Shown piece by piece: positions 1 to 64,000 of a stretch of 64,000 nucleotides of DNA. Numbering within the stretch: position 1 is the first letter of the stretch; each line of letters begins with the position of its first letter. The notes beneath the pieces are model-generated. The model saw only the letters and a list, made by a program, of their open reading frames with translations. It did not search any database and was not told where the DNA came from. The DNA comes from an uncultured cyanobacterium (GTDB taxonomy: Bacteria > Cyanobacteriota > Cyanobacteriia > Cyanobacteriales > CAWUOF01): contig CAVUSO010000001.1 of assembly GCA_963744145.1 (NCBI GenBank), forward strand, positions 6,816,001-6,880,000, written 5' to 3'. The position numbers were made by a program, and so were the translations under genes.

Positions 1-1665
1 TTCGGTAACAATAGTATTCAAAATAAGATTTAGGTCTAAAGATTGATGAATCGCTTGAGTAATATTCCACAGCAACTGTTCCTGTCTGTGTTTATTTTGT
101 AAAATTGCTTCTGTCTGTTTGAGATCGCTAATATCATTATTAATCTCTAGGATCTTAATCACCTTACCCATCTGATCTTTTTCTACTACCCAACGACTAA
201 ATACATTAATCTGATGCTCCTTCCGACTGAAGTGAATTAGTTCTCCTTCCCAATAACCTTGAGCAAATAATTCTGCTTCAATTTCTGCTAACGGTTGAGG
301 AAATTGGGTTTTTAACAACCGATGAATTTTTTGACCTAATGCTTCCGCTTTCGTCCAACCATAGAGCGACTCAGCTCCCTGATTCCAAAAGGTGATCATT
401 GAGTTTAAATCCCAGGTAATAATACTGTCATGGGCTAAATCTAGGAATTTTGCTTGTTCCTCTATTTGTTGATAGGCTTGTTCTTTTTCTGATAAAGTAG
501 CTGATAGGCAATAGTTGACTTCGGTCAGTTGGGCAGTTCTTTCTATTACCCGTTGCTCGAGTTCGGTATTAAGTTCTTGTAGAGCTATTTGTACTTGTTT
601 GCGTTCCTGCAATTCTGTTTGGAGTTGTTGCACCAGTTCGGCTTTTTCGATCGCAATTCCGGTTTGAAGTGCGATCTGTTCTAACAATTCAATTTCTGCC
701 GATTGCCACTGACGGGGAGCCGTACAATGATGAGCTACCAATAATCCCCACAATTCATCTTTTTTGATCAGGGGAACTACTAAATTTGCTCGGACTTGCA
801 AACTTGCTAGAAATTCCCGATGACAAGGGCTAATTTGTGCATCATAGATATCAGATTTTGCTGTAATTAAACCTTGTTTGAATGCTTGAACGTATTCTTT
901 ACCAATACAAGTATCATAGAGCTGAAGTGGGAAAATAGCTAGACGATCATCAGCTACGGACTCGACTAGCACTGTTCCACCCCAACTAGGTAAAAATTTA
1001 AAGATAATGACCCGATCGCACTCAAGAATATTTCTGACTTGATTGACCGTAGTCTTGAGAATATCTTCTAATTTGATTGATTCCCGAATCGCTAGTGCAG
1101 TTTGAGCAATGAGTTGCTGTTGCTGCTGTTGCCATTCCCGTTCACGAATGAGTTGATTGTAGTGTAGGATATATTTAATAGAGTGATGCAAAATTTGAGG
1201 GGTAATTTTACTTTTGTCTAAATAATCTTGAGCACCACTTTTAATTAAATCAACGGCAATTTCAGTATTTCCTTGACTTGTCAGTATAATCACTGGAAGG
1301 TGTTCTCTTCCTGTCTGTTGCCGAAGTTGCTCTAAAAACTTTAACCCATCTAGATCGGGTAAAAAATAATCGAGGAGAAAAATATCTGGTAATTGTTGCT
1401 GACACCATTCTAATCCTGCTTCACCATGATCAAATTCCACAATCTGATAAGTTCGTTCCTGATCTTCTAACAAAAATCTATGGTAGATATTGCGATCGAC
1501 TTCCGAATCATCCACTAACAAAATTGTATAATACTCTTTTGCTGGCACAGTTGTTCCAGTTAATTGGATCGGCGATCGCTCCTTCTTTTTGAGCGCGTTT
1601 ATTTCTCCCCTTAATAACTCTAATTCTGCGATCAATTGTTCTTTGGTTTTTAAGTGATCTTCCAT
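1..1665 (-). CDS. Receiver-GAF(CBCR)-PAS-GAF hybrid sensor, probably a histidine kinase; 3' end runs off the window; absent from the ORF track
   Basis: Hand translation of segments of the frame from ATG 1665: MEDHLKTKEQLIAELE...TILLVDDSEVD...FLLDYFLPDLDG (REC); GAF with LYDTCIG and PCH; PAS (ITFWNQGAESLYGW); a second GAF starts QLLWNITQAIHQSLDL at the window edge. Confidence 0.9.
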   Translation of the reverse strand, partial: MEDHLKTKEQLIAELELLRGEINALKKKERSPIQLTGTTVPAKEYYTILLVDDSEVDRNIYHRFLLEDQERTYQIVEFDHGEAGLEWCQQQLPDIFLLDYFLPDLDGLKFLEQLRQQTGREHLPVIILTSQGNTEIAVDLIKSGAQDYLDKSKITPQILHHSIKYILHYNQLIREREWQQQQQQLIAQTALAIRESIKLEDILKTTVNQVRNILECDRVIIFKFLPSWGGTVLVESVADDRLAIFPLQLYDTCIGKEYVQAFKQGLITAKSDIYDAQISPCHREFLASLQVRANLVVPLIKKDELWGLLVAHHCTAPRQWQSAEIELLEQIALQTGIAIEKAELVQQLQTELQERKQVQIALQELNTELEQRVIERTAQLTEVNYCLSATLSEKEQAYQQIEEQAKFLDLAHDSIITWDLNSMITFWNQGAESLYGWTKAEALGQKIHRLLKTQFPQPLAEIEAELFAQGYWEGELIHFSRKEHQINVFSRWVVEKDQMGKVIKILEINNDISDLKQTEAILQNKHRQEQLLWNITQAIHQSLDLNLILNTIVTE

Positions 1666-1667
1666 AT

Positions 1668-2123
1668 TTAGGATAATTTTGGTAAAATTGACAACTCAAA
1701 CCAGTATCGAAATAAGGTGTCTAATGTACTAGTTAAAGCCGATAAACCCATTGGTTTTAAAATATAACCGTTCACACCTTTGTTATAGCAAAATTTGACA
1801 TCTTTTTGATTAAAAGAAGTAGTAAAAACAATTATAGGAATTAAGTTAAATTCTGGCTTTCTTCTGATAGTTTCTAATACTTCTCTTCCATCTGTGCCTG
1901 GTAAATTCAAATCCAAAAAAATTAAATTAGGACTAGGATTTATCACTCCTTCATCAGCATCTCCTTCCTGAAAAATAAATTCTAAAGCTTCATCACCATC
2001 CTGACAACGATAAACAGATAAGGCAACTTTAAGAGTTTTAATCACTCTAATGAAAGCTTCATAATCTTCATCACTATCTTCGATGACTAATATATTTATA
2101 TGTTTGTCCTCATGATTTTTCAT
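1668..2123 (-). CDS. Single-domain response regulator, Rcp1/phytochrome-partner type
   Basis: ILVIEDS, FLDLNLPGTDG, IIVFTTS, YILKP and the C-terminal YWF motif; lies directly downstream of the phytochrome remnant. Confidence 0.9.
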   Translation of the reverse strand: MKNHEDKHINILVIEDSDEDYEAFIRVIKTLKVALSVYRCQDGDEALEFIFQEGDADEGVINPSPNLIFLDLNLPGTDGREVLETIRRKPEFNLIPIIVFTTSFNQKDVKFCYNKGVNGYILKPMGLSALTSTLDTLFRYWFELSILPKLS

Positions 2124-2126
2124 TTT

Positions 2127-2741
2127 CTAAGCTGGTCTTCGGTGGGGAAAGGGTAAAATAGAACGTTCCTCTTTATATTTTGATTCTAGCCAAATTTGTC
2201 CTCCATGTCGTTCAATTATTTTCTTAACAATTGTTAATCCTGCTCCCGTACCCCCTCCATATTTATTTTGAGAATGTAACCGTTTAAAAATCCGAAAAAT
2301 TGGATCGAAATGTTTTTCCTTGATCCCAATTCCGTTATCTTTGACATAAAAGACTGGTAAATCTTGGTCAAAACCAGGATGATCGATCAATGACCAATCT
2401 GGTCGGGCCATTACGCAACCAATTTCGATCCGTTTTTCTGGTTGATCGTTATATTTAATAGCATTATTAATTAAATTAACAAAAATTTCTTCAGTTAACA
2501 AGCGATCGCCCTTAATTATTGGTAAAGGTTGAGGAATATGGAAATTAATTTGAGCGTCTGCTTGGCTAATTTTGATCATCTGGATCACATTATTATCACT
2601 AACTTGTAAAATTTGCCAATTTATTTCATTAAAAATCATTAAAATTCCATGGGGCTGAATAGCATTAGGAATATGAATTGGTTCTAAATCGCAATTGGTT
2701 AGAGTAATTGGCTGATTAAAAATATAATTTGGAGAAACCAT
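2127..2741 (-). pseudogene. Internally deleted bacteriophytochrome-type kinase: PAS_2 N-terminus fused to HATPase_c
   Basis: LTNCDLEPIHIPNAIQPHG joined after about 50 aa to NLINNAIKY...DNGIGI...GTGAGL; GAF, PHY and HisKA are absent; the expected GTFYFTL ending lies in another frame. Confidence 0.85.
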
Positions 2742-2844
2742 GAGCTGATGTTAGGTAGTTTTTAGCTATTAATTGCAAATATCTTTTCACCAATCATGAT
2801 AAACCATTAGACAAGAAAGCAAAAGTCATGTTGATCGATTTATT

Positions 2845-2909
2845 GGACAGGCAAGATGCCTGTCCCACAAGAGTCTTTTTTGGTTGTGGGACAGGCATCT
2901 TGCCTGTCC
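2845..2909. repeat. REP-like doublet: perfect 26-bp inverted repeat whose arms are themselves palindromic
   Basis: ggacaggcaagatgcctgtcccacaa (2845-2870) and ttgtgggacaggcatcttgcctgtcc (2884-2909). Confidence 0.9.
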
Positions 2910-2929
2910 TAGTTATTTTTGCAAGAAGT

Positions 2930-5809
2930 CTAATCAAAATTCGTTCTCGGGATAGTAAAGAAAAAAGTAGTACCTTCACCCAACTTACTTTCAGCCCAAA
3001 TTTTACCACCATGTCGCTTAATAATACTCTGACAAATGGATAATCCTAACCCAGTACCTCCTTTTTCACGGGAATCGGAGAAATCCACTTGTTGAAATCG
3101 TCCAAAAATCAGTTCTAGTTTATCCTCGGGAATACCCCGTCCCCGATCGCTCACTTGGAATTGCACAGAGTCGGTTTGGTTGTGAGCACTCAGATAAATA
3201 GCAGAATGAGCAGGAGAAAATTTTATAGCATTACTAAGTAAATTTGTCAAGGTTTGGATCATGGCATCTGGTGCAGCCCAAACTTCAGCATCGGTAGGAA
3301 TAATAATTAAAGAGATTTGTCGTTGCACAGCGAGAGGTTGAACTCCCTCTACTGCTTGTTGCATCAAATCTACTGCTTTACAGATAGTTTTCTCTAGCAC
3401 TGCACGTCCAGAATCTAAGCGTTCTAAATCTAAAATATCATTTACCAAATTCACTAATCGATTAGTATCAAGTATCGCAATTTCAATCAGTCGTCGAAAC
3501 TTTTCTGGTTTTTGATCGTAAATGCGCGTATTTAATAATCCCAAAGATATTTGAATCGCGGTCAAAGGAGTGCGGAGTTCGTGACTAACAACCCCAATAA
3601 ATTCATTCTTAATTTCTTCCAGTTTTTGACGTTCCGTGATATCTTCTCCAATACTAATTGTACCAGTAATTGTCCCATCATAGTTTTGGAGTGCCGTATT
3701 ATTCCAAGCAATAAATCTTTCTTCACCTGACTTAGTTACAATCTTATTACGCTCATGGGGATAAGTTTGGTGGTTTAAAACTTCCAAAAAATTGACATTA
3801 ATATCTTTTTGAGGAGATGGTGGTAAGAAATTTTTTAACCAGTTCTTACCCAAGACTTCTTGCTGAGTATATCCTGTCAATTTTAAAAAGAAAGGATTAA
3901 TATAATTCACATTTCCCCATAGATCCAGTCCAACCACAATCAACTGCACATTATCCAATAGCGATCGCCAACGTCGTTCCGCTTCTCGGATCGCTTTAGT
4001 AGCTTGTTTGCGTTCTTGTAATTCGATCTGGAGTTGGGAATAGAGTTCAGATTGGTGAATTGCGATCGACAATTGACTCGCAATTTGTTCCAGCAATTCA
4101 ATTTCCCAAGATTGCCATTGACGAGCAATCTGATTTTGATATACTGCTAATAAACCCCACAAATTTTCTCCGGCAAAAATCGGAAAACAAGCATAACTTT
4201 TAGCTTGAAATTGTTCTAATAACCGAATATGACAAGGGTGAAGTTCAGATTGATAAATATCATGAACCACAAAACTTTTATTATAACGGAAACTACCTCC
4301 TTGAGTTTCTCTAAGATAGGTATCTTGCCAAAATTTTTGGTAATCAGAGGTTACTAATTTGAGCCAATTTTGACCAACTGACTCAACCACAAAATTGCCA
4401 CTCCAATCAAGATTAAATCGGTAAACCGCAGTCCGATCAGTTTCTAATGTTTGTCTAATTTCTGTAACCGTAGTATTCAAAATAGTATAGAGATTCAAAG
4501 ACTGACGAATCGTTTTAGTAATATTCCAAAGTAGCTGATCCTGTCGATATTTTTGTCGTAAAGCTGATTCAGCTTGTTTGCGATCGGTGATATCCTCAAC
4601 CATATAAGAAAATCGAGAATATCCACTCGGACTAACTGTAATCGGACAAACACTTCCTGATAACCAGTATTGTTTTTTCGGAGTAATATGAAGATATTCA
4701 AACCTAACGGTCGCTTGATTTCTCGCGGCTTTTTGATAGTAACTAATCCAGAGTTGGATGGTAGGTGGTGGTACTCCTAAAGTGCTAGCAAACTGATTTT
4801 GCATAGCTTCAATCGTCCTACCGAAAAAATTAGCTGCTGCCCAATTATCGGAAATATGTAAAATATCTCCGTGATGAACTTCCACAATTCCCATCGGGAT
4901 AATTGCACTATTAAAGAAACTTCTCAGAGTCGATTCACTCTGCTGTAAAAGTTGCTGTGCTTGTTGTTTTTCTAATAAAGAAGTTAATAAGCGATCGTTG
5001 ACTTCTGTTAGGGCTGCGGTTCTTTCTAATACTCGTTGTTCAAGTTCCGCATTCAAATTTTGCCTAGCTATTTCTGCTTGTTTGCGATCGTCAATATTCA
5101 TTAGCGTTCCGGTAATTAACATGGTTTTATTTACACCTTGCTCAAACCAGTGTCCTCGGGATTCGAGCCAATGAATGCTACCATCTGACCAAATCACCCG
5201 AAATTCGTGCTGATAGGTACTCTTGATTTGTAATGCTTCCTGAATTGCCTGATTTAAACCTTGACGATCATCAGGATGTACATAACTATTAAAGGTGCTA
5301 TATTTACCATCAAAACTACCAGGAGTTAGCCCAAATAAACGCTCAGTTTCTGATGAGCAATTAATTTCTTCTGTGATCAGATTCCATTCCCAGATCCCCA
5401 TTTGTGATGCGGCTAGAGCCATGGCTAATTGTGCGCTATTTTTCTGGATTAATTGTTGAGTTAGTCTCACCACTTTCTCTTTACTTTCTTTGAGGTCACT
5501 AAATAGTAGATTAATGAGCAGAGCAATGATTAGGAAAAAAAATAACTGGAGTAAATCTACTACTGAATCAAACTGAAAAAGTTGATGGATCGGATTAATA
5601 AAAAAATAGTCAATTGCTAATGTGGAAAGAATAACTGCCAACATTCCCGCTTGAAAATTACCATACCAGACCGTGGCAATAATCGCTACATAGAAAAATC
5701 CTCCCATCGTTTTCGACATCGGAACTTTTAACCAGAAGGTGAGTAAAAGCGCGATCGCTGTTGAGATCATAGCAACTCCATAGCTGAAAAATCGCTGATA
5801 GAGTTTCAT
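2930..5809 (-). CDS. Membrane sensor histidine kinase: DUF4118-like TM, PAS, PAS, red/green-type CBCR GAF, PAS, HisKA, HATPase
   Basis: About four N-terminal TM helices; WQDTYLRETQGG...PCH; VSHELRTPL; NLLSNAIKF; GGTGLGL. Confidence 0.93.
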   Translation of the reverse strand: MKLYQRFFSYGVAMISTAIALLLTFWLKVPMSKTMGGFFYVAIIATVWYGNFQAGMLAVILSTLAIDYFFINPIHQLFQFDSVVDLLQLFFFLIIALLINLLFSDLKESKEKVVRLTQQLIQKNSAQLAMALAASQMGIWEWNLITEEINCSSETERLFGLTPGSFDGKYSTFNSYVHPDDRQGLNQAIQEALQIKSTYQHEFRVIWSDGSIHWLESRGHWFEQGVNKTMLITGTLMNIDDRKQAEIARQNLNAELEQRVLERTAALTEVNDRLLTSLLEKQQAQQLLQQSESTLRSFFNSAIIPMGIVEVHHGDILHISDNWAAANFFGRTIEAMQNQFASTLGVPPPTIQLWISYYQKAARNQATVRFEYLHITPKKQYWLSGSVCPITVSPSGYSRFSYMVEDITDRKQAESALRQKYRQDQLLWNITKTIRQSLNLYTILNTTVTEIRQTLETDRTAVYRFNLDWSGNFVVESVGQNWLKLVTSDYQKFWQDTYLRETQGGSFRYNKSFVVHDIYQSELHPCHIRLLEQFQAKSYACFPIFAGENLWGLLAVYQNQIARQWQSWEIELLEQIASQLSIAIHQSELYSQLQIELQERKQATKAIREAERRWRSLLDNVQLIVVGLDLWGNVNYINPFFLKLTGYTQQEVLGKNWLKNFLPPSPQKDINVNFLEVLNHQTYPHERNKIVTKSGEERFIAWNNTALQNYDGTITGTISIGEDITERQKLEEIKNEFIGVVSHELRTPLTAIQISLGLLNTRIYDQKPEKFRRLIEIAILDTNRLVNLVNDILDLERLDSGRAVLEKTICKAVDLMQQAVEGVQPLAVQRQISLIIIPTDAEVWAAPDAMIQTLTNLLSNAIKFSPAHSAIYLSAHNQTDSVQFQVSDRGRGIPEDKLELIFGRFQQVDFSDSREKGGTGLGLSICQSIIKRHGGKIWAESKLGEGTTFFFTIPRTNFD

Positions 5810-5826
5810 GGCTGTGTTCTCTCCAT

Positions 5827-7686
5827 TTATAGTAAAATGCGTCCTCGGGTCCGCTCGATTCGACTAATTACTCTTGTTACCAGTTCTATTCCTAATACGG
5901 GTTTAGTGATAAAATCATCAGCTCCAGCCGTAAATGCTTGATTGAGTGAGTCTGGATCAGTATGAGCTGTCACAACTAAAATTGGTAAGTCCCCCCACTG
6001 GAGATCTTGTCGTACTACTTGACATAAGTCGAGTCCGCTGATCTGTGGCATTTCTAAATCTAGGATGATTAAGTTCGGGGAAGTCTGTTGTAGCACTTCC
6101 CAAAATCTTTGTGGTTCGCTTAAATTGATTACCTCTAAACCCCAAGGTGTTAGTAAAGTCGATAAGTAAGCTAATACTGCTTCGTCATCATCCACTATTA
6201 AGATTTTAGCGGGTAATTCTGCTGGTTTAGTTAATATTCGCGATATAGCTCGAAAAATTTGCTCGGTGGTAGCTGGTTTATGTAAAAACTGTTTCGCACC
6301 TAAACGCGATACAGCCAAACGATCAGCCAGGCTATCCTGTCCCGTAAAGACAATGACGGGTAAATGGGGCGATCGCTCGGTTAATTCTTGGAGTAGGGTT
6401 AATCCATCTTCCTCGGTTCCTGGAAAACTTAAATCTAGTAAGATCAGATCGGGTTTTGACCAGGACAGGTGCGATCGAGCTAGACTAACATTGGACGCAA
6501 CTTTAATTCGCAACCCCCAAGCTGGTGCTTCTGCTTGTAAGCATTCTGTTAATACTAGATCGTCATCAACCACTAACACCCGATGGGATAAAGCTCTTTT
6601 TACTGGTAAAGTGGTTAATTTCTTGACCGGTGGTTTGGCTAACTCCTGCTGTAATCCGGTCACAATTTCTGCTAATTCGGTGATTTCTTTAGGAGTAAAA
6701 GGATGATTACCTTTGAGTAAATGTTCTGCCGATCGCGCTAATTTTGAGCCTTCGGTATATCCAAAAGATGCCATTGAACCTGCCAATTTATGGGCTTCCT
6801 GTTTGGCATTTTGTTGTAGTTCTACTGCTAAATTACCTTCGATTAAGGCAATTTTTGCCTGTTCGATTACGGCAACTTGTTGGTGAAAAACTCCCCAAAA
6901 CTTCTCCAGTAATTTATTGATTGCTGCTAAATTATCTTTGGAGATGCTATCTGGATCAGCTTGATTTAAACTAGAAGACACTATTGCTGGAGCTGGTCTC
7001 AGCCGATATCCCATCCCATAAACTGTCTCAATAATTTCTTCTGTTAAACCACCAGCTCTCAGTTTTTTGCGGAGATCTTTAATATGGGTAACAATGGCTC
7101 GATCTGTTGGTGCATCATCAAATCCCCACAGACGATCAAGGATAGCACTACGACTAAAAATCCGATCGGGGTTTCGCAAAAATAATTCCAGGAGATTATA
7201 TTCTGTTGCGGTAAGGGAAATGACTTGTTCGACAAAGGTAACTCGACCAGAATCAAAGTCTAGACAAAGATTACCCCAAGTTAAGGTCGCAGATGATTTT
7301 TTCTCATTACTCGCCAGAGAAAATGCTAAACTGCGTCTTAATAAAGTCCTGATCCTGCCTAACAATACTTCCGGGACATAAGGTTTACTGATGTAATCGT
7401 CAGCTCCAGCATCAAATCCTGCTACTACATCTGCATCTGAGTCCTTAGCTGTGAGGAGTAAAATTGGTTTACTGTAGCCTTGCGATCGCAGTTGTTGACA
7501 TATGCTAATTCCATCTAGTTTGGGCACCTCTATGTCTAGCAAAATTAAGTCATATTCAATGATAATGGCCAAATTTAGTCCCGTTTCTCCATCTAGTGCC
7601 ACATCAATCCGGTAATGATGTGCCTCCAATATCTTTACCAGTGCTGCACTCAGTAATTGATCATTTTCGACAAGCAGAATTTTCAT
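5827..7686 (-). CDS. Multi-domain response regulator REC-wHTH-Hpt-REC-REC (RcaC-like)
   Basis: OmpR-type N-terminus (IETVYGMGY), Hpt AHKLAGS, two further receiver domains. Confidence 0.9.
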   Translation of the reverse strand: MKILLVENDQLLSAALVKILEAHHYRIDVALDGETGLNLAIIIEYDLILLDIEVPKLDGISICQQLRSQGYSKPILLLTAKDSDADVVAGFDAGADDYISKPYVPEVLLGRIRTLLRRSLAFSLASNEKKSSATLTWGNLCLDFDSGRVTFVEQVISLTATEYNLLELFLRNPDRIFSRSAILDRLWGFDDAPTDRAIVTHIKDLRKKLRAGGLTEEIIETVYGMGYRLRPAPAIVSSSLNQADPDSISKDNLAAINKLLEKFWGVFHQQVAVIEQAKIALIEGNLAVELQQNAKQEAHKLAGSMASFGYTEGSKLARSAEHLLKGNHPFTPKEITELAEIVTGLQQELAKPPVKKLTTLPVKRALSHRVLVVDDDLVLTECLQAEAPAWGLRIKVASNVSLARSHLSWSKPDLILLDLSFPGTEEDGLTLLQELTERSPHLPVIVFTGQDSLADRLAVSRLGAKQFLHKPATTEQIFRAISRILTKPAELPAKILIVDDDEAVLAYLSTLLTPWGLEVINLSEPQRFWEVLQQTSPNLIILDLEMPQISGLDLCQVVRQDLQWGDLPILVVTAHTDPDSLNQAFTAGADDFITKPVLGIELVTRVISRIERTRGRILL

Positions 7687-7840
7687 ATCAGATTGAATCT
7701 GGGTAATTATGAAGCTTTTCTTCAGATATTATCTCTGGGAAACTAATTTGGGCTTTTGACCTGCTCCAACTAATTCCTGTGGAGCTACTATTTTTCCGAC
7801 CTAACGATTGATTAGCCAAAATAAATAAGAGTAAATCCGA

Positions 7841-8097
7841 ACCGATCGGTAGGGATAACCCATCACTCCGATGTACCTGCTTTGATTTCTTGGCTGCTAA
7901 GTTCAATTTATGTACGGGCATATTGCTTTTGCGCCCTTTCTTAACTAACTATATAGTATATTTAAATTCCCCACCGCTCGGTAGGGATAACCCATCACTC
8001 CGATGTACCTACTTTGATTTTTTGGCCGCTAAATTCAATCTATGTACGGGCGTATTGCTTTTGCGCCCCTTCTAATTATTATATCTAAATTCCCCAC
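7841..8097. repeat. Tandem duplication with about 132-bp period, each unit carrying a degenerate REP-like palindrome
   Basis: accgatcggtagggataacccatcactccgatgtacc at 7841 and accgctcggtagggataacccatcactccgatgtacc at 7973; both continue through gtacgggc(a/g)tattgcttttgcgccc to taaattccccac. Confidence 0.9.
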
Positions 8098-8199
8098 TTA
8101 ATCATAAAATTTTGGGCAGGCTGGTGGTTGGTCACCAAAATTCTCTGCTGTTGTTCATGATACCTGTTCAGCCAAAGTATCAGATTTCTTTAAACACTA

Positions 8200-8242
8200 T
8201 TGCCAAATTTGTAATTTATGTAGTATAACGTATACTACATAA
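8200..8242 (+). promoter_or_regulatory. Putative promoter (TTGCCA-N18-TATAAC) overlapped by a perfect 12-bp inverted-repeat operator
   Basis: ttatgtagtata-acg-tatactacataa at 8216-8242, 22 bp before the RNA ligase ATG. Confidence 0.6.
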
Positions 8243-8264
8243 CAATAACTAATTTTCCTTTCCT

Positions 8265-9254
8265 ATGCGACAATTAGCTAGTATTCAAAAAATTAAAGCC
8301 CTTGAGCCGATTGAAAATGCTGATACAATTCTGAAAGCCACAGTATTGGGTTGGCAATTAGTGGTCAAAAAAGATGAATTTCAAGTTGGGGATCTATGTG
8401 TTTATTGCGAAATTGACTCAGTTATGCCCGATCGCGAAGAATTTCAATTTCTCAAACCCAGAGGAATGAGAATTAAAACTATTCGTTTACGGGGACAGAT
8501 TTCTCAGGGGATTTGTTTTCCTCTGTCTATTTTACCTGAAGGTGTGACCATTAGGGAAAATATAGATGTAACAGAAATCCTGGGGATTACTAAGTATGAA
8601 CCACCCATTCCGGTTAATCTAGCTGGAATTGTCCGGGGAATATTTCCGTCTTTTATTCCCAAAACTGATGAAACTCGAGTCCAAATTTTACAGGATTTAA
8701 TCGATAAATATCAGGGGGAATTATGTTATTTTACCGAAAAGTTAGATGGTGCTTCAGTCACCTACTATCTCAATCAAGGTGATTTTGGAGTTTGTAGTCG
8801 TAATTTAGATTTACTAGAGACTCCTGACAATACTTTATGGAAAGTTGCCAGAGAGTTAAAAGTTGAAGAAAAATTGCGCTCATTAAATGCTAATTTTGCG
8901 CTCCAAGGTGAACTTATTGGAGCTGGAATTCAAGGTAATAAATATAAATTATCTGGTCAAACTGTCTATTTTTTTAACTGGTTTAATATTGATGAATCTC
9001 GGTATCTTGATTTTACCGATTTTGTGAATCAGGTGCAAAGTTTGGGCTGGAAAACTGTGCCAATTCTACATGAAAACTATCCCTTGGAGAATGATATTAA
9101 TCGTTTAGTAGCTTTATCAATTAACCGCTCTGTCTTAAATCCTAATATTCAGAGAGAAGGAATTGTCATTCGACCATTGCAAGAAAAATATGATCTAACC
9201 GGAAGAGTTTCTTTCAAAGTTATTAATCCCGAGTTTTTATTAAAATATGAGTAG
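8265..9254 (+). CDS. ATP-dependent RNA ligase, DRB0094 family (N-terminal OB-like domain plus Rnl2-like core)
   Basis: MRQLASIQKI...CVYCEIDS, LRGQISQG, PKTDETRVQ, motif I EKLDG, QGELIG, REGIVIR, SFKVINPEFL. Confidence 0.9.
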   Translation: MRQLASIQKIKALEPIENADTILKATVLGWQLVVKKDEFQVGDLCVYCEIDSVMPDREEFQFLKPRGMRIKTIRLRGQISQGICFPLSILPEGVTIRENIDVTEILGITKYEPPIPVNLAGIVRGIFPSFIPKTDETRVQILQDLIDKYQGELCYFTEKLDGASVTYYLNQGDFGVCSRNLDLLETPDNTLWKVARELKVEEKLRSLNANFALQGELIGAGIQGNKYKLSGQTVYFFNWFNIDESRYLDFTDFVNQVQSLGWKTVPILHENYPLENDINRLVALSINRSVLNPNIQREGIVIRPLQEKYDLTGRVSFKVINPEFLLKYE

Positions 9255-9283
9255 GGAGGTATAGTTATTAATCCTGCGATCGA

Positions 9284-12232
9284 TTAAGAAGTATGAAGAG
9301 GAATTTGAATCCAAAACTCAGCACCTTTTCCAGGTTCAGATAGACACTTCAAAATGCCCCCATGTTTTTCCACCACAATTTGATAACTAATCGATAATCC
9401 CAAACCAGTACCTTTACCTACAGGTTTAGTAGTAAAGAAAGGATCAAACAAACGCTTTCTGACATCCTCTGACATTCCTGGTCCGTTATCGCGAATCCGA
9501 ATTAATACAGAGGAGACCGATTCTATTTCCCATAAACCAGGAGGGAAAGCAGCTTCCATCGGATCGTGAGGTTGTTCAGTTTTCAGCTCTGTCGAGATGG
9601 TAATAATCCGAGGTTCTGGTTGATTTTCTAAAGCATCCATCGCATTTACCAAGACATTCATAAAAACCTGATTAAGTTGTCCAGCATAACACTCAATCAA
9701 TGGTAATTCCCCATATTCTTTGACAATATTTATGCCAGAATTAGAATTTTTAGGTTTTAAACGATTCTGTAAAATTAGTAAAGTATTATCTATCCCCTCG
9801 TGAATATCAACGGGTTTCATTTCCGCTTCATCTAAACGAGAAAAGTTGCGTAAGGACAAAACAATCTGACGGATACGTTCAGCTCCAATTTGCATCGAAG
9901 ATAGTACCTTTGGTAAATCTTGACTGAGAAACTCTAAGTCAATTGCTTCTAATTCATTATTAATTTCGAGAGGAGCATTAGGATAATGTTTTTGATAAAG
10001 AGCAACCAGTTCCAGTAAATCTTGAATGTAATTATTAGCATGGGTAAGATTACCCGTAATAAAGTTAACCGGGTTATTAATTTCATGGGCAACACCAGCT
10101 ACTAACTGACCGAGACTAGACATTTTCTCAGTTTGAATCAATTGTGCCTGGGTTTGCTTCAAATTATGTAAAGCTCGCTCTAACTGATGGGCTTGAGTTT
10201 GGGCCGCTAAAGCCGCCGCATGAGTTTGAGCATACAGTTCCGCTTGATCAATCGCGATCGCTAACTGATCTACCACCGCTTGCAACAATTCTACCTCACT
10301 ATTGCTCCAAGGTCGAGGACCGCGACAATGACTACAAATCACTGCTCCTAATTGACCTGCTCGGGTTTGGAGCGGTAGGACTAATCCAGAATTAATCCCT
10401 AAACGGATAGCGACCAAGCGATTTTTCTCATCTAAACCGGGTTCATTTTCCAGATCATCAATCCGGATGATTTCGTGATTCCGAATCTTTTCCCCTAGGG
10501 GAGCAATTGTACTTGCTTGCCAGTCATTCAGTAAACTGGGCAGACTTGGGTGTCTAGCTTCGTGAGAAACCATTAAACTTGGTTCACCCTGGGTGGGTAA
10601 ATACCAGAGGAAATGACATCGATCAATTGCTAATAAACTGCGAATTTCATGGACCGCAGTTTCCAAAATCGTATTAAGGTCAAGGGAATTCCGAATTTGA
10701 TTAGCCAGACGGAATAATAACCCTTCGCGACGAGACAACAGCGCTTCTCTAGCCCAGGCTCGGTCGATCGCAATCGCAATCCCATTAGCAACCCACTGTA
10801 ACATCCCGTGAATTGTTTCACTATAAGCTGTACAGCTCATGATCGTCATTACCCCCACCAGACGTTCTTCTACGATCAAAGGATAACCAGCAAAAGCTAC
10901 TACCTGATGATGACGTACCCAATCCTCACTCGCACCAATCCAACTCGCATTTGGGACATTGCTGAGATAAGGTTGACGATTTTGAGCGATCGCACCAATA
11001 ATTGAACGACCCAGGGGGATTGGTTCTTGCAGCTCTGCTAGTTCCAGAGACCCCGTGTGGGCTTGCATTTCCAATTTATTGCTAACCTGATTAAATATCC
11101 AAATACAAGCATCCGCAGCTTCAAGGTGCTGAACTAGAGCGGTGGTACAACGTTTGAGAATTTCTGGTAAAGTGCCACTTTGGCCCAAAGCAATGCCCAC
11201 CGCTGCCCCCAAAGCTGATAAATGTGATCGCTCGAGCAGCATCGCCTCAGTTTGTTTTTTCAGGGTAATATTTTGACAATAAACAGATAATCCGGTAGGA
11301 TGGGGGTAAACTCTTACTTCCAGCCACATCCCCAAACTGGGATAAAATTCGGTAAATTCTGCGCTGATTTGATGAGCGAGTACCCTAGCAAATTCTGTTT
11401 CTGGACGCACTAGCTCCGGCAACTGCTCCCAAATGGACTTACCGATTAAATTAGCTTTGGTGTTTAATAAAATTTGTTCAGCTCGAGAGTTAATGTAGGT
11501 AAAACACCAATTTTGATCTAAGGCAAAATAAGCATCGCTAATGTTTTCTAAAATATTATCGATCGGCAATTCAGATTTTTCAGAGACCTGATTTTCTAAT
11601 AAATCGGCGGATGCTTTTTCCTGTTTATGTTTGATTTTTCTCATTAGTAATTCTAGTTCAGCTATACAAACCTGGCTTAAAGCTTGCAACCCTAACATTG
11701 CTGTCTGATTTAATTCGCGAGGTTGATAATCCATCACACCTAGCACTCCCAGCGCTATTCCCCGCGAATAAAGAGGAATCCCAGCATAAAATTCAATTTT
11801 ATTTTCACCATTATTCAAAGACTTGACGGCAAATTCTGGCTCTAATTTTAAATCAGAAATAATAAATAAACCTTTAGTTTTAATGGTATAATTACCTAAA
11901 GAACTATCCAGGTTTAACCCATTTCTCTGTAAGCCAAATTGAGATTTGATCTCAAAACTATCACCGTCAAATAGGCTAATTAAAGCGATCGGAGTATGAC
12001 AAATTTTCGCAGCTAAATCAGTCAGATCATCAAAGGTGATTGCCAAATCAGAGTCAAAAAGTTCTGCGTAATTAATCGGGGTAATATCGATTTCTGCTGA
12101 GGGAATATATAAATTCAGCTCTTGATCGATCGCTAATGTCTGGTCATACTCATTCACTTGTTGGCTTGGTAAAGGTGCTTTCATATCTAAGTAACCTAGT
12201 TCTAAATAAATCATCGCCGTAGATTTGGCCAC
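9284..12232 (-). CDS. GAF-PAS-GAF-GAF sensor histidine kinase
   Basis: FYAGIPL GAF, PAS (FTYINSRAE), further GAFs, VAHEINNP, PVGKGTGLGL. Confidence 0.92.
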   Translation of the reverse strand: MAKSTAMIYLELGYLDMKAPLPSQQVNEYDQTLAIDQELNLYIPSAEIDITPINYAELFDSDLAITFDDLTDLAAKICHTPIALISLFDGDSFEIKSQFGLQRNGLNLDSSLGNYTIKTKGLFIISDLKLEPEFAVKSLNNGENKIEFYAGIPLYSRGIALGVLGVMDYQPRELNQTAMLGLQALSQVCIAELELLMRKIKHKQEKASADLLENQVSEKSELPIDNILENISDAYFALDQNWCFTYINSRAEQILLNTKANLIGKSIWEQLPELVRPETEFARVLAHQISAEFTEFYPSLGMWLEVRVYPHPTGLSVYCQNITLKKQTEAMLLERSHLSALGAAVGIALGQSGTLPEILKRCTTALVQHLEAADACIWIFNQVSNKLEMQAHTGSLELAELQEPIPLGRSIIGAIAQNRQPYLSNVPNASWIGASEDWVRHHQVVAFAGYPLIVEERLVGVMTIMSCTAYSETIHGMLQWVANGIAIAIDRAWAREALLSRREGLLFRLANQIRNSLDLNTILETAVHEIRSLLAIDRCHFLWYLPTQGEPSLMVSHEARHPSLPSLLNDWQASTIAPLGEKIRNHEIIRIDDLENEPGLDEKNRLVAIRLGINSGLVLPLQTRAGQLGAVICSHCRGPRPWSNSEVELLQAVVDQLAIAIDQAELYAQTHAAALAAQTQAHQLERALHNLKQTQAQLIQTEKMSSLGQLVAGVAHEINNPVNFITGNLTHANNYIQDLLELVALYQKHYPNAPLEINNELEAIDLEFLSQDLPKVLSSMQIGAERIRQIVLSLRNFSRLDEAEMKPVDIHEGIDNTLLILQNRLKPKNSNSGINIVKEYGELPLIECYAGQLNQVFMNVLVNAMDALENQPEPRIITISTELKTEQPHDPMEAAFPPGLWEIESVSSVLIRIRDNGPGMSEDVRKRLFDPFFTTKPVGKGTGLGLSISYQIVVEKHGGILKCLSEPGKGAEFWIQIPLHTS

Positions 12233-12720
12233 ACCGAGTCAGCGATCAATGTCTGGTCATAAATTGTCATTTTTTTTGAGAAATTTGGTATTTTCCTATT
12301 TATATAGTTCCCAACAACTGTACTTGACTATCGCCAAGTTTTTCGATTTTGTTTAAATTTGCTAAACAAAATTGTAAGTATATGGTTATGAATAAAAATT
12401 TTTCATAATTAATTAAATTTTAACATAATGTTCTGGATCTCCACCAGTCAGAAAATTAATTATATGTGTAAGCTGTAATTGATGCAAGGTTGTTCTCTAA
12501 AAGCTCGGATCGGGGTTATGAATGAAAAAAACTTAAGACAGGATAACAAAAATTTGTACTTGGGCATTCTGAGGGTACATAGTTAAGATCAAGGTTTTTA
12601 CGAGGAGAGAAAGGGAAGGGTGATGTCCAATCAGGAGCGCCAAACCAGGCAACAGATGGCCGTTAAGCGGTGTCTAGCTGGCAGAAACTACAATTTTTAG
12701 AGAAGACTGGGGAGAAAAAT

Positions 12721-13128
12721 ATGGCTTCAAGTTTAAGTCATTTACCAACAATTTTAGCTGTAGATGACAGTCCTGTAATGCAAAACTTAGTAAAAAAGGC
12801 CCTAGATCAGGAATATCGAGTGTTAGTTGCAGATAATGCCGTAGATGCTTTATCAGTGATTTATCATGAGCAAGTATCTATTTTGTTACTGGATGTTTCT
12901 ATGCCAGGAATTGATGGCTTGGAACTATGTCGTACAGTCCGCAACTTACCTCAATTTCACGATTTAACGATCATTATGTTAACAGCAAGGGATGGACTGT
13001 TCGACAAGGTTCAAGGTAGACTAGCTGGGGCAACCGAATATTTAACCAAACCATTTGATGCTGAACAGTTACGTCAAGTGGTGAGTAAGTTTGTCAGTCC
13101 CAAACTGCCAGACGAAGTTTCACACTAA
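12721..13128 (+). CDS. CheY-like single-domain response regulator
   Basis: ILAVDDS, LLDVSMPGIDG, YLTKPF; ATG 12721 preceded by ggag. Confidence 0.9.
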   Translation: MASSLSHLPTILAVDDSPVMQNLVKKALDQEYRVLVADNAVDALSVIYHEQVSILLLDVSMPGIDGLELCRTVRNLPQFHDLTIIMLTARDGLFDKVQGRLAGATEYLTKPFDAEQLRQVVSKFVSPKLPDEVSH

Positions 13129-14267
13129 ATAAATAAATGGGAAAGGAGATAAGGGGCGATCGCACCCAGGGGCAGAATATGCTGCACCACACCTAAAGCG
13201 ATCGCTTCTTTGGGCATCCCAAAAATGACACAGCTAGCTTCATCTTGAGCAATTGTTACTCCTCCTGCTTGGGCGATCGCGGCCATTCCATCGGCCCCAT
13301 CTCGACCCATGCCCGTGAGTAAAATCCCCACTGTCGCTCGACCATAAAAATTAGCGATCGATTTCAAGGTAACTGTGACAGCAGGGCAATGTCCACCTAC
13401 AGGAACAGAAGATGAATAAATAAACCGACCTTGAGCATCCAGTTCCAAATGACGTCTTTCGACCGGAAAATAAATATGACCAGCTTGGGGAAATTCTCCT
13501 GCCATCGCAATTTTCACTGGTAGACGACATTCTAATGCCAACCAATCAATTAAACCTTGTAAAAACCCATCACTAATATGCTGCACACAAATCACAGGCA
13601 CCCCAAAATTAGCAGGTAAATGAGCGAGAATCTGGTGCAAAGCTTGGGTGTCTCCCGTAGAAGCACCAATTGCCAGGATTTTGGCGACTGGGGTATGCAG
13701 CCGGACGGGCACAACAGATTTAGGGAGAATCGGTGTCCCGCGTTGGCGATCGCGATTTGGTTCAGGAAGTATGGTTTGAGGTTTAGCAGCAATCTGGGGA
13801 ACTGGACTAGGATCAGCAATATAACTAGATTCTCGACGCCAACGAGTAAAAACAGCAACCCCAGCGAGAACTTTAATTTTATTAATTAATTCTTGCTTAA
13901 TCGATTCATAATTTGAGTCCAACCCAGCGCGGGGCTTAGGAAAAACATCAACAGCTCCTGCATCTAACATCCGAAAGATATTTTGAGTATCATCCTTCTG
14001 AACTGAGGCACTAATTACCAGAATCGGACGGGGAAATTTCCGCATCACTTCCTTGGTAAATTCTAGCCCATTCATCTGGGGCATATAGAAATCAGTACAA
14101 ATTACTGTTGGTTGAAGTCGAGGAATCAGTGCTAATCCTTCTTTACCATTTTGAGCAGTACCAACTACTTCAATTTCTGGTGTCGAGCTAAAAATTCGTT
14201 TCAGAATGAGCAAAACAACTGGTGAATCCTCTACCAATAAAACTCGAATGGGAGAACGTGAAGTCAT
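13125..14267 (-). CDS. cheB: Chemotaxis response-regulator methylesterase CheB
   Basis: REC plus methylesterase domain: GAST, VQHI, LTGMGRDGADG, FGMP. Confidence 0.92.
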   Translation of the reverse strand: MTSRSPIRVLLVEDSPVVLLILKRIFSSTPEIEVVGTAQNGKEGLALIPRLQPTVICTDFYMPQMNGLEFTKEVMRKFPRPILVISASVQKDDTQNIFRMLDAGAVDVFPKPRAGLDSNYESIKQELINKIKVLAGVAVFTRWRRESSYIADPSPVPQIAAKPQTILPEPNRDRQRGTPILPKSVVPVRLHTPVAKILAIGASTGDTQALHQILAHLPANFGVPVICVQHISDGFLQGLIDWLALECRLPVKIAMAGEFPQAGHIYFPVERRHLELDAQGRFIYSSSVPVGGHCPAVTVTLKSIANFYGRATVGILLTGMGRDGADGMAAIAQAGGVTIAQDEASCVIFGMPKEAIALGVVQHILPLGAIAPYLLSHLFI

Positions 14268-14298
14268 AGCAAGGGAAATCTCTTGGCATCACTAATCG

Positions 14299-16740
14299 CT
14301 AAATTAGTCTTTTTAAAGTCTCTAACAGCACCTCTTGATTAAAAGCGCCTTTAGTAATATAAGCATTTGCACCGGCATCTGCACCCCTTTTTTTATCTTC
14401 ATCCGCAGCCAAAGATGTCACTAAAATAATAGGTAGCTCTCGATATTCTTGATGCTGGCGAATTTTTGCTGCTAAACTTAAGCCATCTAAATTTGGCATT
14501 TGCACATCAGAGACAACCGCATCAAAAGCACGAGTTTTTAACTTATTATAACCATCTAATCCGTCCACGGCTGTGACAACTTCATAACCTGCACCTTCCA
14601 AAATCCGTTTTTCTTGAGTCCGAGTCGCAATTGAATCTTCTACCAGGAGAATCACTTGCTTGCGTGAACCTAAATTGGGCGGCAATTTCTCAGCGATGGA
14701 TGTGGTAACCTGATGAGAAACATTTTGTTTCCGGACTGATTTAAGTAAATCGCTGGGATTTAAAACCATGCAAACTTCACCAGTACCCAAGATTGTGGCT
14801 CCAGATACATTCCGCACCCGTTTGAGGAGGTGACTGGCAGGTTTAAGAATAACATCTTGTTCGTCAATTAGAGCATCAACAAACAAGCCCAATTTTTCTT
14901 CGCCAACCTTTAAAATAATACAAGGGTTAGCTGCTATTTCCAGATTTATATTGGCATCTTGATTTTTGGCTTTGATCTGAGAATTGTTTAATTCCAGTAA
15001 ATCTGCTAATTTGGCGACGGAGACAGGTTGACCATTCCAAATAATTGTATCTCTTCCTTCGATCGCAAAAATCTCAGTTGAAGCGACCAGACGAGTTGTT
15101 TGGACAAATTCAACTGGTAGGGCATAGGAAATCCCATTGGTAGCTACAATTAAAACATGAGCTGTGGATAGAGTTGTGCCCAAATGAATGCAAAAGGTAC
15201 ATCCTTGTCCCAGTATCGATTCTACCTGAAGAGTCCCTTTGAGACGTTCAACATTATTCCGCACCACATCAAGACCAACTCCTCTACCCGAGACTTCGGT
15301 CACCAAAGCACGAGTAGAAAAACCAGACTCGAAAATCAGGGAATAAATTTGGCGATCAGTCATCGTCGCGAGTTCTTCTGGTCGCACAATCCCTCGTTTG
15401 CTCGCAGTTTGTTTAATTTGTTCGAGATCTAAACCGCGTCCATCATCAATGAGTTCAATGACCACTTGACTCGCACTTTGATATCCACGTAGACGAATAA
15501 CTGCTAGGGGTGGTTTACCCAACTGTAGTCGTTCAGTCGGTGTCTCAATCCCATGATCGATCGCATTACGAATCATGTGCATCAAAGGATCTTTCATTTC
15601 TTCTAAAATCCTTTTATCTGCCCGAGTTTCACCACCTTCAATCAGTAAATCTACTTGTTTACCTTGACTTTTCGCCAAATCTCGCACCATGCGAGGAAAC
15701 AAATTAAAAATTGTAGATAATGGTAATAAGCGCAGGGTGCGGATTCCCTGTTCTAATTCATCAGCAATGATATCTAACCGAGCTGTATCCTCATAAACCG
15801 AACTTCTCAAACGGTTAACCAAATTGCCCAATTGTTCTAAACGCTCTTCATGCCGATGATGCAAATTCTGGAATTTTAACAACATTCCGTTATTATAGTC
15901 GAATTCATTTTGTTGGCTAAAAAAAATATGATTAACCAAGCTATCGCGACTCCATTCTTCCCATAAACTCACAATTTCTTCAATTTCTGTTAATCGACGA
16001 GCGATCCGGAGTTGGGTGACCGTTAGTTCCCCAGTTTGAGTCATTAACGCATCCAGGTTACGTGTTTCTACTCGAATTGTTTCGATCCGATAGGTTCCTT
16101 CTGAGGTGGTTTCTACTGGTGGCTGAGTTGGGACAATCTTACTAGAATGCTTGTGTGTTTCCACTAGCTCTAGTTGAGTTGGTTTTGTAGTCAGAGTAGC
16201 TAGCTGGGAATTATCCTCAACAGTTGGAGTAGATGGTGCGGATAAAGATAATTTTGATGATAATTCTTGTTGGTCTTCCGACTCAGTTAATTCTCTATTT
16301 ACTGGTTTTTTCGGACTAACCTGATCACCAGTATTAACCTGGGCTGAACTAGAAGTATCGGCTCCCATCATGTGAGCTAAAGCATAAAACGTATTCACTC
16401 CACTAGGTTCACCAGTAACCGCTTCTTTCACCAATTGACGAATTGAGTCTAATCCTTTATATAAGCGATCGATAATTTCCGGTGATAATCCAATTTCACC
16501 ACGTTTAATCGTACCGATAATATGCTCCCACTGATGAGCTAGAGTCGCAATATCTTTGACTCCCAGCATTCCTGCGTCACCTTTGAGACTATGAGCTTCC
16601 CGTAATAACTCCTCTAATTTAGACTGATCCCCAGGGTTTTTTTCTAACAGCAACAAACCCTGATCAAGTTTTTGTAAATGTTCTTCGCTAGCGATTTTAA
16701 AAGTATCGCGCAGCTCTTCATCTTCTATCATTAGGGTCAA
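14299..16740 (-). CDS. cheA: Hybrid CheA-like kinase (Hpt-HATPase-CheW-REC)
   Basis: REAHSLKG, IRNAIDHGIE, SGRGVGLDVV, CheW domain, C-terminal REC. Confidence 0.93.
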   Translation of the reverse strand: MTLMIEDEELRDTFKIASEEHLQKLDQGLLLLEKNPGDQSKLEELLREAHSLKGDAGMLGVKDIATLAHQWEHIIGTIKRGEIGLSPEIIDRLYKGLDSIRQLVKEAVTGEPSGVNTFYALAHMMGADTSSSAQVNTGDQVSPKKPVNRELTESEDQQELSSKLSLSAPSTPTVEDNSQLATLTTKPTQLELVETHKHSSKIVPTQPPVETTSEGTYRIETIRVETRNLDALMTQTGELTVTQLRIARRLTEIEEIVSLWEEWSRDSLVNHIFFSQQNEFDYNNGMLLKFQNLHHRHEERLEQLGNLVNRLRSSVYEDTARLDIIADELEQGIRTLRLLPLSTIFNLFPRMVRDLAKSQGKQVDLLIEGGETRADKRILEEMKDPLMHMIRNAIDHGIETPTERLQLGKPPLAVIRLRGYQSASQVVIELIDDGRGLDLEQIKQTASKRGIVRPEELATMTDRQIYSLIFESGFSTRALVTEVSGRGVGLDVVRNNVERLKGTLQVESILGQGCTFCIHLGTTLSTAHVLIVATNGISYALPVEFVQTTRLVASTEIFAIEGRDTIIWNGQPVSVAKLADLLELNNSQIKAKNQDANINLEIAANPCIILKVGEEKLGLFVDALIDEQDVILKPASHLLKRVRNVSGATILGTGEVCMVLNPSDLLKSVRKQNVSHQVTTSIAEKLPPNLGSRKQVILLVEDSIATRTQEKRILEGAGYEVVTAVDGLDGYNKLKTRAFDAVVSDVQMPNLDGLSLAAKIRQHQEYRELPIILVTSLAADEDKKRGADAGANAYITKGAFNQEVLLETLKRLI

Positions 16741-16772
16741 CCTTATAATATTTATAATTGATCATCAGTTAA

Positions 16773-17765
16773 CTAATTAACTATTCTCCCATCAGGCATA
16801 GTTGTACGTTTAAAAATCACACCAGTTAAATTTGCACTACTAATTTCTGCCATAGCTAAGTTGGCACCAGTTAAATTTGCACTAGTTAAATCTGTGCGAG
16901 CAAGATAAGCTTCAACTAATTCTGCATCAGTCAAGTTTGCTTCGCGCAAATTTGCCCGACTCAGGTCAATTTTTATCATTCTCGCACCACTTAAATTCGC
17001 TTTAATTAAGTTAACTTTACTTAAATTTGCATTAGGCATGATCGCTAACTCTAGATTAACATTTTCCATATTAGCATTCTGACATTTTGCTCTTTCTAAT
17101 TTAGCTCTACTTAAATTCGCATTTTGCAGATTGACTTCATTCAGGTTAGCATCTGTGAGGACTATACTAATTAAAATACTATCACCTAAATTAGCATTGC
17201 TCAAATCTGCATCCCGGAGATTTGCTTCACTCAAATTAGCACCACTAAAATCAACTTTAGATAAATCTGCACCAGTTAAATTAGTACCCCGTAAATCAGC
17301 TTTTCGTAAACAAGCACCGCGTAAAAAAGATTTATAAAATCTCTTTTCTTCCCGTAAGTTAGCACCTCGTAAACAAGCACCTGTGAGGTTAGCACCATTC
17401 AAATTTGCACCCCGTAAGTCAGCATCAAGCAGGTTAGCATCGAGTAGATTAGCTAAGTTAAGGTTAGCATTACGCAAGTCTGCACCCTGTAAACTAGCAC
17501 CATGTAAGTCCGCATCTTGGAGGTTAGCACCACCGAGTTTTGCTTGATTGAGGTTAGCACCACTGAGTTTTGTCCCGATCAGATTTGCTTTGATCAAGTT
17601 AGCACGACTTAGATAAGCAAAAATTAAAGTCGCACTATGTAAATCTGCTCCAACTAGAGAAATCCCAATAATATCTGCACCAAATAAGTTTACCCCGCTG
17701 AGGTTAACCCCATTAAATTTTGTTTCTCCTGCTGCATATCTGGTAGTTAGTTCATTTGCTTCCAT
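16773..17765 (-). CDS. Pentapeptide repeat protein
   Basis: Continuous A(N/D)Lxx repeats ending MPDG. Confidence 0.95.
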   Translation of the reverse strand: MEANELTTRYAAGETKFNGVNLSGVNLFGADIIGISLVGADLHSATLIFAYLSRANLIKANLIGTKLSGANLNQAKLGGANLQDADLHGASLQGADLRNANLNLANLLDANLLDADLRGANLNGANLTGACLRGANLREEKRFYKSFLRGACLRKADLRGTNLTGADLSKVDFSGANLSEANLRDADLSNANLGDSILISIVLTDANLNEVNLQNANLSRAKLERAKCQNANMENVNLELAIMPNANLSKVNLIKANLSGARMIKIDLSRANLREANLTDAELVEAYLARTDLTSANLTGANLAMAEISSANLTGVIFKRTTMPDGRIVN

Positions 17766-17797
17766 ATTTTTGTTTTTTAGGGAAAATCAATCATCTT

Positions 17798-18622
17798 TTA
17801 GAATCCGGAAGGAAGAAATTGACAAGTTTCTTCCTGATCTTCATGAAATCCAATATGATTTATTTGAGTGGTTTCATTAACTGGACGATTAAATTTTTGA
17901 GCTAGGGGGTTACGTTGGGAATAAAAAGGACTGAGAGTTTGCATAATCACCCTTGCTGTTTGACTATTTTCATCAGCAAATTGCAGAGATTTAGCAGTAT
18001 TATATAGTTTAGATTCTAGTGCATTTACGGTTTCGCATAAAGAAAATATCTTATTTAACAATTCACCCAAATCATGGGATCTTAATCTTGACCAGTCTGG
18101 TGCATCTAGATGATTGTTAATTGCTGAAAAAAGCAGGATTTTAGCTCTGAGTGGATTGGTATAGTTCATAATTTCTAACCGGACATCAAACTGATCGTAA
18201 GGAATTACTACTGATTGAGTTCGCTGGGTTAATGAAGCATGATTTGGTGGTTCAGTAGTAGGTTCATCAGCGATCGCAATTGCTGGTACAGGTGGACTAG
18301 GTATCTTGACATAAACTTGCTCTTCTTGGTCAGAATAGAGATTGGTTATTTCGTTAATTAAACTATTAGCTACGATCAAATATTCGTCTTTTTTGTTGAG
18401 ACTTTTGACGACGTTGAAAAGAGTAAATTTTAGATGTTTGAGAGTAGGATTAAAATCTAGTAACTCTGGAATTAATTCGGCTAAATTTAGTTGATCTAAC
18501 TTAGCTTGATCACTTTCCCAAGTGTTTCGACAAGCTAACAACAGCAATTTTTTGATGCGGTTTAAATTTTTATTATTTTCGAGGTTTTGGACAACTTGAT
18601 TCAGCGGTGATATGTTGATCAT
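17798..18622 (-). CDS. Hypothetical protein with two related helical halves
   Basis: 274-aa ORF; NLNRIKKLLL...NLY resembles NPLRAKILLF...PFY. Confidence 0.75.
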   Translation of the reverse strand: MINISPLNQVVQNLENNKNLNRIKKLLLLACRNTWESDQAKLDQLNLAELIPELLDFNPTLKHLKFTLFNVVKSLNKKDEYLIVANSLINEITNLYSDQEEQVYVKIPSPPVPAIAIADEPTTEPPNHASLTQRTQSVVIPYDQFDVRLEIMNYTNPLRAKILLFSAINNHLDAPDWSRLRSHDLGELLNKIFSLCETVNALESKLYNTAKSLQFADENSQTARVIMQTLSPFYSQRNPLAQKFNRPVNETTQINHIGFHEDQEETCQFLPSGF

Positions 18623-19162
18623 TTAATTCTCTCCAAAAAAAAATCTGATCCTTTATCCAATTTTAAAACCATTACTTTCCTAGTTCACAGGCATGAAAAA
18701 CTAATAAAAGTATTCTAATCTAAGTTAAAGGATAATGCAAGATCATTGTATCTGCCAACCTGATCGGATAGCTCTTGCTTTTCTGAGAGGTTAAATATTA
18801 TACTAAGTAGGGGATAAAAAAAATATATTTTTTAACAATTGACAAAGGACACTCAAATCATTTCAAGATAATTGTACTACTCAAGATCAACTCGGAGCAG
18901 AAAAATATGTGGCCAATCAAACGAGCGATCGCAATTCCATCTGACCGATTGACCAATCAGCAAAGGTGGATAGTGGGTCATTTGAATCTGGACGATGGGA
19001 TAAATTCCATGCTCGTCAAACTAGATGGAATCGGGACCTACTGACAGAAGACAATGATCAAGTTCCTCCCACCTGACAATTGGACAAAAGATGGAATAGT
19101 TACTTCCGGAATAACTAGGAAAGCTAGTGATGATTTACTGTAAAAGTCTCTGACTGTATAAT

Positions 19163-20488
19163 ATGAGTAATCCAATGATAAATTTATGGCGATCGCTGCG
19201 ATTCCAACTAGCTCTGAGAACAGGAAACACCCCACAAGCGGAAAAATTGGTCTTAGAAATCCAACATTCAGGAGCAAGATTATCATTACTGGAGAGATTA
19301 TTTAGAAATAAATTACAAGCGGAAAAATCTTTGCAGGAATATAAACGAGAAATTGTTGCTCTATATGAGCAAATTGAATCCTTAGAAAATCAACTAGGAA
19401 ATTTACCTCAACCACCGGAAAATTCTCCATCGGTAAGATCTACTTTAACACCCGAACCGAAGTTTGTTGATTTTATCTCAAAAAGCTTTAAACTGGTAGA
19501 GCATGATGAAAATTTATTGCAATGTACAGGTATTTTCAGACGAGTTTTTGATGAGTTAGATGCTAACCTAGCTAAATTTATTCAAGAAGAATTTAAACGA
19601 TTTAGTCGTCAAAAGAATTTTCCCGTATTATTACAGGAAGCGATCGCGGATCTCCAGAAAGTTAACCATGGACAAGATCCTGATTATAAATCTGAATTAA
19701 GTTCCTATATCTATTTACTCAGATATTTTTTAAACCAAGTTTATTGTATCTATATTGCTTGGTTTCTCATCTATCGATCTAATTTATTACCAGCAGAAAT
19801 TAAGATCCTGGATCTAGCAGCAGGTCCAGCAACAGTTGCTTATGGACTAGGATTATTACTAGAAAGTAGTAGTAGCTTTTTCGCGCTACCTCAAACCCAG
19901 ATTTGTTATTATTCGCTAGAGCAACAAAAAATGTTTCAGTATCGAGGATTACAACTATGGAGACAATCGATCGAAACTAAATCAACAATCAACAATACTT
20001 ACTTTAGATTTCATACAGCTAATATTTTTGATTACCACAATCAAGCTAGCAAAATTCCCAGCAAGTTTTTTGATTTCATTACCATTGCAGATTTTTATTT
20101 TTTCGATCCTGACCAACAAAAAAAATCCCAGGTGATTTTGAAAGAAATATTTAAAACCTGTCTCAAAGATGATGGATATGTATTACTGATCATTAAAGAA
20201 GAGAAATTATTTACCATTTCCGGAAAATATCAAAAAATTAAGAATCACAAACAGGAAAGTAATCGGGTTAGCAAATTGGTCGAAGAACTAGGATTAAATC
20301 TAGTGTGGTATAAATATCTAACTTCTACAGATAGCAGAGAACATTTTGCACCAGATATTTTAGAGAAATTTGTGCAAGAATATCTACCAAATCAAACCCA
20401 TATCAGTCCTTTGGTCCGAGAATATTGTCAATTAGACCTTGACTCTAGTTATACAGTTAATGATTATGTCATTTTGGCAAAAATCTAA
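19163..20488 (+). CDS. Hypothetical protein: coiled-coil N-terminus plus SAM-methyltransferase-like domain
   Basis: ILDLAAGPAT (motif I-like), FDFITI, LKDDGYVLLI. Confidence 0.7.
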   Translation: MSNPMINLWRSLRFQLALRTGNTPQAEKLVLEIQHSGARLSLLERLFRNKLQAEKSLQEYKREIVALYEQIESLENQLGNLPQPPENSPSVRSTLTPEPKFVDFISKSFKLVEHDENLLQCTGIFRRVFDELDANLAKFIQEEFKRFSRQKNFPVLLQEAIADLQKVNHGQDPDYKSELSSYIYLLRYFLNQVYCIYIAWFLIYRSNLLPAEIKILDLAAGPATVAYGLGLLLESSSSFFALPQTQICYYSLEQQKMFQYRGLQLWRQSIETKSTINNTYFRFHTANIFDYHNQASKIPSKFFDFITIADFYFFDPDQQKKSQVILKEIFKTCLKDDGYVLLIIKEEKLFTISGKYQKIKNHKQESNRVSKLVEELGLNLVWYKYLTSTDSREHFAPDILEKFVQEYLPNQTHISPLVREYCQLDLDSSYTVNDYVILAKI

Positions 20489-20501
20489 GTAAAACTAGAA
20501 T

Positions 20502-21365
20502 ATGCAGAATTTCTCTGTTAGCAAAAAAACCAGCGAAACTGGGTGGTATGGTCAGCTAAAGATGATATTTAGCGATCGTCAGGGAATCACCCAGGTAATT
20601 AGCGATCGCGCTCAAGCACCATTAAAAGTCCAAAGACCATTTTATCCAGACAATTCCGGGATTTGTCATAGTATAATTTTACATACAGCTGGGGGATTAG
20701 TTGGGGGAGATGTACTAGATTTAAACTTTCATCTTCACCCAAAAGCTAAAACATTAATTACCACAGCAACAGCAAGTAAAATTTATCGTAGTAATCAGTT
20801 ACCAGCTCAACAAAATATCGAAATTTTCATCGATTCAGAGGGATATTTAGAATGGTTTCCCCAAGAAACCATAATTTTTAATGGAGCAATTTATCAGCAA
20901 AATTTACAAGTTGAATTAGCGATCGGAGCGATTTGGTTAGGATGGGAAATCACCCGTTTTGGACGTAGTGCTAGGGGAGAAAGATTTCTGACAGGAGCAT
21001 GGAAATCCTATACCGAAATTTCGCAACAAGGAGTTCCACTTTGGATCGACAGACAATATTTACCAGGAGGAGAAGAACTACTTAATAGTCCCCACGGTTT
21101 AGGTAGACAACCAGTGATCGGGACTTTGAGCTGGGTGGGAAAATCCGTATCTCCAGAAACAGTTACCCAAATCCGAAAGAGTCTTTCTTCATGTTTTGAT
21201 GACAAAACGGTGGGAAAAATTGGTGTAACTCGTCTCCCAAAAGGATTATTATGTCGATATCTTGGTCAATCTAGCGCGGAAGCGAAAAACTGGTTTATCT
21301 TAATCTGGGATCTGCTTCGACGATCTCATTTAGATTGTCCCAGTTGTCCTCCTCGTGTTTGGTAA
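20502..21365 (+). CDS. ureD: Urease accessory protein UreD
   Basis: APLKVQRPFYP, HTAGGLVGGD, LEWFPQETI, C-terminal PRVW. Confidence 0.95.
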   Translation: MQNFSVSKKTSETGWYGQLKMIFSDRQGITQVISDRAQAPLKVQRPFYPDNSGICHSIILHTAGGLVGGDVLDLNFHLHPKAKTLITTATASKIYRSNQLPAQQNIEIFIDSEGYLEWFPQETIIFNGAIYQQNLQVELAIGAIWLGWEITRFGRSARGERFLTGAWKSYTEISQQGVPLWIDRQYLPGGEELLNSPHGLGRQPVIGTLSWVGKSVSPETVTQIRKSLSSCFDDKTVGKIGVTRLPKGLLCRYLGQSSAEAKNWFILIWDLLRRSHLDCPSCPPRVW

Positions 21366-21383
21366 ATTAATCCGGAGCAATTC

Positions 21384-21686
21384 ATGCAAATATCACCCCA
21401 AGAAAAAGACAAACTTTTAATCTTTACAGCAGCTTTATTAGCAGAAAGACGGAAACAAAGGGGATTAAAATTAAATTATCCTGAAGCAGTTGCTTATATT
21501 TCTGCGGCAATTTTAGAAGGTGCTAGAGATGGACGTACTGTATCAGATTTAATGAATTATGGTACTACTTTATTAACCCCAGATGAGGTGATGGAAGGAA
21601 TTCCGCAAATGATCCATGAAGTCCAAGTTGAAGCTACTTTCCCAGATGGGACTAAACTGGTGACCGTACATAATCCGATTCGTTAA
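21384..21686 (+). CDS. ureA: Urease gamma subunit
   Basis: [11 protein letters not shown]...LNYPEA...[17 protein letters not shown]. Confidence 0.98.
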
Positions 21687-22267
21687 TGAGAATACTTATG
21701 AAAATTGGGTTTATCATCTATGAGGGAATGACAGCTTTAGATTTTATCGGGATGTACGATCCAATCACGCGATTAAAAACCATGGACTTTATCCCAGACT
21801 TAGAATGGGATATTTGTGCGATCGCTCCCCAAGTAAAAGATCAAAATGGATTAACTTTTATTCCGACTAAAGTCAACCCACTCCTAGCAGAATATGATGC
21901 GATCGCTGTTCCTGGTGGAATTAATGCTAACTTAGATCGACTCATTGCAACTAGCAACTTCATTCAATGGTTAAAAACCGCTCAAGATTGTCATCTAAAA
22001 ATTTCTGTATGTACGGGGTCATTATTATTGGGAGAAGCAGGATTTTTAACAGGTAAAAAAGCAACAACCCATCCAAATTCGTTGACTAAATTGAAAAAGT
22101 ATACCAATGATGTTCTTGATCACAGAATCGTTGATGAAGGTGATTTAATTACAGCTAGAGGTGTAACATCATCCATCGATCTAGGTTTATATATTTGTGA
22201 GAAATTGGTAGGAACAGAGACTAAAGAAAAAATTCGGGAAAGGATGGATTATCAAACGGATATTTGA
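21686..22267 (+). CDS. DJ-1/PfpI family protein
   Basis: VPGG, SVCTGS nucleophile elbow, [18 protein letters not shown]. Confidence 0.9.
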
Positions 22268-22293
22268 TTTTCAAAAATCAACTAGGAGGAGAC

Positions 22294-22602
22294 ATGATTC
22301 CAGGAGAAATAATTGTTGGTACGGGAGAAATTGAGCTTAATTCTGGACGTAAACTGCTCAGATTACAAGTAGGAAATAAAGGTGATCGACCCATTCAAGT
22401 TGGTTCCCATTACCATTTCTATGAAGTCAACGAAGCTTTAGAATTCGATCGCGAACTAACTAGAGGAATGAGATTAAATATTCCTGCTGGGACCGCAGTT
22501 AGATTTGAACCAGGTGATGAAAAAGAAATTGAATTAGTACCTTTGACTGGTAGTCGTCAAGTCTATGGATTTAACGGCAAAATTAATGGTAAATTAGATT
22601 AA
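22294..22602 (+). CDS. ureB: Urease beta subunit
   Basis: [26 protein letters not shown]; strong RBS aggagga. Confidence 0.97.
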
Positions 22603-22617
22603 TTAGAGGAAATCACG

Positions 22618-24330
22618 ATGAGTTATTATATGGATCGTCGCGCTTATGCGGAAACCTATGGACCAACGGTGGGTGATCGCGTTCGTTTAGCTGATACAGA
22701 ATTATTTATTGAAGTTGAACAAGATTTAACTACCTACGGAGATGAAGTAAAGTTTGGAGGTGGGAAAGTTATTCGAGATGGGATGGGACAATCACCAATT
22801 TCTAATGCTGATGGTGCAGTAGATCTGGTAATTACCAATGCTTTAATTTTAGATTGGTGGGGAATAATTAAAGCCGATATTGGGATTAAAGATGGGAAAA
22901 TCCAGAAAATTGGTAAAGCTGGTAATCCTTATATTCAAGATCAGGTAGATATTATTATTGGTCCGGGAACCGAAGCAGTAGCTGGGGAAGGTATGATTAT
23001 TACTGCTGGAGGAATTGATACTCATATTCACTTTATCTGTCCCCAACAAATCGAAGTCGCGATCGCATCGGGAATCACCACTATGATCGGTGGAGGAACA
23101 GGTCCAGCTACAGGGACTAATGCAACTACTTGTACTCCCGGACCTTGGAATATCTATAGAATGTTACAAGCTAGTGACGCATTTCCAGTTAATCTCGGAT
23201 TTTTAGGGAAAGGAAATAGTAGTCAACCCCAAGGATTAATCGAACAAATCCAAGCTGGTGCAATGGGATTAAAATTACATGAAGATTGGGGAACTACACC
23301 AGCAGCGATCGATACTTGTTTAAGTGTAGCAGATCAATATGATGTGCAAGTCGCAATTCATACAGATACTTTAAACGAAGCTGGATTTGTCGAAGCAACG
23401 ATCGCAGCTTTTAAAGGTAGAGCAATCCATACTTATCATACCGAAGGAGCAGGAGGAGGTCATGCACCAGATATTATTAAAGTATGTGGTGAAAGTAATG
23501 TTTTACCTTCTTCAACTAATCCCACTCGACCATATACAGTTAATACTCTCGATGAACACTTAGATATGCTCATGGTGTGTCATCACCTTTCCCCCGCGAT
23601 CGCAGAGGATGTAGCTTTTGCGGAATCAAGAATTAGAAGAGAAACGATCGCAGCTGAAGATATTTTACATGATTTAGGTGCATTTAGTATGATATCTTCC
23701 GACTCTCAAGCAATGGGAAGAGTAGGAGAAGTAATTATTCGGACTTGGCAAACTGCCCATAAAATGAAATTACAAAGAGGTGTTATTAGTAATAGTCACA
23801 TGAGTTTAGCAGATAACTTTCGAGCTAAAAGATATATAGCAAAATATACAATCAATCCCGCAATCACCCATGGAATTTCTCAATATGTTGGTTCCGTAGA
23901 AGTAGGAAAATTAGCAGATTTATGTCTATGGAAACCAGCATTCTTTGGAGTCAAACCAGAATTAGTGATTAAAGGAGGTGCGATCGCGTATGCTCAAATG
24001 GGAGATGCTAATGCTAGTATTCCCACCCCACAACCAGTCCATAGTCGTCCCATGTTTGGGAGTTTTGGAGGTGCGATCGGTGCTACTTCTTTAACATTTA
24101 TATCCCAAGCAGCATTAGAAACCGATATTCCGAGTCAATTAAAATTACAAAAACCAGCGATCGGAGTGTCGGGAACCAGACAAATAACTAAAAGAGATAT
24201 GAAATTAAATGATGCTTTACCTCACATAGAAGTTGATCCAGAAACTTATGAGGTAAAAGCTGATGGAGAATTACTAATCTGTGAACCAGCAACTATCTTA
24301 CCAATGGCACAAAGATACTTTTTATTTTAG
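22618..24330 (+). CDS. ureC: Urease alpha subunit
   Basis: [46 protein letters not shown]. Confidence 0.98.
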
Positions 24331-24333
24331 CAT

Positions 24334-24990
24334 ATGTTTATGGTTTATACCTCGGCAACTGATCTATCTGAATTACAGCGATCGCTTATTCCAGAAAACC
24401 GTGTGTCTCTTCATGTCGATTGGGAGGGTTATCAAACAATCCGTAAAATTTTAGGTGAAAACCGATCGGCTCATCTGACCTACTACAATGGTATTCTGGA
24501 GATTATGACTCCCTTAGAACTACATGAAAATTCCAGTGGGTTAATTGGTCAATTTATCGAGATTTTAACTGAAGAATTGAATCTCAACATCAAAAGCATG
24601 GAATCAACCACCCTCGATCGTCCTGGACTAAAAGTAGGAGCTGAACCCGATCAGGGATATTACATTATCAACGAACCTCTAGTCAGGGGTAAAACCGTCG
24701 ATCTCAACATCGATCCACCACCGGATTTAGTAGTAGAAGTTGACATCACCCACACCAATATCAACAAGAATATGCTTTACGCGGAGTTAGGAGTCCCTGA
24801 ATTCTGGCGCTATAATGGCAAAATTCTCAAGATTTATCATTTACAAAATGGTGAATATCAAGAAGTCCAAAGAAGCCCAACTTTTCCTAATGTTCCCAAA
24901 GAGCAACTTTATGAATTCTTGCATAATTGCGCTCAAAAAGGAGAAACCCAAGCAAAGCGAGACTTGAGAGTGTGGATTCGTAATATCTAA
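24334..24990 (+). CDS. Uma2 family PD-(D/E)XK endonuclease
   Basis: LEIMTP, EPDQGYY, PPPDLVVEVD, LGVPEFWRY. Confidence 0.92.
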   Translation: MFMVYTSATDLSELQRSLIPENRVSLHVDWEGYQTIRKILGENRSAHLTYYNGILEIMTPLELHENSSGLIGQFIEILTEELNLNIKSMESTTLDRPGLKVGAEPDQGYYIINEPLVRGKTVDLNIDPPPDLVVEVDITHTNINKNMLYAELGVPEFWRYNGKILKIYHLQNGEYQEVQRSPTFPNVPKEQLYEFLHNCAQKGETQAKRDLRVWIRNI

Positions 24991-25003
24991 GTGGATAATA
25001 GCT

Positions 25004-26131
25004 ATGCTGAAAAAAATTCAAATAAAAGGTTACAAATCCATTCGAGATATGGATTTAGAATTAACGGCTCTTAATGTTTTAATTGGTGCAAATGGAGTCG
25101 GGAAATCAAATTTTATTTCTGTTTTTAAATTACTCCGCTGGATGTTACAAAGTCCTGGACAATTACAAGTATTTATTGGTCAATCTGGAGGTGCAAACGC
25201 TTTACTGTTTGATGGAGCAGATATTACTCCCCAAATCCAAGCCGAATTAAATTTTGACACAGATGCCGGAAAAAATGATTACTTTTTTAGGTTGTTTCAT
25301 GCTGCTACCGATACTTTCATCTTTGCTGATGAAAAATATCGTTTTTCTCGTTCAACCTTTGATGGGTTAGCAGATTGGCAATCTTTAGATGGGGGTCATA
25401 AAGAATCTAAATTAATTGATTTAGCAAATCTTGGTACTTCTACGACTGCTAAAGTAATTTTAAAGTTACTTCAAAATTGTGCAGTTTATCAGTTTCATAA
25501 TACGTCAGAAACGGCGCGAATTAGACAAAAATGGAATATTGAAGATAGCCGTCATTTACGAGAAGATGGAGCCAATTTAGCTCCGGTACTTTTGAGATTA
25601 AAAGAAACAGCACCTCTTTATTATCAAAGAATAGTAGAAACCCTTAGGCAAATTGCACCATTTTTTCTAGATTTTGTCTTAGAACCGCTAAATTATTCGG
25701 TAATTTTACAATGGAAAGAACGTAATACCGATTTGATTTTTAGTTCTCATCAAGCTTCCGATGGTACATTAAGAACTATGGCATTAGTTACCCTTTTATT
25801 ACAGCCAGAAAACGATTTGCCTGATGTATTGATTTTAGATGAGCCAGAATTAGGATTACATCCTTATGCGATCGCTATTATTGGTGGCTTAATTAATAGT
25901 ATATCTCATCATAGTCAAGTAATTTTAGCGACTCAATCAACCTTATTAATTGACTGCTTTGAACCCGAAGATATTATTGTAGTTGAAAGAAAAGATCGTC
26001 AATCTAATTTTAAACGATTAGATTCACAAAATCTTCAAGATTGGTTAGAAGAATATTCCCTATCTGAATTATGGAATAAAAATATTATTGGTGGAAGACC
26101 TCAGAGGATGAGAAAAGTGTACAAAAATTAG
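25004..26131 (+). CDS. ABC-type AAA_21/AAA_15 ATPase, putative defence component
   Basis: Walker A GANGVGKS, signature SDGTLR, Walker B LDEPELGLHP, ATQS, C-terminal GGRP. Confidence 0.9.
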   Translation: MLKKIQIKGYKSIRDMDLELTALNVLIGANGVGKSNFISVFKLLRWMLQSPGQLQVFIGQSGGANALLFDGADITPQIQAELNFDTDAGKNDYFFRLFHAATDTFIFADEKYRFSRSTFDGLADWQSLDGGHKESKLIDLANLGTSTTAKVILKLLQNCAVYQFHNTSETARIRQKWNIEDSRHLREDGANLAPVLLRLKETAPLYYQRIVETLRQIAPFFLDFVLEPLNYSVILQWKERNTDLIFSSHQASDGTLRTMALVTLLLQPENDLPDVLILDEPELGLHPYAIAIIGGLINSISHHSQVILATQSTLLIDCFEPEDIIVVERKDRQSNFKRLDSQNLQDWLEEYSLSELWNKNIIGGRPQRMRKVYKN

Positions 26132-26346
26132 TAGATTTTTGTAAAAAATATTCATCACCTGAATTGATTAACGATGGAGAAACCACTGCACCTTCTAAGC
26201 GAATTATTCAATTTATTCCTAGTTATAAAGGTGCCAAAGTTTCGGTAGCCCCTTTAATGGTTGAAAAAATTGGCTTACCAACAATTAGAAGTCAATGTCC
26301 TCATTTTGATGAATGGCTTATTCAGTTAGAAAAATTAAATAATTAG
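26107..26346 (+). pseudogene. C-terminal remnant of a DUF4276-like partner protein
   Basis: DEKSVQKL...SPELINDGETTAPSKRI...KIGLPTIRSQCPHFDEWL; the N-terminal part is missing and the remnant abuts the ATPase GGRP end. Confidence 0.7.
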
Positions 26347-26347
26347 T

Positions 26348-26380
26348 AAGAACGACATTGGTATCAATCAAAACTCGCAT
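26348..26380 (-). pseudogene. 11-codon stub of a PIN/VapC toxin
   Basis: MRVLIDTNVVL, with its ATG overlapping the upstream stop (TAATG); cut off where the convergent DUF4276 remnant ends. Confidence 0.65.
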
Positions 26381-26604
26381 TACTGATATTTCTCGGTAAT
26401 ATAAGTCAGGTAATCCTCTTTAACGCTAGCATCCCCCCCTATTAGCACCGAACTTTTTGCAACTCCTCTTAGCTGAGACAGGTTGCCCCGTTTTAACTTG
26501 GGATATGTTTCCCGTTTTAGCGATTCCAAAAGAGTTTGCACCAACTGCCAACGATCGCTGGTAGACAGCTGCAATGCTTGTTTTTGAACTTCTTGTAATG
26601 TCAT
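26380..26604 (-). CDS. Small putative antitoxin
   Basis: 74 aa, LSTSDRWQLVQTLL...YLTYITEKYQ; translationally coupled to the PIN stub. Confidence 0.65.
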   Translation of the reverse strand: MTLQEVQKQALQLSTSDRWQLVQTLLESLKRETYPKLKRGNLSQLRGVAKSSVLIGGDASVKEDYLTYITEKYQ

Positions 26605-26649
26605 CTTTGTAAAAACGTAGGTTTAGACTAAATTTGTGACTTATTAGCT

Positions 26650-26727
26650 TCATCTAATAATACCACCAAGTAACACATCTCCATCATGCCAAACTGCTGC
26701 TTGTCCAGGAGTAATCGCAAACTGAGT
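26650..26727 (-). pseudogene. mnmA: mnmA 3'-end fragment, copy 1
   Basis: TQFAITPGQAAVWHDGDVLLGGIIR* matches the MnmA C-terminal pattern Q-x-I/V-TPGQ-A-A-V-x-Y...GGG-I-I. Confidence 0.8.
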
Positions 26728-26736
26728 GGTATTTGA

Positions 26737-26763
26737 TAGGGGCGTATTGCAATACGCCCCTAC
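26737..26763. repeat. REP-like palindrome
   Basis: taggggcgtattgcaatacgcccctac; same sequence at 56035-56061. Confidence 0.9.
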
Positions 26764-26849
26764 CAAATACCATGATATTCTGTCGCTAATAATACATAAC
26801 GCTCTTGATAACGTTAACTTAAGTTTGACAATCATAGGGATAACTATAA

Positions 26850-27186
26850 TCAAGCAACTCCATATCCTGTATAAGGACGTTTATAAGGAGGATGTAAGCC
26901 CAAGACAATATCCTCTTTAGATACTCCCATCTCCACTAATGCTTGTCCAATATCTATTTCAGTCATATTGCGCTGAATCCAGAATCTTGTCATTCTTAAT
27001 ATCTAAATGAATAAAGCAGTTATAAACTCGCTTAAGACCATCCCAGCCCACATCTAATAACTGATAGTGGTCATGTTCTAGATCAAAAATTCGTTGGCAT
27101 TCAATGTCTGGATTTTCTTCTGCCATCATTGCTTGTTCATTGAGCAGTTGACGAATACATTGACGGTAATGTTCTAATCTCTCCAT
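26850..27186 (-). CDS. xisI: XisI-family protein, split by a 1-nt insertion near 26982
   Basis: MERLEHYRQCI...DHYQLLDVGW...IHLDIKNDKI, then shifted frame WIQRNMTEIDIGQALVEMGVSKEDIVLGLHPPYKRPYTGYGVA*. Confidence 0.88.
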
Positions 27187-27211
27187 TCGATAATTACCTC
27201 CTATAAAAGGA

Positions 27212-27502
27212 TCATAGTAAAATACAATCTTTTAGCACTTGAGCGCGAATCCGGGATTTTAACCCAGATTCTGTGACTACATCTACTTTCCGCTCTAACA
27301 ATTGCTCTAAATCATCAATCAATCCTGTCGGAAACCATGATGAAATTTTTTCGATATCATAATCAATTAAAAGATCAATATCGCTATCTTCTGTTTCTTC
27401 AAACCTAGCTACGGAGCCAAATACTCGCACGTTAAATGCCCCGTGTCTTGCTGCTACTGCTAAAATTTTATCTCTTTTTTCGGTCAATTGTTCCAACAAC
27501 AT
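27212..27502 (-). CDS. Minimal nucleotidyltransferase (MNT/MntA-like antitoxin) with no DUF86 partner
   Basis: VRVFGSVAR, DSDIDLL, KVDVVT; ATG 27502 after ggag. Confidence 0.9.
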   Translation of the reverse strand: MLLEQLTEKRDKILAVAARHGAFNVRVFGSVARFEETEDSDIDLLIDYDIEKISSWFPTGLIDDLEQLLERKVDVVTESGLKSRIRAQVLKDCILL

Positions 27503-27536
27503 GATGATATTCTCCCCAAAGTTAATCAACTGTTAC

Positions 27537-27685
27537 TAATAAGTTAACTCAATAATTACCTCCTTTTGAGGGTCATGATCCTGTTCAATAATTCCATCAC
27601 CAATTAGGATATCTCCATCCTACCAAACTGCTGCTTGTCCAGGAGTAATTGCCAACTGAGATTCATCGAAAGCTATTTGTACATT
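27537..27685 (-). pseudogene. mnmA: mnmA 3'-end fragment, copy 2, fused to an xisH-like tail
   Basis: NVQIAFDESQLAITPGQAAVW*DGDILIGDGIIEQ followed by DHDPQKEVIIE; contains an internal stop. Confidence 0.8.
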
Positions 27686-27778
27686 CGGGCGATAATTTAT
27701 CACTTAAACTTTCACCCTTCTTCCAGAATCTCCCAAAATATCCTTAACTGAACCGGATTGAGTCCTAAATTATTAGAA

Positions 27779-28991
27779 CTAGAGCAAACCAAGTCTTTTC
27801 AAAGCATCTTCAGCTGCAAGTTTTTCAGCTTTCTTTTTACTATGATCTTTACCTCTACCATATTCATTACCAGCAACGTAAACTACAGCCGTAAATTCTG
27901 GATCATTATCAGTTCCACCAGAGCGAGTGGTTTTATATTCAGGAGGTTGACGGTTGGGATTACCCGAAAAATTGGGATCTAAAACGACTTGTTGTAACCA
28001 ACCTTTCACATCATCGTTAATTTTAGGTATCGCATCTTGGGTCGTAGGTAAATCGTTGACTACTGCTGCAAAAAAGGGGTTAATAAAATCACTGACTGCT
28101 TCAATTCCTGAATCTAAATAATAAGCACCAATCACTGCTTCAAATACATTACTGAGTAATGAGGTTTTCTGAACGTCCTCCACTCAGCTCTTCACCTCTT
28201 CCCAATCTCATCCATTTTCCCAGCTCTAATTCAGTAGCAAATTTGGCTAATTGAGGAGCATCAACTAAATTTGAACGTAAAACAGTCATTTTTCCTTCTC
28301 TTAAATCTGGATGATATTTATATAAAAAATCACCACTGATAAAAGTGAGTAGAGCATCTCCCAGAAATTCTAACTGTTCATTATCATCACCTTGATTGGG
28401 ATTTTCATATTTATAGGAAGTATGGGTTAAAGCTTGATTGAGCAAATAAGCATTTTCAAAAGGAATACGCTTCAATAGCTGTTCTAGTCTCTCTCTACTC
28501 CGAGCTTCCTCCGCTGAAGAAACAGTTCGAGAACGGTTTTCATGTCTGACTTGCTCTTGAGCTAAAAGACGGAGAACATCTTGTCGCTGTTTTTCGACAT
28601 CTTCCACTTGAGGAGCAGAAATAGATTTCAAGAACCGCAGCACACTATCGATCGCTCTATAGGTATCATCAGTGGAAAAATCAGATTGATGTGCCCACTG
28701 ATTTCGGACTGCAATTAACTCCTTCACTAGAGCTTGATCAGACTGACTCAGATGATTTTTGAAAACTTTGTCCTCCCGATTGACAATAGTTAATAATACC
28801 GACACATCCTCACGAATAATCTCATCGGTTTTTCGTTTCGATTTCTGCTGATTTTTAAAATATGAATTATCTATTTTTTTGATCCAATCTTTGTCATAGA
28901 CTGATGACATTTCTTGGTCAACATATTCATATAAACCTTGTCGCAAATGCTCTAAAGCTTTGCCAATTCTCTCCTTATTATTAATTCCCAT
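27779..28991 (-). CDS. Swt1-like HEPN domain fused to RNase III and dsRBD, split by a 1-nt insertion near 28173
   Basis: RIGKALEHLRQGL...RNQWAH (RxxxxH); ALTHTSY, NEQLEFLGDA; after the shift QKTSLLSNVFEAVIGAYYLDSG and dsRBD SKKKAEKLAA. Confidence 0.87.
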
Positions 28992-29247
28992 TAATTTACT
29001 CCAGCATAGTTGAGTGACTAACTAAATAGATGATCCTGGTTTGCTACGACAAGATTACCTTAACTATACTAATATATCATAAGTAAGCTCATAGTAGTGA
29101 GGCTGACCCGGTTTTAGCCGATCGCCCTGAACTACTTCTAGTTTAGAATATCTTGATCTAGTCTTTACAAATTCTTTATTTATCGATGATATTTTTTACA
29201 GAACAAAAAAACTTTTGCTCGTCTTCTCAGAACCATATTTGATGGTT

Positions 29248-29325
29248 GTCTAGAACAATAGCATCTGTAATAATACTGAGCATAATGGGCTAGTCTAGAG
29301 CAATAGCATCTGTAATAATACGGAG
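29248..29325. repeat. Two 33-bp direct repeats with 45-bp period upstream of a secreted-protein gene
   Basis: gtctagaacaatagcatctgtaataatactgag (29248) and gtctagagcaatagcatctgtaataatacggag (29293). Confidence 0.85.
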
Positions 29326-29394
29326 ACAGATGGCATCAAACATGATGGAACTAAAATAGCTTTGTGGTAGTCTAAAAAAGTGTTGAGTTGAAAT

Positions 29395-29706
29395 ATGCTA
29401 TTTATGTTGAAAATAAGTGGATTAAGTCTCACTATCATTGCTGCTGCTGTTATGCTTCTACCTACTACCGCTCGTGCTGGAGAAGTCCTCGATCGAGAAA
29501 TTGATCAACAACATCGAATCGAGCAAGGAGTACGGAACGGTACTATTAATCGTCAAGAATATCGCAATCTTGAACGCCGCGAGGCATCAATTAACAGACA
29601 ACGACTGTATGATGACCGTCATGGGATGACACCAGCAGAAAGAGAACAGCTCAATCAACGCTTGAATCATCTTTCTCACAGTATCTACGAAGATAAACAC
29701 AATTAA
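29395..29706 (+). CDS. Small secreted protein
   Basis: Signal peptide ending ARA; charged helical body QQHRIEQGVRNG...LNQRLNHLSHSIY. Confidence 0.8.
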   Translation: MLFMLKISGLSLTIIAAAVMLLPTTARAGEVLDREIDQQHRIEQGVRNGTINRQEYRNLERREASINRQRLYDDRHGMTPAEREQLNQRLNHLSHSIYEDKHN

Positions 29707-29752
29707 TTATTTATCTCATTTTTTAAATAGGTTTTTCTGTATATTCGTTAGC

Positions 29753-29795
29753 GATCGCGATCACCTGAGGATATCGGTGATCGCGATCTTTTTTT
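29753..29795 (+). terminator. Rho-independent terminator
   Basis: gatcgcgatcacc / ggtgatcgcgatc 13-bp stem followed by T7. Confidence 0.85.
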
Positions 29796-29837
29796 CAACA
29801 TCGTCAATTAAGTAATGTCCCTCTGCCTAGATCGGGA

Positions 29838-29952
29838 CAAAAAATGGTCAGCTTTCCCTAGCTAACCATTGGAAATTTTTGTTGTGTATTTTCTCTATTG
29901 GTAAAAACCCCAGACTGCACGTTCCCAAACTAGCAGTCAGTTTTAACCATAC
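29838..29952 (-). ncRNA. Candidate small RNA of about 115 nt
   Basis: Minus strand: -10 TAGAAT (29963-29958), internal stem gactgc/gcagtc, terminal stem atggttagct/agctgaccat plus T run; no sizeable ORF. Confidence 0.35.
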
Positions 29953-30047
29953 CTTCTATTCTAATAAAAGTGTAACACCAAACACTAAATTTTTGTTATA
30001 AAACTTAACATATATTGATCAGGAGAGACATAAATTTCCCTAATGAG

Positions 30048-30200
30048 ACGTTAGTTTGACGGACTGAGAAAGCTGAAAAAAAGCTGAGACTAGATTTTAA
30101 GAATTACGTCTCAGCCATGAATAACATTATATCACGTCTCGATATTACCCGAATATTTGATGCCGTAGACTATTTCTGTACATATTTTGAGCGCTATTAG
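30048..30200 (+). mobile_element. IS982-family left end and transposase N-terminal stub
   Basis: End-like acgttagtttgacgga; ORF 30117-30200 MNNIISRLDITRIFDAVDYFCTYFERY*. Confidence 0.65.
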
Positions 30201-30473
30201 CAAATTTTTTGGTCAATTTGCTAGCAGGACTAATTGCTTATACCTAGCAAGAGAAAAAAACAGAACTGGACTTGCTAGGGGCATACGCCCGTACCAAGGA
30301 TTACCAGCTCTACCTCCTGCTATCTTTTAGCTAAGTCAAATTGACTTCTATTTAGGCTGAATCGCCAACAGCTTTAATTTATACTGAACTTACCCCTATA
30401 AAAATGTACTAAATAGACATCAAATGCTTGTATAGAAAGCAATGCCGGATTTTGACCCTGCCCTAATTGTACA

Positions 30474-30978
30474 CAGGCTTTTCGGAGTTTAAAAACTGTG
30501 GATTTAAAAATTAGACCAATTTATCATTATACAACTGCCCGAGTAAAATCTCATGTATTTCTATGTATGTTAGCTTACTATGTAGAATGGCAGATGCGTT
30601 CTCTTTTAGCGCCGATTCTGTTCGATGAAGATGATTGGGAAGATGCTCGACTTAACCAAAAATCTATTATTTGTGCTGCTGTTAGTAATTCAGCTAAAGC
30701 TAAGGCTAGAACTAAGGGCACGAAGGATGATCTACCTGTTCATAGCTTTCAAACTTTGTTAGCCGACTTGGGGACAATTGTGAAAAATAAAATTCAATCA
30801 ACTCTACAAGGTGCAAATTTTGTTTTTGACAAAATTACTGAACCTACTAGAGTCCAACAAAAAGCTCTTGATTTGCTTGGTATTTCCCTAATTTGTACCC
30901 ATTAAATCGATCCTAAAAATCTTTCAAACCCAAGCTAGTCATAGCAGATGGCTTTTGTCAAAGTGGGAAATTCAGGTT
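30474..30978 (+). mobile_element. IS1634-family transposase C-terminal remnant with right end
   Basis: QAFRSLKTVDLKIRPIYH...HVFLCMLAYY...VHSFQTLLADL...QQKALDLLG; end-like gggaaattcagg. Confidence 0.85.
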
Positions 30979-31070
30979 AAAAACTTAGTTGTAGTATGTC
31001 TGAAGTGCGAAAAGTGGGTTAAAAAAGTAGGGACTTCAAAAACTGTTCGCAGCGCTGGTAATTGGCAACC

Positions 31071-32396
31071 CTAATCCTCTTTCTTACAAGCGTCAACCAG
31101 ACAGGACAGTACATTATTTGCAAGAATCTCTATCGTATCCCGACTGATTGAAGGTTCAGAAAATATGAAATTCAAAAGCATTTTTTCCTGAAAGGTTATG
31201 ACGGCAGCACTAAGCATTCCTCCAAACACAGCCAGTGCTGGAACATAGCTGATTTCTTCTAGTTTAAAGGAACCGTAACCTGTAGGAATATTTACTCGCC
31301 CAACGTTAGTTATTACTACTGTTACAGGAACTTTATTAGGTCTGGATATCAGAGACTCAAATATTTTTTTACCCATTAACACTGTACTAAAAATATCGTC
31401 TCGTTCCAACCCAACTTTTAACTGCTGTGTTACATCTTGCGCTAAATCCCAGAATGATGTACTTTTTCGTATACTGTGAAATGAAGTTAAGCTTGAAGCC
31501 AAAACCCCCAATGGTTCATCGCTCACAATCGGTTTTAGACGTCTCCGCAAATCAACATACGAGCGACAACTAACCCGGATTACATCTGTTTTTTTAGAAC
31601 CGGCAATTTTGGGAAATACTACCAACATTAATGCCGCGCATAAAGCACCTTGCATCGTTGCATTTTTTTGTCTACATAAATTTGCAAGTTGTTGAGTCAA
31701 AGTTTCATCTAGCTGTCTGCGAACGAACCCACAATAACGTAAACTAATAGGTACACATTTTTCAAAATCCATTGTTTTCGGTTGGTTCCAGATTAGCTGA
31801 AACTTAAGTTTAAACAAAAATAGTACACCTTTAATTTTACCTTTAATCCCTTTCATCGATTCAGGTAGTAATTCTTCAAGTGATGGAAGTGCAGGTAAGC
31901 TATCAATCTTGGTAATTTGTTCGCCCTCCACAAGTTTTTGACAGTAAGTAAGTAGCTCTGAATGCAGTCGAATGCTTGATAATCCATCAATTATAGCGTG
32001 ATGTATTGTGGTAATTAGATAACTGACACTATTCTCATCATTAGGACAAACAAAAACAGATCGGATTAGGCATCGGCTGCTATCAATTTTTTCGTTTAGC
32101 TCTGATAAAACTACATCATTCCACTGCTCGCTTTGTACATTAGTCACAACACGCAAAGGAATTTTTTGCGTCCCTTCAGTTTCAAACTGAAGACTATCTA
32201 ACTCACCGACAATTCGAGAATTAAGACGTGGATGACGACACTGAATAATGTCTAGAGATTGTCTAATAATTTCTTGCTTGAGATGTCCTTGAATCCGACT
32301 GATTGTCACTACATTATAAGCACCAGCACGGCGATTATAAACTTCCATCACCTGCTCAAGTGGAATAAGTTTTCTGTTGTCAGCCATCAATTTCAT
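31071..32396 (-). CDS. Stand-alone condensation-fold acyltransferase (PapA5/alcohol acyltransferase-like)
   Basis: RHPRLNSRI, HHAIIDG (HHxxxDG), VDLRRRL, TNVG; RBS gaggagg before ATG 32396. Confidence 0.85.
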   Translation of the reverse strand: MKLMADNRKLIPLEQVMEVYNRRAGAYNVVTISRIQGHLKQEIIRQSLDIIQCRHPRLNSRIVGELDSLQFETEGTQKIPLRVVTNVQSEQWNDVVLSELNEKIDSSRCLIRSVFVCPNDENSVSYLITTIHHAIIDGLSSIRLHSELLTYCQKLVEGEQITKIDSLPALPSLEELLPESMKGIKGKIKGVLFLFKLKFQLIWNQPKTMDFEKCVPISLRYCGFVRRQLDETLTQQLANLCRQKNATMQGALCAALMLVVFPKIAGSKKTDVIRVSCRSYVDLRRRLKPIVSDEPLGVLASSLTSFHSIRKSTSFWDLAQDVTQQLKVGLERDDIFSTVLMGKKIFESLISRPNKVPVTVVITNVGRVNIPTGYGSFKLEEISYVPALAVFGGMLSAAVITFQEKMLLNFIFSEPSISRDTIEILANNVLSCLVDACKKED

Positions 32397-32663
32397 TACC
32401 TCCTCGCCTGATCCGATAGGTATTCTCTTAGTCCCCATTCATTATAGCTGTATCCGCGTAAGGATTTAGGTTGCAAGGAGTTAATTTAGTAAACTTGCGT
32501 ATTGCAACGCCCATACAGCTCTAATGGTCTGGGAAACGTCCCGATTTTTGATCACCTCCAGTGTTTTTCAGGGACTACCCTCTTGTCACCCTCTGAAGAG
32601 TTTTATGATAGAGTTGAATGATCGCCATAACCTGAAATCTGGATCAAAATAAGAAGTTTTATC

Positions 32664-34003
32664 ATGAAATTATCTAATGGACCAAAAACGCCAGCATTTT
32701 GGCAGACCCTACAATGGGTTTTTAATCCTCTAGAGTCTATGGATACCTGCTTTCAACGCTATGGTGATATGTTCACCTTTTACGTGGGCAAAAAAACACC
32801 CTGCGTATTTCTTGCACACCCCCAGGCTGTTAAGCAGGTTTTTACTGCTGATGTTGATCAGTTTGACAGCGGTTCATCAAACCAGATTGTCAAGCCTTTG
32901 ATGGGTGAAAATTCCCTACTGTTAATGGATGGCGCAACTCACCGACGAATGCGCCATCTATTAACACCTCCGTTTCACAGTGAACAGGTACGGACATACG
33001 GGCAACTAATTAGCGATATTGCTGATCAAGTCACGAATCAGTTGCTGATCGGTAAAACATTCTCTGTGCGTGAGGTGATGCAAGAGATTTCTCTGCAGGT
33101 CATAGTGCAAACAATATTTGGTCTGTATGAGGGCGATCGCTATCAAAAGCTTATTTCCCTTCTGTCTTCCATGCTTGAGGGAACGAGTTCTGTCTGGAAG
33201 AGTAGCTTCCTATTCTTTAAAATACTCCAGCAAAATTTAGGATTGTGGGGTCCTGGGGACAATTCCTGCACATAAGGCAGCAAATTAGCGAACTACTCTA
33301 TGCTGAGATCCGGGAACGTCGCGAGAATCTAGACCATTCTGGCACAGATGTCCTTACTTTACTAATATTTGTTCGTGATGAAAATGGTCAACCATTGACC
33401 GATGCTGACTTACACGATCAGTTACTGACACTCTTGGTAGCTGGACACGAGACTACAGCCACTTCTTTAGCTTGGGCAATGTACTCGATTCACCAAGTAC
33501 CTGGGGTACTTGATAAATTGCTACAAGAACTAGGTAATCTGCCAGACAATCCAGATCCCACCAGCATTGCTAAATTACCTTATCTCTCAGCCGTTTGTCA
33601 GGAAACTTTGAGAATGTACCCAATTGTTTTTCACACCTTCGGACGGGTTGTTAAATCACCTATAGAGATTATGGGTTTCCTGTTTGAACCAGGTGTTATC
33701 CTAGCTCCTTGTATCTATTTAATTCATCGACGCAAGGATATATATCCGGAACCGGAACAGTTTAAGCCAGAGCGATTTTTAGAACGACAATTTTCACCTT
33801 ATGAGTATTTACCTTTTGGAGGTGGTAGCCGTCGCTGTCTGGGTATAACATTAGCACAATTTGAAATGAAAATTGTGCTGGCTAAGATATTATTGAAATG
33901 GCAATTAGCGCTAGCTGATAGATATATGGTAAAACCAATACGGCGTGGATTAACACTAGGAGTAACTGGTGGTGTTCCTATGGTAGCTATCAGTAAGCGT
34001 TAG
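32664..34003 (+). CDS. Cytochrome P450 (CYP110-like), split by a 1-nt deletion near 33252
   Basis: AGHETTA, ETLR, FKPERF, PFGGGSRRCLG; adding one base restores WGPWGQF. Confidence 0.9.
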
Positions 34004-34081
34004 AATTCAATTCAAACTGTAAATTATCTTACTTGCAATGGTTATTTTGCTCTAAATACTTATCTTTGGCTCTAAAGGTTT

Positions 34082-37000
34082 ATGCTTAATCAAAAAGTGG
34101 GATGCTCCCCTAGCAGCGAGAATGAAATAGAAAGAATAGCAATTATTGGCATTGGTTGTCGTTTTCCAGGCAGTGCCAATAGTCCCGAAAGTTTCTGGAA
34201 ACTACTGCGAAATGGCATAGATGCTATTACTGAAGTGCCAGCGGATCGCTGGGATTTAGACACTTTTTATGATCCAGATCCAGCCAAACCTGGGAAGATA
34301 AAAACGCGATGGGGTGGCTTCATCGAAAAAATTGACGAATTTGATGCCAATTTTTTTGGAATTTCCCCTCGTGAAGCATCTCGCATAGACCCGCAGCAAC
34401 GACTGTTGTTAGAAGTTGCATGGGAGGCGCTAGAAGATGGGGGACAGATGCCTGAACAGCTAACTGGTACAAATACTGGCGTGTTTATTGGTATCTATAC
34501 TCATGATTATGAAGCCATTCAGCTTTCTTCCCAGAATCGAGATTTGATTGACAGCTACACCAATACCGGCTGGCCTACGTGTTTTGCTGCCAACCGCATT
34601 TCCTATTTCTTCGACTTTCGCGGTCCCTCTATTGCTCTCGACACCGCATGTTCCTCATCTCTGGTTGCCGTACATTTGGCTTGCAACAGCATCTGGAATG
34701 GAGAGTCTGCTATGGCTTTGGCAGGTGGTGTAAATATCATCCTTAGACCTGAGCCTAACATTGGTTTGAGCGTCGCGTCAATGCTTGCTCCAGATGGGCG
34801 TTGTAAAACCTTTGATGCTAAGGCTAACGGTTTTGTAAGGAGTGAAGGGGCAGGAATCGTTGTCTTGAAACTATTATCCCAGGCGATCGCAGATGGCGAT
34901 CCGATTTATGCCGTGATTCGAGGCAGTGCCGTTAATCAAGACGGACGCACTAATGGTATGACAGTTCCCAGTCGGGAAGCCCAAGAAGCAATGCTCTGGG
35001 AAGTCTATCAGCGAGCTGGGATATCACCTGGACAAGTGCAGTACATTGAAACTCATGGCACAGGAACTCCCGTCGGAGATCCAATTGAAGCGAATGCACT
35101 GGGCAATGTACTGGTAACTGATCGTGCTCCAAATAATTATTGTCATATTGGCTCAGTAAAAACTAACATTGGACATTTAGAAACAGCATCAGGTATTGCT
35201 GGATTAATCAAGGTGGCACTGTCGCTGAAACATCAGGAAATTCCACCTAATTTGAATTTTTTAGAACCCAATCCCCAAATTAATTTTGAAAAATTACAGT
35301 TGCAAGTGCAACAAAAGTTAGAAACTTGGACTAATAATGAGCATTGTCCACGTATAGCCGGAGTAAATTCATTCGGGTTGGGAGGTACTAATGCTCATAC
35401 TGTTTTAGAAGAAGCCCCGCAGGTTAGCCCGCCTGTCCAAAATCGCCAAAATGTGAGTGCCAGTTTGTTAACGCTGTCTGCTCATAGTCCCGAAGCCCTT
35501 CAGACAGTGGTGCATAAATACCTTGAATTATTAGCTGGAACTGCTGGCAATGAAGTTTCGCTTCAGAATATTTGCTATACAGCCAGTTTGCGCCGAGGAC
35601 ATCACGATCACCGTTTGGTGCTTGTAGCTCATTCTCAGAAACAGTTAATTAAACAACTGGAAGCATTTCTGGTGGGTGTAAACCTACCGGGTATGTCTGC
35701 TGGTCGCAAAATTTTTAATAAACAGACGAAACTTGCCTTTGTTTTCTCTGGTATGGGTCAACAGTGGTGGGCAATGGGACGGCAACTGTGGCAAGAAGAA
35801 CCTGTATTTCAGGCAGTTATAAAACAGTGTGATGCGTTGTTGTTACAAGCCGCGAACTGGTCTTTAGTGGAAGAATTGACCGCATCAGAAGAGACTTCGC
35901 GTATTAATGAAACCGAAATAGCGCAACCGATTATCTTTGCGGTACAAGTCGCTCTAGCTGCCTTGTATCGTTCCTGGGGCATTTGTCCTGACGTTATTGT
36001 CGGTCATAGCGTTGGTGAAGTAGCAGCTGCTCATGTGGCTGGAGTTTTGAGCATTGAAGATGCTATCCAGGTGATTTTCCACCGCAGTCGCGTACAAGCA
36101 AAAATTGCTGGAACAGGAAAGATGTTAGCCGTTGGTTTGTCGTCAGAGGAGGCTGAACGCAAGTTAACAGGATACGAAGATCGCGTTTCCATAGCAGCTA
36201 TCAACAGCTCCAGATCCGTTACTATTTCTGGAGATAGCACGGCCTTAGAAGAAATTGCCAAATCCTTAGAAGCGCAACAGATTTTCAATCAATTTCTACG
36301 AGTCGAATTACCTTATCACAGCCCATTTATAGAGCCTTTAAAGCCAGATTTAGTGGAGTCGCTGCAACTCATTAATCCTCAAAAAGCTACTATTCTCCTG
36401 TTTTCCACTGTCACCGGCCAACAAGTTGAAGGTTCGGAACTGGATGCCACCTACTGGGGACAAAATATGAGGAATCCTGTTTTGTTTGCAGCAGCAATCG
36501 ATAAACTTGTGCGAGCAGGTTATGATCTCTTCTTGGAAATCAGCGCTCGTCCAGTTCTAGCCAGTTCAGTATCTGAGTCTTTTTCATCGCAAAACATACA
36601 AGGGACAGTAGTTCCTTCCTTACGGCAGGGCGAACCAGGACGAGCCACGATGCTGGAGGTGATGGGCAAACTTTACACCTTGGGATACTCCATGGACTGG
36701 CACGGACTTTATCCTGAAGGTGGTCAATTTGTGCGGCTACCGTCCTATCCTTGGCAGCGAGAGCGGTTTTGGAACGAATCGGAAGCATCTAAGGATTCGC
36801 GGTTAGCAGCCCCAATCCACCCTCTGTTAGGTCGCTCTGTGCCTGGGCTGCATCCTTCTTGGCAGCTAGAAGATCCGCTACGCTTTTCTTATCTTAAAGA
36901 CCACCAAATACAAAGTTTAACGGTTTTTCCAGGTGCCGGATATGTGGAAATGGCATTAGCTGCCACTGCTGCAAATTTTGGCAAAAACGAGGGATGGTTA

Positions 37001-40000
37001 CTTAAAGATATCAAAATCCAAAAAATGCTAGTGCTGTCGGACAAGCCGCGATCACTTATGCAAGTGCTTTTAAGCCCTGGTGAGAATGAAGAATGGTTAT
37101 TTGAAATTGCCAGCCGTCCTGAAAGCGAGAAAGATTCTTGGACAGTCCATGCCGTCGGCACACTGAGTCGTGAGAGCAGTCTTCCTGTACTAACATCAAA
37201 TTTGAGTGAAGCTCAAAAACAATGTCTAACAAGTGGATCGGTACAAGACCTCTACCGCAATTTCCTAATCATCGGGTTAGAATATGGTAAGTACTTTCAA
37301 GGGATTCAACAATTCTGGCTAGGTGATGAAGAAGCACTAGCTCAGATTGAAGTAAAACTAGATGTCAAAGATTATTGGCTTCACCCTGCCATCCTGGATG
37401 CCTGTTTCCAAACCTTGTTGCTCGCAGTACCAGGAGGACTAACCTCTACCTACCTACCAGTTAGCATAAAACAAGTAAAAATCTACGGTCAGGTAAAAAG
37501 CCCCTGCTTTGCTCATGCTATTTTGACCCAGAATGAGCAAAAAACGATTGAAGGCAATATCTTGGTGTTTGATGCCGTTGGCAACATTTTTGTGGAAATT
37601 CAAGGACTTTGCGGTCAATCTCTGGGAGAAGAAAAGAAAACACAATCCAGCAATATTGATGATTATTTCTACGAGGAATACTGGCAGGAGAAGCAATCGC
37701 CTTTTCCAAATACAAATATCATAGCAGGCCATATCCTTGCTCAAATATCGCGCTGGCAGTCAGAATTAAATTCAATCCAACAAGTTGAGGAATTTTCCTT
37801 AGAAATAGACAAACTTTGCGCTGCTTATGTGCGGAAAGCTTTTGCCAAACTAGGCTTTCAATCTTCGTTTGCAGAGGAGATAGATGTTCCCTCTCTCATG
37901 CAACAACTGAAGATTGCGCCACAACATCATCGTTTTGTGAATCGTCTATGGTCGATTGCGAAAAATACAGATTCTCTCGCCCCTGGTACTTATCCCCAGA
38001 GTCTATTTGAAAAGATTTGGAACAGCCTGCCTTTCTACCATTTGGAACTTACTATCCTCAAGCGAATTGGAGAATATCCGCTAGCGGATATTCTCCAAAA
38101 CCCAAGTTTAGCACTGCAAATTCTCTTTCAAGACGATATATTAAAAACTTGGTATGAAGTTGCGATTACTAATCGACCTCACTTACAAATGATTGCGGAA
38201 GCTTTATCTCAAGCACTAAAAAATATTTCCACCAAACGAGTCATCCGTATCTTAGAAGTAGGAGCAGGAACAGGTGCGCTCACTTCATATCTACTACCAC
38301 TACTGACTGGATATCAAGTTGAATATGTATTTACTGACATATCAGCTTCATTCTTCGTTAAAGCTAAGGAGCGATTCCGTGAGTTTTCATTTGTTAAATA
38401 TAAAACTCTCGACTTAGAAAAAGATGCTATTTCGCAAGGATATCAAAAGCATTACTTTGATATCATATTTGCCTATGATGCGCTACACACTACCAAGGAT
38501 TTGTCTGAGACATTACAACATTTACAATCCTTGCTAGTTCCTGGTGGGTGGTTAGCTGCCCTCGAGGTAACTGATTGTCCGATTTGGGTCGATATCGTAT
38601 TTGGATGTCTCGAAGGATGGTGGAGATTTGTGGATACCGATCTCCGACCGTCTCATGCAACTTTATCTCGCAAAGCATGGGAAAACCTCTTGCAAACAGT
38701 CGGATTTGTAAATATCTCAACGATTGCTAACAAACCAGAAGGTGAATCTGTTCATTCTATTCTTTTGGCACAAAAACTAGAGATAATTCCTGTTTATAAC
38801 CTAGAAAAAGATAATTCGTGGGTCATCTTTACGGATTCTCAAGGTTTAGGTAATGAGCTAGAAAATATTTTACACCAAGCCGAGCAGAAAATATTTGTTG
38901 TTTCTCGTGGAGAAAAGTTTCAAAAAAGCGATGAAACTCATTTAATACTCAGTAGCGATCACGTTAGTGATATGCAAACACTGCTAAAGGAGCTGCCTGA
39001 AGTAAGAAATATCGTTCATTTGTGGAGCTTGGACGATCCAGAATCATCTCTGATGAGTGTTGTCAACCTTGTAAAAGCCCTAATTGAGACTAATTTGTCT
39101 GAAAAAACGCATATTTGGCTAGTGACGAAGGGGGCGCAAATGGAGTGTACATTTCCAGAACAATCGCCGTTAGTGGGACTGGGAAGGACAATCGTGAACG
39201 AATGCCCAGAACTTAAGTTCACTATGGTGGATCTCGAGTCAGAAAATTCTGCTCGTACACTCTTTGATGCAATGGGGTTTGACAACAGTGAACCAGAAAT
39301 GGCATTTCGTCAGGGAGTTTGTTATGTTCCTCGACTCATTCCCACAAAGAAGGAAGAGCTTTCCCGGTCTGTTTCCTTGGATGCTCAGGAAGCATTTCGT
39401 CTAGAGATGCAAGAGCCTGGGCTAATAGATCGGTTGACATTTTGTGCTACAAAGCGAAAAAAACCGGCTTCCGGACAAGTAGAGGTTAAGGTCTTCGCTT
39501 CTGGTGTGAGCTTTAATGATGTCGTGTTCGCTCTAGGTATGCATCCAGACCCAGCTTTTCACCAGTCTTCTTCTGACATTGTCTATTCTCTTGGTAAAGA
39601 ATGTGCAGGAAAGGTTGTTGCAGTGGGTGAAGGAGTAAATGAATTTGCCGTTGGAGATGATGTAATTGCAATGGGCAGTTACTGCTTTGGCTCCTTTGTG
39701 ACCACAAGCATCGATCTGGTAATTCACAAACCAGCTCACCTAACGTATGAGGAAGCAGCGAGTATTCCAGGAATCTTTCTTACTGTTTACTACGCTTTCC
39801 ATCATTTGGCAAGGATATTACCAGGAGAGCGAGTTCTAATTCACTCTGCCGCTGGAGGTGTTGGTCAGGCAGCGATTCAGTTGGCCCAAATGATGGGAGC
39901 CGAGATTTTTGCCACGGTGGGAACATCCGAAAAACGGGCTTTTTTGCGTTACCAAGGTGTCAAACACATCATGGACTCACACACTTTATCTTGGGCTGAA

Positions 40001-42205
40001 GAGATTATGAAAATTACCAGCGGGAAAGGTGTTGATGTTGTACTCAATTCTTTGGCAGGAGAAGCCATTTCTAAAGGAATTTCGGTTCTGTCTCATTCCG
40101 GTCGTTTTTTAGAAATTGGGATTCGGGATATTTTTAACAATAGCCAAATTGGTCTTTTGCCTTTTCAGCGAAATTTATCTTTCTTCGCGATCGATCTGTA
40201 TCGCATAGCGAAAGTTCGCACGCCATTCATCAAGTCTATGTTACGAGATGTAATAGCACTATTTGAAAGCAAGCAATTAAAACCTGTTCCTATTAATCCA
40301 TTTCCGCTTTCAGATGCAGTAAACGCTTTCCGCTTTATGACACGGGGCAAGCACATCGGAAAAATTGTGCTTAATTTTCAATCGCCCCAGGAAGTTTTAT
40401 TAAATCCATCGTCTGAATTGTTCTTATCGGATGCCACTTACCTAATCACAGGAGGGTTGGGCGGTTTCGGGTTAGCATTAGTGGAATGGATGGTAGAGAA
40501 AGGAGCGCGGTATTTTGTTTTAGTAGGAAGAAGTGGTATTTGTAATAAACAAGTACATCGCACCATTCAAGGAGTAGAAAACAAAGGAGCCAAGGTTGTC
40601 GTAGCACAGGGAGATGTCAGCCAACAGCATCAGTTAGCCAGCATATTAAACAATATTGCTCAACAAAATATGCCCCCATTGCGAGGCATTTTTCATCTAG
40701 CTATGGTTCTGGACGATGATTTTATAGTCCGGTTGAATTCGGAACGCTTCCAGCAGGTTATGGCTCCAAAAGCAACTGGAGCTTGGAATTTGCACAAGCT
40801 TACTGAACAAATGCCACTGGACTTTTTTGTTCTCTTCTCCTCGTTGTCTGCATTGGCTGGTAATCCACAGCAGGCTAACTATGTAGCTGCTAGTGTCTTT
40901 CTCGATGCTCTTGCTCACCATCGTCGTCTGCAAGGGCTTGCAGGTATTTCCATCAATTGGGGAGTTTTAGCTGAAGTAGGGGCTGTTGCACGTTCCTCAA
41001 GACGTGCCAGAGTCCAAGCTGAGAAAGGATGGCTATCCTTTTCGCCACAACAAGCATTTGCGGGGCTGGAATATATCTTACGTCAGAATCCAGTCCAACA
41101 ATGTTTTATGAATATTGACTGGCAGGCTATTACTAATATTTGGGGTAAACGGGAACGATTTTCTCATTTATGTCAGGAGTTTACGGTCGAAGTTGGGGCT
41201 GCGACTGCGATCGCTAATGAGAATCAAGAAAGTTTGGAGGTACGACTTGGCAAACAGGTTGCGGTGCTTTTAGGAACTTTGGCATCCAAAATTGACATTC
41301 ACACACCACTCAACCGTCTGGGACTTGATTCTTTAATGACCTTTGAACTGAAAACATGGTTAGAAAAAAATGCTGGAATCAACGTGTCTCAACTTTACCT
41401 AATGGAAGGAGCAACTGTAGCATTACTTGCGGAAAAAATAACCCCGGATGCGTCTGAAAAGAAAGGCTGGATTGTACGTTTCCGTCCCAATCACCAGGCA
41501 CGTCTTCGCCTATTTTGCTTCCCCTATGGAGCTGGTGTTGCGTCAATTTTTGAATCTTGGCCCGATTATTTGCCGCCTGATGTAGAAGTGTGTGGAATTC
41601 AGCTTCCTGGGCGAGAAACTCTCAACGGGATACCACTTATTTCTGATATGGATCATCTTTTGCAAAGATGGTTGCCAGAGTTACTGCCACTTCTTGATGT
41701 CCCCTTCGTATTTTATGGTCATAGCCTGGGTGGATTGCTTAGTTTTGAAATGGCTCGTTGTCTTCGCAAACAGCATCAACTTAGTCCAGTTCATTTATTT
41801 GTAGGTGGAACCCCTTCACCACAAGTCTTTCCCTCTGCTTTGAAAAAAATCTTTGGGCATGAAAAATTACTAATTGAATCTATGCCTGACGAACAATGGA
41901 TGCAGATCCTTGTCAAGTCAAAAATTTTGAACAAACCCACTCTATCAATGGCATCAATCGCTCGTGCTGATATTCTGCTGGTCAGGAATGCTTATGAGCA
42001 AGAAGCGCCATTCGATTTTCCGATTACTGCATTTATTGGAGAAAAAGATGAAGTGCTCACGAATAATCAGGTAATTTTAGCTTGGGGGGAACAAACTACA
42101 AAGAGATTTTCATTGCAAACTGTTCCAGGAAATCACTTGTTTATAGACACTAATAAGGAATTGTTTTTGCCAATTTTATCAGCCGCATTAACCGATGTCT
42201 CATAA
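34082..42205 (+). CDS. Single-module type I PKS: KS-AT-DH-cMT-ER-KR-ACP-TE
   Basis: KS DTACSSS/HGTGT/NIGH; AT GHSVG/PYHS; DH DHQIQSLTVFP and HPAILDACFQ; MT LEVGAGTG; ER HSAAGGVG; KR TGGLGGFG/LDD/NY; ACP GLDSL; TE GHSLG/GNH. Confidence 0.96.
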   Translation: MLNQKVGCSPSSENEIERIAIIGIGCRFPGSANSPESFWKLLRNGIDAITEVPADRWDLDTFYDPDPAKPGKIKTRWGGFIEKIDEFDANFFGISPREASRIDPQQRLLLEVAWEALEDGGQMPEQLTGTNTGVFIGIYTHDYEAIQLSSQNRDLIDSYTNTGWPTCFAANRISYFFDFRGPSIALDTACSSSLVAVHLACNSIWNGESAMALAGGVNIILRPEPNIGLSVASMLAPDGRCKTFDAKANGFVRSEGAGIVVLKLLSQAIADGDPIYAVIRGSAVNQDGRTNGMTVPSREAQEAMLWEVYQRAGISPGQVQYIETHGTGTPVGDPIEANALGNVLVTDRAPNNYCHIGSVKTNIGHLETASGIAGLIKVALSLKHQEIPPNLNFLEPNPQINFEKLQLQVQQKLETWTNNEHCPRIAGVNSFGLGGTNAHTVLEEAPQVSPPVQNRQNVSASLLTLSAHSPEALQTVVHKYLELLAGTAGNEVSLQNICYTASLRRGHHDHRLVLVAHSQKQLIKQLEAFLVGVNLPGMSAGRKIFNKQTKLAFVFSGMGQQWWAMGRQLWQEEPVFQAVIKQCDALLLQAANWSLVEELTASEETSRINETEIAQPIIFAVQVALAALYRSWGICPDVIVGHSVGEVAAAHVAGVLSIEDAIQVIFHRSRVQAKIAGTGKMLAVGLSSEEAERKLTGYEDRVSIAAINSSRSVTISGDSTALEEIAKSLEAQQIFNQFLRVELPYHSPFIEPLKPDLVESLQLINPQKATILLFSTVTGQQVEGSELDATYWGQNMRNPVLFAAAIDKLVRAGYDLFLEISARPVLASSVSESFSSQNIQGTVVPSLRQGEPGRATMLEVMGKLYTLGYSMDWHGLYPEGGQFVRLPSYPWQRERFWNESEASKDSRLAAPIHPLLGRSVPGLHPSWQLEDPLRFSYLKDHQIQSLTVFPGAGYVEMALAATAANFGKNEGWLLKDIKIQKMLVLSDKPRSLMQVLLSPGENEEWLFEIASRPESEKDSWTVHAVGTLSRESSLPVLTSNLSEAQKQCLTSGSVQDLYRNFLIIGLEYGKYFQGIQQFWLGDEEALAQIEVKLDVKDYWLHPAILDACFQTLLLAVPGGLTSTYLPVSIKQVKIYGQVKSPCFAHAILTQNEQKTIEGNILVFDAVGNIFVEIQGLCGQSLGEEKKTQSSNIDDYFYEEYWQEKQSPFPNTNIIAGHILAQISRWQSELNSIQQVEEFSLEIDKLCAAYVRKAFAKLGFQSSFAEEIDVPSLMQQLKIAPQHHRFVNRLWSIAKNTDSLAPGTYPQSLFEKIWNSLPFYHLELTILKRIGEYPLADILQNPSLALQILFQDDILKTWYEVAITNRPHLQMIAEALSQALKNISTKRVIRILEVGAGTGALTSYLLPLLTGYQVEYVFTDISASFFVKAKERFREFSFVKYKTLDLEKDAISQGYQKHYFDIIFAYDALHTTKDLSETLQHLQSLLVPGGWLAALEVTDCPIWVDIVFGCLEGWWRFVDTDLRPSHATLSRKAWENLLQTVGFVNISTIANKPEGESVHSILLAQKLEIIPVYNLEKDNSWVIFTDSQGLGNELENILHQAEQKIFVVSRGEKFQKSDETHLILSSDHVSDMQTLLKELPEVRNIVHLWSLDDPESSLMSVVNLVKALIETNLSEKTHIWLVTKGAQMECTFPEQSPLVGLGRTIVNECPELKFTMVDLESENSARTLFDAMGFDNSEPEMAFRQGVCYVPRLIPTKKEELSRSVSLDAQEAFRLEMQEPGLIDRLTFCATKRKKPASGQVEVKVFASGVSFNDVVFALGMHPDPAFHQSSSDIVYSLGKECAGKVVAVGEGVNEFAVGDDVIAMGSYCFGSFVTTSIDLVIHKPAHLTYEEAASIPGIFLTVYYAFHHLARILPGERVLIHSAAGGVGQAAIQLAQMMGAEIFATVGTSEKRAFLRYQGVKHIMDSHTLSWAEEIMKITSGKGVDVVLNSLAGEAISKGISVLSHSGRFLEIGIRDIFNNSQIGLLPFQRNLSFFAIDLYRIAKVRTPFIKSMLRDVIALFESKQLKPVPINPFPLSDAVNAFRFMTRGKHIGKIVLNFQSPQEVLLNPSSELFLSDATYLITGGLGGFGLALVEWMVEKGARYFVLVGRSGICNKQVHRTIQGVENKGAKVVVAQGDVSQQHQLASILNNIAQQNMPPLRGIFHLAMVLDDDFIVRLNSERFQQVMAPKATGAWNLHKLTEQMPLDFFVLFSSLSALAGNPQQANYVAASVFLDALAHHRRLQGLAGISINWGVLAEVGAVARSSRRARVQAEKGWLSFSPQQAFAGLEYILRQNPVQQCFMNIDWQAITNIWGKRERFSHLCQEFTVEVGAATAIANENQESLEVRLGKQVAVLLGTLASKIDIHTPLNRLGLDSLMTFELKTWLEKNAGINVSQLYLMEGATVALLAEKITPDASEKKGWIVRFRPNHQARLRLFCFPYGAGVASIFESWPDYLPPDVEVCGIQLPGRETLNGIPLISDMDHLLQRWLPELLPLLDVPFVFYGHSLGGLLSFEMARCLRKQHQLSPVHLFVGGTPSPQVFPSALKKIFGHEKLLIESMPDEQWMQILVKSKILNKPTLSMASIARADILLVRNAYEQEAPFDFPITAFIGEKDEVLTNNQVILAWGEQTTKRFSLQTVPGNHLFIDTNKELFLPILSAALTDVS

Positions 42206-42273
42206 ATTGAGAAACTGCTATTGATACTGACTCTGAAACTTTCTGGAGCATTTAAATCGTCTGAGACAAGCTG

Positions 42274-42310
42274 TTTTCTTGGCAATAAATTAAGTTTATT
42301 GCCAAGAAAA
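42274..42310. terminator. Perfect 16-bp hairpin downstream of the PKS, possible terminator
   Basis: ttttcttggcaataaa-ttaag-tttattgccaagaaaa. Confidence 0.6.
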
Positions 42311-42463
42311 ACAAGGGCCGTTTTCTTGAGGATAAAATTATGATACCTAGATGGGTATTAAAGATGGAAAATTTAACTCTAACTCTTCGTCTAAATCTCC
42401 GTCTATGAGGGAGCGAGGCGTAGCTAAAATAATCGTAAATTGCTAATAATAAATCGTAAAAAG

Positions 42464-43402
42464 ATGACAAAAAAGATGGAAAAAAAGGCCAATAAAGAAC
42501 GTCAAACCGCCCAAGATTATACTGAGAAATTAGGGGCAATTGTGGAATTAGATATGATATCTATTCCTGGTGGTAAATTTTGGATGGGGACTCCGAAGGA
42601 AGAAATTGAAAAACTTTGTAAGGAATATAAATTAGATTATTTTAGAACAGAAAGTCCTCAACACCAAGTTACTGTGCCGGCGTTCTTTATGGGTAAATAC
42701 CAAGTCACCCAGGCACAATGGAAAGTTATAGCAGAACAAACCGATCTTAAAGTACAAATTGATTTAGATCCTGACCCATCTCATTTTAAAGAACCTTACG
42801 AAGAATACGATAGATGGACTAGACCAGTAGAACAAGTTAATTGGTATGAAATGAAAGAATTTTGCGATCGTCTTTTCAAGCTAACAAAAAGAGAATATCG
42901 CTTACCCACAGAAGCAGAATGGGAGTATGCTTGTAGGGCAGTTATTAGCGATCAGCCAGTAGCAGAATGGAATCAGAACTATCATCAACCGTTTCATTTT
43001 GGTGAAACCATCACTACAGAATTAGCTAATTATCGTGGAACTGATGTGGAGTATGAAGGTAAAGTTATACCCGGTCATTATGGAAGCGGAATAAAAGGAG
43101 AATATAGAAAAAAAACCACTCCAGTTGGCTATTTTAAGAGAACCAATGCTTTTGGACTTTACGATATGCACGCTAACATTTGGGAATGGTGCGAAGATGA
43201 TTGGCACGATAATTATGAGGGGGCATCTGCAGATGGTAGTGCTTGGTTAACAGGTGAAAAAAATGTTACAAAAGTAATACGAGGCGGTTCGTGGTTCTAT
43301 AATCCGGCGTACTGCCGCTGTGCCTTTCGCTTCGACTACAACCCCGATTCCCGCTACTACACTCTTGGGTTTCGAGTTGTGAGCGTGGCTGCGAGGACTT
43401 AA
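42464..43402 (+). CDS. FGE-sulfatase/CLec-fold protein with a DGR-type variable C-terminus
   Basis: IPGGKFWMG, YQVTQAQW, RLPTEAEWEYACRA, NAFGLYDMHANIWEWCED, RGGSW...GFRVV. Confidence 0.9.
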   Translation: MTKKMEKKANKERQTAQDYTEKLGAIVELDMISIPGGKFWMGTPKEEIEKLCKEYKLDYFRTESPQHQVTVPAFFMGKYQVTQAQWKVIAEQTDLKVQIDLDPDPSHFKEPYEEYDRWTRPVEQVNWYEMKEFCDRLFKLTKREYRLPTEAEWEYACRAVISDQPVAEWNQNYHQPFHFGETITTELANYRGTDVEYEGKVIPGHYGSGIKGEYRKKTTPVGYFKRTNAFGLYDMHANIWEWCEDDWHDNYEGASADGSAWLTGEKNVTKVIRGGSWFYNPAYCRCAFRFDYNPDSRYYTLGFRVVSVAART

Positions 43403-43785
43403 TCTGAACTTCCCCCTGCAAATACACCTCTAATGACGAACCAGGACCGGCACAACTGGGTGCAAAGGTATATAAAAATAACTTAGTGAGAAATTAATGC
43501 TACTGTGAGAAATTTATTAAGTGCAACTTCATAGAAAAATGGTATAAGTATTGCTGAATATATTTTTCTGAGAATTCTGATTAAGATTTTACAATCAATT
43601 AAAAAAGTGAAGTTAGAAAGTATAGCTAATGCTCTCCCGTTACCGATTATTTTTTAAAGTAGAAGAAAAAAGTGCAGCGATTTCTATCATGCGCAAGAGC
43701 TATACGCCCGTACAATCTATCCTTACCAGCTCTATCTTTTAACTTCGTCAAACTGACTTTAATGAGACGTTCATCCCATCCCCCA

Positions 43786-45516
43786 TTATGTCTTGATTTG
43801 CTCGGCAGCATCCTGGGGTCGTCCCCAAATCACCCGCTCTTGTTTGTAGACTACCATCCCAGGTTTAGCACCTTTAGGTTTATAGACATATTTAGGTTGA
43901 GTATAAATAACCGGGACTTGATCACTTTGACGGGCACGACTATAAAAAGCACTCATATTTGCCGCAAATTGTAAATCCGCGTCATCAGCAACACTACCCG
44001 GTTCTAAACGTAATAATAGATGACTACCTGGTATTTCCTGAGTATGAAACCAAAGATCGTAATCCCCAGCTAGACGAAAGGTAAGTTGATCATTTTGACG
44101 ATTATTGCGACCAATTAACAATTCAAACCCACTGGGCGATCGCAGTCGATAAAAATCTGTCCCAGTTACATCACCTGGGCTCCGATAGTCTGGCTCCTCT
44201 AAATATTTTTGTCCAATTAACTCTTCGCGAATTTCCCCTAAAGCTTGCAAATCCGCAGGTTCTCGATACAACTCCAACTGAGCAATGGCAATTTCCACCT
44301 GTTCTAAATAATCAATTTCCCCTTGGACTTGAGCGAGTAAAGGTGCCACCGCAATCCGGGCCCGTTTCAGTTTTTGGTGACGACGATAGAGAGACTGGGC
44401 ATTTTGCACCGCATTCTTTTCCACATCCAAAGGAATCGTGACGGGTTGACCTGTTTCAAAATCAGCCAGAGCGATCGCACTCATCCCGGGTTTCCACACC
44501 TGGAGATGAGCCATTAACAAATCTCCATATTGACGATACTGATCAGCTTCATCCGACTGAGACAAACGTTCCTGAAAATTCCGAGCTTTCACATTTAATT
44601 TCGCCAAAACACTACTAATTTTTTGACTAAGTTGATGGCGTAATTGTTTAAATACTTGTTGATTCAGTTCATCTGTATAATAACGATTAAGTAATACTTG
44701 CACTGATGGAGCCGGATCAATTAGACCCCAATCCAGCATAGTATATCCAGTCGCAGTCAATCCTGGCTGAAATTTACCTTGCTCTAAAGCTTGTAACCAT
44801 TCTTGCCACCGTTGAAACAACTTTTCCCAATCGGTATAATTTAAACTAGCTGTAGATTGGGCTGGATCAAGACCAACTGATTGAATCATGGATTGGACAA
44901 TTGCCGAACTTAAACCACGATAAGTTTTTAACAATTGACTCAATAAAGTCCCCGGTACTAAACTAATCCGCTCTTGCCATCTAGCTTGAGATTCACTTAA
45001 AGTGGGAATCGGATTAGTCAATGCTGGAGGAACTTCATAGGGTTGACCAGTCAAAATTGGACGAACGCTAGACTGCTGGCTATTAACTTGATGGGCGACG
45101 CTAATAATAATATTTTCGTGATTAACCAGAATAACATTGCTATATTTACTCATAACTTCTACATACAAATGCCAAAGGGCTGGTTCTCCTGGACGTTTGG
45201 CAAATTGTAAGTCGAGCACTCTTTCCCAGGGAGCGATCGCGCTGATTGATACCAAAGCTAACTTGGATAATTGATGTCTTAATTGGTCGCTAAAAGTAAA
45301 TGTATCGGGCAGACGAGGAGGGGGATTACCAATACAAATACGAGCAGCTTGAGGGTGCCAAGAAATATCTAACCAACCGCGACGATCCATCGTGCGTAAC
45401 CCTAAAGCAATGGTGTAGCGATCGCGTTGATACACCTGTTCTAAACGAGATGGTAACCAACTAGCACGTAGTTCCCCACTACTAGCCATCATGGTAGTAA
45501 AATCAACAGGTTGCAT
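43786..45516 (-). CDS. rqcH: NFACT/RqcH (FbpA) ribosome quality-control protein
   Basis: YVEVMSKYSN, NAQSLY, GRNNRQND, WFHTQEIPGSH, KPKGAKPGMV. Confidence 0.9.
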   Translation of the reverse strand: MQPVDFTTMMASSGELRASWLPSRLEQVYQRDRYTIALGLRTMDRRGWLDISWHPQAARICIGNPPPRLPDTFTFSDQLRHQLSKLALVSISAIAPWERVLDLQFAKRPGEPALWHLYVEVMSKYSNVILVNHENIIISVAHQVNSQQSSVRPILTGQPYEVPPALTNPIPTLSESQARWQERISLVPGTLLSQLLKTYRGLSSAIVQSMIQSVGLDPAQSTASLNYTDWEKLFQRWQEWLQALEQGKFQPGLTATGYTMLDWGLIDPAPSVQVLLNRYYTDELNQQVFKQLRHQLSQKISSVLAKLNVKARNFQERLSQSDEADQYRQYGDLLMAHLQVWKPGMSAIALADFETGQPVTIPLDVEKNAVQNAQSLYRRHQKLKRARIAVAPLLAQVQGEIDYLEQVEIAIAQLELYREPADLQALGEIREELIGQKYLEEPDYRSPGDVTGTDFYRLRSPSGFELLIGRNNRQNDQLTFRLAGDYDLWFHTQEIPGSHLLLRLEPGSVADDADLQFAANMSAFYSRARQSDQVPVIYTQPKYVYKPKGAKPGMVVYKQERVIWGRPQDAAEQIKT

Positions 45517-45716
45517 TGCCGATCCGCCTCAACATTAATAACAGTTTCTTTCCATCCTGACAAATTCCCATCCCAAGTTAGCAAAATTTACCTCATCTCC
45601 CTCAAACCGTAAACCAGGATTTGGTTTTAATTTTAGCGTTCAGAATCCAAATTTTTGGCTCTAACAAAAAATTAAACCTTGATCCGCTTATTCTGGGGTA
45701 AAACCGTCAGTAGGTT

Positions 45717-45980
45717 ATGGATATAAATCTTATCAATATCGGCTTTGGTAATATTGTCTCTGCTAACCGAGTAATTGCCATTGTCAGTCCCGAGTCTGCT
45801 CCAATTAAACGGCTCATTTCCGACGCTAAAGATCGGGGACAACTGATTGATGCTACCTATGGTCGTCGGACTCGGGCAGTAATTATTACTGATTCTAGCC
45901 ACATTATTCTTTCCGCTATTCAACCAGAAACTGTTGCTCATCGCTTTATTCTGAATAAAGATGGTAGTACCGATACCTAA
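45717..45980 (+). CDS. remA: RemA/DUF370 family protein
   Basis: [28 protein letters not shown]...[14 protein letters not shown]. Confidence 0.9.
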
Positions 45981-46005
45981 TGTAGTAATTAAGGAAAATA
46001 AAACT

Positions 46006-47427
46006 ATGGCTGAACAAAAGACTTATCTGGAATTATCGGAAACTGATGGAGTTTCTCATAAATTTTATGAAGTAGTTGTGAATGATACCGAAGTAACTAT
46101 TCGTTATGGTCGGATTGGTGATCAAGGACAAACTAAAAAGACTAATTATGCTACTCCCGAAAAAGCTTTAGTGGAAGCTAATAAAAAAATTAAAGAAAAG
46201 ATGAAAAAAGGTTACGAACCAGCAATTATAGGAGTCCGTCAAAAACGGGTAATTACTCGTCGTCAAGTTAATAGTACAGCATCCACAGCAAAGCGATCGC
46301 CTGTTTTATGGAAATTTGCTTCCGGTGCTAGTGCTTTTGGGATTTTTATTGATCAAAATCATTGCTGGGTAGGTAATCAATCAGGTCAAATATTTTGTCT
46401 AGATCATGACGGACAAGTTCTCAATCAATTCAAACTAGCAGAAGGGGTGAAATGTATTGTCGCTGATGATGTGTGGCTCTATGTTGGTTGTGATGATGGC
46501 AATGTTTACAATCTGAATAGTAAAGTACCTCGTCTCGCTTATGAAATTGATGAAAATGTGGATATTTATTGGTTAGATATCTATGATGGAGTTGTCGCAG
46601 TTTCTGACGCTAATGGGGGATTAACAACCGTCAATCCTGATGATGAATCCCAGTGGAATCGGTTAAGTCAAGGAAGATCTGGTTGGATGGTACGCAGTGA
46701 TCAAAATGGGATTTATCACGGTCATAGTCTAGGGGTAACCATGTATGATCGAGAAGGTAAAGTTATTTGGTATCAAAATACTGATGGTGCAGTGCTATTT
46801 GGTTGGCAAGAATTATCTACTGTTTATGCGGCAACTAGCAATAAAAAAATTCATGCTTTTACTAAAAAAGGTGAAATAATTACTGTTTATCAATGCGATA
46901 GTATTGTCTATTCTTGTGCTACGGCTGAAAATGGCAAGTATGTTTTTGCTGGAGACAATAGTTCCTCAATTTATTGCTTCGAGCAGTCCGGAACCAGACT
47001 GTGGAAATTAGCAACTGGATGTGGTTCAGCTTTATCAATGCAATTTTTGCGCGATCGCATTTATATTGTTACCACCGATGGTTCTTTAGCTTGTATTGAC
47101 GCAAGTGAAACTGCAATTAAATCTGCTCAAGCAGGTACAGTTCCGGAACCAATTAACATTAAAGCTCCTCAAATAGACCCAAATATTCTTACTAATACCC
47201 CCTTAGAAACTACTACTAATTCCAGTCAAGGCATAATTTTAGAATGCTTCAAAGAAGGTAACAAATTAAGAATGCGAGTGATTTCCCCTGGATATAACCC
47301 TAATTGGAAAGTCCAGTTTCCTAAAGATATTCGCGAAGAAAGCGCTAGATATATAGTTGCAGAAATTCGTCAATCAACAAATGGTAATTTTTATCGTGTT
47401 TATGGAGATATTAAAAAATTGATCTAG
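46006..47427 (+). CDS. WGR-domain plus beta-propeller protein
   Basis: KFYEVVV...IRYGRIGDQGQ...KMKKGY followed by PQQ-like repeats. Confidence 0.85.
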   Translation: MAEQKTYLELSETDGVSHKFYEVVVNDTEVTIRYGRIGDQGQTKKTNYATPEKALVEANKKIKEKMKKGYEPAIIGVRQKRVITRRQVNSTASTAKRSPVLWKFASGASAFGIFIDQNHCWVGNQSGQIFCLDHDGQVLNQFKLAEGVKCIVADDVWLYVGCDDGNVYNLNSKVPRLAYEIDENVDIYWLDIYDGVVAVSDANGGLTTVNPDDESQWNRLSQGRSGWMVRSDQNGIYHGHSLGVTMYDREGKVIWYQNTDGAVLFGWQELSTVYAATSNKKIHAFTKKGEIITVYQCDSIVYSCATAENGKYVFAGDNSSSIYCFEQSGTRLWKLATGCGSALSMQFLRDRIYIVTTDGSLACIDASETAIKSAQAGTVPEPINIKAPQIDPNILTNTPLETTTNSSQGIILECFKEGNKLRMRVISPGYNPNWKVQFPKDIREESARYIVAEIRQSTNGNFYRVYGDIKKLI

Positions 47428-47498
47428 TGGTCAAACAATTGATCTGATAGAATGAAACAGCCCTACCAGATCAATGTATAGCCGTAAAGTCTCCCTAA

Positions 47499-48536
47499 TT
47501 AAATCAGTTTATGAGCTAATTCCTTCAATCGCTCACTTCCTCCTTGCACCAGATAATTTCTTTTCTCCCCCTCTATGTAATTTAGAGTTTTTTGATCGGC
47601 CTGAAATGCTAAAATGTTATGATCAGTAATCACGGGTTGATAACGGAGATAGTTATTCTTCAGTAAACTTTTAGCTACAGAGTCAATTGCATCAGAAGAA
47701 CCATCGGAAGATACGTCAAATAGTGGAATCCCTAGGGGCAAAATATTAGTCCACTTCAATCCCCCCCAACTTTTAGCATCCTCAGGGGTAATTCTATGGG
47801 CAGCTTGACCTGTTCCAAAAGAAACGAGTAAAATATCCCCCAACGGGGTTCCTTGATCAAGCTGTTGTGAGAGCGCACATAAGCTGGGATTATTAGCAAC
47901 AACTCCTCCATCAATTAAAGGAATACCTTCTTTAGGAATTTGTCTGGGCAAGTCTCCTTCAATTTTCTCAGCATCTTCATGAGCGTCCAAAAACTGTTGC
48001 TCCTTTAAAAGATAAGCAGGAAAAGCAACAGGTGCGGCAGAAGATGAGCGACATACTTGCCAGACAGGGACTTTAGCAGATTTTGCCTCTGTACTTTTGA
48101 AGATAACAGCCTTTCTGTTATAGGCGTCATAGCTTACAACTACTGTGGGTTTAGGCAAATTTCCAAACGGTAAGTCATGAAATTCGCTGATGAGAACTTC
48201 TTCCAATCCTTGAGGAGAAAAAAGAGGGCAGGAAATATGGCGTTCGCTCAGACGCTCTAGCACTTCTTGCTCCACAAAACGAATGCTCGTCATTGTGGGA
48301 AAAATCTTTTCCCCTTTAAGTTTATACAAGGTCTGAATTTCTTTAGCACTCATGCCTTTAGCAAGTCCGCAGGCTATGATACTGCCTGTTGAAGTCCCAG
48401 CAAAAAGATCAAAGGACTTAGCAAGAGTATGATTCGGGTTAAGTTTTTGGAGTTCTTTTTCTAATTCTTCCAATAATAAAGCGGTTAGATATCCTCGAAT
48501 TCCACCGCCATCACAGGACAAAATTTTGACAGTCAT
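47499..48536 (-). CDS. Patatin-like phospholipase
   Basis: DGGGIRG, GTSTG, SSAAP, DGGVVANNP, SFGTG. Confidence 0.92.
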   Translation of the reverse strand: MTVKILSCDGGGIRGYLTALLLEELEKELQKLNPNHTLAKSFDLFAGTSTGSIIACGLAKGMSAKEIQTLYKLKGEKIFPTMTSIRFVEQEVLERLSERHISCPLFSPQGLEEVLISEFHDLPFGNLPKPTVVVSYDAYNRKAVIFKSTEAKSAKVPVWQVCRSSSAAPVAFPAYLLKEQQFLDAHEDAEKIEGDLPRQIPKEGIPLIDGGVVANNPSLCALSQQLDQGTPLGDILLVSFGTGQAAHRITPEDAKSWGGLKWTNILPLGIPLFDVSSDGSSDAIDSVAKSLLKNNYLRYQPVITDHNILAFQADQKTLNYIEGEKRNYLVQGGSERLKELAHKLI

Positions 48537-48688
48537 GCTAGTATATTTCCCTGGTGGTATATAACAAAATTCGGAAGCCACCCCAGCCCTTCAGAAATGG
48601 GGGTTCCAAGGGCATGATACCTTTTCTTGGTTACCTGATACAATATCGAAGATATTTAAAATTCACATTTTGAACTATAATTAATCTA

Positions 48689-48729
48689 GCTCCCCTCTCC
48701 TATCAGGAGAGGGGTTGGGGGAGAGGTCA
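48689..48729. repeat. Cyanobacterial REP-like hairpin element
   Basis: cccctctcc-tatca-ggagagggg followed by ttgggggagagg. Confidence 0.75.
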
Positions 48730-48743
48730 AAAATTCAGATCAG

Positions 48744-50258
48744 CTACTTTAACCCCAGAACATTAAACACAACAAATAGACCAGCCGCAAAATTAGCCGC
48801 ACCTAACAAAACACACACTGGTAAAGTCAATACCCATGCTAGGAGCAGATTTCTCAGAGTATCCATTTGCAATCCTGAGCGGTTAGCAGCCATCGTTCCA
48901 GCGATACCTGAAGATAACACATGGGTAGTGCTAACAGGAAGACCTAAGTTGTCAGCCGCACCAATTGTGACCATTGCCACTAACTCAGCGGAAGCACCTT
49001 GTGCATAAGTAAGATGATCCTTACCAATTTTTTCCCCGACAGTTACCACAATTCTTTTCCACCCAATCATGGTGCCCAGACCAAGAGCAAACGCTACCGC
49101 GATTTTCACCCAGGGGGGAATAAATTCTGTTACCTGATCTAACTGATGTTTAAATTCAAGCAAAGCTTTTTTCTCATCAGGATTAGTAAACTGCTCTTTC
49201 TTATCCAGTTTGCCAATCGTTTTACTCAGCAAATAGATATCACTCCGCAAAGTACGACGTTCAGGAGTTGTGAAATCTTTGAAGCTTGTTTTTTTGGTGA
49301 GTTTATCTGTAACTGTATGGTTTTTTACAGCCAATAGAGCAAAGATATCTTCATCAATTTTACCTTTTTGTAAAAAGGTAGAAAGCTTTTGATCTATTTC
49401 TGTCTCGGGTAATGTGCCGACAATATTGTAACTTTTCGGTAGACTTCCTGGAGCAACTGTATGCTTATCCAACATTACAATAGCCGACTGAGATGCTGCC
49501 GACAATTGAGTGTAAGCTTCAATATTGGTGTCCATATCCAAAGCATAAATACCTGGAAGTAGACCGATCAGGATGAGCATGATTAATCCCATCCCTTTTT
49601 GTCCATCATTAGAACCGTGGGCAAAACTTACCCCAGTACAAGTTAACATTAACAGTAAGCGAATCCACCACGGGGGTGGTAGTTTTCCTTCTGGGGCTTG
49701 ATAAAGTTCTGGATTCTTAATCACTACCTTCATCAACATTAGTAGACCAGCAGCACAGGTAAATCCCACAATTGGGGAAACAATCAAAGAAGTAAAAACT
49801 TCTTGGACTTTAGCCCAGTTAATTCCCTCACCAAAAGCACCTCCTGTTACCAAGGAGTTAGCCAGACCCACACCCATAATTGCCCCAATTAGGGTATGGG
49901 AACTAGACGCAGGTAACCCAAGATACCAGGTACCTACGTTCCAGATAATTGCAGAAATCAGTAGTGCAAACACCATCGCAAAACCAGCACCGGAACCAGC
50001 ATTAACAACTAGCTCCACTGGTAATAAGGAAACGATACTAAATGCAACTGCTCCAGTTGACGAGAGTACACCCAATAAATTCCAGCACCCTGACCAGATT
50101 ACTGCATAGGTCGCTTTTAAAGTATTGGTATAAATAACAGTGGCAACGGCATTAGCTGTATCGTGAAACCCGTTGACAAATTCAAAGCTTAGAGCTAGAC
50201 CCAGTGCCAATATTAAAAATATGCCACTGACTAAGCTTAATTCGTTGAGAAAATCCAT
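48744..50258 (-). CDS. Inorganic phosphate transporter, PiT family
   Basis: NGFHDTANAVAT, LPASSSH, AHGSNDGQK, LPVSTTH. Confidence 0.95.
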   Translation of the reverse strand: MDFLNELSLVSGIFLILALGLALSFEFVNGFHDTANAVATVIYTNTLKATYAVIWSGCWNLLGVLSSTGAVAFSIVSLLPVELVVNAGSGAGFAMVFALLISAIIWNVGTWYLGLPASSSHTLIGAIMGVGLANSLVTGGAFGEGINWAKVQEVFTSLIVSPIVGFTCAAGLLMLMKVVIKNPELYQAPEGKLPPPWWIRLLLMLTCTGVSFAHGSNDGQKGMGLIMLILIGLLPGIYALDMDTNIEAYTQLSAASQSAIVMLDKHTVAPGSLPKSYNIVGTLPETEIDQKLSTFLQKGKIDEDIFALLAVKNHTVTDKLTKKTSFKDFTTPERRTLRSDIYLLSKTIGKLDKKEQFTNPDEKKALLEFKHQLDQVTEFIPPWVKIAVAFALGLGTMIGWKRIVVTVGEKIGKDHLTYAQGASAELVAMVTIGAADNLGLPVSTTHVLSSGIAGTMAANRSGLQMDTLRNLLLAWVLTLPVCVLLGAANFAAGLFVVFNVLGLK

Positions 50259-50456
50259 TTCCAGCTCCCCAAACAGTAAGTGTTCTCAGCAAAAATTCTG
50301 GCAAATTTAACTTCGTTATAGGTCGAGATTACTCTGAGAAGTTTATGACCTGGTTAAGATTGATTAGCAATATCTCTGATTTTTGGCAATAATTCCTAAA
50401 CTTTTCTTGATGGGATTTTGGAAAAAGGCTGATCCAAAATATATTTGACGATCGAT

Positions 50457-51569
50457 TTATTTGGCATTACCCGTATTTTTGAGAAAAACTAAACCACTAT
50501 ATAACTGAAACACCGGGTCCCAGTTGCTATCTTCTTCACGGAATAAACCAATCTGGGGATTAATATGTTGTAATAAATCTGAGTATTCTAAAGCCGTTTC
50601 TGCAAAAGGTGTAAAATCAGACCAAACCTTTACTTTCGGCATTTTTTGGTTGAGTAAATTAATTAAATGATTCCATTGAATTCGGTTGGTTGTTTGGGCG
50701 ATTTGAATTCCTTTTTCCTGAGCTACAGCCAAAGTTATTCCCTGTTGAAATTCATAGCTCAAATCACAGATTCGTAAAATACAATTTCTACCTGGTAAGT
50801 GTAAGTCCCAGACTTTAGCGTAGTCGTGAGTAGTTTCTTTCCATTGTACTTTTTCTCGACGACGCGGATCGTAGGTAACTACTTCAGCAAATATAGGTAA
50901 TAATCCTTCGACTCGACCAGATATTTCTGACCAATCAAAGGAGAGAGAACCTACTTGATTAGCTTCATTTTGGCAAATTACATTGGCTTTACCATCTAAT
51001 GCGGTAAAATAATTAACTCGAAAAACTTGTATTTTCTTTAGATCAGCCACAGAACCACAAAAAACTGGAATCCCCGCTTGACGCAATTCTTCTCCATAAA
51101 CTAACAATTCACCCACGACACCACAACGGTATAGTCTCCATCCTCGACTTTGTAACAATCTCCTGGCATTATAGGGATCTATTTTCATAATCCGCGCAAA
51201 TTGTTGAGCTGCGGTTTGTCTAATTTCATTACTAATTGATTCTAAAATTAATACTCCTGGACCAGTATTGTCAGGATCAGCTTTAGCTTGAGCGATCGCC
51301 TGTTGTCTAAGTTCTTGTTCACGAGTTTGGAGTCGTTGTAATCCTTGACGTGCTTGAGCTAACAGTTTTGGAATAGTAGTATTCCGCATTACTTGTCGAT
51401 ATAAATTTTCCGCAGTTTCTGCTTTTCCATTCAATTCTTGTAACCGTCCACTATAAAATTGCACCCAAGGATCTTGAGGTGATTTTTGCAGCAGTGGTTT
51501 CAAGAGCCGAGCTGCTTCTCGATAGTCTTTACGTTCAAAAGCTTCTGTAACTTGCTCAATCTCGTTCAT
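50457..51569 (-). CDS. TPR-containing protein
   Basis: N-terminal TPR-like helices (KDYREAARLL...PWVQFYSGRL). Confidence 0.75.
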   Translation of the reverse strand: MNEIEQVTEAFERKDYREAARLLKPLLQKSPQDPWVQFYSGRLQELNGKAETAENLYRQVMRNTTIPKLLAQARQGLQRLQTREQELRQQAIAQAKADPDNTGPGVLILESISNEIRQTAAQQFARIMKIDPYNARRLLQSRGWRLYRCGVVGELLVYGEELRQAGIPVFCGSVADLKKIQVFRVNYFTALDGKANVICQNEANQVGSLSFDWSEISGRVEGLLPIFAEVVTYDPRRREKVQWKETTHDYAKVWDLHLPGRNCILRICDLSYEFQQGITLAVAQEKGIQIAQTTNRIQWNHLINLLNQKMPKVKVWSDFTPFAETALEYSDLLQHINPQIGLFREEDSNWDPVFQLYSGLVFLKNTGNAK

Positions 51570-51593
51570 AATTAATCAAGGTGGCAATCATAG

Positions 51594-52355
51594 TTAGGTT
51601 AATTTAATTTGTCTCTGTTCTAAACTAGCCGATATTAAAGATAAAGCTACCACTGGAGCTGTGACAGCGCGAAGAATACGTGGACCTAAAGAAACTGGTT
51701 GAAAACCCCGAGCGATCGCACTTGCTACTTCTTGGTCTGTCCATCCTCCTTCTGGACCCGTCGCAATCACAATTGACGAGATTTGGCGATCGCTCCTAGC
51801 TAATTTCTGATCTAAATCATCTAATAAATGGCAGGTTTCGCCACGAGCTACACATATATATTGTGGATCTGAATTACTATTAATCTTCGGGCTGCTAGCT
51901 AAATAATTCAGCCATTCCTGCGGATCTAAAATAGTGGGCACAATTTGACGTTCTGATTGTTCGGTTGCTTCTTGAGCAATCCGTCGCCAACGTTGTAGTT
52001 TAGGTAAACTAGGATGGAGCAAAGTCCGAGTGCTAATAATCGGTACTAACTCAGTCACACCTAATTCTGTAGTTTGACGGATAATTTCATCAAACCCATT
52101 ACCTTTCGGCAGTGAGACCAGTAAGATTACAGGTAGTGGTAATTCAGTAGAATTATTTAGCTCTGCTAAAATCTGTCCTTGATTTTCCCACAGTAGGGCT
52201 AACCAAGACTTACCTAATCCATTAATCGCAATAAAGCGATCGCCTGAATTCAATCTTAATACCCGACTTAAATAATGATATTGTTCACTAGACAGGAAAA
52301 TTTCTGTAGCCCGAACTTGGTTGGGGGCGATCGTAACTCTTGGGAACCCAGACAT
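51594..52355 (-). CDS. rsmE: 16S rRNA m3U1498 methyltransferase
   Basis: HYLSRVLRL, TELGV, EATEQS, GPEGGW, SLGPRILRA. Confidence 0.95.
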   Translation of the reverse strand: MSGFPRVTIAPNQVRATEIFLSSEQYHYLSRVLRLNSGDRFIAINGLGKSWLALLWENQGQILAELNNSTELPLPVILLVSLPKGNGFDEIIRQTTELGVTELVPIISTRTLLHPSLPKLQRWRRIAQEATEQSERQIVPTILDPQEWLNYLASSPKINSNSDPQYICVARGETCHLLDDLDQKLARSDRQISSIVIATGPEGGWTDQEVASAIARGFQPVSLGPRILRAVTAPVVALSLISASLEQRQIKLT

Positions 52356-52597
52356 AATGAATTAACATTATGCACTCTCCGGTGATGAATCTCAATGATT
52401 CTACTTAAAGAGAGTGCAAAATAATTTTTTTTTAAATTGTTACCTTGGGCAACAATTCCACAGTGAAAAAAAACCTAATTGTTTGAACCGAATCCAGAAA
52501 AGTCATGTTGAGTCAAGCAAAGCATCTAAACTGATCTTTCCCTTTCCCAAACATGACCATAGACCTAGCTGGGCTAGGATCTAGACGGTAATCAGTT

Positions 52598-54604
52598 TTA
52601 GGTATCTTTAGCGAGGGACTTTAAATAAGTCTCGATCGCTTCTGTAGCAAGCTGAACCACAGGTTTCCCTTGACGTTCGGCTTCTGCTTTCAGTTCACTA
52701 TAGATTTCATCACGAACGCTAATTCTACGGCGGATTTTATTAGTACCGGCTGTAGAAGATTCTTCAGGGGTAGGAACCTCGCCATTGGCGCTAGTAGTGG
52801 ATGTAACAACTGGATCGTTAGTATCAATGGTCATTGCGGTAACAGTCTCGTAATTGGCGGCAAACTGACGAATGGATTCTAGACCGACGCGATCGCAAAA
52901 ATTCCCGAAACTTTCACCTGATTGCCGTTTTTGCTGGAAATAGACAAAAATTGGCTCCAGACTGGTTTCTAAGTCATTTATGTTGAGCTTTTCCAAATAA
53001 GGAACAGCTAACCGCGTCTGGTTTGGGGCACCACCCAGCCAGATCTGATAACTATTCGGTGCGCTACCGACAAACCCCAACTCCGCCATATATGGTCTAG
53101 CGCAGCCATTAGGGCAACCCGTCATCCGCACCACAAAATGCTCTTGCTCAAGTCCGAGTTTGTCCAATAGCGCCCGAATTCGATCCAGTATACCAGGAAT
53201 AGCCCTTTCTGATTCAGTAATGGCCAAACCACAAGTTGGTAATGCTGGACAAGCCATAGAATAGCGCACTAACGGGTCAATTACATTAACTAATAAAATT
53301 CCATTCCGATCGAGAATTTCTTGAATTTCTTGCTTTTGATTCGGTAAAATCTCGTAAAGAATCACATTTTGATGTGGTGTTACCAGGATTGGGACCTGAT
53401 ATTTTTGCACGATTTCCCGCAAAGCAGTTTTTAATTGAAATTTACCTTCATCTTTAATCCGACCATTGTCGATGGAAATACCTAAAAATAATTTGCCATC
53501 TCCCTGTTCGTTCCACCCGAGAAAATCTAAATATTTCCACGGAGGTAAATCTTGAAAAGGAGCAAGGGGTTTACCAAAGTAACTGGTAACAGTCTGACGA
53601 AATTTATCAATTCCCCATTCCTGGATTAAATATTTGAGTCGAGCATGACGACGATCGGAGCGATCGCCATAATCTCTTTGAGTCGCGACGATCGCTTTTA
53701 CCAAATCATAAACATCATCTTTGGCAACAAAGCCAAGCGGATCGGCGATCCGGACAAAGGTTTCTTCTTTTCCATGAGTCCGACCTAAACCTCCACCGAC
53801 AAAGACATTAAATCCCTCTAGTTCCCCGGATGAATTAGTGATTACCACCAAGCTTAAATCTTGGGAATAAAGATCGATCGAGTTATCTTCCGGTACAGTG
53901 ACCGCAATTTTGAATTTGCGCGGCATATAATGGGTGCCATAAATCGGCTCTTCACCCTCAGTAAAAACCGTACCATGAAGATTTTGCTGTCTGGCTGCTT
54001 TGGCTTTTGGATCTTCTTCCCCACTAATCGCTAGTTCTCCATCTAGCCAAATTTCATAATAAGCGCCTGTTTGTGGTTTTAAAAAATCTGCAATCCTCTG
54101 GGCATACTGATGGGCATACTGATATTCTGGCCGATTTTTGTAGGGAGCTGGTGGAGCCATTACATTGCGATTCACATCACCACAAGCACCAAGAGTCGAT
54201 CCCATATTTTTGACGATCGCACTAATCACGGTTTTCAGATTTTTTTTCAACACCCCATGAATCTGAAATCCTTGACGGGTAGTCGCGCGAATTGTGTGAT
54301 TACCATATTCATCTGCTAGGCGATCGAGAGTAAGATAGAGTTGGGGCGCAATCAACCCTCCCGGATTGCGAGTCCGCAACATCATCTGGTAGTCCTTCTC
54401 CTGTCCTTTTACCCGATTATCCCGGTTATCCTGTTGATAAGAACCGTGAAACTTCAGGAGTTGAATCCCCTCTTCACTGAAGTGGGTCGTATCTTCAAGG
54501 ATCTCCGTCGCGATCGGTTCACGCAAAAAATTGCTCCGTTCTTTGATTCCTTCCACTTTGGATGGTTTACTAGCTGAGGAAATTGATGTGGGAGATGTAA
54601 CCAT
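52598..54604 (-). CDS. sir: Ferredoxin-dependent sulfite reductase with a C-terminal extension
   Basis: [44 protein letters not shown]. Confidence 0.97.
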
Positions 54605-54771
54605 TGGAACTACCGTAGAATTTAGAAATAAGCGAACTGGTGAGCAAGTTAACCGACTAATTTGAATTATTTAACCGCTGATACACAGATAGTCATCAAA
54701 TTTAACATCGGTAAATTGGTCGTCATTCTGTAGAATTTATTAATTTTACCATTAAAGGTGGGACTGATTAG

Positions 54772-55701
54772 CTAGGATGACTCAATTAATAATTTTTTAA
54801 TCCAAGTTAAAATTTCCTGGTTGACTCTTTCCGGGTATTCCTCATAAAAACAATGACCAGCAGCAGCCAGTTCAATGAAAATTAAATGAGCATGACATTG
54901 AGCTATTTGTCTTCCCCAAGTTAAGGGTACAATTCGATCTTGTTCACCCCATAGCAGAAGTATGGGATGCTGTAGATTGGTCAGTAGTTCTTTGACACTG
55001 GGACAAAAATCAATTCTAGCTCGCGATCGGGCTAGTTGAGCAAATGCTTGAGCGGCTCCTCGGTCTTGGATAGGTAGAAAAAATATGGAAACTGCTTCTT
55101 CTGTCAGTGAGTCAGCATGAGCATAAGCAAACTTAGCGATCGAGCGAATGACTGATTTACGACTGAGCAATAGTTTAAATAACGGCCATAATAATAGTGG
55201 GGAAGAAAACAACCCCTCAATTTTAGCGACCAAAGGTTGCCATTGCGGTGCCAGAAAATCTTGTCTGGCGGGTGGTATAGTCAATAAAATCAATCCCCTT
55301 GTCATTTCTGGATAAGTTGATGCTGCTGTTAAAACTACCAAAGCACCAAGGGAGTGACCGATAAAAATCACTGGTTGACCAATTACTAGACGCCAAAAAT
55401 CATAAATCTGTGCTACCCATAAATCAGTTCCATATTCGGCGATCGCTTTTTGAGAAGCACCAAAACCTAATAAATCTAAAGCATAGATGGGGTGATGTTG
55501 ACTGATCGGATCAAAATTATAACGCCATTGTCCCAATCCTGAACCAAAACCATGCACAAACATTAAAGGAATGCTTGACTCTGGACTATCTGTTGTCGGA
55601 CTCCGAAAGTAAGTATAGCGGATTTTCCAACCTCTCCAAACCCAATCCCGTTGTGAACCAATTTGATTTTGCCAAGATTTAACTGATGGTTGGGCTGACA
55701 T
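54772..55701 (-). CDS. Alpha/beta-fold hydrolase
   Basis: VHGFG, DLLGFG, GHSLG, WGEQD, AGHC. Confidence 0.92.
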   Translation of the reverse strand: MSAQPSVKSWQNQIGSQRDWVWRGWKIRYTYFRSPTTDSPESSIPLMFVHGFGSGLGQWRYNFDPISQHHPIYALDLLGFGASQKAIAEYGTDLWVAQIYDFWRLVIGQPVIFIGHSLGALVVLTAASTYPEMTRGLILLTIPPARQDFLAPQWQPLVAKIEGLFSSPLLLWPLFKLLLSRKSVIRSIAKFAYAHADSLTEEAVSIFFLPIQDRGAAQAFAQLARSRARIDFCPSVKELLTNLQHPILLLWGEQDRIVPLTWGRQIAQCHAHLIFIELAAAGHCFYEEYPERVNQEILTWIKKLLIESS

Positions 55702-55751
55702 AAAATAATATTGATCAAGTAAATTATAAAGCGTTTACAAGCTGTCACCGA

Positions 55752-55790
55752 GAAAGCCCACCTCTGCAAGGGGTTGGGATGAATCGGATG
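55752..55790. mobile_element. Possible isolated IS200/IS605-type end hairpin
   Basis: gagaagcccacctctgcaaggggttgggatgaa; no tnpA or tnpB nearby. Confidence 0.35.
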
Positions 55791-56033
55791 CAGTTGGCTT
55801 AGGGGCAGTGAATATTAATTATAAATCTATACATATATTTTATCTAAGAAAATCAATATTCAAGTGAGGAAATTTAAAGGATTGGTCAAGGAATATTAAA
55901 GCTTTAGTAATTGCTCCTGAGTAATACCAGGGTAAACGCATCTAAATAAGTTTGACAAAAATCTTAATCTGTGCATCAAAAATCAAAGGGATTAGGCCAA
56001 TATAGTTGATGAAAAATTCTCATACAGAAATAA

Positions 56034-56061
56034 GTAGGGGCGTATTGCAATACGCCCCTAC
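56034..56061. repeat. Perfect 28-bp REP-like palindrome
   Basis: gtaggggcgtattgcaatacgcccctac is its own reverse complement. Confidence 0.92.
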
Positions 56062-56205
56062 TAAATGTATCATGAGATGGAATTCCATTCGGTAATTCTA
56101 AAAAGGTTTTTAACCATTTATATTTAGCTTTGCCGTACTCTTCAATGGCTAACCAACCATCAGCACCACACAGAACTGCTAAAATAGCAATCCCCACAAT
56201 ATCAC
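56062..56205 (-). mobile_element. ISAs1-family transposase N-terminal fragment
   Basis: IAILAVLCGADGW..IEEYGK...LELPNGIPSHDTF; truncated at the palindrome. Confidence 0.85.
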
Positions 56206-56361
56206 TTTTCTAACTTGCGCCGCTACTGGCATTATTTTGTTACCATTGTTTTGGGGGTATTTGTGGCGACTTTTGGCATTATCCATAAAATTAACACCCT
56301 AGAGTCAGACGTATTTTTATCCCTGAAACTCCTGACTTCCTGATCGAGATAGGAATACCTC

Positions 56362-56575
56362 TCAAATCTCTACAGTTTTGAATAGAAGTGATTCAAATAA
56401 TGGATCGCCAAAGGTCATCAATCGTAAAGATGGATGCTCGTCAAAGGCAGAGAACCCATTCGAGGGCGGGTATATAAAAATCAACAATCAGGTTATCTTC
56501 ATCGCTGCCATAACCGATTTTCCAGTCGCGATCGCGCAATGAGCGAGAATTAATTTTGTACAGGCTTGGGGTCAT
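56362..56575 (-). pseudogene. Fused first and last codons of the PLD-SNF2 helicase gene of the DUF499/DUF1156 system
   Basis: MTPSLYKINSRSLRDRDWKIGYGSDEDNLIVDFYIPALE, then out of frame FDEHPSLRLMTFGDPLFESLL...*; ATG overlaps the vapC stop. Confidence 0.65.
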
Positions 56576-56967
56576 GGTTCTAACCAATTCTCGATCCGTA
56601 AGTTGGGAATATTCTCAAAGTCACGAACATTGGCAGTAACCATGATATCTTGGCGGGATCGGGCAATGGCTGCGATCGCAGCATCTAGGATACCTGTTGG
56701 TTTACCGATACTCCTGAGTTCAGCTTGGATTTTGCCAAATTCGATCGCAGCATCCCAATCAAAATCAACGACATCGACTAAATCGATTAATTCCTCAATA
56801 GTAGCAAGGTTTTTATTGACTCTTTGGGAACAGTATGCCCCCTTATATAATTCTGCCAATACAATTGTAGAAATACAGCAATCTTCTCCTCTAGAGTCAA
56901 ACAGTGGTTTTGCTAGGGGATGATCTTGAGAAATGGCGATCGCAATATTTGTGTCTAATTGATACAT
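56572..56967 (-). CDS. vapC: VapC/PIN toxin
   Basis: LDTNI, LAELYKG, DAAIAA, TANVRDF, ENW. Confidence 0.92.
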   Translation of the reverse strand: MYQLDTNIAIAISQDHPLAKPLFDSRGEDCCISTIVLAELYKGAYCSQRVNKNLATIEELIDLVDVVDFDWDAAIEFGKIQAELRSIGKPTGILDAAIAAIARSRQDIMVTANVRDFENIPNLRIENWLEP

Positions 56968-56972
56968 TTTTT

Positions 56973-57374
56973 CTAGGATTCAAAACTAACATCGACTCTA
57001 CCCAAATCAGCATGTCTTTCTTGTTCAATCTCACTAAATATTTCTAGTAGTTTAGTATCGCCCTTCCATGACTGAATTACTGAGTCGAGTTTAGCCTTTC
57101 TTTCTGCTTTAGTCAGTGCTTTTTTAGGATGTTTCCAGTATTTTTGTCGCCAAGTTCGCTCAGCATCTTTTTCAAGCTGCATCTGGGCAAAAACTTTTGT
57201 CAGGTCATCGTCGTCATTTTCTGGTTGATTGCAGGGAGACACATTTGGTAAGGAATGATCATTATTCTGTTGAACCAGATCTGGAATTTCAATTGAAATT
57301 TCCTGACCATCGGGAATGTCTAGTTCTTGTAGAAGCTCGATCGCTTGACCGCGTTTAATTCCTTTAACTATCAT
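56973..57374 (-). CDS. Putative antitoxin of the VapC toxin
   Basis: Directly upstream of vapC; N-terminus KGIKRGQAIELLQELDIPDGQEI. Confidence 0.65.
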   Translation of the reverse strand: MIVKGIKRGQAIELLQELDIPDGQEISIEIPDLVQQNNDHSLPNVSPCNQPENDDDDLTKVFAQMQLEKDAERTWRQKYWKHPKKALTKAERKAKLDSVIQSWKGDTKLLEIFSEIEQERHADLGRVDVSFES

Positions 57375-57392
57375 AGTAATAATCCTTGTTCG

Positions 57393-58019
57393 TTAATCTA
57401 AGTTTTTCTCGCACTCTTGGAAAATGTAGTGCAATACTCCCAATAAGGTAGGCGGATCGCCTAAAGAATAAGGAGTAGATTCAAAAACTTGTCCACTTAG
57501 ATTGAGTTTATAAAATACCCATCCTTGTCCATTAGTGACTATTCCCAATATGTCTATGTGCTTTCCTGCTTGGTTGTTTTCCCATTGGCAGGCTTGCATT
57601 TCCACAAGACATTGAGCTAATCCTTGCTCAAAGTCATCACGCTTTGCTTCAACAATACACAAGAAAGGTGTATCTAGGTAATCTTGTCTTTCTGCAATCA
57701 GATAATCGGCATTACCCACTAAGACATCGCTCTCAATTTTACCACCTTTCCAAATTTTGAGTTTTTCAATACCTTCCATTGCTTCTTCACAGAAAGCATC
57801 GATCAATAATTTTTTGGATTCTTCATAGGTACGAAGGTCAAAGTTACGATGTAAGCGCTCTAGGCGTTTGGTGAAAAAGTCAGTAGGTTCAAGATTGGGG
57901 GATTGGATTACCCAAGGTAATAGAGTCTTAATACCTAGCTGTTTGTAAGCTGAGGCAAGATTAAATCCAGAAAAACTTCTCTTTTTAACTTTGGGTGTTT
58001 TTGGTGTAGTTTTTGCCAT
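57393..58019 (-). CDS. PD-(D/E)XK protein resembling the HsdR N-terminal domain
   Basis: GNADYLI...IVEAK...QGLAQC...GIVTNGQGWVF. Confidence 0.75.
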   Translation of the reverse strand: MAKTTPKTPKVKKRSFSGFNLASAYKQLGIKTLLPWVIQSPNLEPTDFFTKRLERLHRNFDLRTYEESKKLLIDAFCEEAMEGIEKLKIWKGGKIESDVLVGNADYLIAERQDYLDTPFLCIVEAKRDDFEQGLAQCLVEMQACQWENNQAGKHIDILGIVTNGQGWVFYKLNLSGQVFESTPYSLGDPPTLLGVLHYIFQECEKNLD

Positions 58020-58087
58020 TTTTTAGATACTCCTATTCAGTGATGTTGAATCAAATTTAACCAATTGATCCAAGCGCGAAGCTTGCG

Positions 58088-60946
58088 CTATGGGTCTTCT
58101 TCAGCATTATCAAAATCCAAACCCATCTGACCACCTGTAAAGTCAATTTCTGGCTGGACATAAACTACTTGGGCTTTGATTTCATCCATTGCTAGCCAGA
58201 GGTCAGCGAGGGCTTTTTCTTCGGGGATGCGTTTGCGCGGATCGCTGATGTGGGGGATGACGCGCAGGGCTACTTCCCACGATCGCATAAACATCTCATT
58301 GCTGAGTAAACCTGTGGCTTTCATGAAGCGGCGGACGGGTTCGATGATTTGTTCTTCGAGGTAGATGGCGATAATGGCGTGCAGTCCATCGATGAGATAA
58401 CGGGCGGAAAATTCATTGTCAACGAGGGAGAAGGCGTGTTTTTTATAGCGTTGTTCGGGGCTGAGGAATTTGCAAGTACCGCTTTTGATGTCTAGGAGTT
58501 TGTAGGTTTTACCGAGGTCGGTAACGTTGAAACCGCCAACGGCGAGGGCTAGCTGTCGGGCATCATCAAAGGGAAATTCACGGGCACCGAAAGCATCCCA
58601 AGCAAGGAAATACCATTGCGTCAGTGGGTCAAATCCTGCGGTGTCGGTTTGGGCGAGTTTGCGGAAGCGGTAATTGGCTACGGCTTTTCGGGCTTCAGCA
58701 AAGGCAACTTCGGGGCGAACTTCTATACCCGTGCTGTCGAGGATGGGATAGTTGCGGGAAAAAACATTGAGGGCGGGACCAAAGGCGCTGAGGTAAAGAT
58801 CGATACCTTGAATCTCGTTCGCTTCAAATTCGGGGGCGCGTTGTTCGACCAGGTTGGCAACTTCGGGGCGGAGGTCATCCCACCATGCTTGTCCTGCGTT
58901 AGGGTCGCGTTTGCGGCAAACGAGCAGGACGGTACTAGAAACGCTATTTTTCTGGGCTTGGTGCAGGTTTTGCGGGTTTTCGGTACTTACTGCCCAGCTT
59001 GCAGTAATTTCAAATCCTGCGACGATCAGGGATTGGGCAAGAACATCCCATGCGCCAGAGTCTTTGTGATTAAACTGCACGGTCATTACGCCGTTATCTT
59101 TGAGAACGCGGTAATATTCACCAAATGCCATTTGCATTTTGGCTTCATAGTCTCGATCGGCGAGTTCTTTGGGGCTGACTCCCATATCTCGAAAACGTCC
59201 CTGATTGGCAATTGTTTCTCTATCTTTATCTGTAAGTTCTGTAATGAATAATTCTGGAAAAACATCTTTTAAGCTTGCATATAACCAAACATAAAAAAAG
59301 TCCGATAATTCTCCATAACGAATTGCGTCATAATAGGGAGGATCGGTAACAATTGAATCAATGCTTTGGTTAGCTAAATGAAAGAGGCTATTGGCTGAAG
59401 CTAAGTCAATTTGAAATGTTTTTTCTATATGATTTCCTAATTCTTGAAAGCTTGATGAATTTATTTTTGTAGAAAGATAATCACAGAGTTTTGTGTAATC
59501 ATCAGATGCAGATTTTGCCTGGTATTCCCACAGTCTCCCACAACCATTAGTTTCTGGATAATTCCACATTAAATTTAATGAATGAGTTCCTGAAGCAGAT
59601 TCTACTTTTGGTCCAGTAACGTTAATGTGAGCTAATCGATTATTTTTATCAACACATCGATCTAAAACCATACTGAGATATGTGGCGATCGCCTGTAATT
59701 TTTCATCGCATAATTCTTCTCTAATTTTTTCCTTAGTCTCATTGATGATCTCAACATAATTCACCAAAGTTAAAAGCTGACGAGGATTAAACATTTGATG
59801 CCAATAATGTATGCCATATAAATACATATCAGGACCACGATGAGTATTTGAAGGAATTTCTTGATGTGGTAAACATTCTAAATCTCTAAACCTTGTTCTA
59901 CTTTTTTCTAAAAAATAATTAGCTTTCTCAACACCATCTAAATCGATACTATTAGGAATACGAAAATTTAAACTACTTGATCCTTCTTTGAAAGCAACTG
60001 CGTAAAGTTGATGACCTAAACCTTCATTCTGTGCTTGCTTTTTAATGATTGCATCTTCAAGAACTGAGTCACAATTCAGACATTTTCCGACACCTCGACT
60101 AATCGTAGTAAAATCATCAGGATTATAATTACCATCGTTTGTTTGAATAGAATTACCTTTACCCTTTTTGCCTTTAATTAATTCAAAATCAATCCGTTTT
60201 TCTGCCAGATTTGGAATTGGTTTAACCGCACAAATTCCACCTTTTTTTATCGCACTCGACGATCTATCAAGCCACCAATTCGGACTAAGCGGCACTGTTG
60301 ACTGACAATTCGGACAAACTACGGTATGCGCCCAGAGATAATTTTGTACATTCTTGTTATCCTGAGACGGAAAAAACTCACTTAGTCGCTTTTCTGCCTC
60401 ATCACCAACCCACTTCACCCATTTATCAATATCCTCCTGCAACGCCCCTCCAAACTTTAATGGAAACTCGATCGCTGCCTTCATCGTCACCACCGCTACA
60501 GGATTCAGGTCAGATGCAAACACCCGCAACCCATACCGCGCCGTCTCAAAAGGTATCGACCCACCACCCGCAAACGCATCTAAAACCGCAGGAGTCTTAT
60601 CCCCCCACATCTGCTCGCAAAGCTCCTGCACCCGCTTCACCCGTTCGGGAGTTGGCGGCGTTTTGTATAACTTTGTGCGTTGGTGGCGATCGCTCTTCTC
60701 TACCTCCGTCTCGCGGCGATCGGTTCTAGCCCGATCCAACCCTAGCAAATACTCAAACTCTTCCATGCTGATATCCGCAGGTAACAACGAACCCAACACA
60801 CTTGCCCGACTAAAGGACAACGGCTTCCGCGAATACCACCGATGCAAACCCTTAAACGGATTGCCCCCATTTTCATAGTAAACCTGCTCGTTCAGCAGCT
60901 TTACAGGCATAATCTTTTCAATAAAAACTGGTTTGCGATCGGTCAT
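58088..60946 (-). CDS. DUF1156 amino-DNA methyltransferase
   Basis: LHRWYSRKPL, DAFAGGGSIP, SDLNPVA, CPNC, TDPPYY. Confidence 0.92.
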   Translation of the reverse strand: MTDRKPVFIEKIMPVKLLNEQVYYENGGNPFKGLHRWYSRKPLSFSRASVLGSLLPADISMEEFEYLLGLDRARTDRRETEVEKSDRHQRTKLYKTPPTPERVKRVQELCEQMWGDKTPAVLDAFAGGGSIPFETARYGLRVFASDLNPVAVVTMKAAIEFPLKFGGALQEDIDKWVKWVGDEAEKRLSEFFPSQDNKNVQNYLWAHTVVCPNCQSTVPLSPNWWLDRSSSAIKKGGICAVKPIPNLAEKRIDFELIKGKKGKGNSIQTNDGNYNPDDFTTISRGVGKCLNCDSVLEDAIIKKQAQNEGLGHQLYAVAFKEGSSSLNFRIPNSIDLDGVEKANYFLEKSRTRFRDLECLPHQEIPSNTHRGPDMYLYGIHYWHQMFNPRQLLTLVNYVEIINETKEKIREELCDEKLQAIATYLSMVLDRCVDKNNRLAHINVTGPKVESASGTHSLNLMWNYPETNGCGRLWEYQAKSASDDYTKLCDYLSTKINSSSFQELGNHIEKTFQIDLASANSLFHLANQSIDSIVTDPPYYDAIRYGELSDFFYVWLYASLKDVFPELFITELTDKDRETIANQGRFRDMGVSPKELADRDYEAKMQMAFGEYYRVLKDNGVMTVQFNHKDSGAWDVLAQSLIVAGFEITASWAVSTENPQNLHQAQKNSVSSTVLLVCRKRDPNAGQAWWDDLRPEVANLVEQRAPEFEANEIQGIDLYLSAFGPALNVFSRNYPILDSTGIEVRPEVAFAEARKAVANYRFRKLAQTDTAGFDPLTQWYFLAWDAFGAREFPFDDARQLALAVGGFNVTDLGKTYKLLDIKSGTCKFLSPEQRYKKHAFSLVDNEFSARYLIDGLHAIIAIYLEEQIIEPVRRFMKATGLLSNEMFMRSWEVALRVIPHISDPRKRIPEEKALADLWLAMDEIKAQVVYVQPEIDFTGGQMGLDFDNAEEDP

Positions 60947-61033
60947 GGGAATATTACAAATAGTTATGATAAATTTTACGATAAAATGGACAAGATAAGT
61001 AAATCTTTAGATTCTTTTTTTTTATCTGCTACT

Positions 61034-61288
61034 ATGAGTCAATTACAAGGAAAACAGTGCGTTACCGTCACCATTGAAGCTTTGCATCTATGGCATAGGC
61101 AGCAAATTGAAGCACAACTGCAAAGATTCTATACTAACCGTAATTCCCATAGCCTTCAAGAAGAAGAAGAATGGGCGCAAGCAACTCAAGAGCAAGCGAT
61201 CGCTAGTTGGGAACATAAAGGATCGTAGCGCATGAGCGATTTGCCGCAGCAAGGCAAAATCTATTTAGCCGTGATGGTGCTAGCATAA
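61034..61288 (+). pseudogene. Degenerate antitoxin (61034-61228) and MazF/PemK-like stub (61232-61288)
   Basis: VTVTI joined to EALHLW...EEEEWAQ looks like an RHH lacking its first helix; followed by MSDLPQQGKIYL. Confidence 0.45.
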
Positions 61289-61360
61289 CATTATCGTTAT
61301 TACAAATTGTATTAACATATATGATTGTTATCTGTGGAACCCTGAGTTGAAACTCTTGCA

Positions 61361-64000
61361 TTAATAACTTACCCTCGCAGTTAGAGATAGGCGATCGACA
61401 GGATTACGCAGTAAAGCTTGTTGTAAAATTACCAACTCGTTACTATCTGTCGCGATCGCAGGTTCAAAGGTAAATGTTAATTTGAGACTCACATTGGCTC
61501 TGACTCCTTCAGTATGTAGCAAAGCATTTATAGGAGTAGCAAAACCTTGAAAACTACGCAATCCACCTTGATAGTCGAAACGCACAAACTGCTTGTCTAT
61601 CTGAATTGTTGCCTTTTGATCGATCTCAACGTTCAGTTTACCTAGTAACGGGAAAGAAGTTGTAATCTTGCGATAGTCAATGATTTGATCGACAGTAATT
61701 TCTATGCTCTTAATGCTGGTAACTTTGGCTGTCGGTTCAGAACAGCGATCGCTAAACTCTGTAAAAGCAGCATTGACAGTTCCCGATATATCAATTGTTT
61801 CAGGCTTAAGATTAAAAATTGACGGTTGATCCTGTACGCTATTCCCTTGCATTGGACTGGAGGAATAGTTAATAATCTTTGCTTGAGTTTCCTGCTCTGC
61901 GGTTTCCCCATTACCATAGTCAGCCACAATTTTAAAAGTCGTGGTTTGCCTAATTTGTACCTGATGATTATCACTAGGTAAAAATTCACCATCGATCGGC
62001 ATCCCATCTTGATAAATCCTTACTGATAACGCACCTGGCGATCGCCAGCGTAAATTCACAGTTTTAGCTAATTCGCTACTGGGCATAACCTGAACATTTA
62101 ACTCAATCACCCGTGGCTCTGGGGGTTTGAGGATACCCCTGCGATATAATTCCATGCGATCGGAAAACTCAATTGTGTCTGGTAGACTTGGCAATTTCCC
62201 ATCATCACCACGAATATAAACCTTAGTCCCAATCTTTAAATCCCATTGACCTGACCGTATACCTTCACGGACAGTTTCTCTTAGTTTGGAAATATCCGCA
62301 TCAAGCAACATCTGTAACCCTAGATTTTTGGAAAACTCTTCTTTTAAAGCTTTTGTTGTCCAGTAGTCTATACCCGCTAACCAGACCTTTTGCAGAATGT
62401 AAGCAGGTGCAAATGCACCCGCATCTTCAGCACGAATTTTTTGGCAATCCTTTAAAGACTTGAGAATCACATCCTGTTGGTTTTTATTGCCTTTTACCTC
62501 ACCTGATGAGTCGGCAGGCAATGTAAAATGGAGCAATCCTTTCGGCGCTTTAGCAGGATCGTTAGTTGGATAAAAGAGATGGCGATAAGCTTTTATTAAA
62601 GCAATTCTTACTTCTAAGTCCTTTTGATAGCCGCGTTCCTTCAGTTGTTGACGCTGATTTTCTGATAAGTCCTCTTGTCGATTTGGAGACTTCATAATAT
62701 TTTGGAATGGCAAGATGCTCTTTAGTAAGATCGATCGCCCGCTCTAATTCCTGTTTATTTGCCACTAAAAACAGCAACCGATTCCGAAATATGCGGAACT
62801 TTCCCAACTCTCCCGTATTATTAAAAATTTGCTCAACCAGATTAGGTGCAATATCGGTTGAAGCGTTTACGGTTTCTTCGTCAAAGTCAATTATACAAAG
62901 AGCAATATCATCAGGTTTATCGTCAACATCGCCCGAACTCTCAGGACTAGCAACTAAGGTAAATACTTTGTTAGCGAAGATACTATCGCGCCGATTTCGC
63001 AAATGGTCTTTCGCTGTGAGATTGCCAATCTGCTCTTTCTCTTCTACAATAATTTTGTTGATCGACGGCTCTTCTTTAAAACGTGCGATCGTCGTAATCG
63101 GATCGATATCCAGATACCATGCTACAGAAGTTAATCGATTTAACACAGGTTCAATATAACCAATCTCAACCTTGGGCATTAGCAAAGCTAAATTTAGCTC
63201 GGCTCGGCGGATACCTGCGGATGTACCTTGATTAATTGAATGCAAAAAGATTGTTCTGGCTACCCATGTCGCAAAGGGTGGTTTACCTGCGGCTTGCCAC
63301 TCTTGATCGTATAGTTGGGCATGGGCAAGCTTCCCATCAGTATTAAAAATATCTGCCTGAATTGGGCTTCGCATCAATGGACGCTCTAATCGTGACGTAA
63401 ATTCACTGGTCACACCTTCATCTAAACCAATCGGAATGTGATGCAGATGAATCATTGGTATCCACTGCGACATATCTTGCCAGAGATGTCTTACCACCAT
63501 TGCCAATAATCGCAATGCTCCCCTTGTCCTTTGAAAGTTAGGAATAGAGGCAATTTTTTTGGTTAGTAAGTCAAATAGTTCTGGCGAGAAGGGATAGCTA
63601 TACTTCAATACTTGAGCATAGTTCGCATCTTTGCACCCATCAGGTAGATTTAGCCGACTGGATTTATAAACGCTTAAATAATCCTTGGTAGCAATACCAG
63701 CAGCTTGATCGTCAATACTCTTAAAAATTCGTCTCTTAACAATGTTGTAAATTTCTAAATCTGTACTCGGACTAAGTACCCTTTCTTGTCGAGCCGATAT
63801 TTGTAATGCTTCCTTTAATTCAGAGGTTTCTGCGCCAAAGGTATTGGATTCCGATGCTAGAGTGTAGACAAATACGATATTGTTACAAGCAGCAGTTAAT
63901 TCCGTCAGTGCAAATAGAAATGCCACGACTTGTTTGGATAGATCGCTATTCCCCACTGCGATCGCTTTAGCACGGCGCAAATACTGAGCAATTTCATCAA
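61361..64000 (-). CDS. DUF499 AAA+ ATPase, 5' end outside the window, split by a 1-nt insertion near 62704
   Basis: Walker B DEIAQYL at the edge, YPFSPEL, FQRTRGALRLL, RNRLLFL; removing one C restores HLAIQNIMKSPNR. Confidence 0.9.

Follow-up and report, generated by a model that had tools for sequence, protein, structure and literature searches.

The window analysed here is a stretch of 64 kb of DNA, and it holds three neighbouring genes that encode a PapA-family acyltransferase, a cytochrome P450 and a one-module type I polyketide synthase (PKS). The P450 gene is oriented in the same direction as the PKS gene and the HHxxxDG acyltransferase gene lies head-to-head with them, an arrangement that had been proposed for this locus and that agrees with the ORF coordinates, the strands and the HHAIIDG motif. 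The genes, the domains of the PKS and the surrounding features are listed below.

25876..44135, no strand: HIP1-poor stretch of 18.3 kb with 4 HIP1 sites, containing the cluster, IS debris and other genes
30048..30345, no strand: IS982-family remnant, two element ends without transposase (genomic repeats at 80-87% identity)
30456..30905, plus strand: C-terminal fragment of an IS1634-family transposase (NF033559 positions 387-482 of 483, E 2.1e-15)
31071..32438, minus strand: PapA-family (condensation-fold) acyltransferase, 455 aa, HHAIIDG at residues 146-152
32439..32663, no strand: intergenic region of 225 bp from which the PapA-like and P450 genes diverge (ORF coordinates)
32664..34003, plus strand: cytochrome P450, two ORFs in the assembly, 32664-33275 and 33245-34003 (Pfam p450)
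34082..42205, plus strand: one-module type I PKS, 2707 aa (Pfam, motifs, family comparison, KS tree)
34130-35416: KS of the PKS
35738-36682: AT of the PKS
36818-37639: DH of the PKS
38198-38719: cMT of the PKS
38822-39265: pseudo-KR of the PKS
39470-40372: ER of the PKS
40433-40972: KR of the PKS
41216-41464: ACP of the PKS
41507-42151: TE of the PKS
42440-43402, plus strand: FGE-sulfatase-domain gene, within the HIP1-poor stretch (Pfam)

The 8.1-kb frame of the PKS is open, and Pfam places KS, AT, DH, Methyltransf_12, ER (ADH_zinc_N), KR, PP-binding and Thioesterase in this order along the 2707-aa ORF. All catalytic motifs that were checked are present: DTACSSS (residue 187), HGTGT (325) and NIGH (362) in the KS; GHSVG (641), FHRSR (666) and LPYHS (743) in the AT; a His at 941 (HQIQSLTVFP) and DACFQ (1106) in the DH; and, further along the protein, ILEVGAGTG (1390), LHTT (1468), GGVG (1925), GGLGGFG (2124), LDD (2210), YVAAS (2267), GLDSL (2414), GHSLG (2546) and GNH (2683). 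The original prediction of a full KS-AT-DH-MT-ER-KR-ACP-TE module is confirmed by this order and these motifs, and that of a missing loading module by the KS, which begins at residue 17. A PPTase gene is found in the genome. The AT motif LPYHS had been singled out as atypical, but it proves to be a hallmark of the protein's own family: xP(Y/F)HS occurs in 44 of 71 one-module rows, as VPYH, VPFH or IPFH; of the 52 other rows, 22 have HAFH. Nothing on the VPYHS motif was found in the literature search. The DH motif does deviate, with a Ser in this protein versus a Gly in 17 of 17 readable family members (18 were compared, and the motif could not be located in one).

The P450 gene is located 78 bp upstream of the PKS gene on the same strand, and no terminator-like site was found in this 78-nt gap. 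The two P450 ORFs of the assembly correspond to the N and C halves of the protein (profile positions 6-200 and 208-448 of 462), with a one-base change at about position 33253 that shifts the frame from 0 to 2. The motifs AGHETT, ETLR and FGGGSRRCLG (I-helix, heme) are intact. The indel had been noted earlier as well; however, it is not present in the near-identical public DNA run X1, in which an extra T after 33253 (depth 6.3 of 6.3, in one contig) restores the P450 frame; apart from this T, X1 and the cluster differ by a single base. Run X2, with small shares in four pieces, does not enter this comparison, and a search for sequencing runs listed no RNA run for the stretch. Together with the Gly-to-Ser change in the DH, the frameshift could be read as the first sign of decay in an acquired cluster that is being lost and makes no product. 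The frameshift in the assembly, the DH motif that differs from all readable relatives, the long end branches of the PKS within its KS clade and of the PapA-like protein in the PapA tree, and the IS debris alongside are what such decay might leave. A decaying remnant is nevertheless regarded as highly improbable, as the PKS frame is open with every catalytic motif checked in place, the P450 motifs are intact and the frameshift is absent from run X1. Loss of some PKS function is conceivable from the Ser in the DH and the long branch in the KS clade.

In Pfam, the PapA-like protein scores 79.5 bits with PapA_C, for which the cut-off is 30, and 41.3 bits with Condensation. It can be aligned from end to end with the solved structure PDB 8s6l_A, a 'phthiocerol/phthiodiolone dimycocerosyl transferase' (E 8.5e-27); residues 36-450 correspond to residues 39-449 of the structure. 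In the PapA-like protein, H146, H147 and D151 are invariant among 20 aligned relatives. The NCBIfam PapA5 models (NF006787, NF006790) give scores far below their cut-offs, namely 81.2 versus 396 for the subfamily model and 48.2 versus 716 for the equivalog model. Judged by these profile scores, the acyltransferase is a member of the PapA_C family and not a PapA5 orthologue. The PapA-type family is widespread in cyanobacteria, with strong matches in about 35 of 400 sampled genomes and with 393 matching database clusters. The literature search found no paper on this cyanobacterial family, and none relevant for PapA5 or dimycocerosyl transferase in cyanobacteria. Three settings recur for the homologues: with a P450 as sole partner, next to type I PKSs, and in a PUFA-synthase-like cluster of Nostocales. 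When genome contigs were scanned for relatives, a single-protein query gave no matches and an alignment-based query was successful. At locus L029, the PapA-like gene and the P450 gene are head-to-head as in the window. Promoter-like matches in the 225-bp divergent region of the window are at chance level.

The cluster looks foreign in its genome by several compositional measures. It has 3 HIP1 sites, against 51 in the whole window, and its HIP1 density of 0.27 per kb compares with 1.01 +/- 0.38 in 685 genome windows of the same size, placing it in the lowest 2.2%. Its GC content of 42.5% is in the top 3.4% (genome windows 39.4 +/- 1.7%) and its tetranucleotide distance in the top 4.2%. The 18.3-kb HIP1-poor stretch also holds defence or toxin-antitoxin-type genes (Pfam). 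The remnants of both insertion sequences lie to the left of the cluster. The two ends of the IS982-family remnant flank an IS982 transposase ORF (NF033520, 190 bits) in a repeat copy at G000:C1:6694368-6695446; Pfam and NCBIfam scans of short ORFs between 28990 and 31075 did not find IS982, and it was seen via this fuller genomic copy. The IS1634-family match to NF033559 is below the cut-off, being a fragment. One same-family genome (92% complete) has no match to the cluster and, outside it, matches the NFACT gene only. The IS982 and IS1634 debris and the sparse HIP1 sites, about three in 11 kb, had thus been described correctly, and horizontal acquisition is supported by GC content, HIP1 density, tetranucleotides, the IS remnants and the same-family genome that lacks a match to the cluster.

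A PF00109 search that covered all 7.70 Mb of the genome (completeness 96.3%) gave five matches, of which one is a type I PKS KS, while the other four are located in open frames of 182-374 aa. No second type I KS and no further PKS modules were found in this search, and the idea that the PKS is a stray terminal module of a cis-AT assembly line is rejected, as no other type I KS is found in the genome. The PKS is collinear, with all domains in order, with cyanobacterial proteins of 2567-2891 aa (P0126-P0149 and the Scytonema paralogues). Identities to the family, for the 12 closest among the 15 proteins compared, are 67-74% for KS, 62-72% for AT, 37-43% for DH, 35-41% for cMT, 46-55% for ER, 50-58% for KR and 37-44% for TE where a TE was matched. 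The nearest database relatives, from a homology search with residues 900-1760 as query, are cyanobacterial. Scytonema sp. PCC 10023 has three paralogues with a KS-AT identity of 68-70%; the genes around each of them are unrelated, and no PKS, FAAL, P450 or PapA gene was found beside any of the three. Genome G388 has a 67% KS-AT match, yet no PapA match. The partner genes are thus absent beside four of the four PKS relatives that were examined (three in Scytonema, one in G388).

The position of the KS was determined in an unrooted FastTree phylogeny of 124 rows, which were preselected by DH-cMT similarity and do not include an experimentally proven iterative reference. The KS of the window is part of a clade of 73 rows (support 98), made up of 64 one-module proteins, 8 others and the window, and within it of a subclade of 29 (support 96). 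The multi-module KSs, including that of McyD, are mostly found in a separate clade (support 95), with 34 of its 40 rows coming from multi-module, truncated or extended proteins. Sequence comparison thereby assigns the PKS to a sparsely distributed family with the order KS-AT(xPYHS)-DH-cMT-ER-KR-ACP, with or without TE, which forms an unnamed clade of one-module, cMT-containing, fully reducing PKSs from cyanobacteria, soil Alphaproteobacteria and others. The member names of the database clusters carry no functional label for the one-module relatives, and the literature search found no member of the one-module cMT clade with a known product. No description of this PKS family was found in the available text of Calteau et al. 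2014 (PMC4247773).

The PKS had been proposed to be probably iterative, the counter-case being a KS among modular terminal modules with the remaining modules elsewhere in the genome. The KS instead belongs to a one-module clade and is the sole type I KS found. Because of these two observations and the stand-alone relatives, iterative or self-sufficient action is favoured, but not proven.

Among solved structures, CurL and CurJ are the closest relatives of the PKS, with the exception of 7zma, which is labelled simply as a 'putative polyketide synthase' and scores 847 bits with a best stretch of only query residues 19-554. The KS-AT part matches CurL with 789 bits (E 6.6e-236), followed by PikAI with 711 bits and DEBS with 679 bits, and the cMT matches CurJ with 204 bits (E 3.7e-59), in an alignment where the SAM motif, LH(A/T)T and the E positions coincide. 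The CurJ and CurL modules of curacin biosynthesis act once, in multi-protein assembly lines. In contrast to these, the PKS of the window has no other type I module found in its genome, and its KS is in the one-module clade. Fungal HR-PKSs such as LovB share with the window the KS-AT-DH-cMT-ER-KR-ACP order, in one module and without a loading domain. The suggested likeness to these enzymes stands for the domain order, but not for sequence affinity, as the KS-AT scores are 536 bits for LovB and 506 bits for PsoA, another fungal HR-PKS, and the cMT score is 114 bits for LovB. A fungal origin of the PKS is rejected; its closest relatives are CurL/CurJ and cyanobacterial proteins, and the likeness is architectural only.

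The affinity of the KS-AT to modular cis-AT PKSs (CurL, PikAI and DEBS) and of the cMT to CurJ fits a different mode of action, in which the module would act once. The KS would take a FAS-made fatty acyl group, as acyl-ACP or activated by a FAAL, and the module would add one malonyl unit, methylate it and reduce it fully; the TE would then release a 2-methyl fatty acid that is two carbons longer, for the P450 and the acyltransferase to modify. Three FAAL-like genes with 54-56% identity to a Nostoc FAAL-ACP are present in the genome, none of them near the cluster, and in Nostoc favosum and Nostoc sp. NIES-4103 the clusters with a PapA homologue also contain a FAAL. On the other hand, a FAAL, a separate ACP or a loading domain was found neither in the 64-kb window nor beside the three Scytonema paralogues, and the KS clade is apart from the multi-module KSs. 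We consider a single extension rather unlikely, and self-sufficient, probably repeated use of the module remains the preferred reading.

The relation between the PKS and the two smaller genes was examined at loci with PapA homologues. This PKS family was found at none of 105 such loci (0/80 in genomes, 0/25 in metagenomes), and the metagenome scan gave no trio and no PapA relative above 55% identity. The three-gene combination is found nowhere else in the genomes and metagenomes searched; a lack of the trio elsewhere had been named as an outcome that would refute the original prediction, and for this PKS family it speaks against it. A P450 orthologue, however, adjoins the PapA homologue at 8 of the 105 loci (6/80 genome and 2/25 metagenome loci), with identities over the C half of 54-60% in seven and 34% in L052. 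The PapA tree places the window in a clade of eight (support 97), and of the other seven members four are adjacent to a P450 and two to a type I PKS. In Okeania hirsuta the order P450-P450-PapA comes directly behind the final module of a multi-module PKS with a terminal reductase domain. In Oscillatoria sp. PCC 10802 the P450-PapA pair is present, and a search of this genome for a type I PKS KS-AT gave no match at E <= 1e-30. Since the pair recurs alone or beside unrelated PKSs, it looks, from its gene neighbourhoods, like a portable two-gene tailoring cassette. No match to the FGE-sulfatase gene at 42440-43402 was found beside the PapA homologues at the 105 loci, and it was rejected as a conserved cluster member.

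As the trio is unique, its neighbourhood gives no independent support for a product shared by the PKS and the cassette. The two could have been joined by chance in a variable, IS-ridden island, with no common substrate: the PKS would make a fatty acid of its own, like its stand-alone relatives, and the cassette would modify ordinary cell lipids, as it has to in genomes that lack a PKS. The absence of the trio from the 105 loci, the relatives in Scytonema and G388 that lack the cassette, the cassette of Oscillatoria and the IS982 and IS1634 remnants directly to the left are all consistent with this. Such an accidental pairing is nevertheless thought to be unlikely, given the short distance between the P450 and PKS genes on one strand, with no terminator-like site in the gap, the type I PKSs of other kinds that adjoin PapA in two of the seven related loci, the position of the Okeania genes directly behind a PKS, and the low HIP1 density that is common to all three genes.

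Taking the three genes as functionally linked, a pathway can be proposed in which a methyl-branched fatty acid is made and is then hydroxylated and esterified, a reading to which we give about an even chance. The PKS would act like a fatty acid synthase, its single module being reused on malonyl units, with a SAM-derived alpha-methyl group added in some or all rounds and each unit fully reduced. Its own TE would release the saturated methyl-branched fatty acid. The P450 would hydroxylate this chain or another lipid, and the PapA-like acyltransferase would join an acyl thioester to the hydroxyl group, resulting in a wax-ester- or estolide-like lipid. Iteration, chain length and the number of methyl groups are elements of the pathway that we infer, as are the substrate of the P450, the acyl donor and acceptor, and the single product shared by the three genes.

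One functional parallel is offered by mycobacterial mycocerosic acid synthase (MAS) with PapA5 in PDIM biosynthesis. There, as in the window, a single fully reducing type I PKS module for methyl-branched chains adjoins a PapA_C-family acyltransferase with the HHxxxDG motif. The KS-AT of MAS matches the PKS of the window with 661 bits. The methyl source differs, being SAM via the cMT, as predicted for the PKS of the window, versus methylmalonyl-CoA in MAS. The YASH motif is typical of methylmalonyl-type ATs, and the AT of the window has LPYHS in its place. MAS has no TE and is unloaded by PapA5, whereas the PKS of the window carries a TE; the built-in TE makes PapA5-style direct off-loading from the ACP unnecessary, which weakens the mycobacterial analogy. 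Moreover, no phthiocerol (pps) genes were found, the type I PKS KS of the cluster being the sole one in the genome by PF00109.

Another parallel is found in sponge symbionts. The domain order of SupA is KS-AT-DH-MT-ER-KR-ACP. The Sup and Swf proteins are described as type I PKS/FAS enzymes of one module that are not part of assembly lines, and methyl-branched fatty acids have been proposed, not proven, as their products (PMC3908369, PMC4245539). The Sup proteins are further described as sponge-specific (PMC4245539, PMC9864124). By these descriptions, Sup resembles the PKS of the window as a small one-module enzyme; the PKS of the window differs in having a TE and in adjoining a P450 and an acyltransferase.

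The literature search found no characterised cyanobacterial pathway of this kind, in keeping with the original prediction, in which none had been recognised. Sequence databases commonly contain bacterial synthases of this one-module, fully reducing, C-methylating type, and no member with an assigned product was found in the literature. As a lone copy in a genome in which no other type I PKS was found, the present enzyme is a clean test case for iteration and the programming of methylation, and the settings of the PapA family suggest a part of cyanobacterial lipid chemistry that is still unexplored. In practice, it is one orphan gene cluster among many and of moderate interest. A bolder and quite improbable reading is that the cluster is a cyanobacterial counterpart of the MAS/PapA5 wax system, assembled from different parts, in which an iterative one-module synthase would build mycocerosate-like acids with several methyl branches, using SAM in place of methylmalonyl-CoA, and the P450-PapA cassette would convert them to a new class of ester-linked envelope or storage lipids. 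If this were true, the one-module cMT synthase clade would represent a general way in which bacteria make SAM-methylated branched fatty acids; the clade includes the three Scytonema copies and many in soil Alphaproteobacteria.

The cluster lies in a 7.70 Mb genome of 4 contigs (completeness 96.3%), in which the window spans G000:C1:6816001-6880000. An ORF search agreed exactly with the coordinates of the original prediction, and the genes, in window positions, are:

31071-32438, minus strand: PapA-like acyltransferase, 455 aa (Pfam PapA_C and Condensation)
32664-33275 and 33245-34003, plus strand: cytochrome P450, N- and C-terminal halves in overlapping ORFs (Pfam)
34082-42205, plus strand: type I PKS, 2707 aa (Pfam KS, AT, DH, cMT, ER, KR, ACP and TE, in this order)

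The predicted domain set and catalytic motifs were confirmed by Pfam and a motif check, with one exception. All PKS motifs checked are present, and the single deviation is in the DH motif (HQIQSLTVFP), which has a Ser at the position holding Gly in 17 of 17 readable relatives. In the acyltransferase, the HHAIIDG motif occupies residues 146-152.

The P450 reading frame shifts in the assembly near 33253, while its I-helix, ExxR and heme-Cys motifs are otherwise intact. The predicted indel is thus present in the assembly, but it is absent from near-identical DNA in the public run X1, which contains 91% of sampled words from this stretch. Short-read contigs of X1 were compared over window 29000-44000 (30 of 30 bins covered), and outside two repeat stretches (approximately 30052-30171 and 43648-43672) only two differences were found: A>G at 41339 and a T inserted behind 33253. 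This extra T (depth 6.3 of 6.3, one contig) joins both P450 halves into one frame. An intact allele therefore exists in near-identical DNA, and the break is either a mistake of the assembly or a polymorphism of very recent origin rather than evidence of decay. Because X1 may be the source sample of the assembly, it is not independent proof of an intact P450. An assembly error fits with other split genes, an RNase III-type (27779-28991) and a FabF-like gene. The former, a HEPN_Swt1/RNase III/dsRBD gene on the minus strand outside the X1-compared stretch, consists of overlapping ORFs (28149-28991 and 27779-28183), probably through a one-base assembly error or a frameshift. The latter, a FabF/FabB-like ketosynthase (G000:C1:453670-454403 of the host genome), is present as two abutting frames of 186 and 182 aa, possibly another assembly indel.

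Among solved structures, the top match of the KS-AT part is 7zma, a "putative polyketide synthase" (847 bits, best stretch query 19-554 only), and the best full-length match is the cyanobacterial CurL (789 bits). Lower matches include PikAI (711), DEBS (679), MAS (661), LovB (536) and animal FAS (approximately 410 bits), and the best solved match of the cMT is CurJ (E 3.7e-59). Since CurL and CurJ are closest and LovB is weaker, the proposed likeness to fungal HR-PKSs such as LovB holds for domain order but not for descent. In a database search, no relative of the DH-cMT part exceeded 39% identity. Scytonema sp. PCC 10023 encodes three proteins with 68-70% identity to the window KS-AT. The window PKS is fully collinear with the 15 proteins compared domain by domain; for the 12 closest of these, identities are 67-74% (KS), 62-72% (AT), 37-43% (DH), 35-41% (cMT), 46-55% (ER), 50-58% (KR) and, where a TE was matched, 37-44%. 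Members of this one-module family have approximately 2810-2830 aa with a TE and 2560-2600 aa without. The AT motif was surveyed in KS-containing rows among 119 DH-cMT homologues, four locus proteins and the window. VPYH, VPFH or IPFH was observed in 44 of 71 rows from one-module, KS-first proteins, and HAFH in 22 of 52 rows from multi-module, truncated or extended proteins. The LPYHS motif, previously called atypical, is on this comparison instead a mark of the family. The family is sparsely distributed: among 400 further genomes sampled from the phylum, a single one (G388, 67%) has a KS-AT match of at least 60% identity.

In a profile search of the whole genome, the only type I KS is that of the window PKS; the remaining four KS matches lie in open frames of 182-374 aa. 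There is, so, no assembly line for the window PKS to join. In an unrooted tree of 124 KS rows, made with the fast method FastTree, the window KS falls in a 73-row clade (support 98) to which one-module proteins contribute 64 rows, and within it in a subclade of 29 (support 96). Multi-module KSs, including one source-named McyD, are mostly in a separate clade of 40 rows (support 95). The rows were preselected by DH-cMT similarity, alignments below 380 residues were dropped, and no row is proven to iterate. A KS nested among modular terminal modules, named originally as evidence against the reading, was not what was found. The three Scytonema paralogues stand singly among unrelated genes, with no other PKS, FAAL, stand-alone ACP, P450 or PapA gene adjoining:

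Locus L112, 5790-14246: 2818 aa
Locus L113, 773-9244: 2823 aa
Locus L114, 7549-15312: 2587 aa

The sole type I KS, the KS clade and the stand-alone paralogues favour a self-sufficient enzyme. This part of the predicted iterative PKS gains support, but instead of iterating the enzyme may extend a product of the fatty-acid synthase just once.

The PapA-like protein is a member of a large cyanobacterial family. It matches 393 database clusters at E <= 0.001 (best 63-67% identity), and of the 401 genomes sampled from the phylum, 80 contain a match of any strength and approximately 35 a strong one. It aligns full-length with 8s6l, a "phthiocerol/phthiodiolone dimycocerosyl transferase" (E 8.5e-27), and scores far under the cut-offs of the NCBI PapA5 models. 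By sequence, it is classed as a PapA_C-family enzyme and not a PapA5 orthologue. Neighbouring genes were surveyed round PapA homologues at 105 loci, 80 from genomes and 25 from metagenomes. A stand-alone ACP and a 625-aa TubC_N docking-domain protein are present at 39 of the 80 genome loci, with PfaD-type ER and KS-CLF genes in addition at 32-33, forming a PUFA-synthase-like cluster of Nostocales. Approximately 16 of the 80 lie among housekeeping genes, and at 7 a type I PKS of any kind lies no more than 10 kb away. The Nostocales cluster is conserved at L082 (e.g. 10-17894) and 37 further loci, in the order KR-DH protein, KS-CLF protein, PfaD-type ER, unknown 433-aa protein, stand-alone ACP, PapA-like acyltransferase, 625-aa TubC_N protein, glycosyltransferase and ABC transporter. 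The PapA homologues of this cluster group together in a clade of 38 rows (support 100). At L115 4792-10641 (Waterburya MAG), a KS-AT-ACP-TE protein with 57% identity to the window KS-AT adjoins a type III PKS and an ICMT-family methyltransferase, which looks like an alkylresorcinol-type arrangement. A similar gene is convergent to a PapA homologue at metagenome locus L128.

An orthologue of the window P450 adjoins the PapA homologue at 6 of the 80 genome and 2 of the 25 metagenome loci, with C-half identities of 54-60% in seven and 34% in one (L052). The window PapA belongs to a clade of 8 (support 97), in which four of the other members are P450-adjacent, two lie beside type I PKSs of another kind and one is on a 4.4-kb contig. 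Oscillatoria sp. PCC 10802 carries the pair in the head-to-head arrangement of the window, and a search of its genome for type I KS-AT at E <= 1e-30 gave no match. In Okeania hirsuta, a six-KS assembly line whose last module ends in a reductase domain is followed by two P450s and a PapA gene. Found in such differing settings, the P450-PapA pair thus appears to behave as a portable tailoring cassette.

The PKS family and the cassette occur together at 0 of 105 loci round PapA homologues. The cassette is absent beside the three Scytonema paralogues, and G388 has no PapA match. For the trio as such, the lack of co-occurrence that the original prediction had named as evidence against it is therefore what was found. 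These same observations would be expected if PKS and cassette were adjacent by chance, but the P450-PKS gap is only 78 bp, on one strand and without a terminator-like site, low HIP1 density is common to all three genes, and cassette relatives recurrently lie beside PKSs. On this genomic context, a shared pathway is more likely than chance adjacency. A second P450, unrelated to the cluster by position, lies approximately 1.6 kb from a FAAL-like gene with an in-frame TGA (G000:C1:3616688-3621393).

In such a pathway, the ACP would be activated by a PPTase, for which a gene is present in the genome. The AT would load malonyl units, the KS would extend the chain, the cMT would methylate the beta-keto intermediate with SAM, and KR (LDD type), DH and ER would reduce it fully. 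After several rounds, the TE would free a saturated methyl-branched acid. The P450, whose closest solved relatives are CYP120A1, CYP4B1, CYP3A4 and P450 BM3, may hydroxylate this acid or another lipid, and the PapA-type enzyme could esterify the resulting hydroxyl with an acyl thioester. In mycobacteria, PapA5 unloads MAS directly, whereas the window PKS carries its own TE, so direct ACP unloading by the acyltransferase is not required; here the mycobacterial analogy is at its weakest.

As originally noted, the cluster looks foreign. Its GC content is 42.5% against 39.4 +/- 1.7% in 685 equal-size genome windows (top 3.4%), HIP1 is sparse at 0.27 against 1.01 +/- 0.38 per kb (lowest 2.2%), and the cluster ranks in the top 4.2% by tetranucleotide distance. 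Only 4 HIP1 sites occur between 25876 and 44135, a stretch that contains an AAA_21 ATPase, XisI and nucleotidyltransferase fragments, the HEPN-RNase III gene and IS remnants. The predicted debris left of the cluster was recovered as:

30048-30345: IS982-family element, two ends (repeat comparison within the genome)
30456-30905: IS1634 transposase fragment

In the only same-family genome of the collection (92% complete), the match is limited to the NFACT gene right of the cluster. Since each of the three genes has its closest relatives in cyanobacteria, a transfer, if there was one, probably did not cross the borders of the phylum. The IS982-family ends, without transposase in the window, are repeated at G000:C1:6694368, 3335784, 6154746, 927097 and 5874621 (80-87% identity), which suggests MITE-like derivatives.

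The literature search found no paper on the PKS family, cyanobacterial PapA-like enzymes or the xPYHS motif, in line with the original view that no characterised cyanobacterial pathway is recognisable. The one-module PKSs Sup and Swf of sponge symbionts are, in the available parts of the sources, proposed, unproven makers of methyl-branched fatty acids (PMC3908369, PMC4245539, PMC9864124), and the likeness to the window PKS is one of description only. Uncharacterised one-module KS clades are recorded in metagenomes in the available part of a further source (PMC10308959). The cluster is an orphan lipid-type PKS cluster, of which the enzyme family and the tailoring cassette each merit experiment.

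Elsewhere in the window, ureD, ureA, ureB and ureC (20502-24330) have a DJ-1/PfpI-family gene (21686-22267) between ureA and ureB. At 58088-63980 (minus strand), a DUF1156 protein (952 aa) adjoins split-looking DUF499-type ORFs (61361-62713 and 62562-63980), beside PIN-domain and unknown small genes, and this region may be a defence island.
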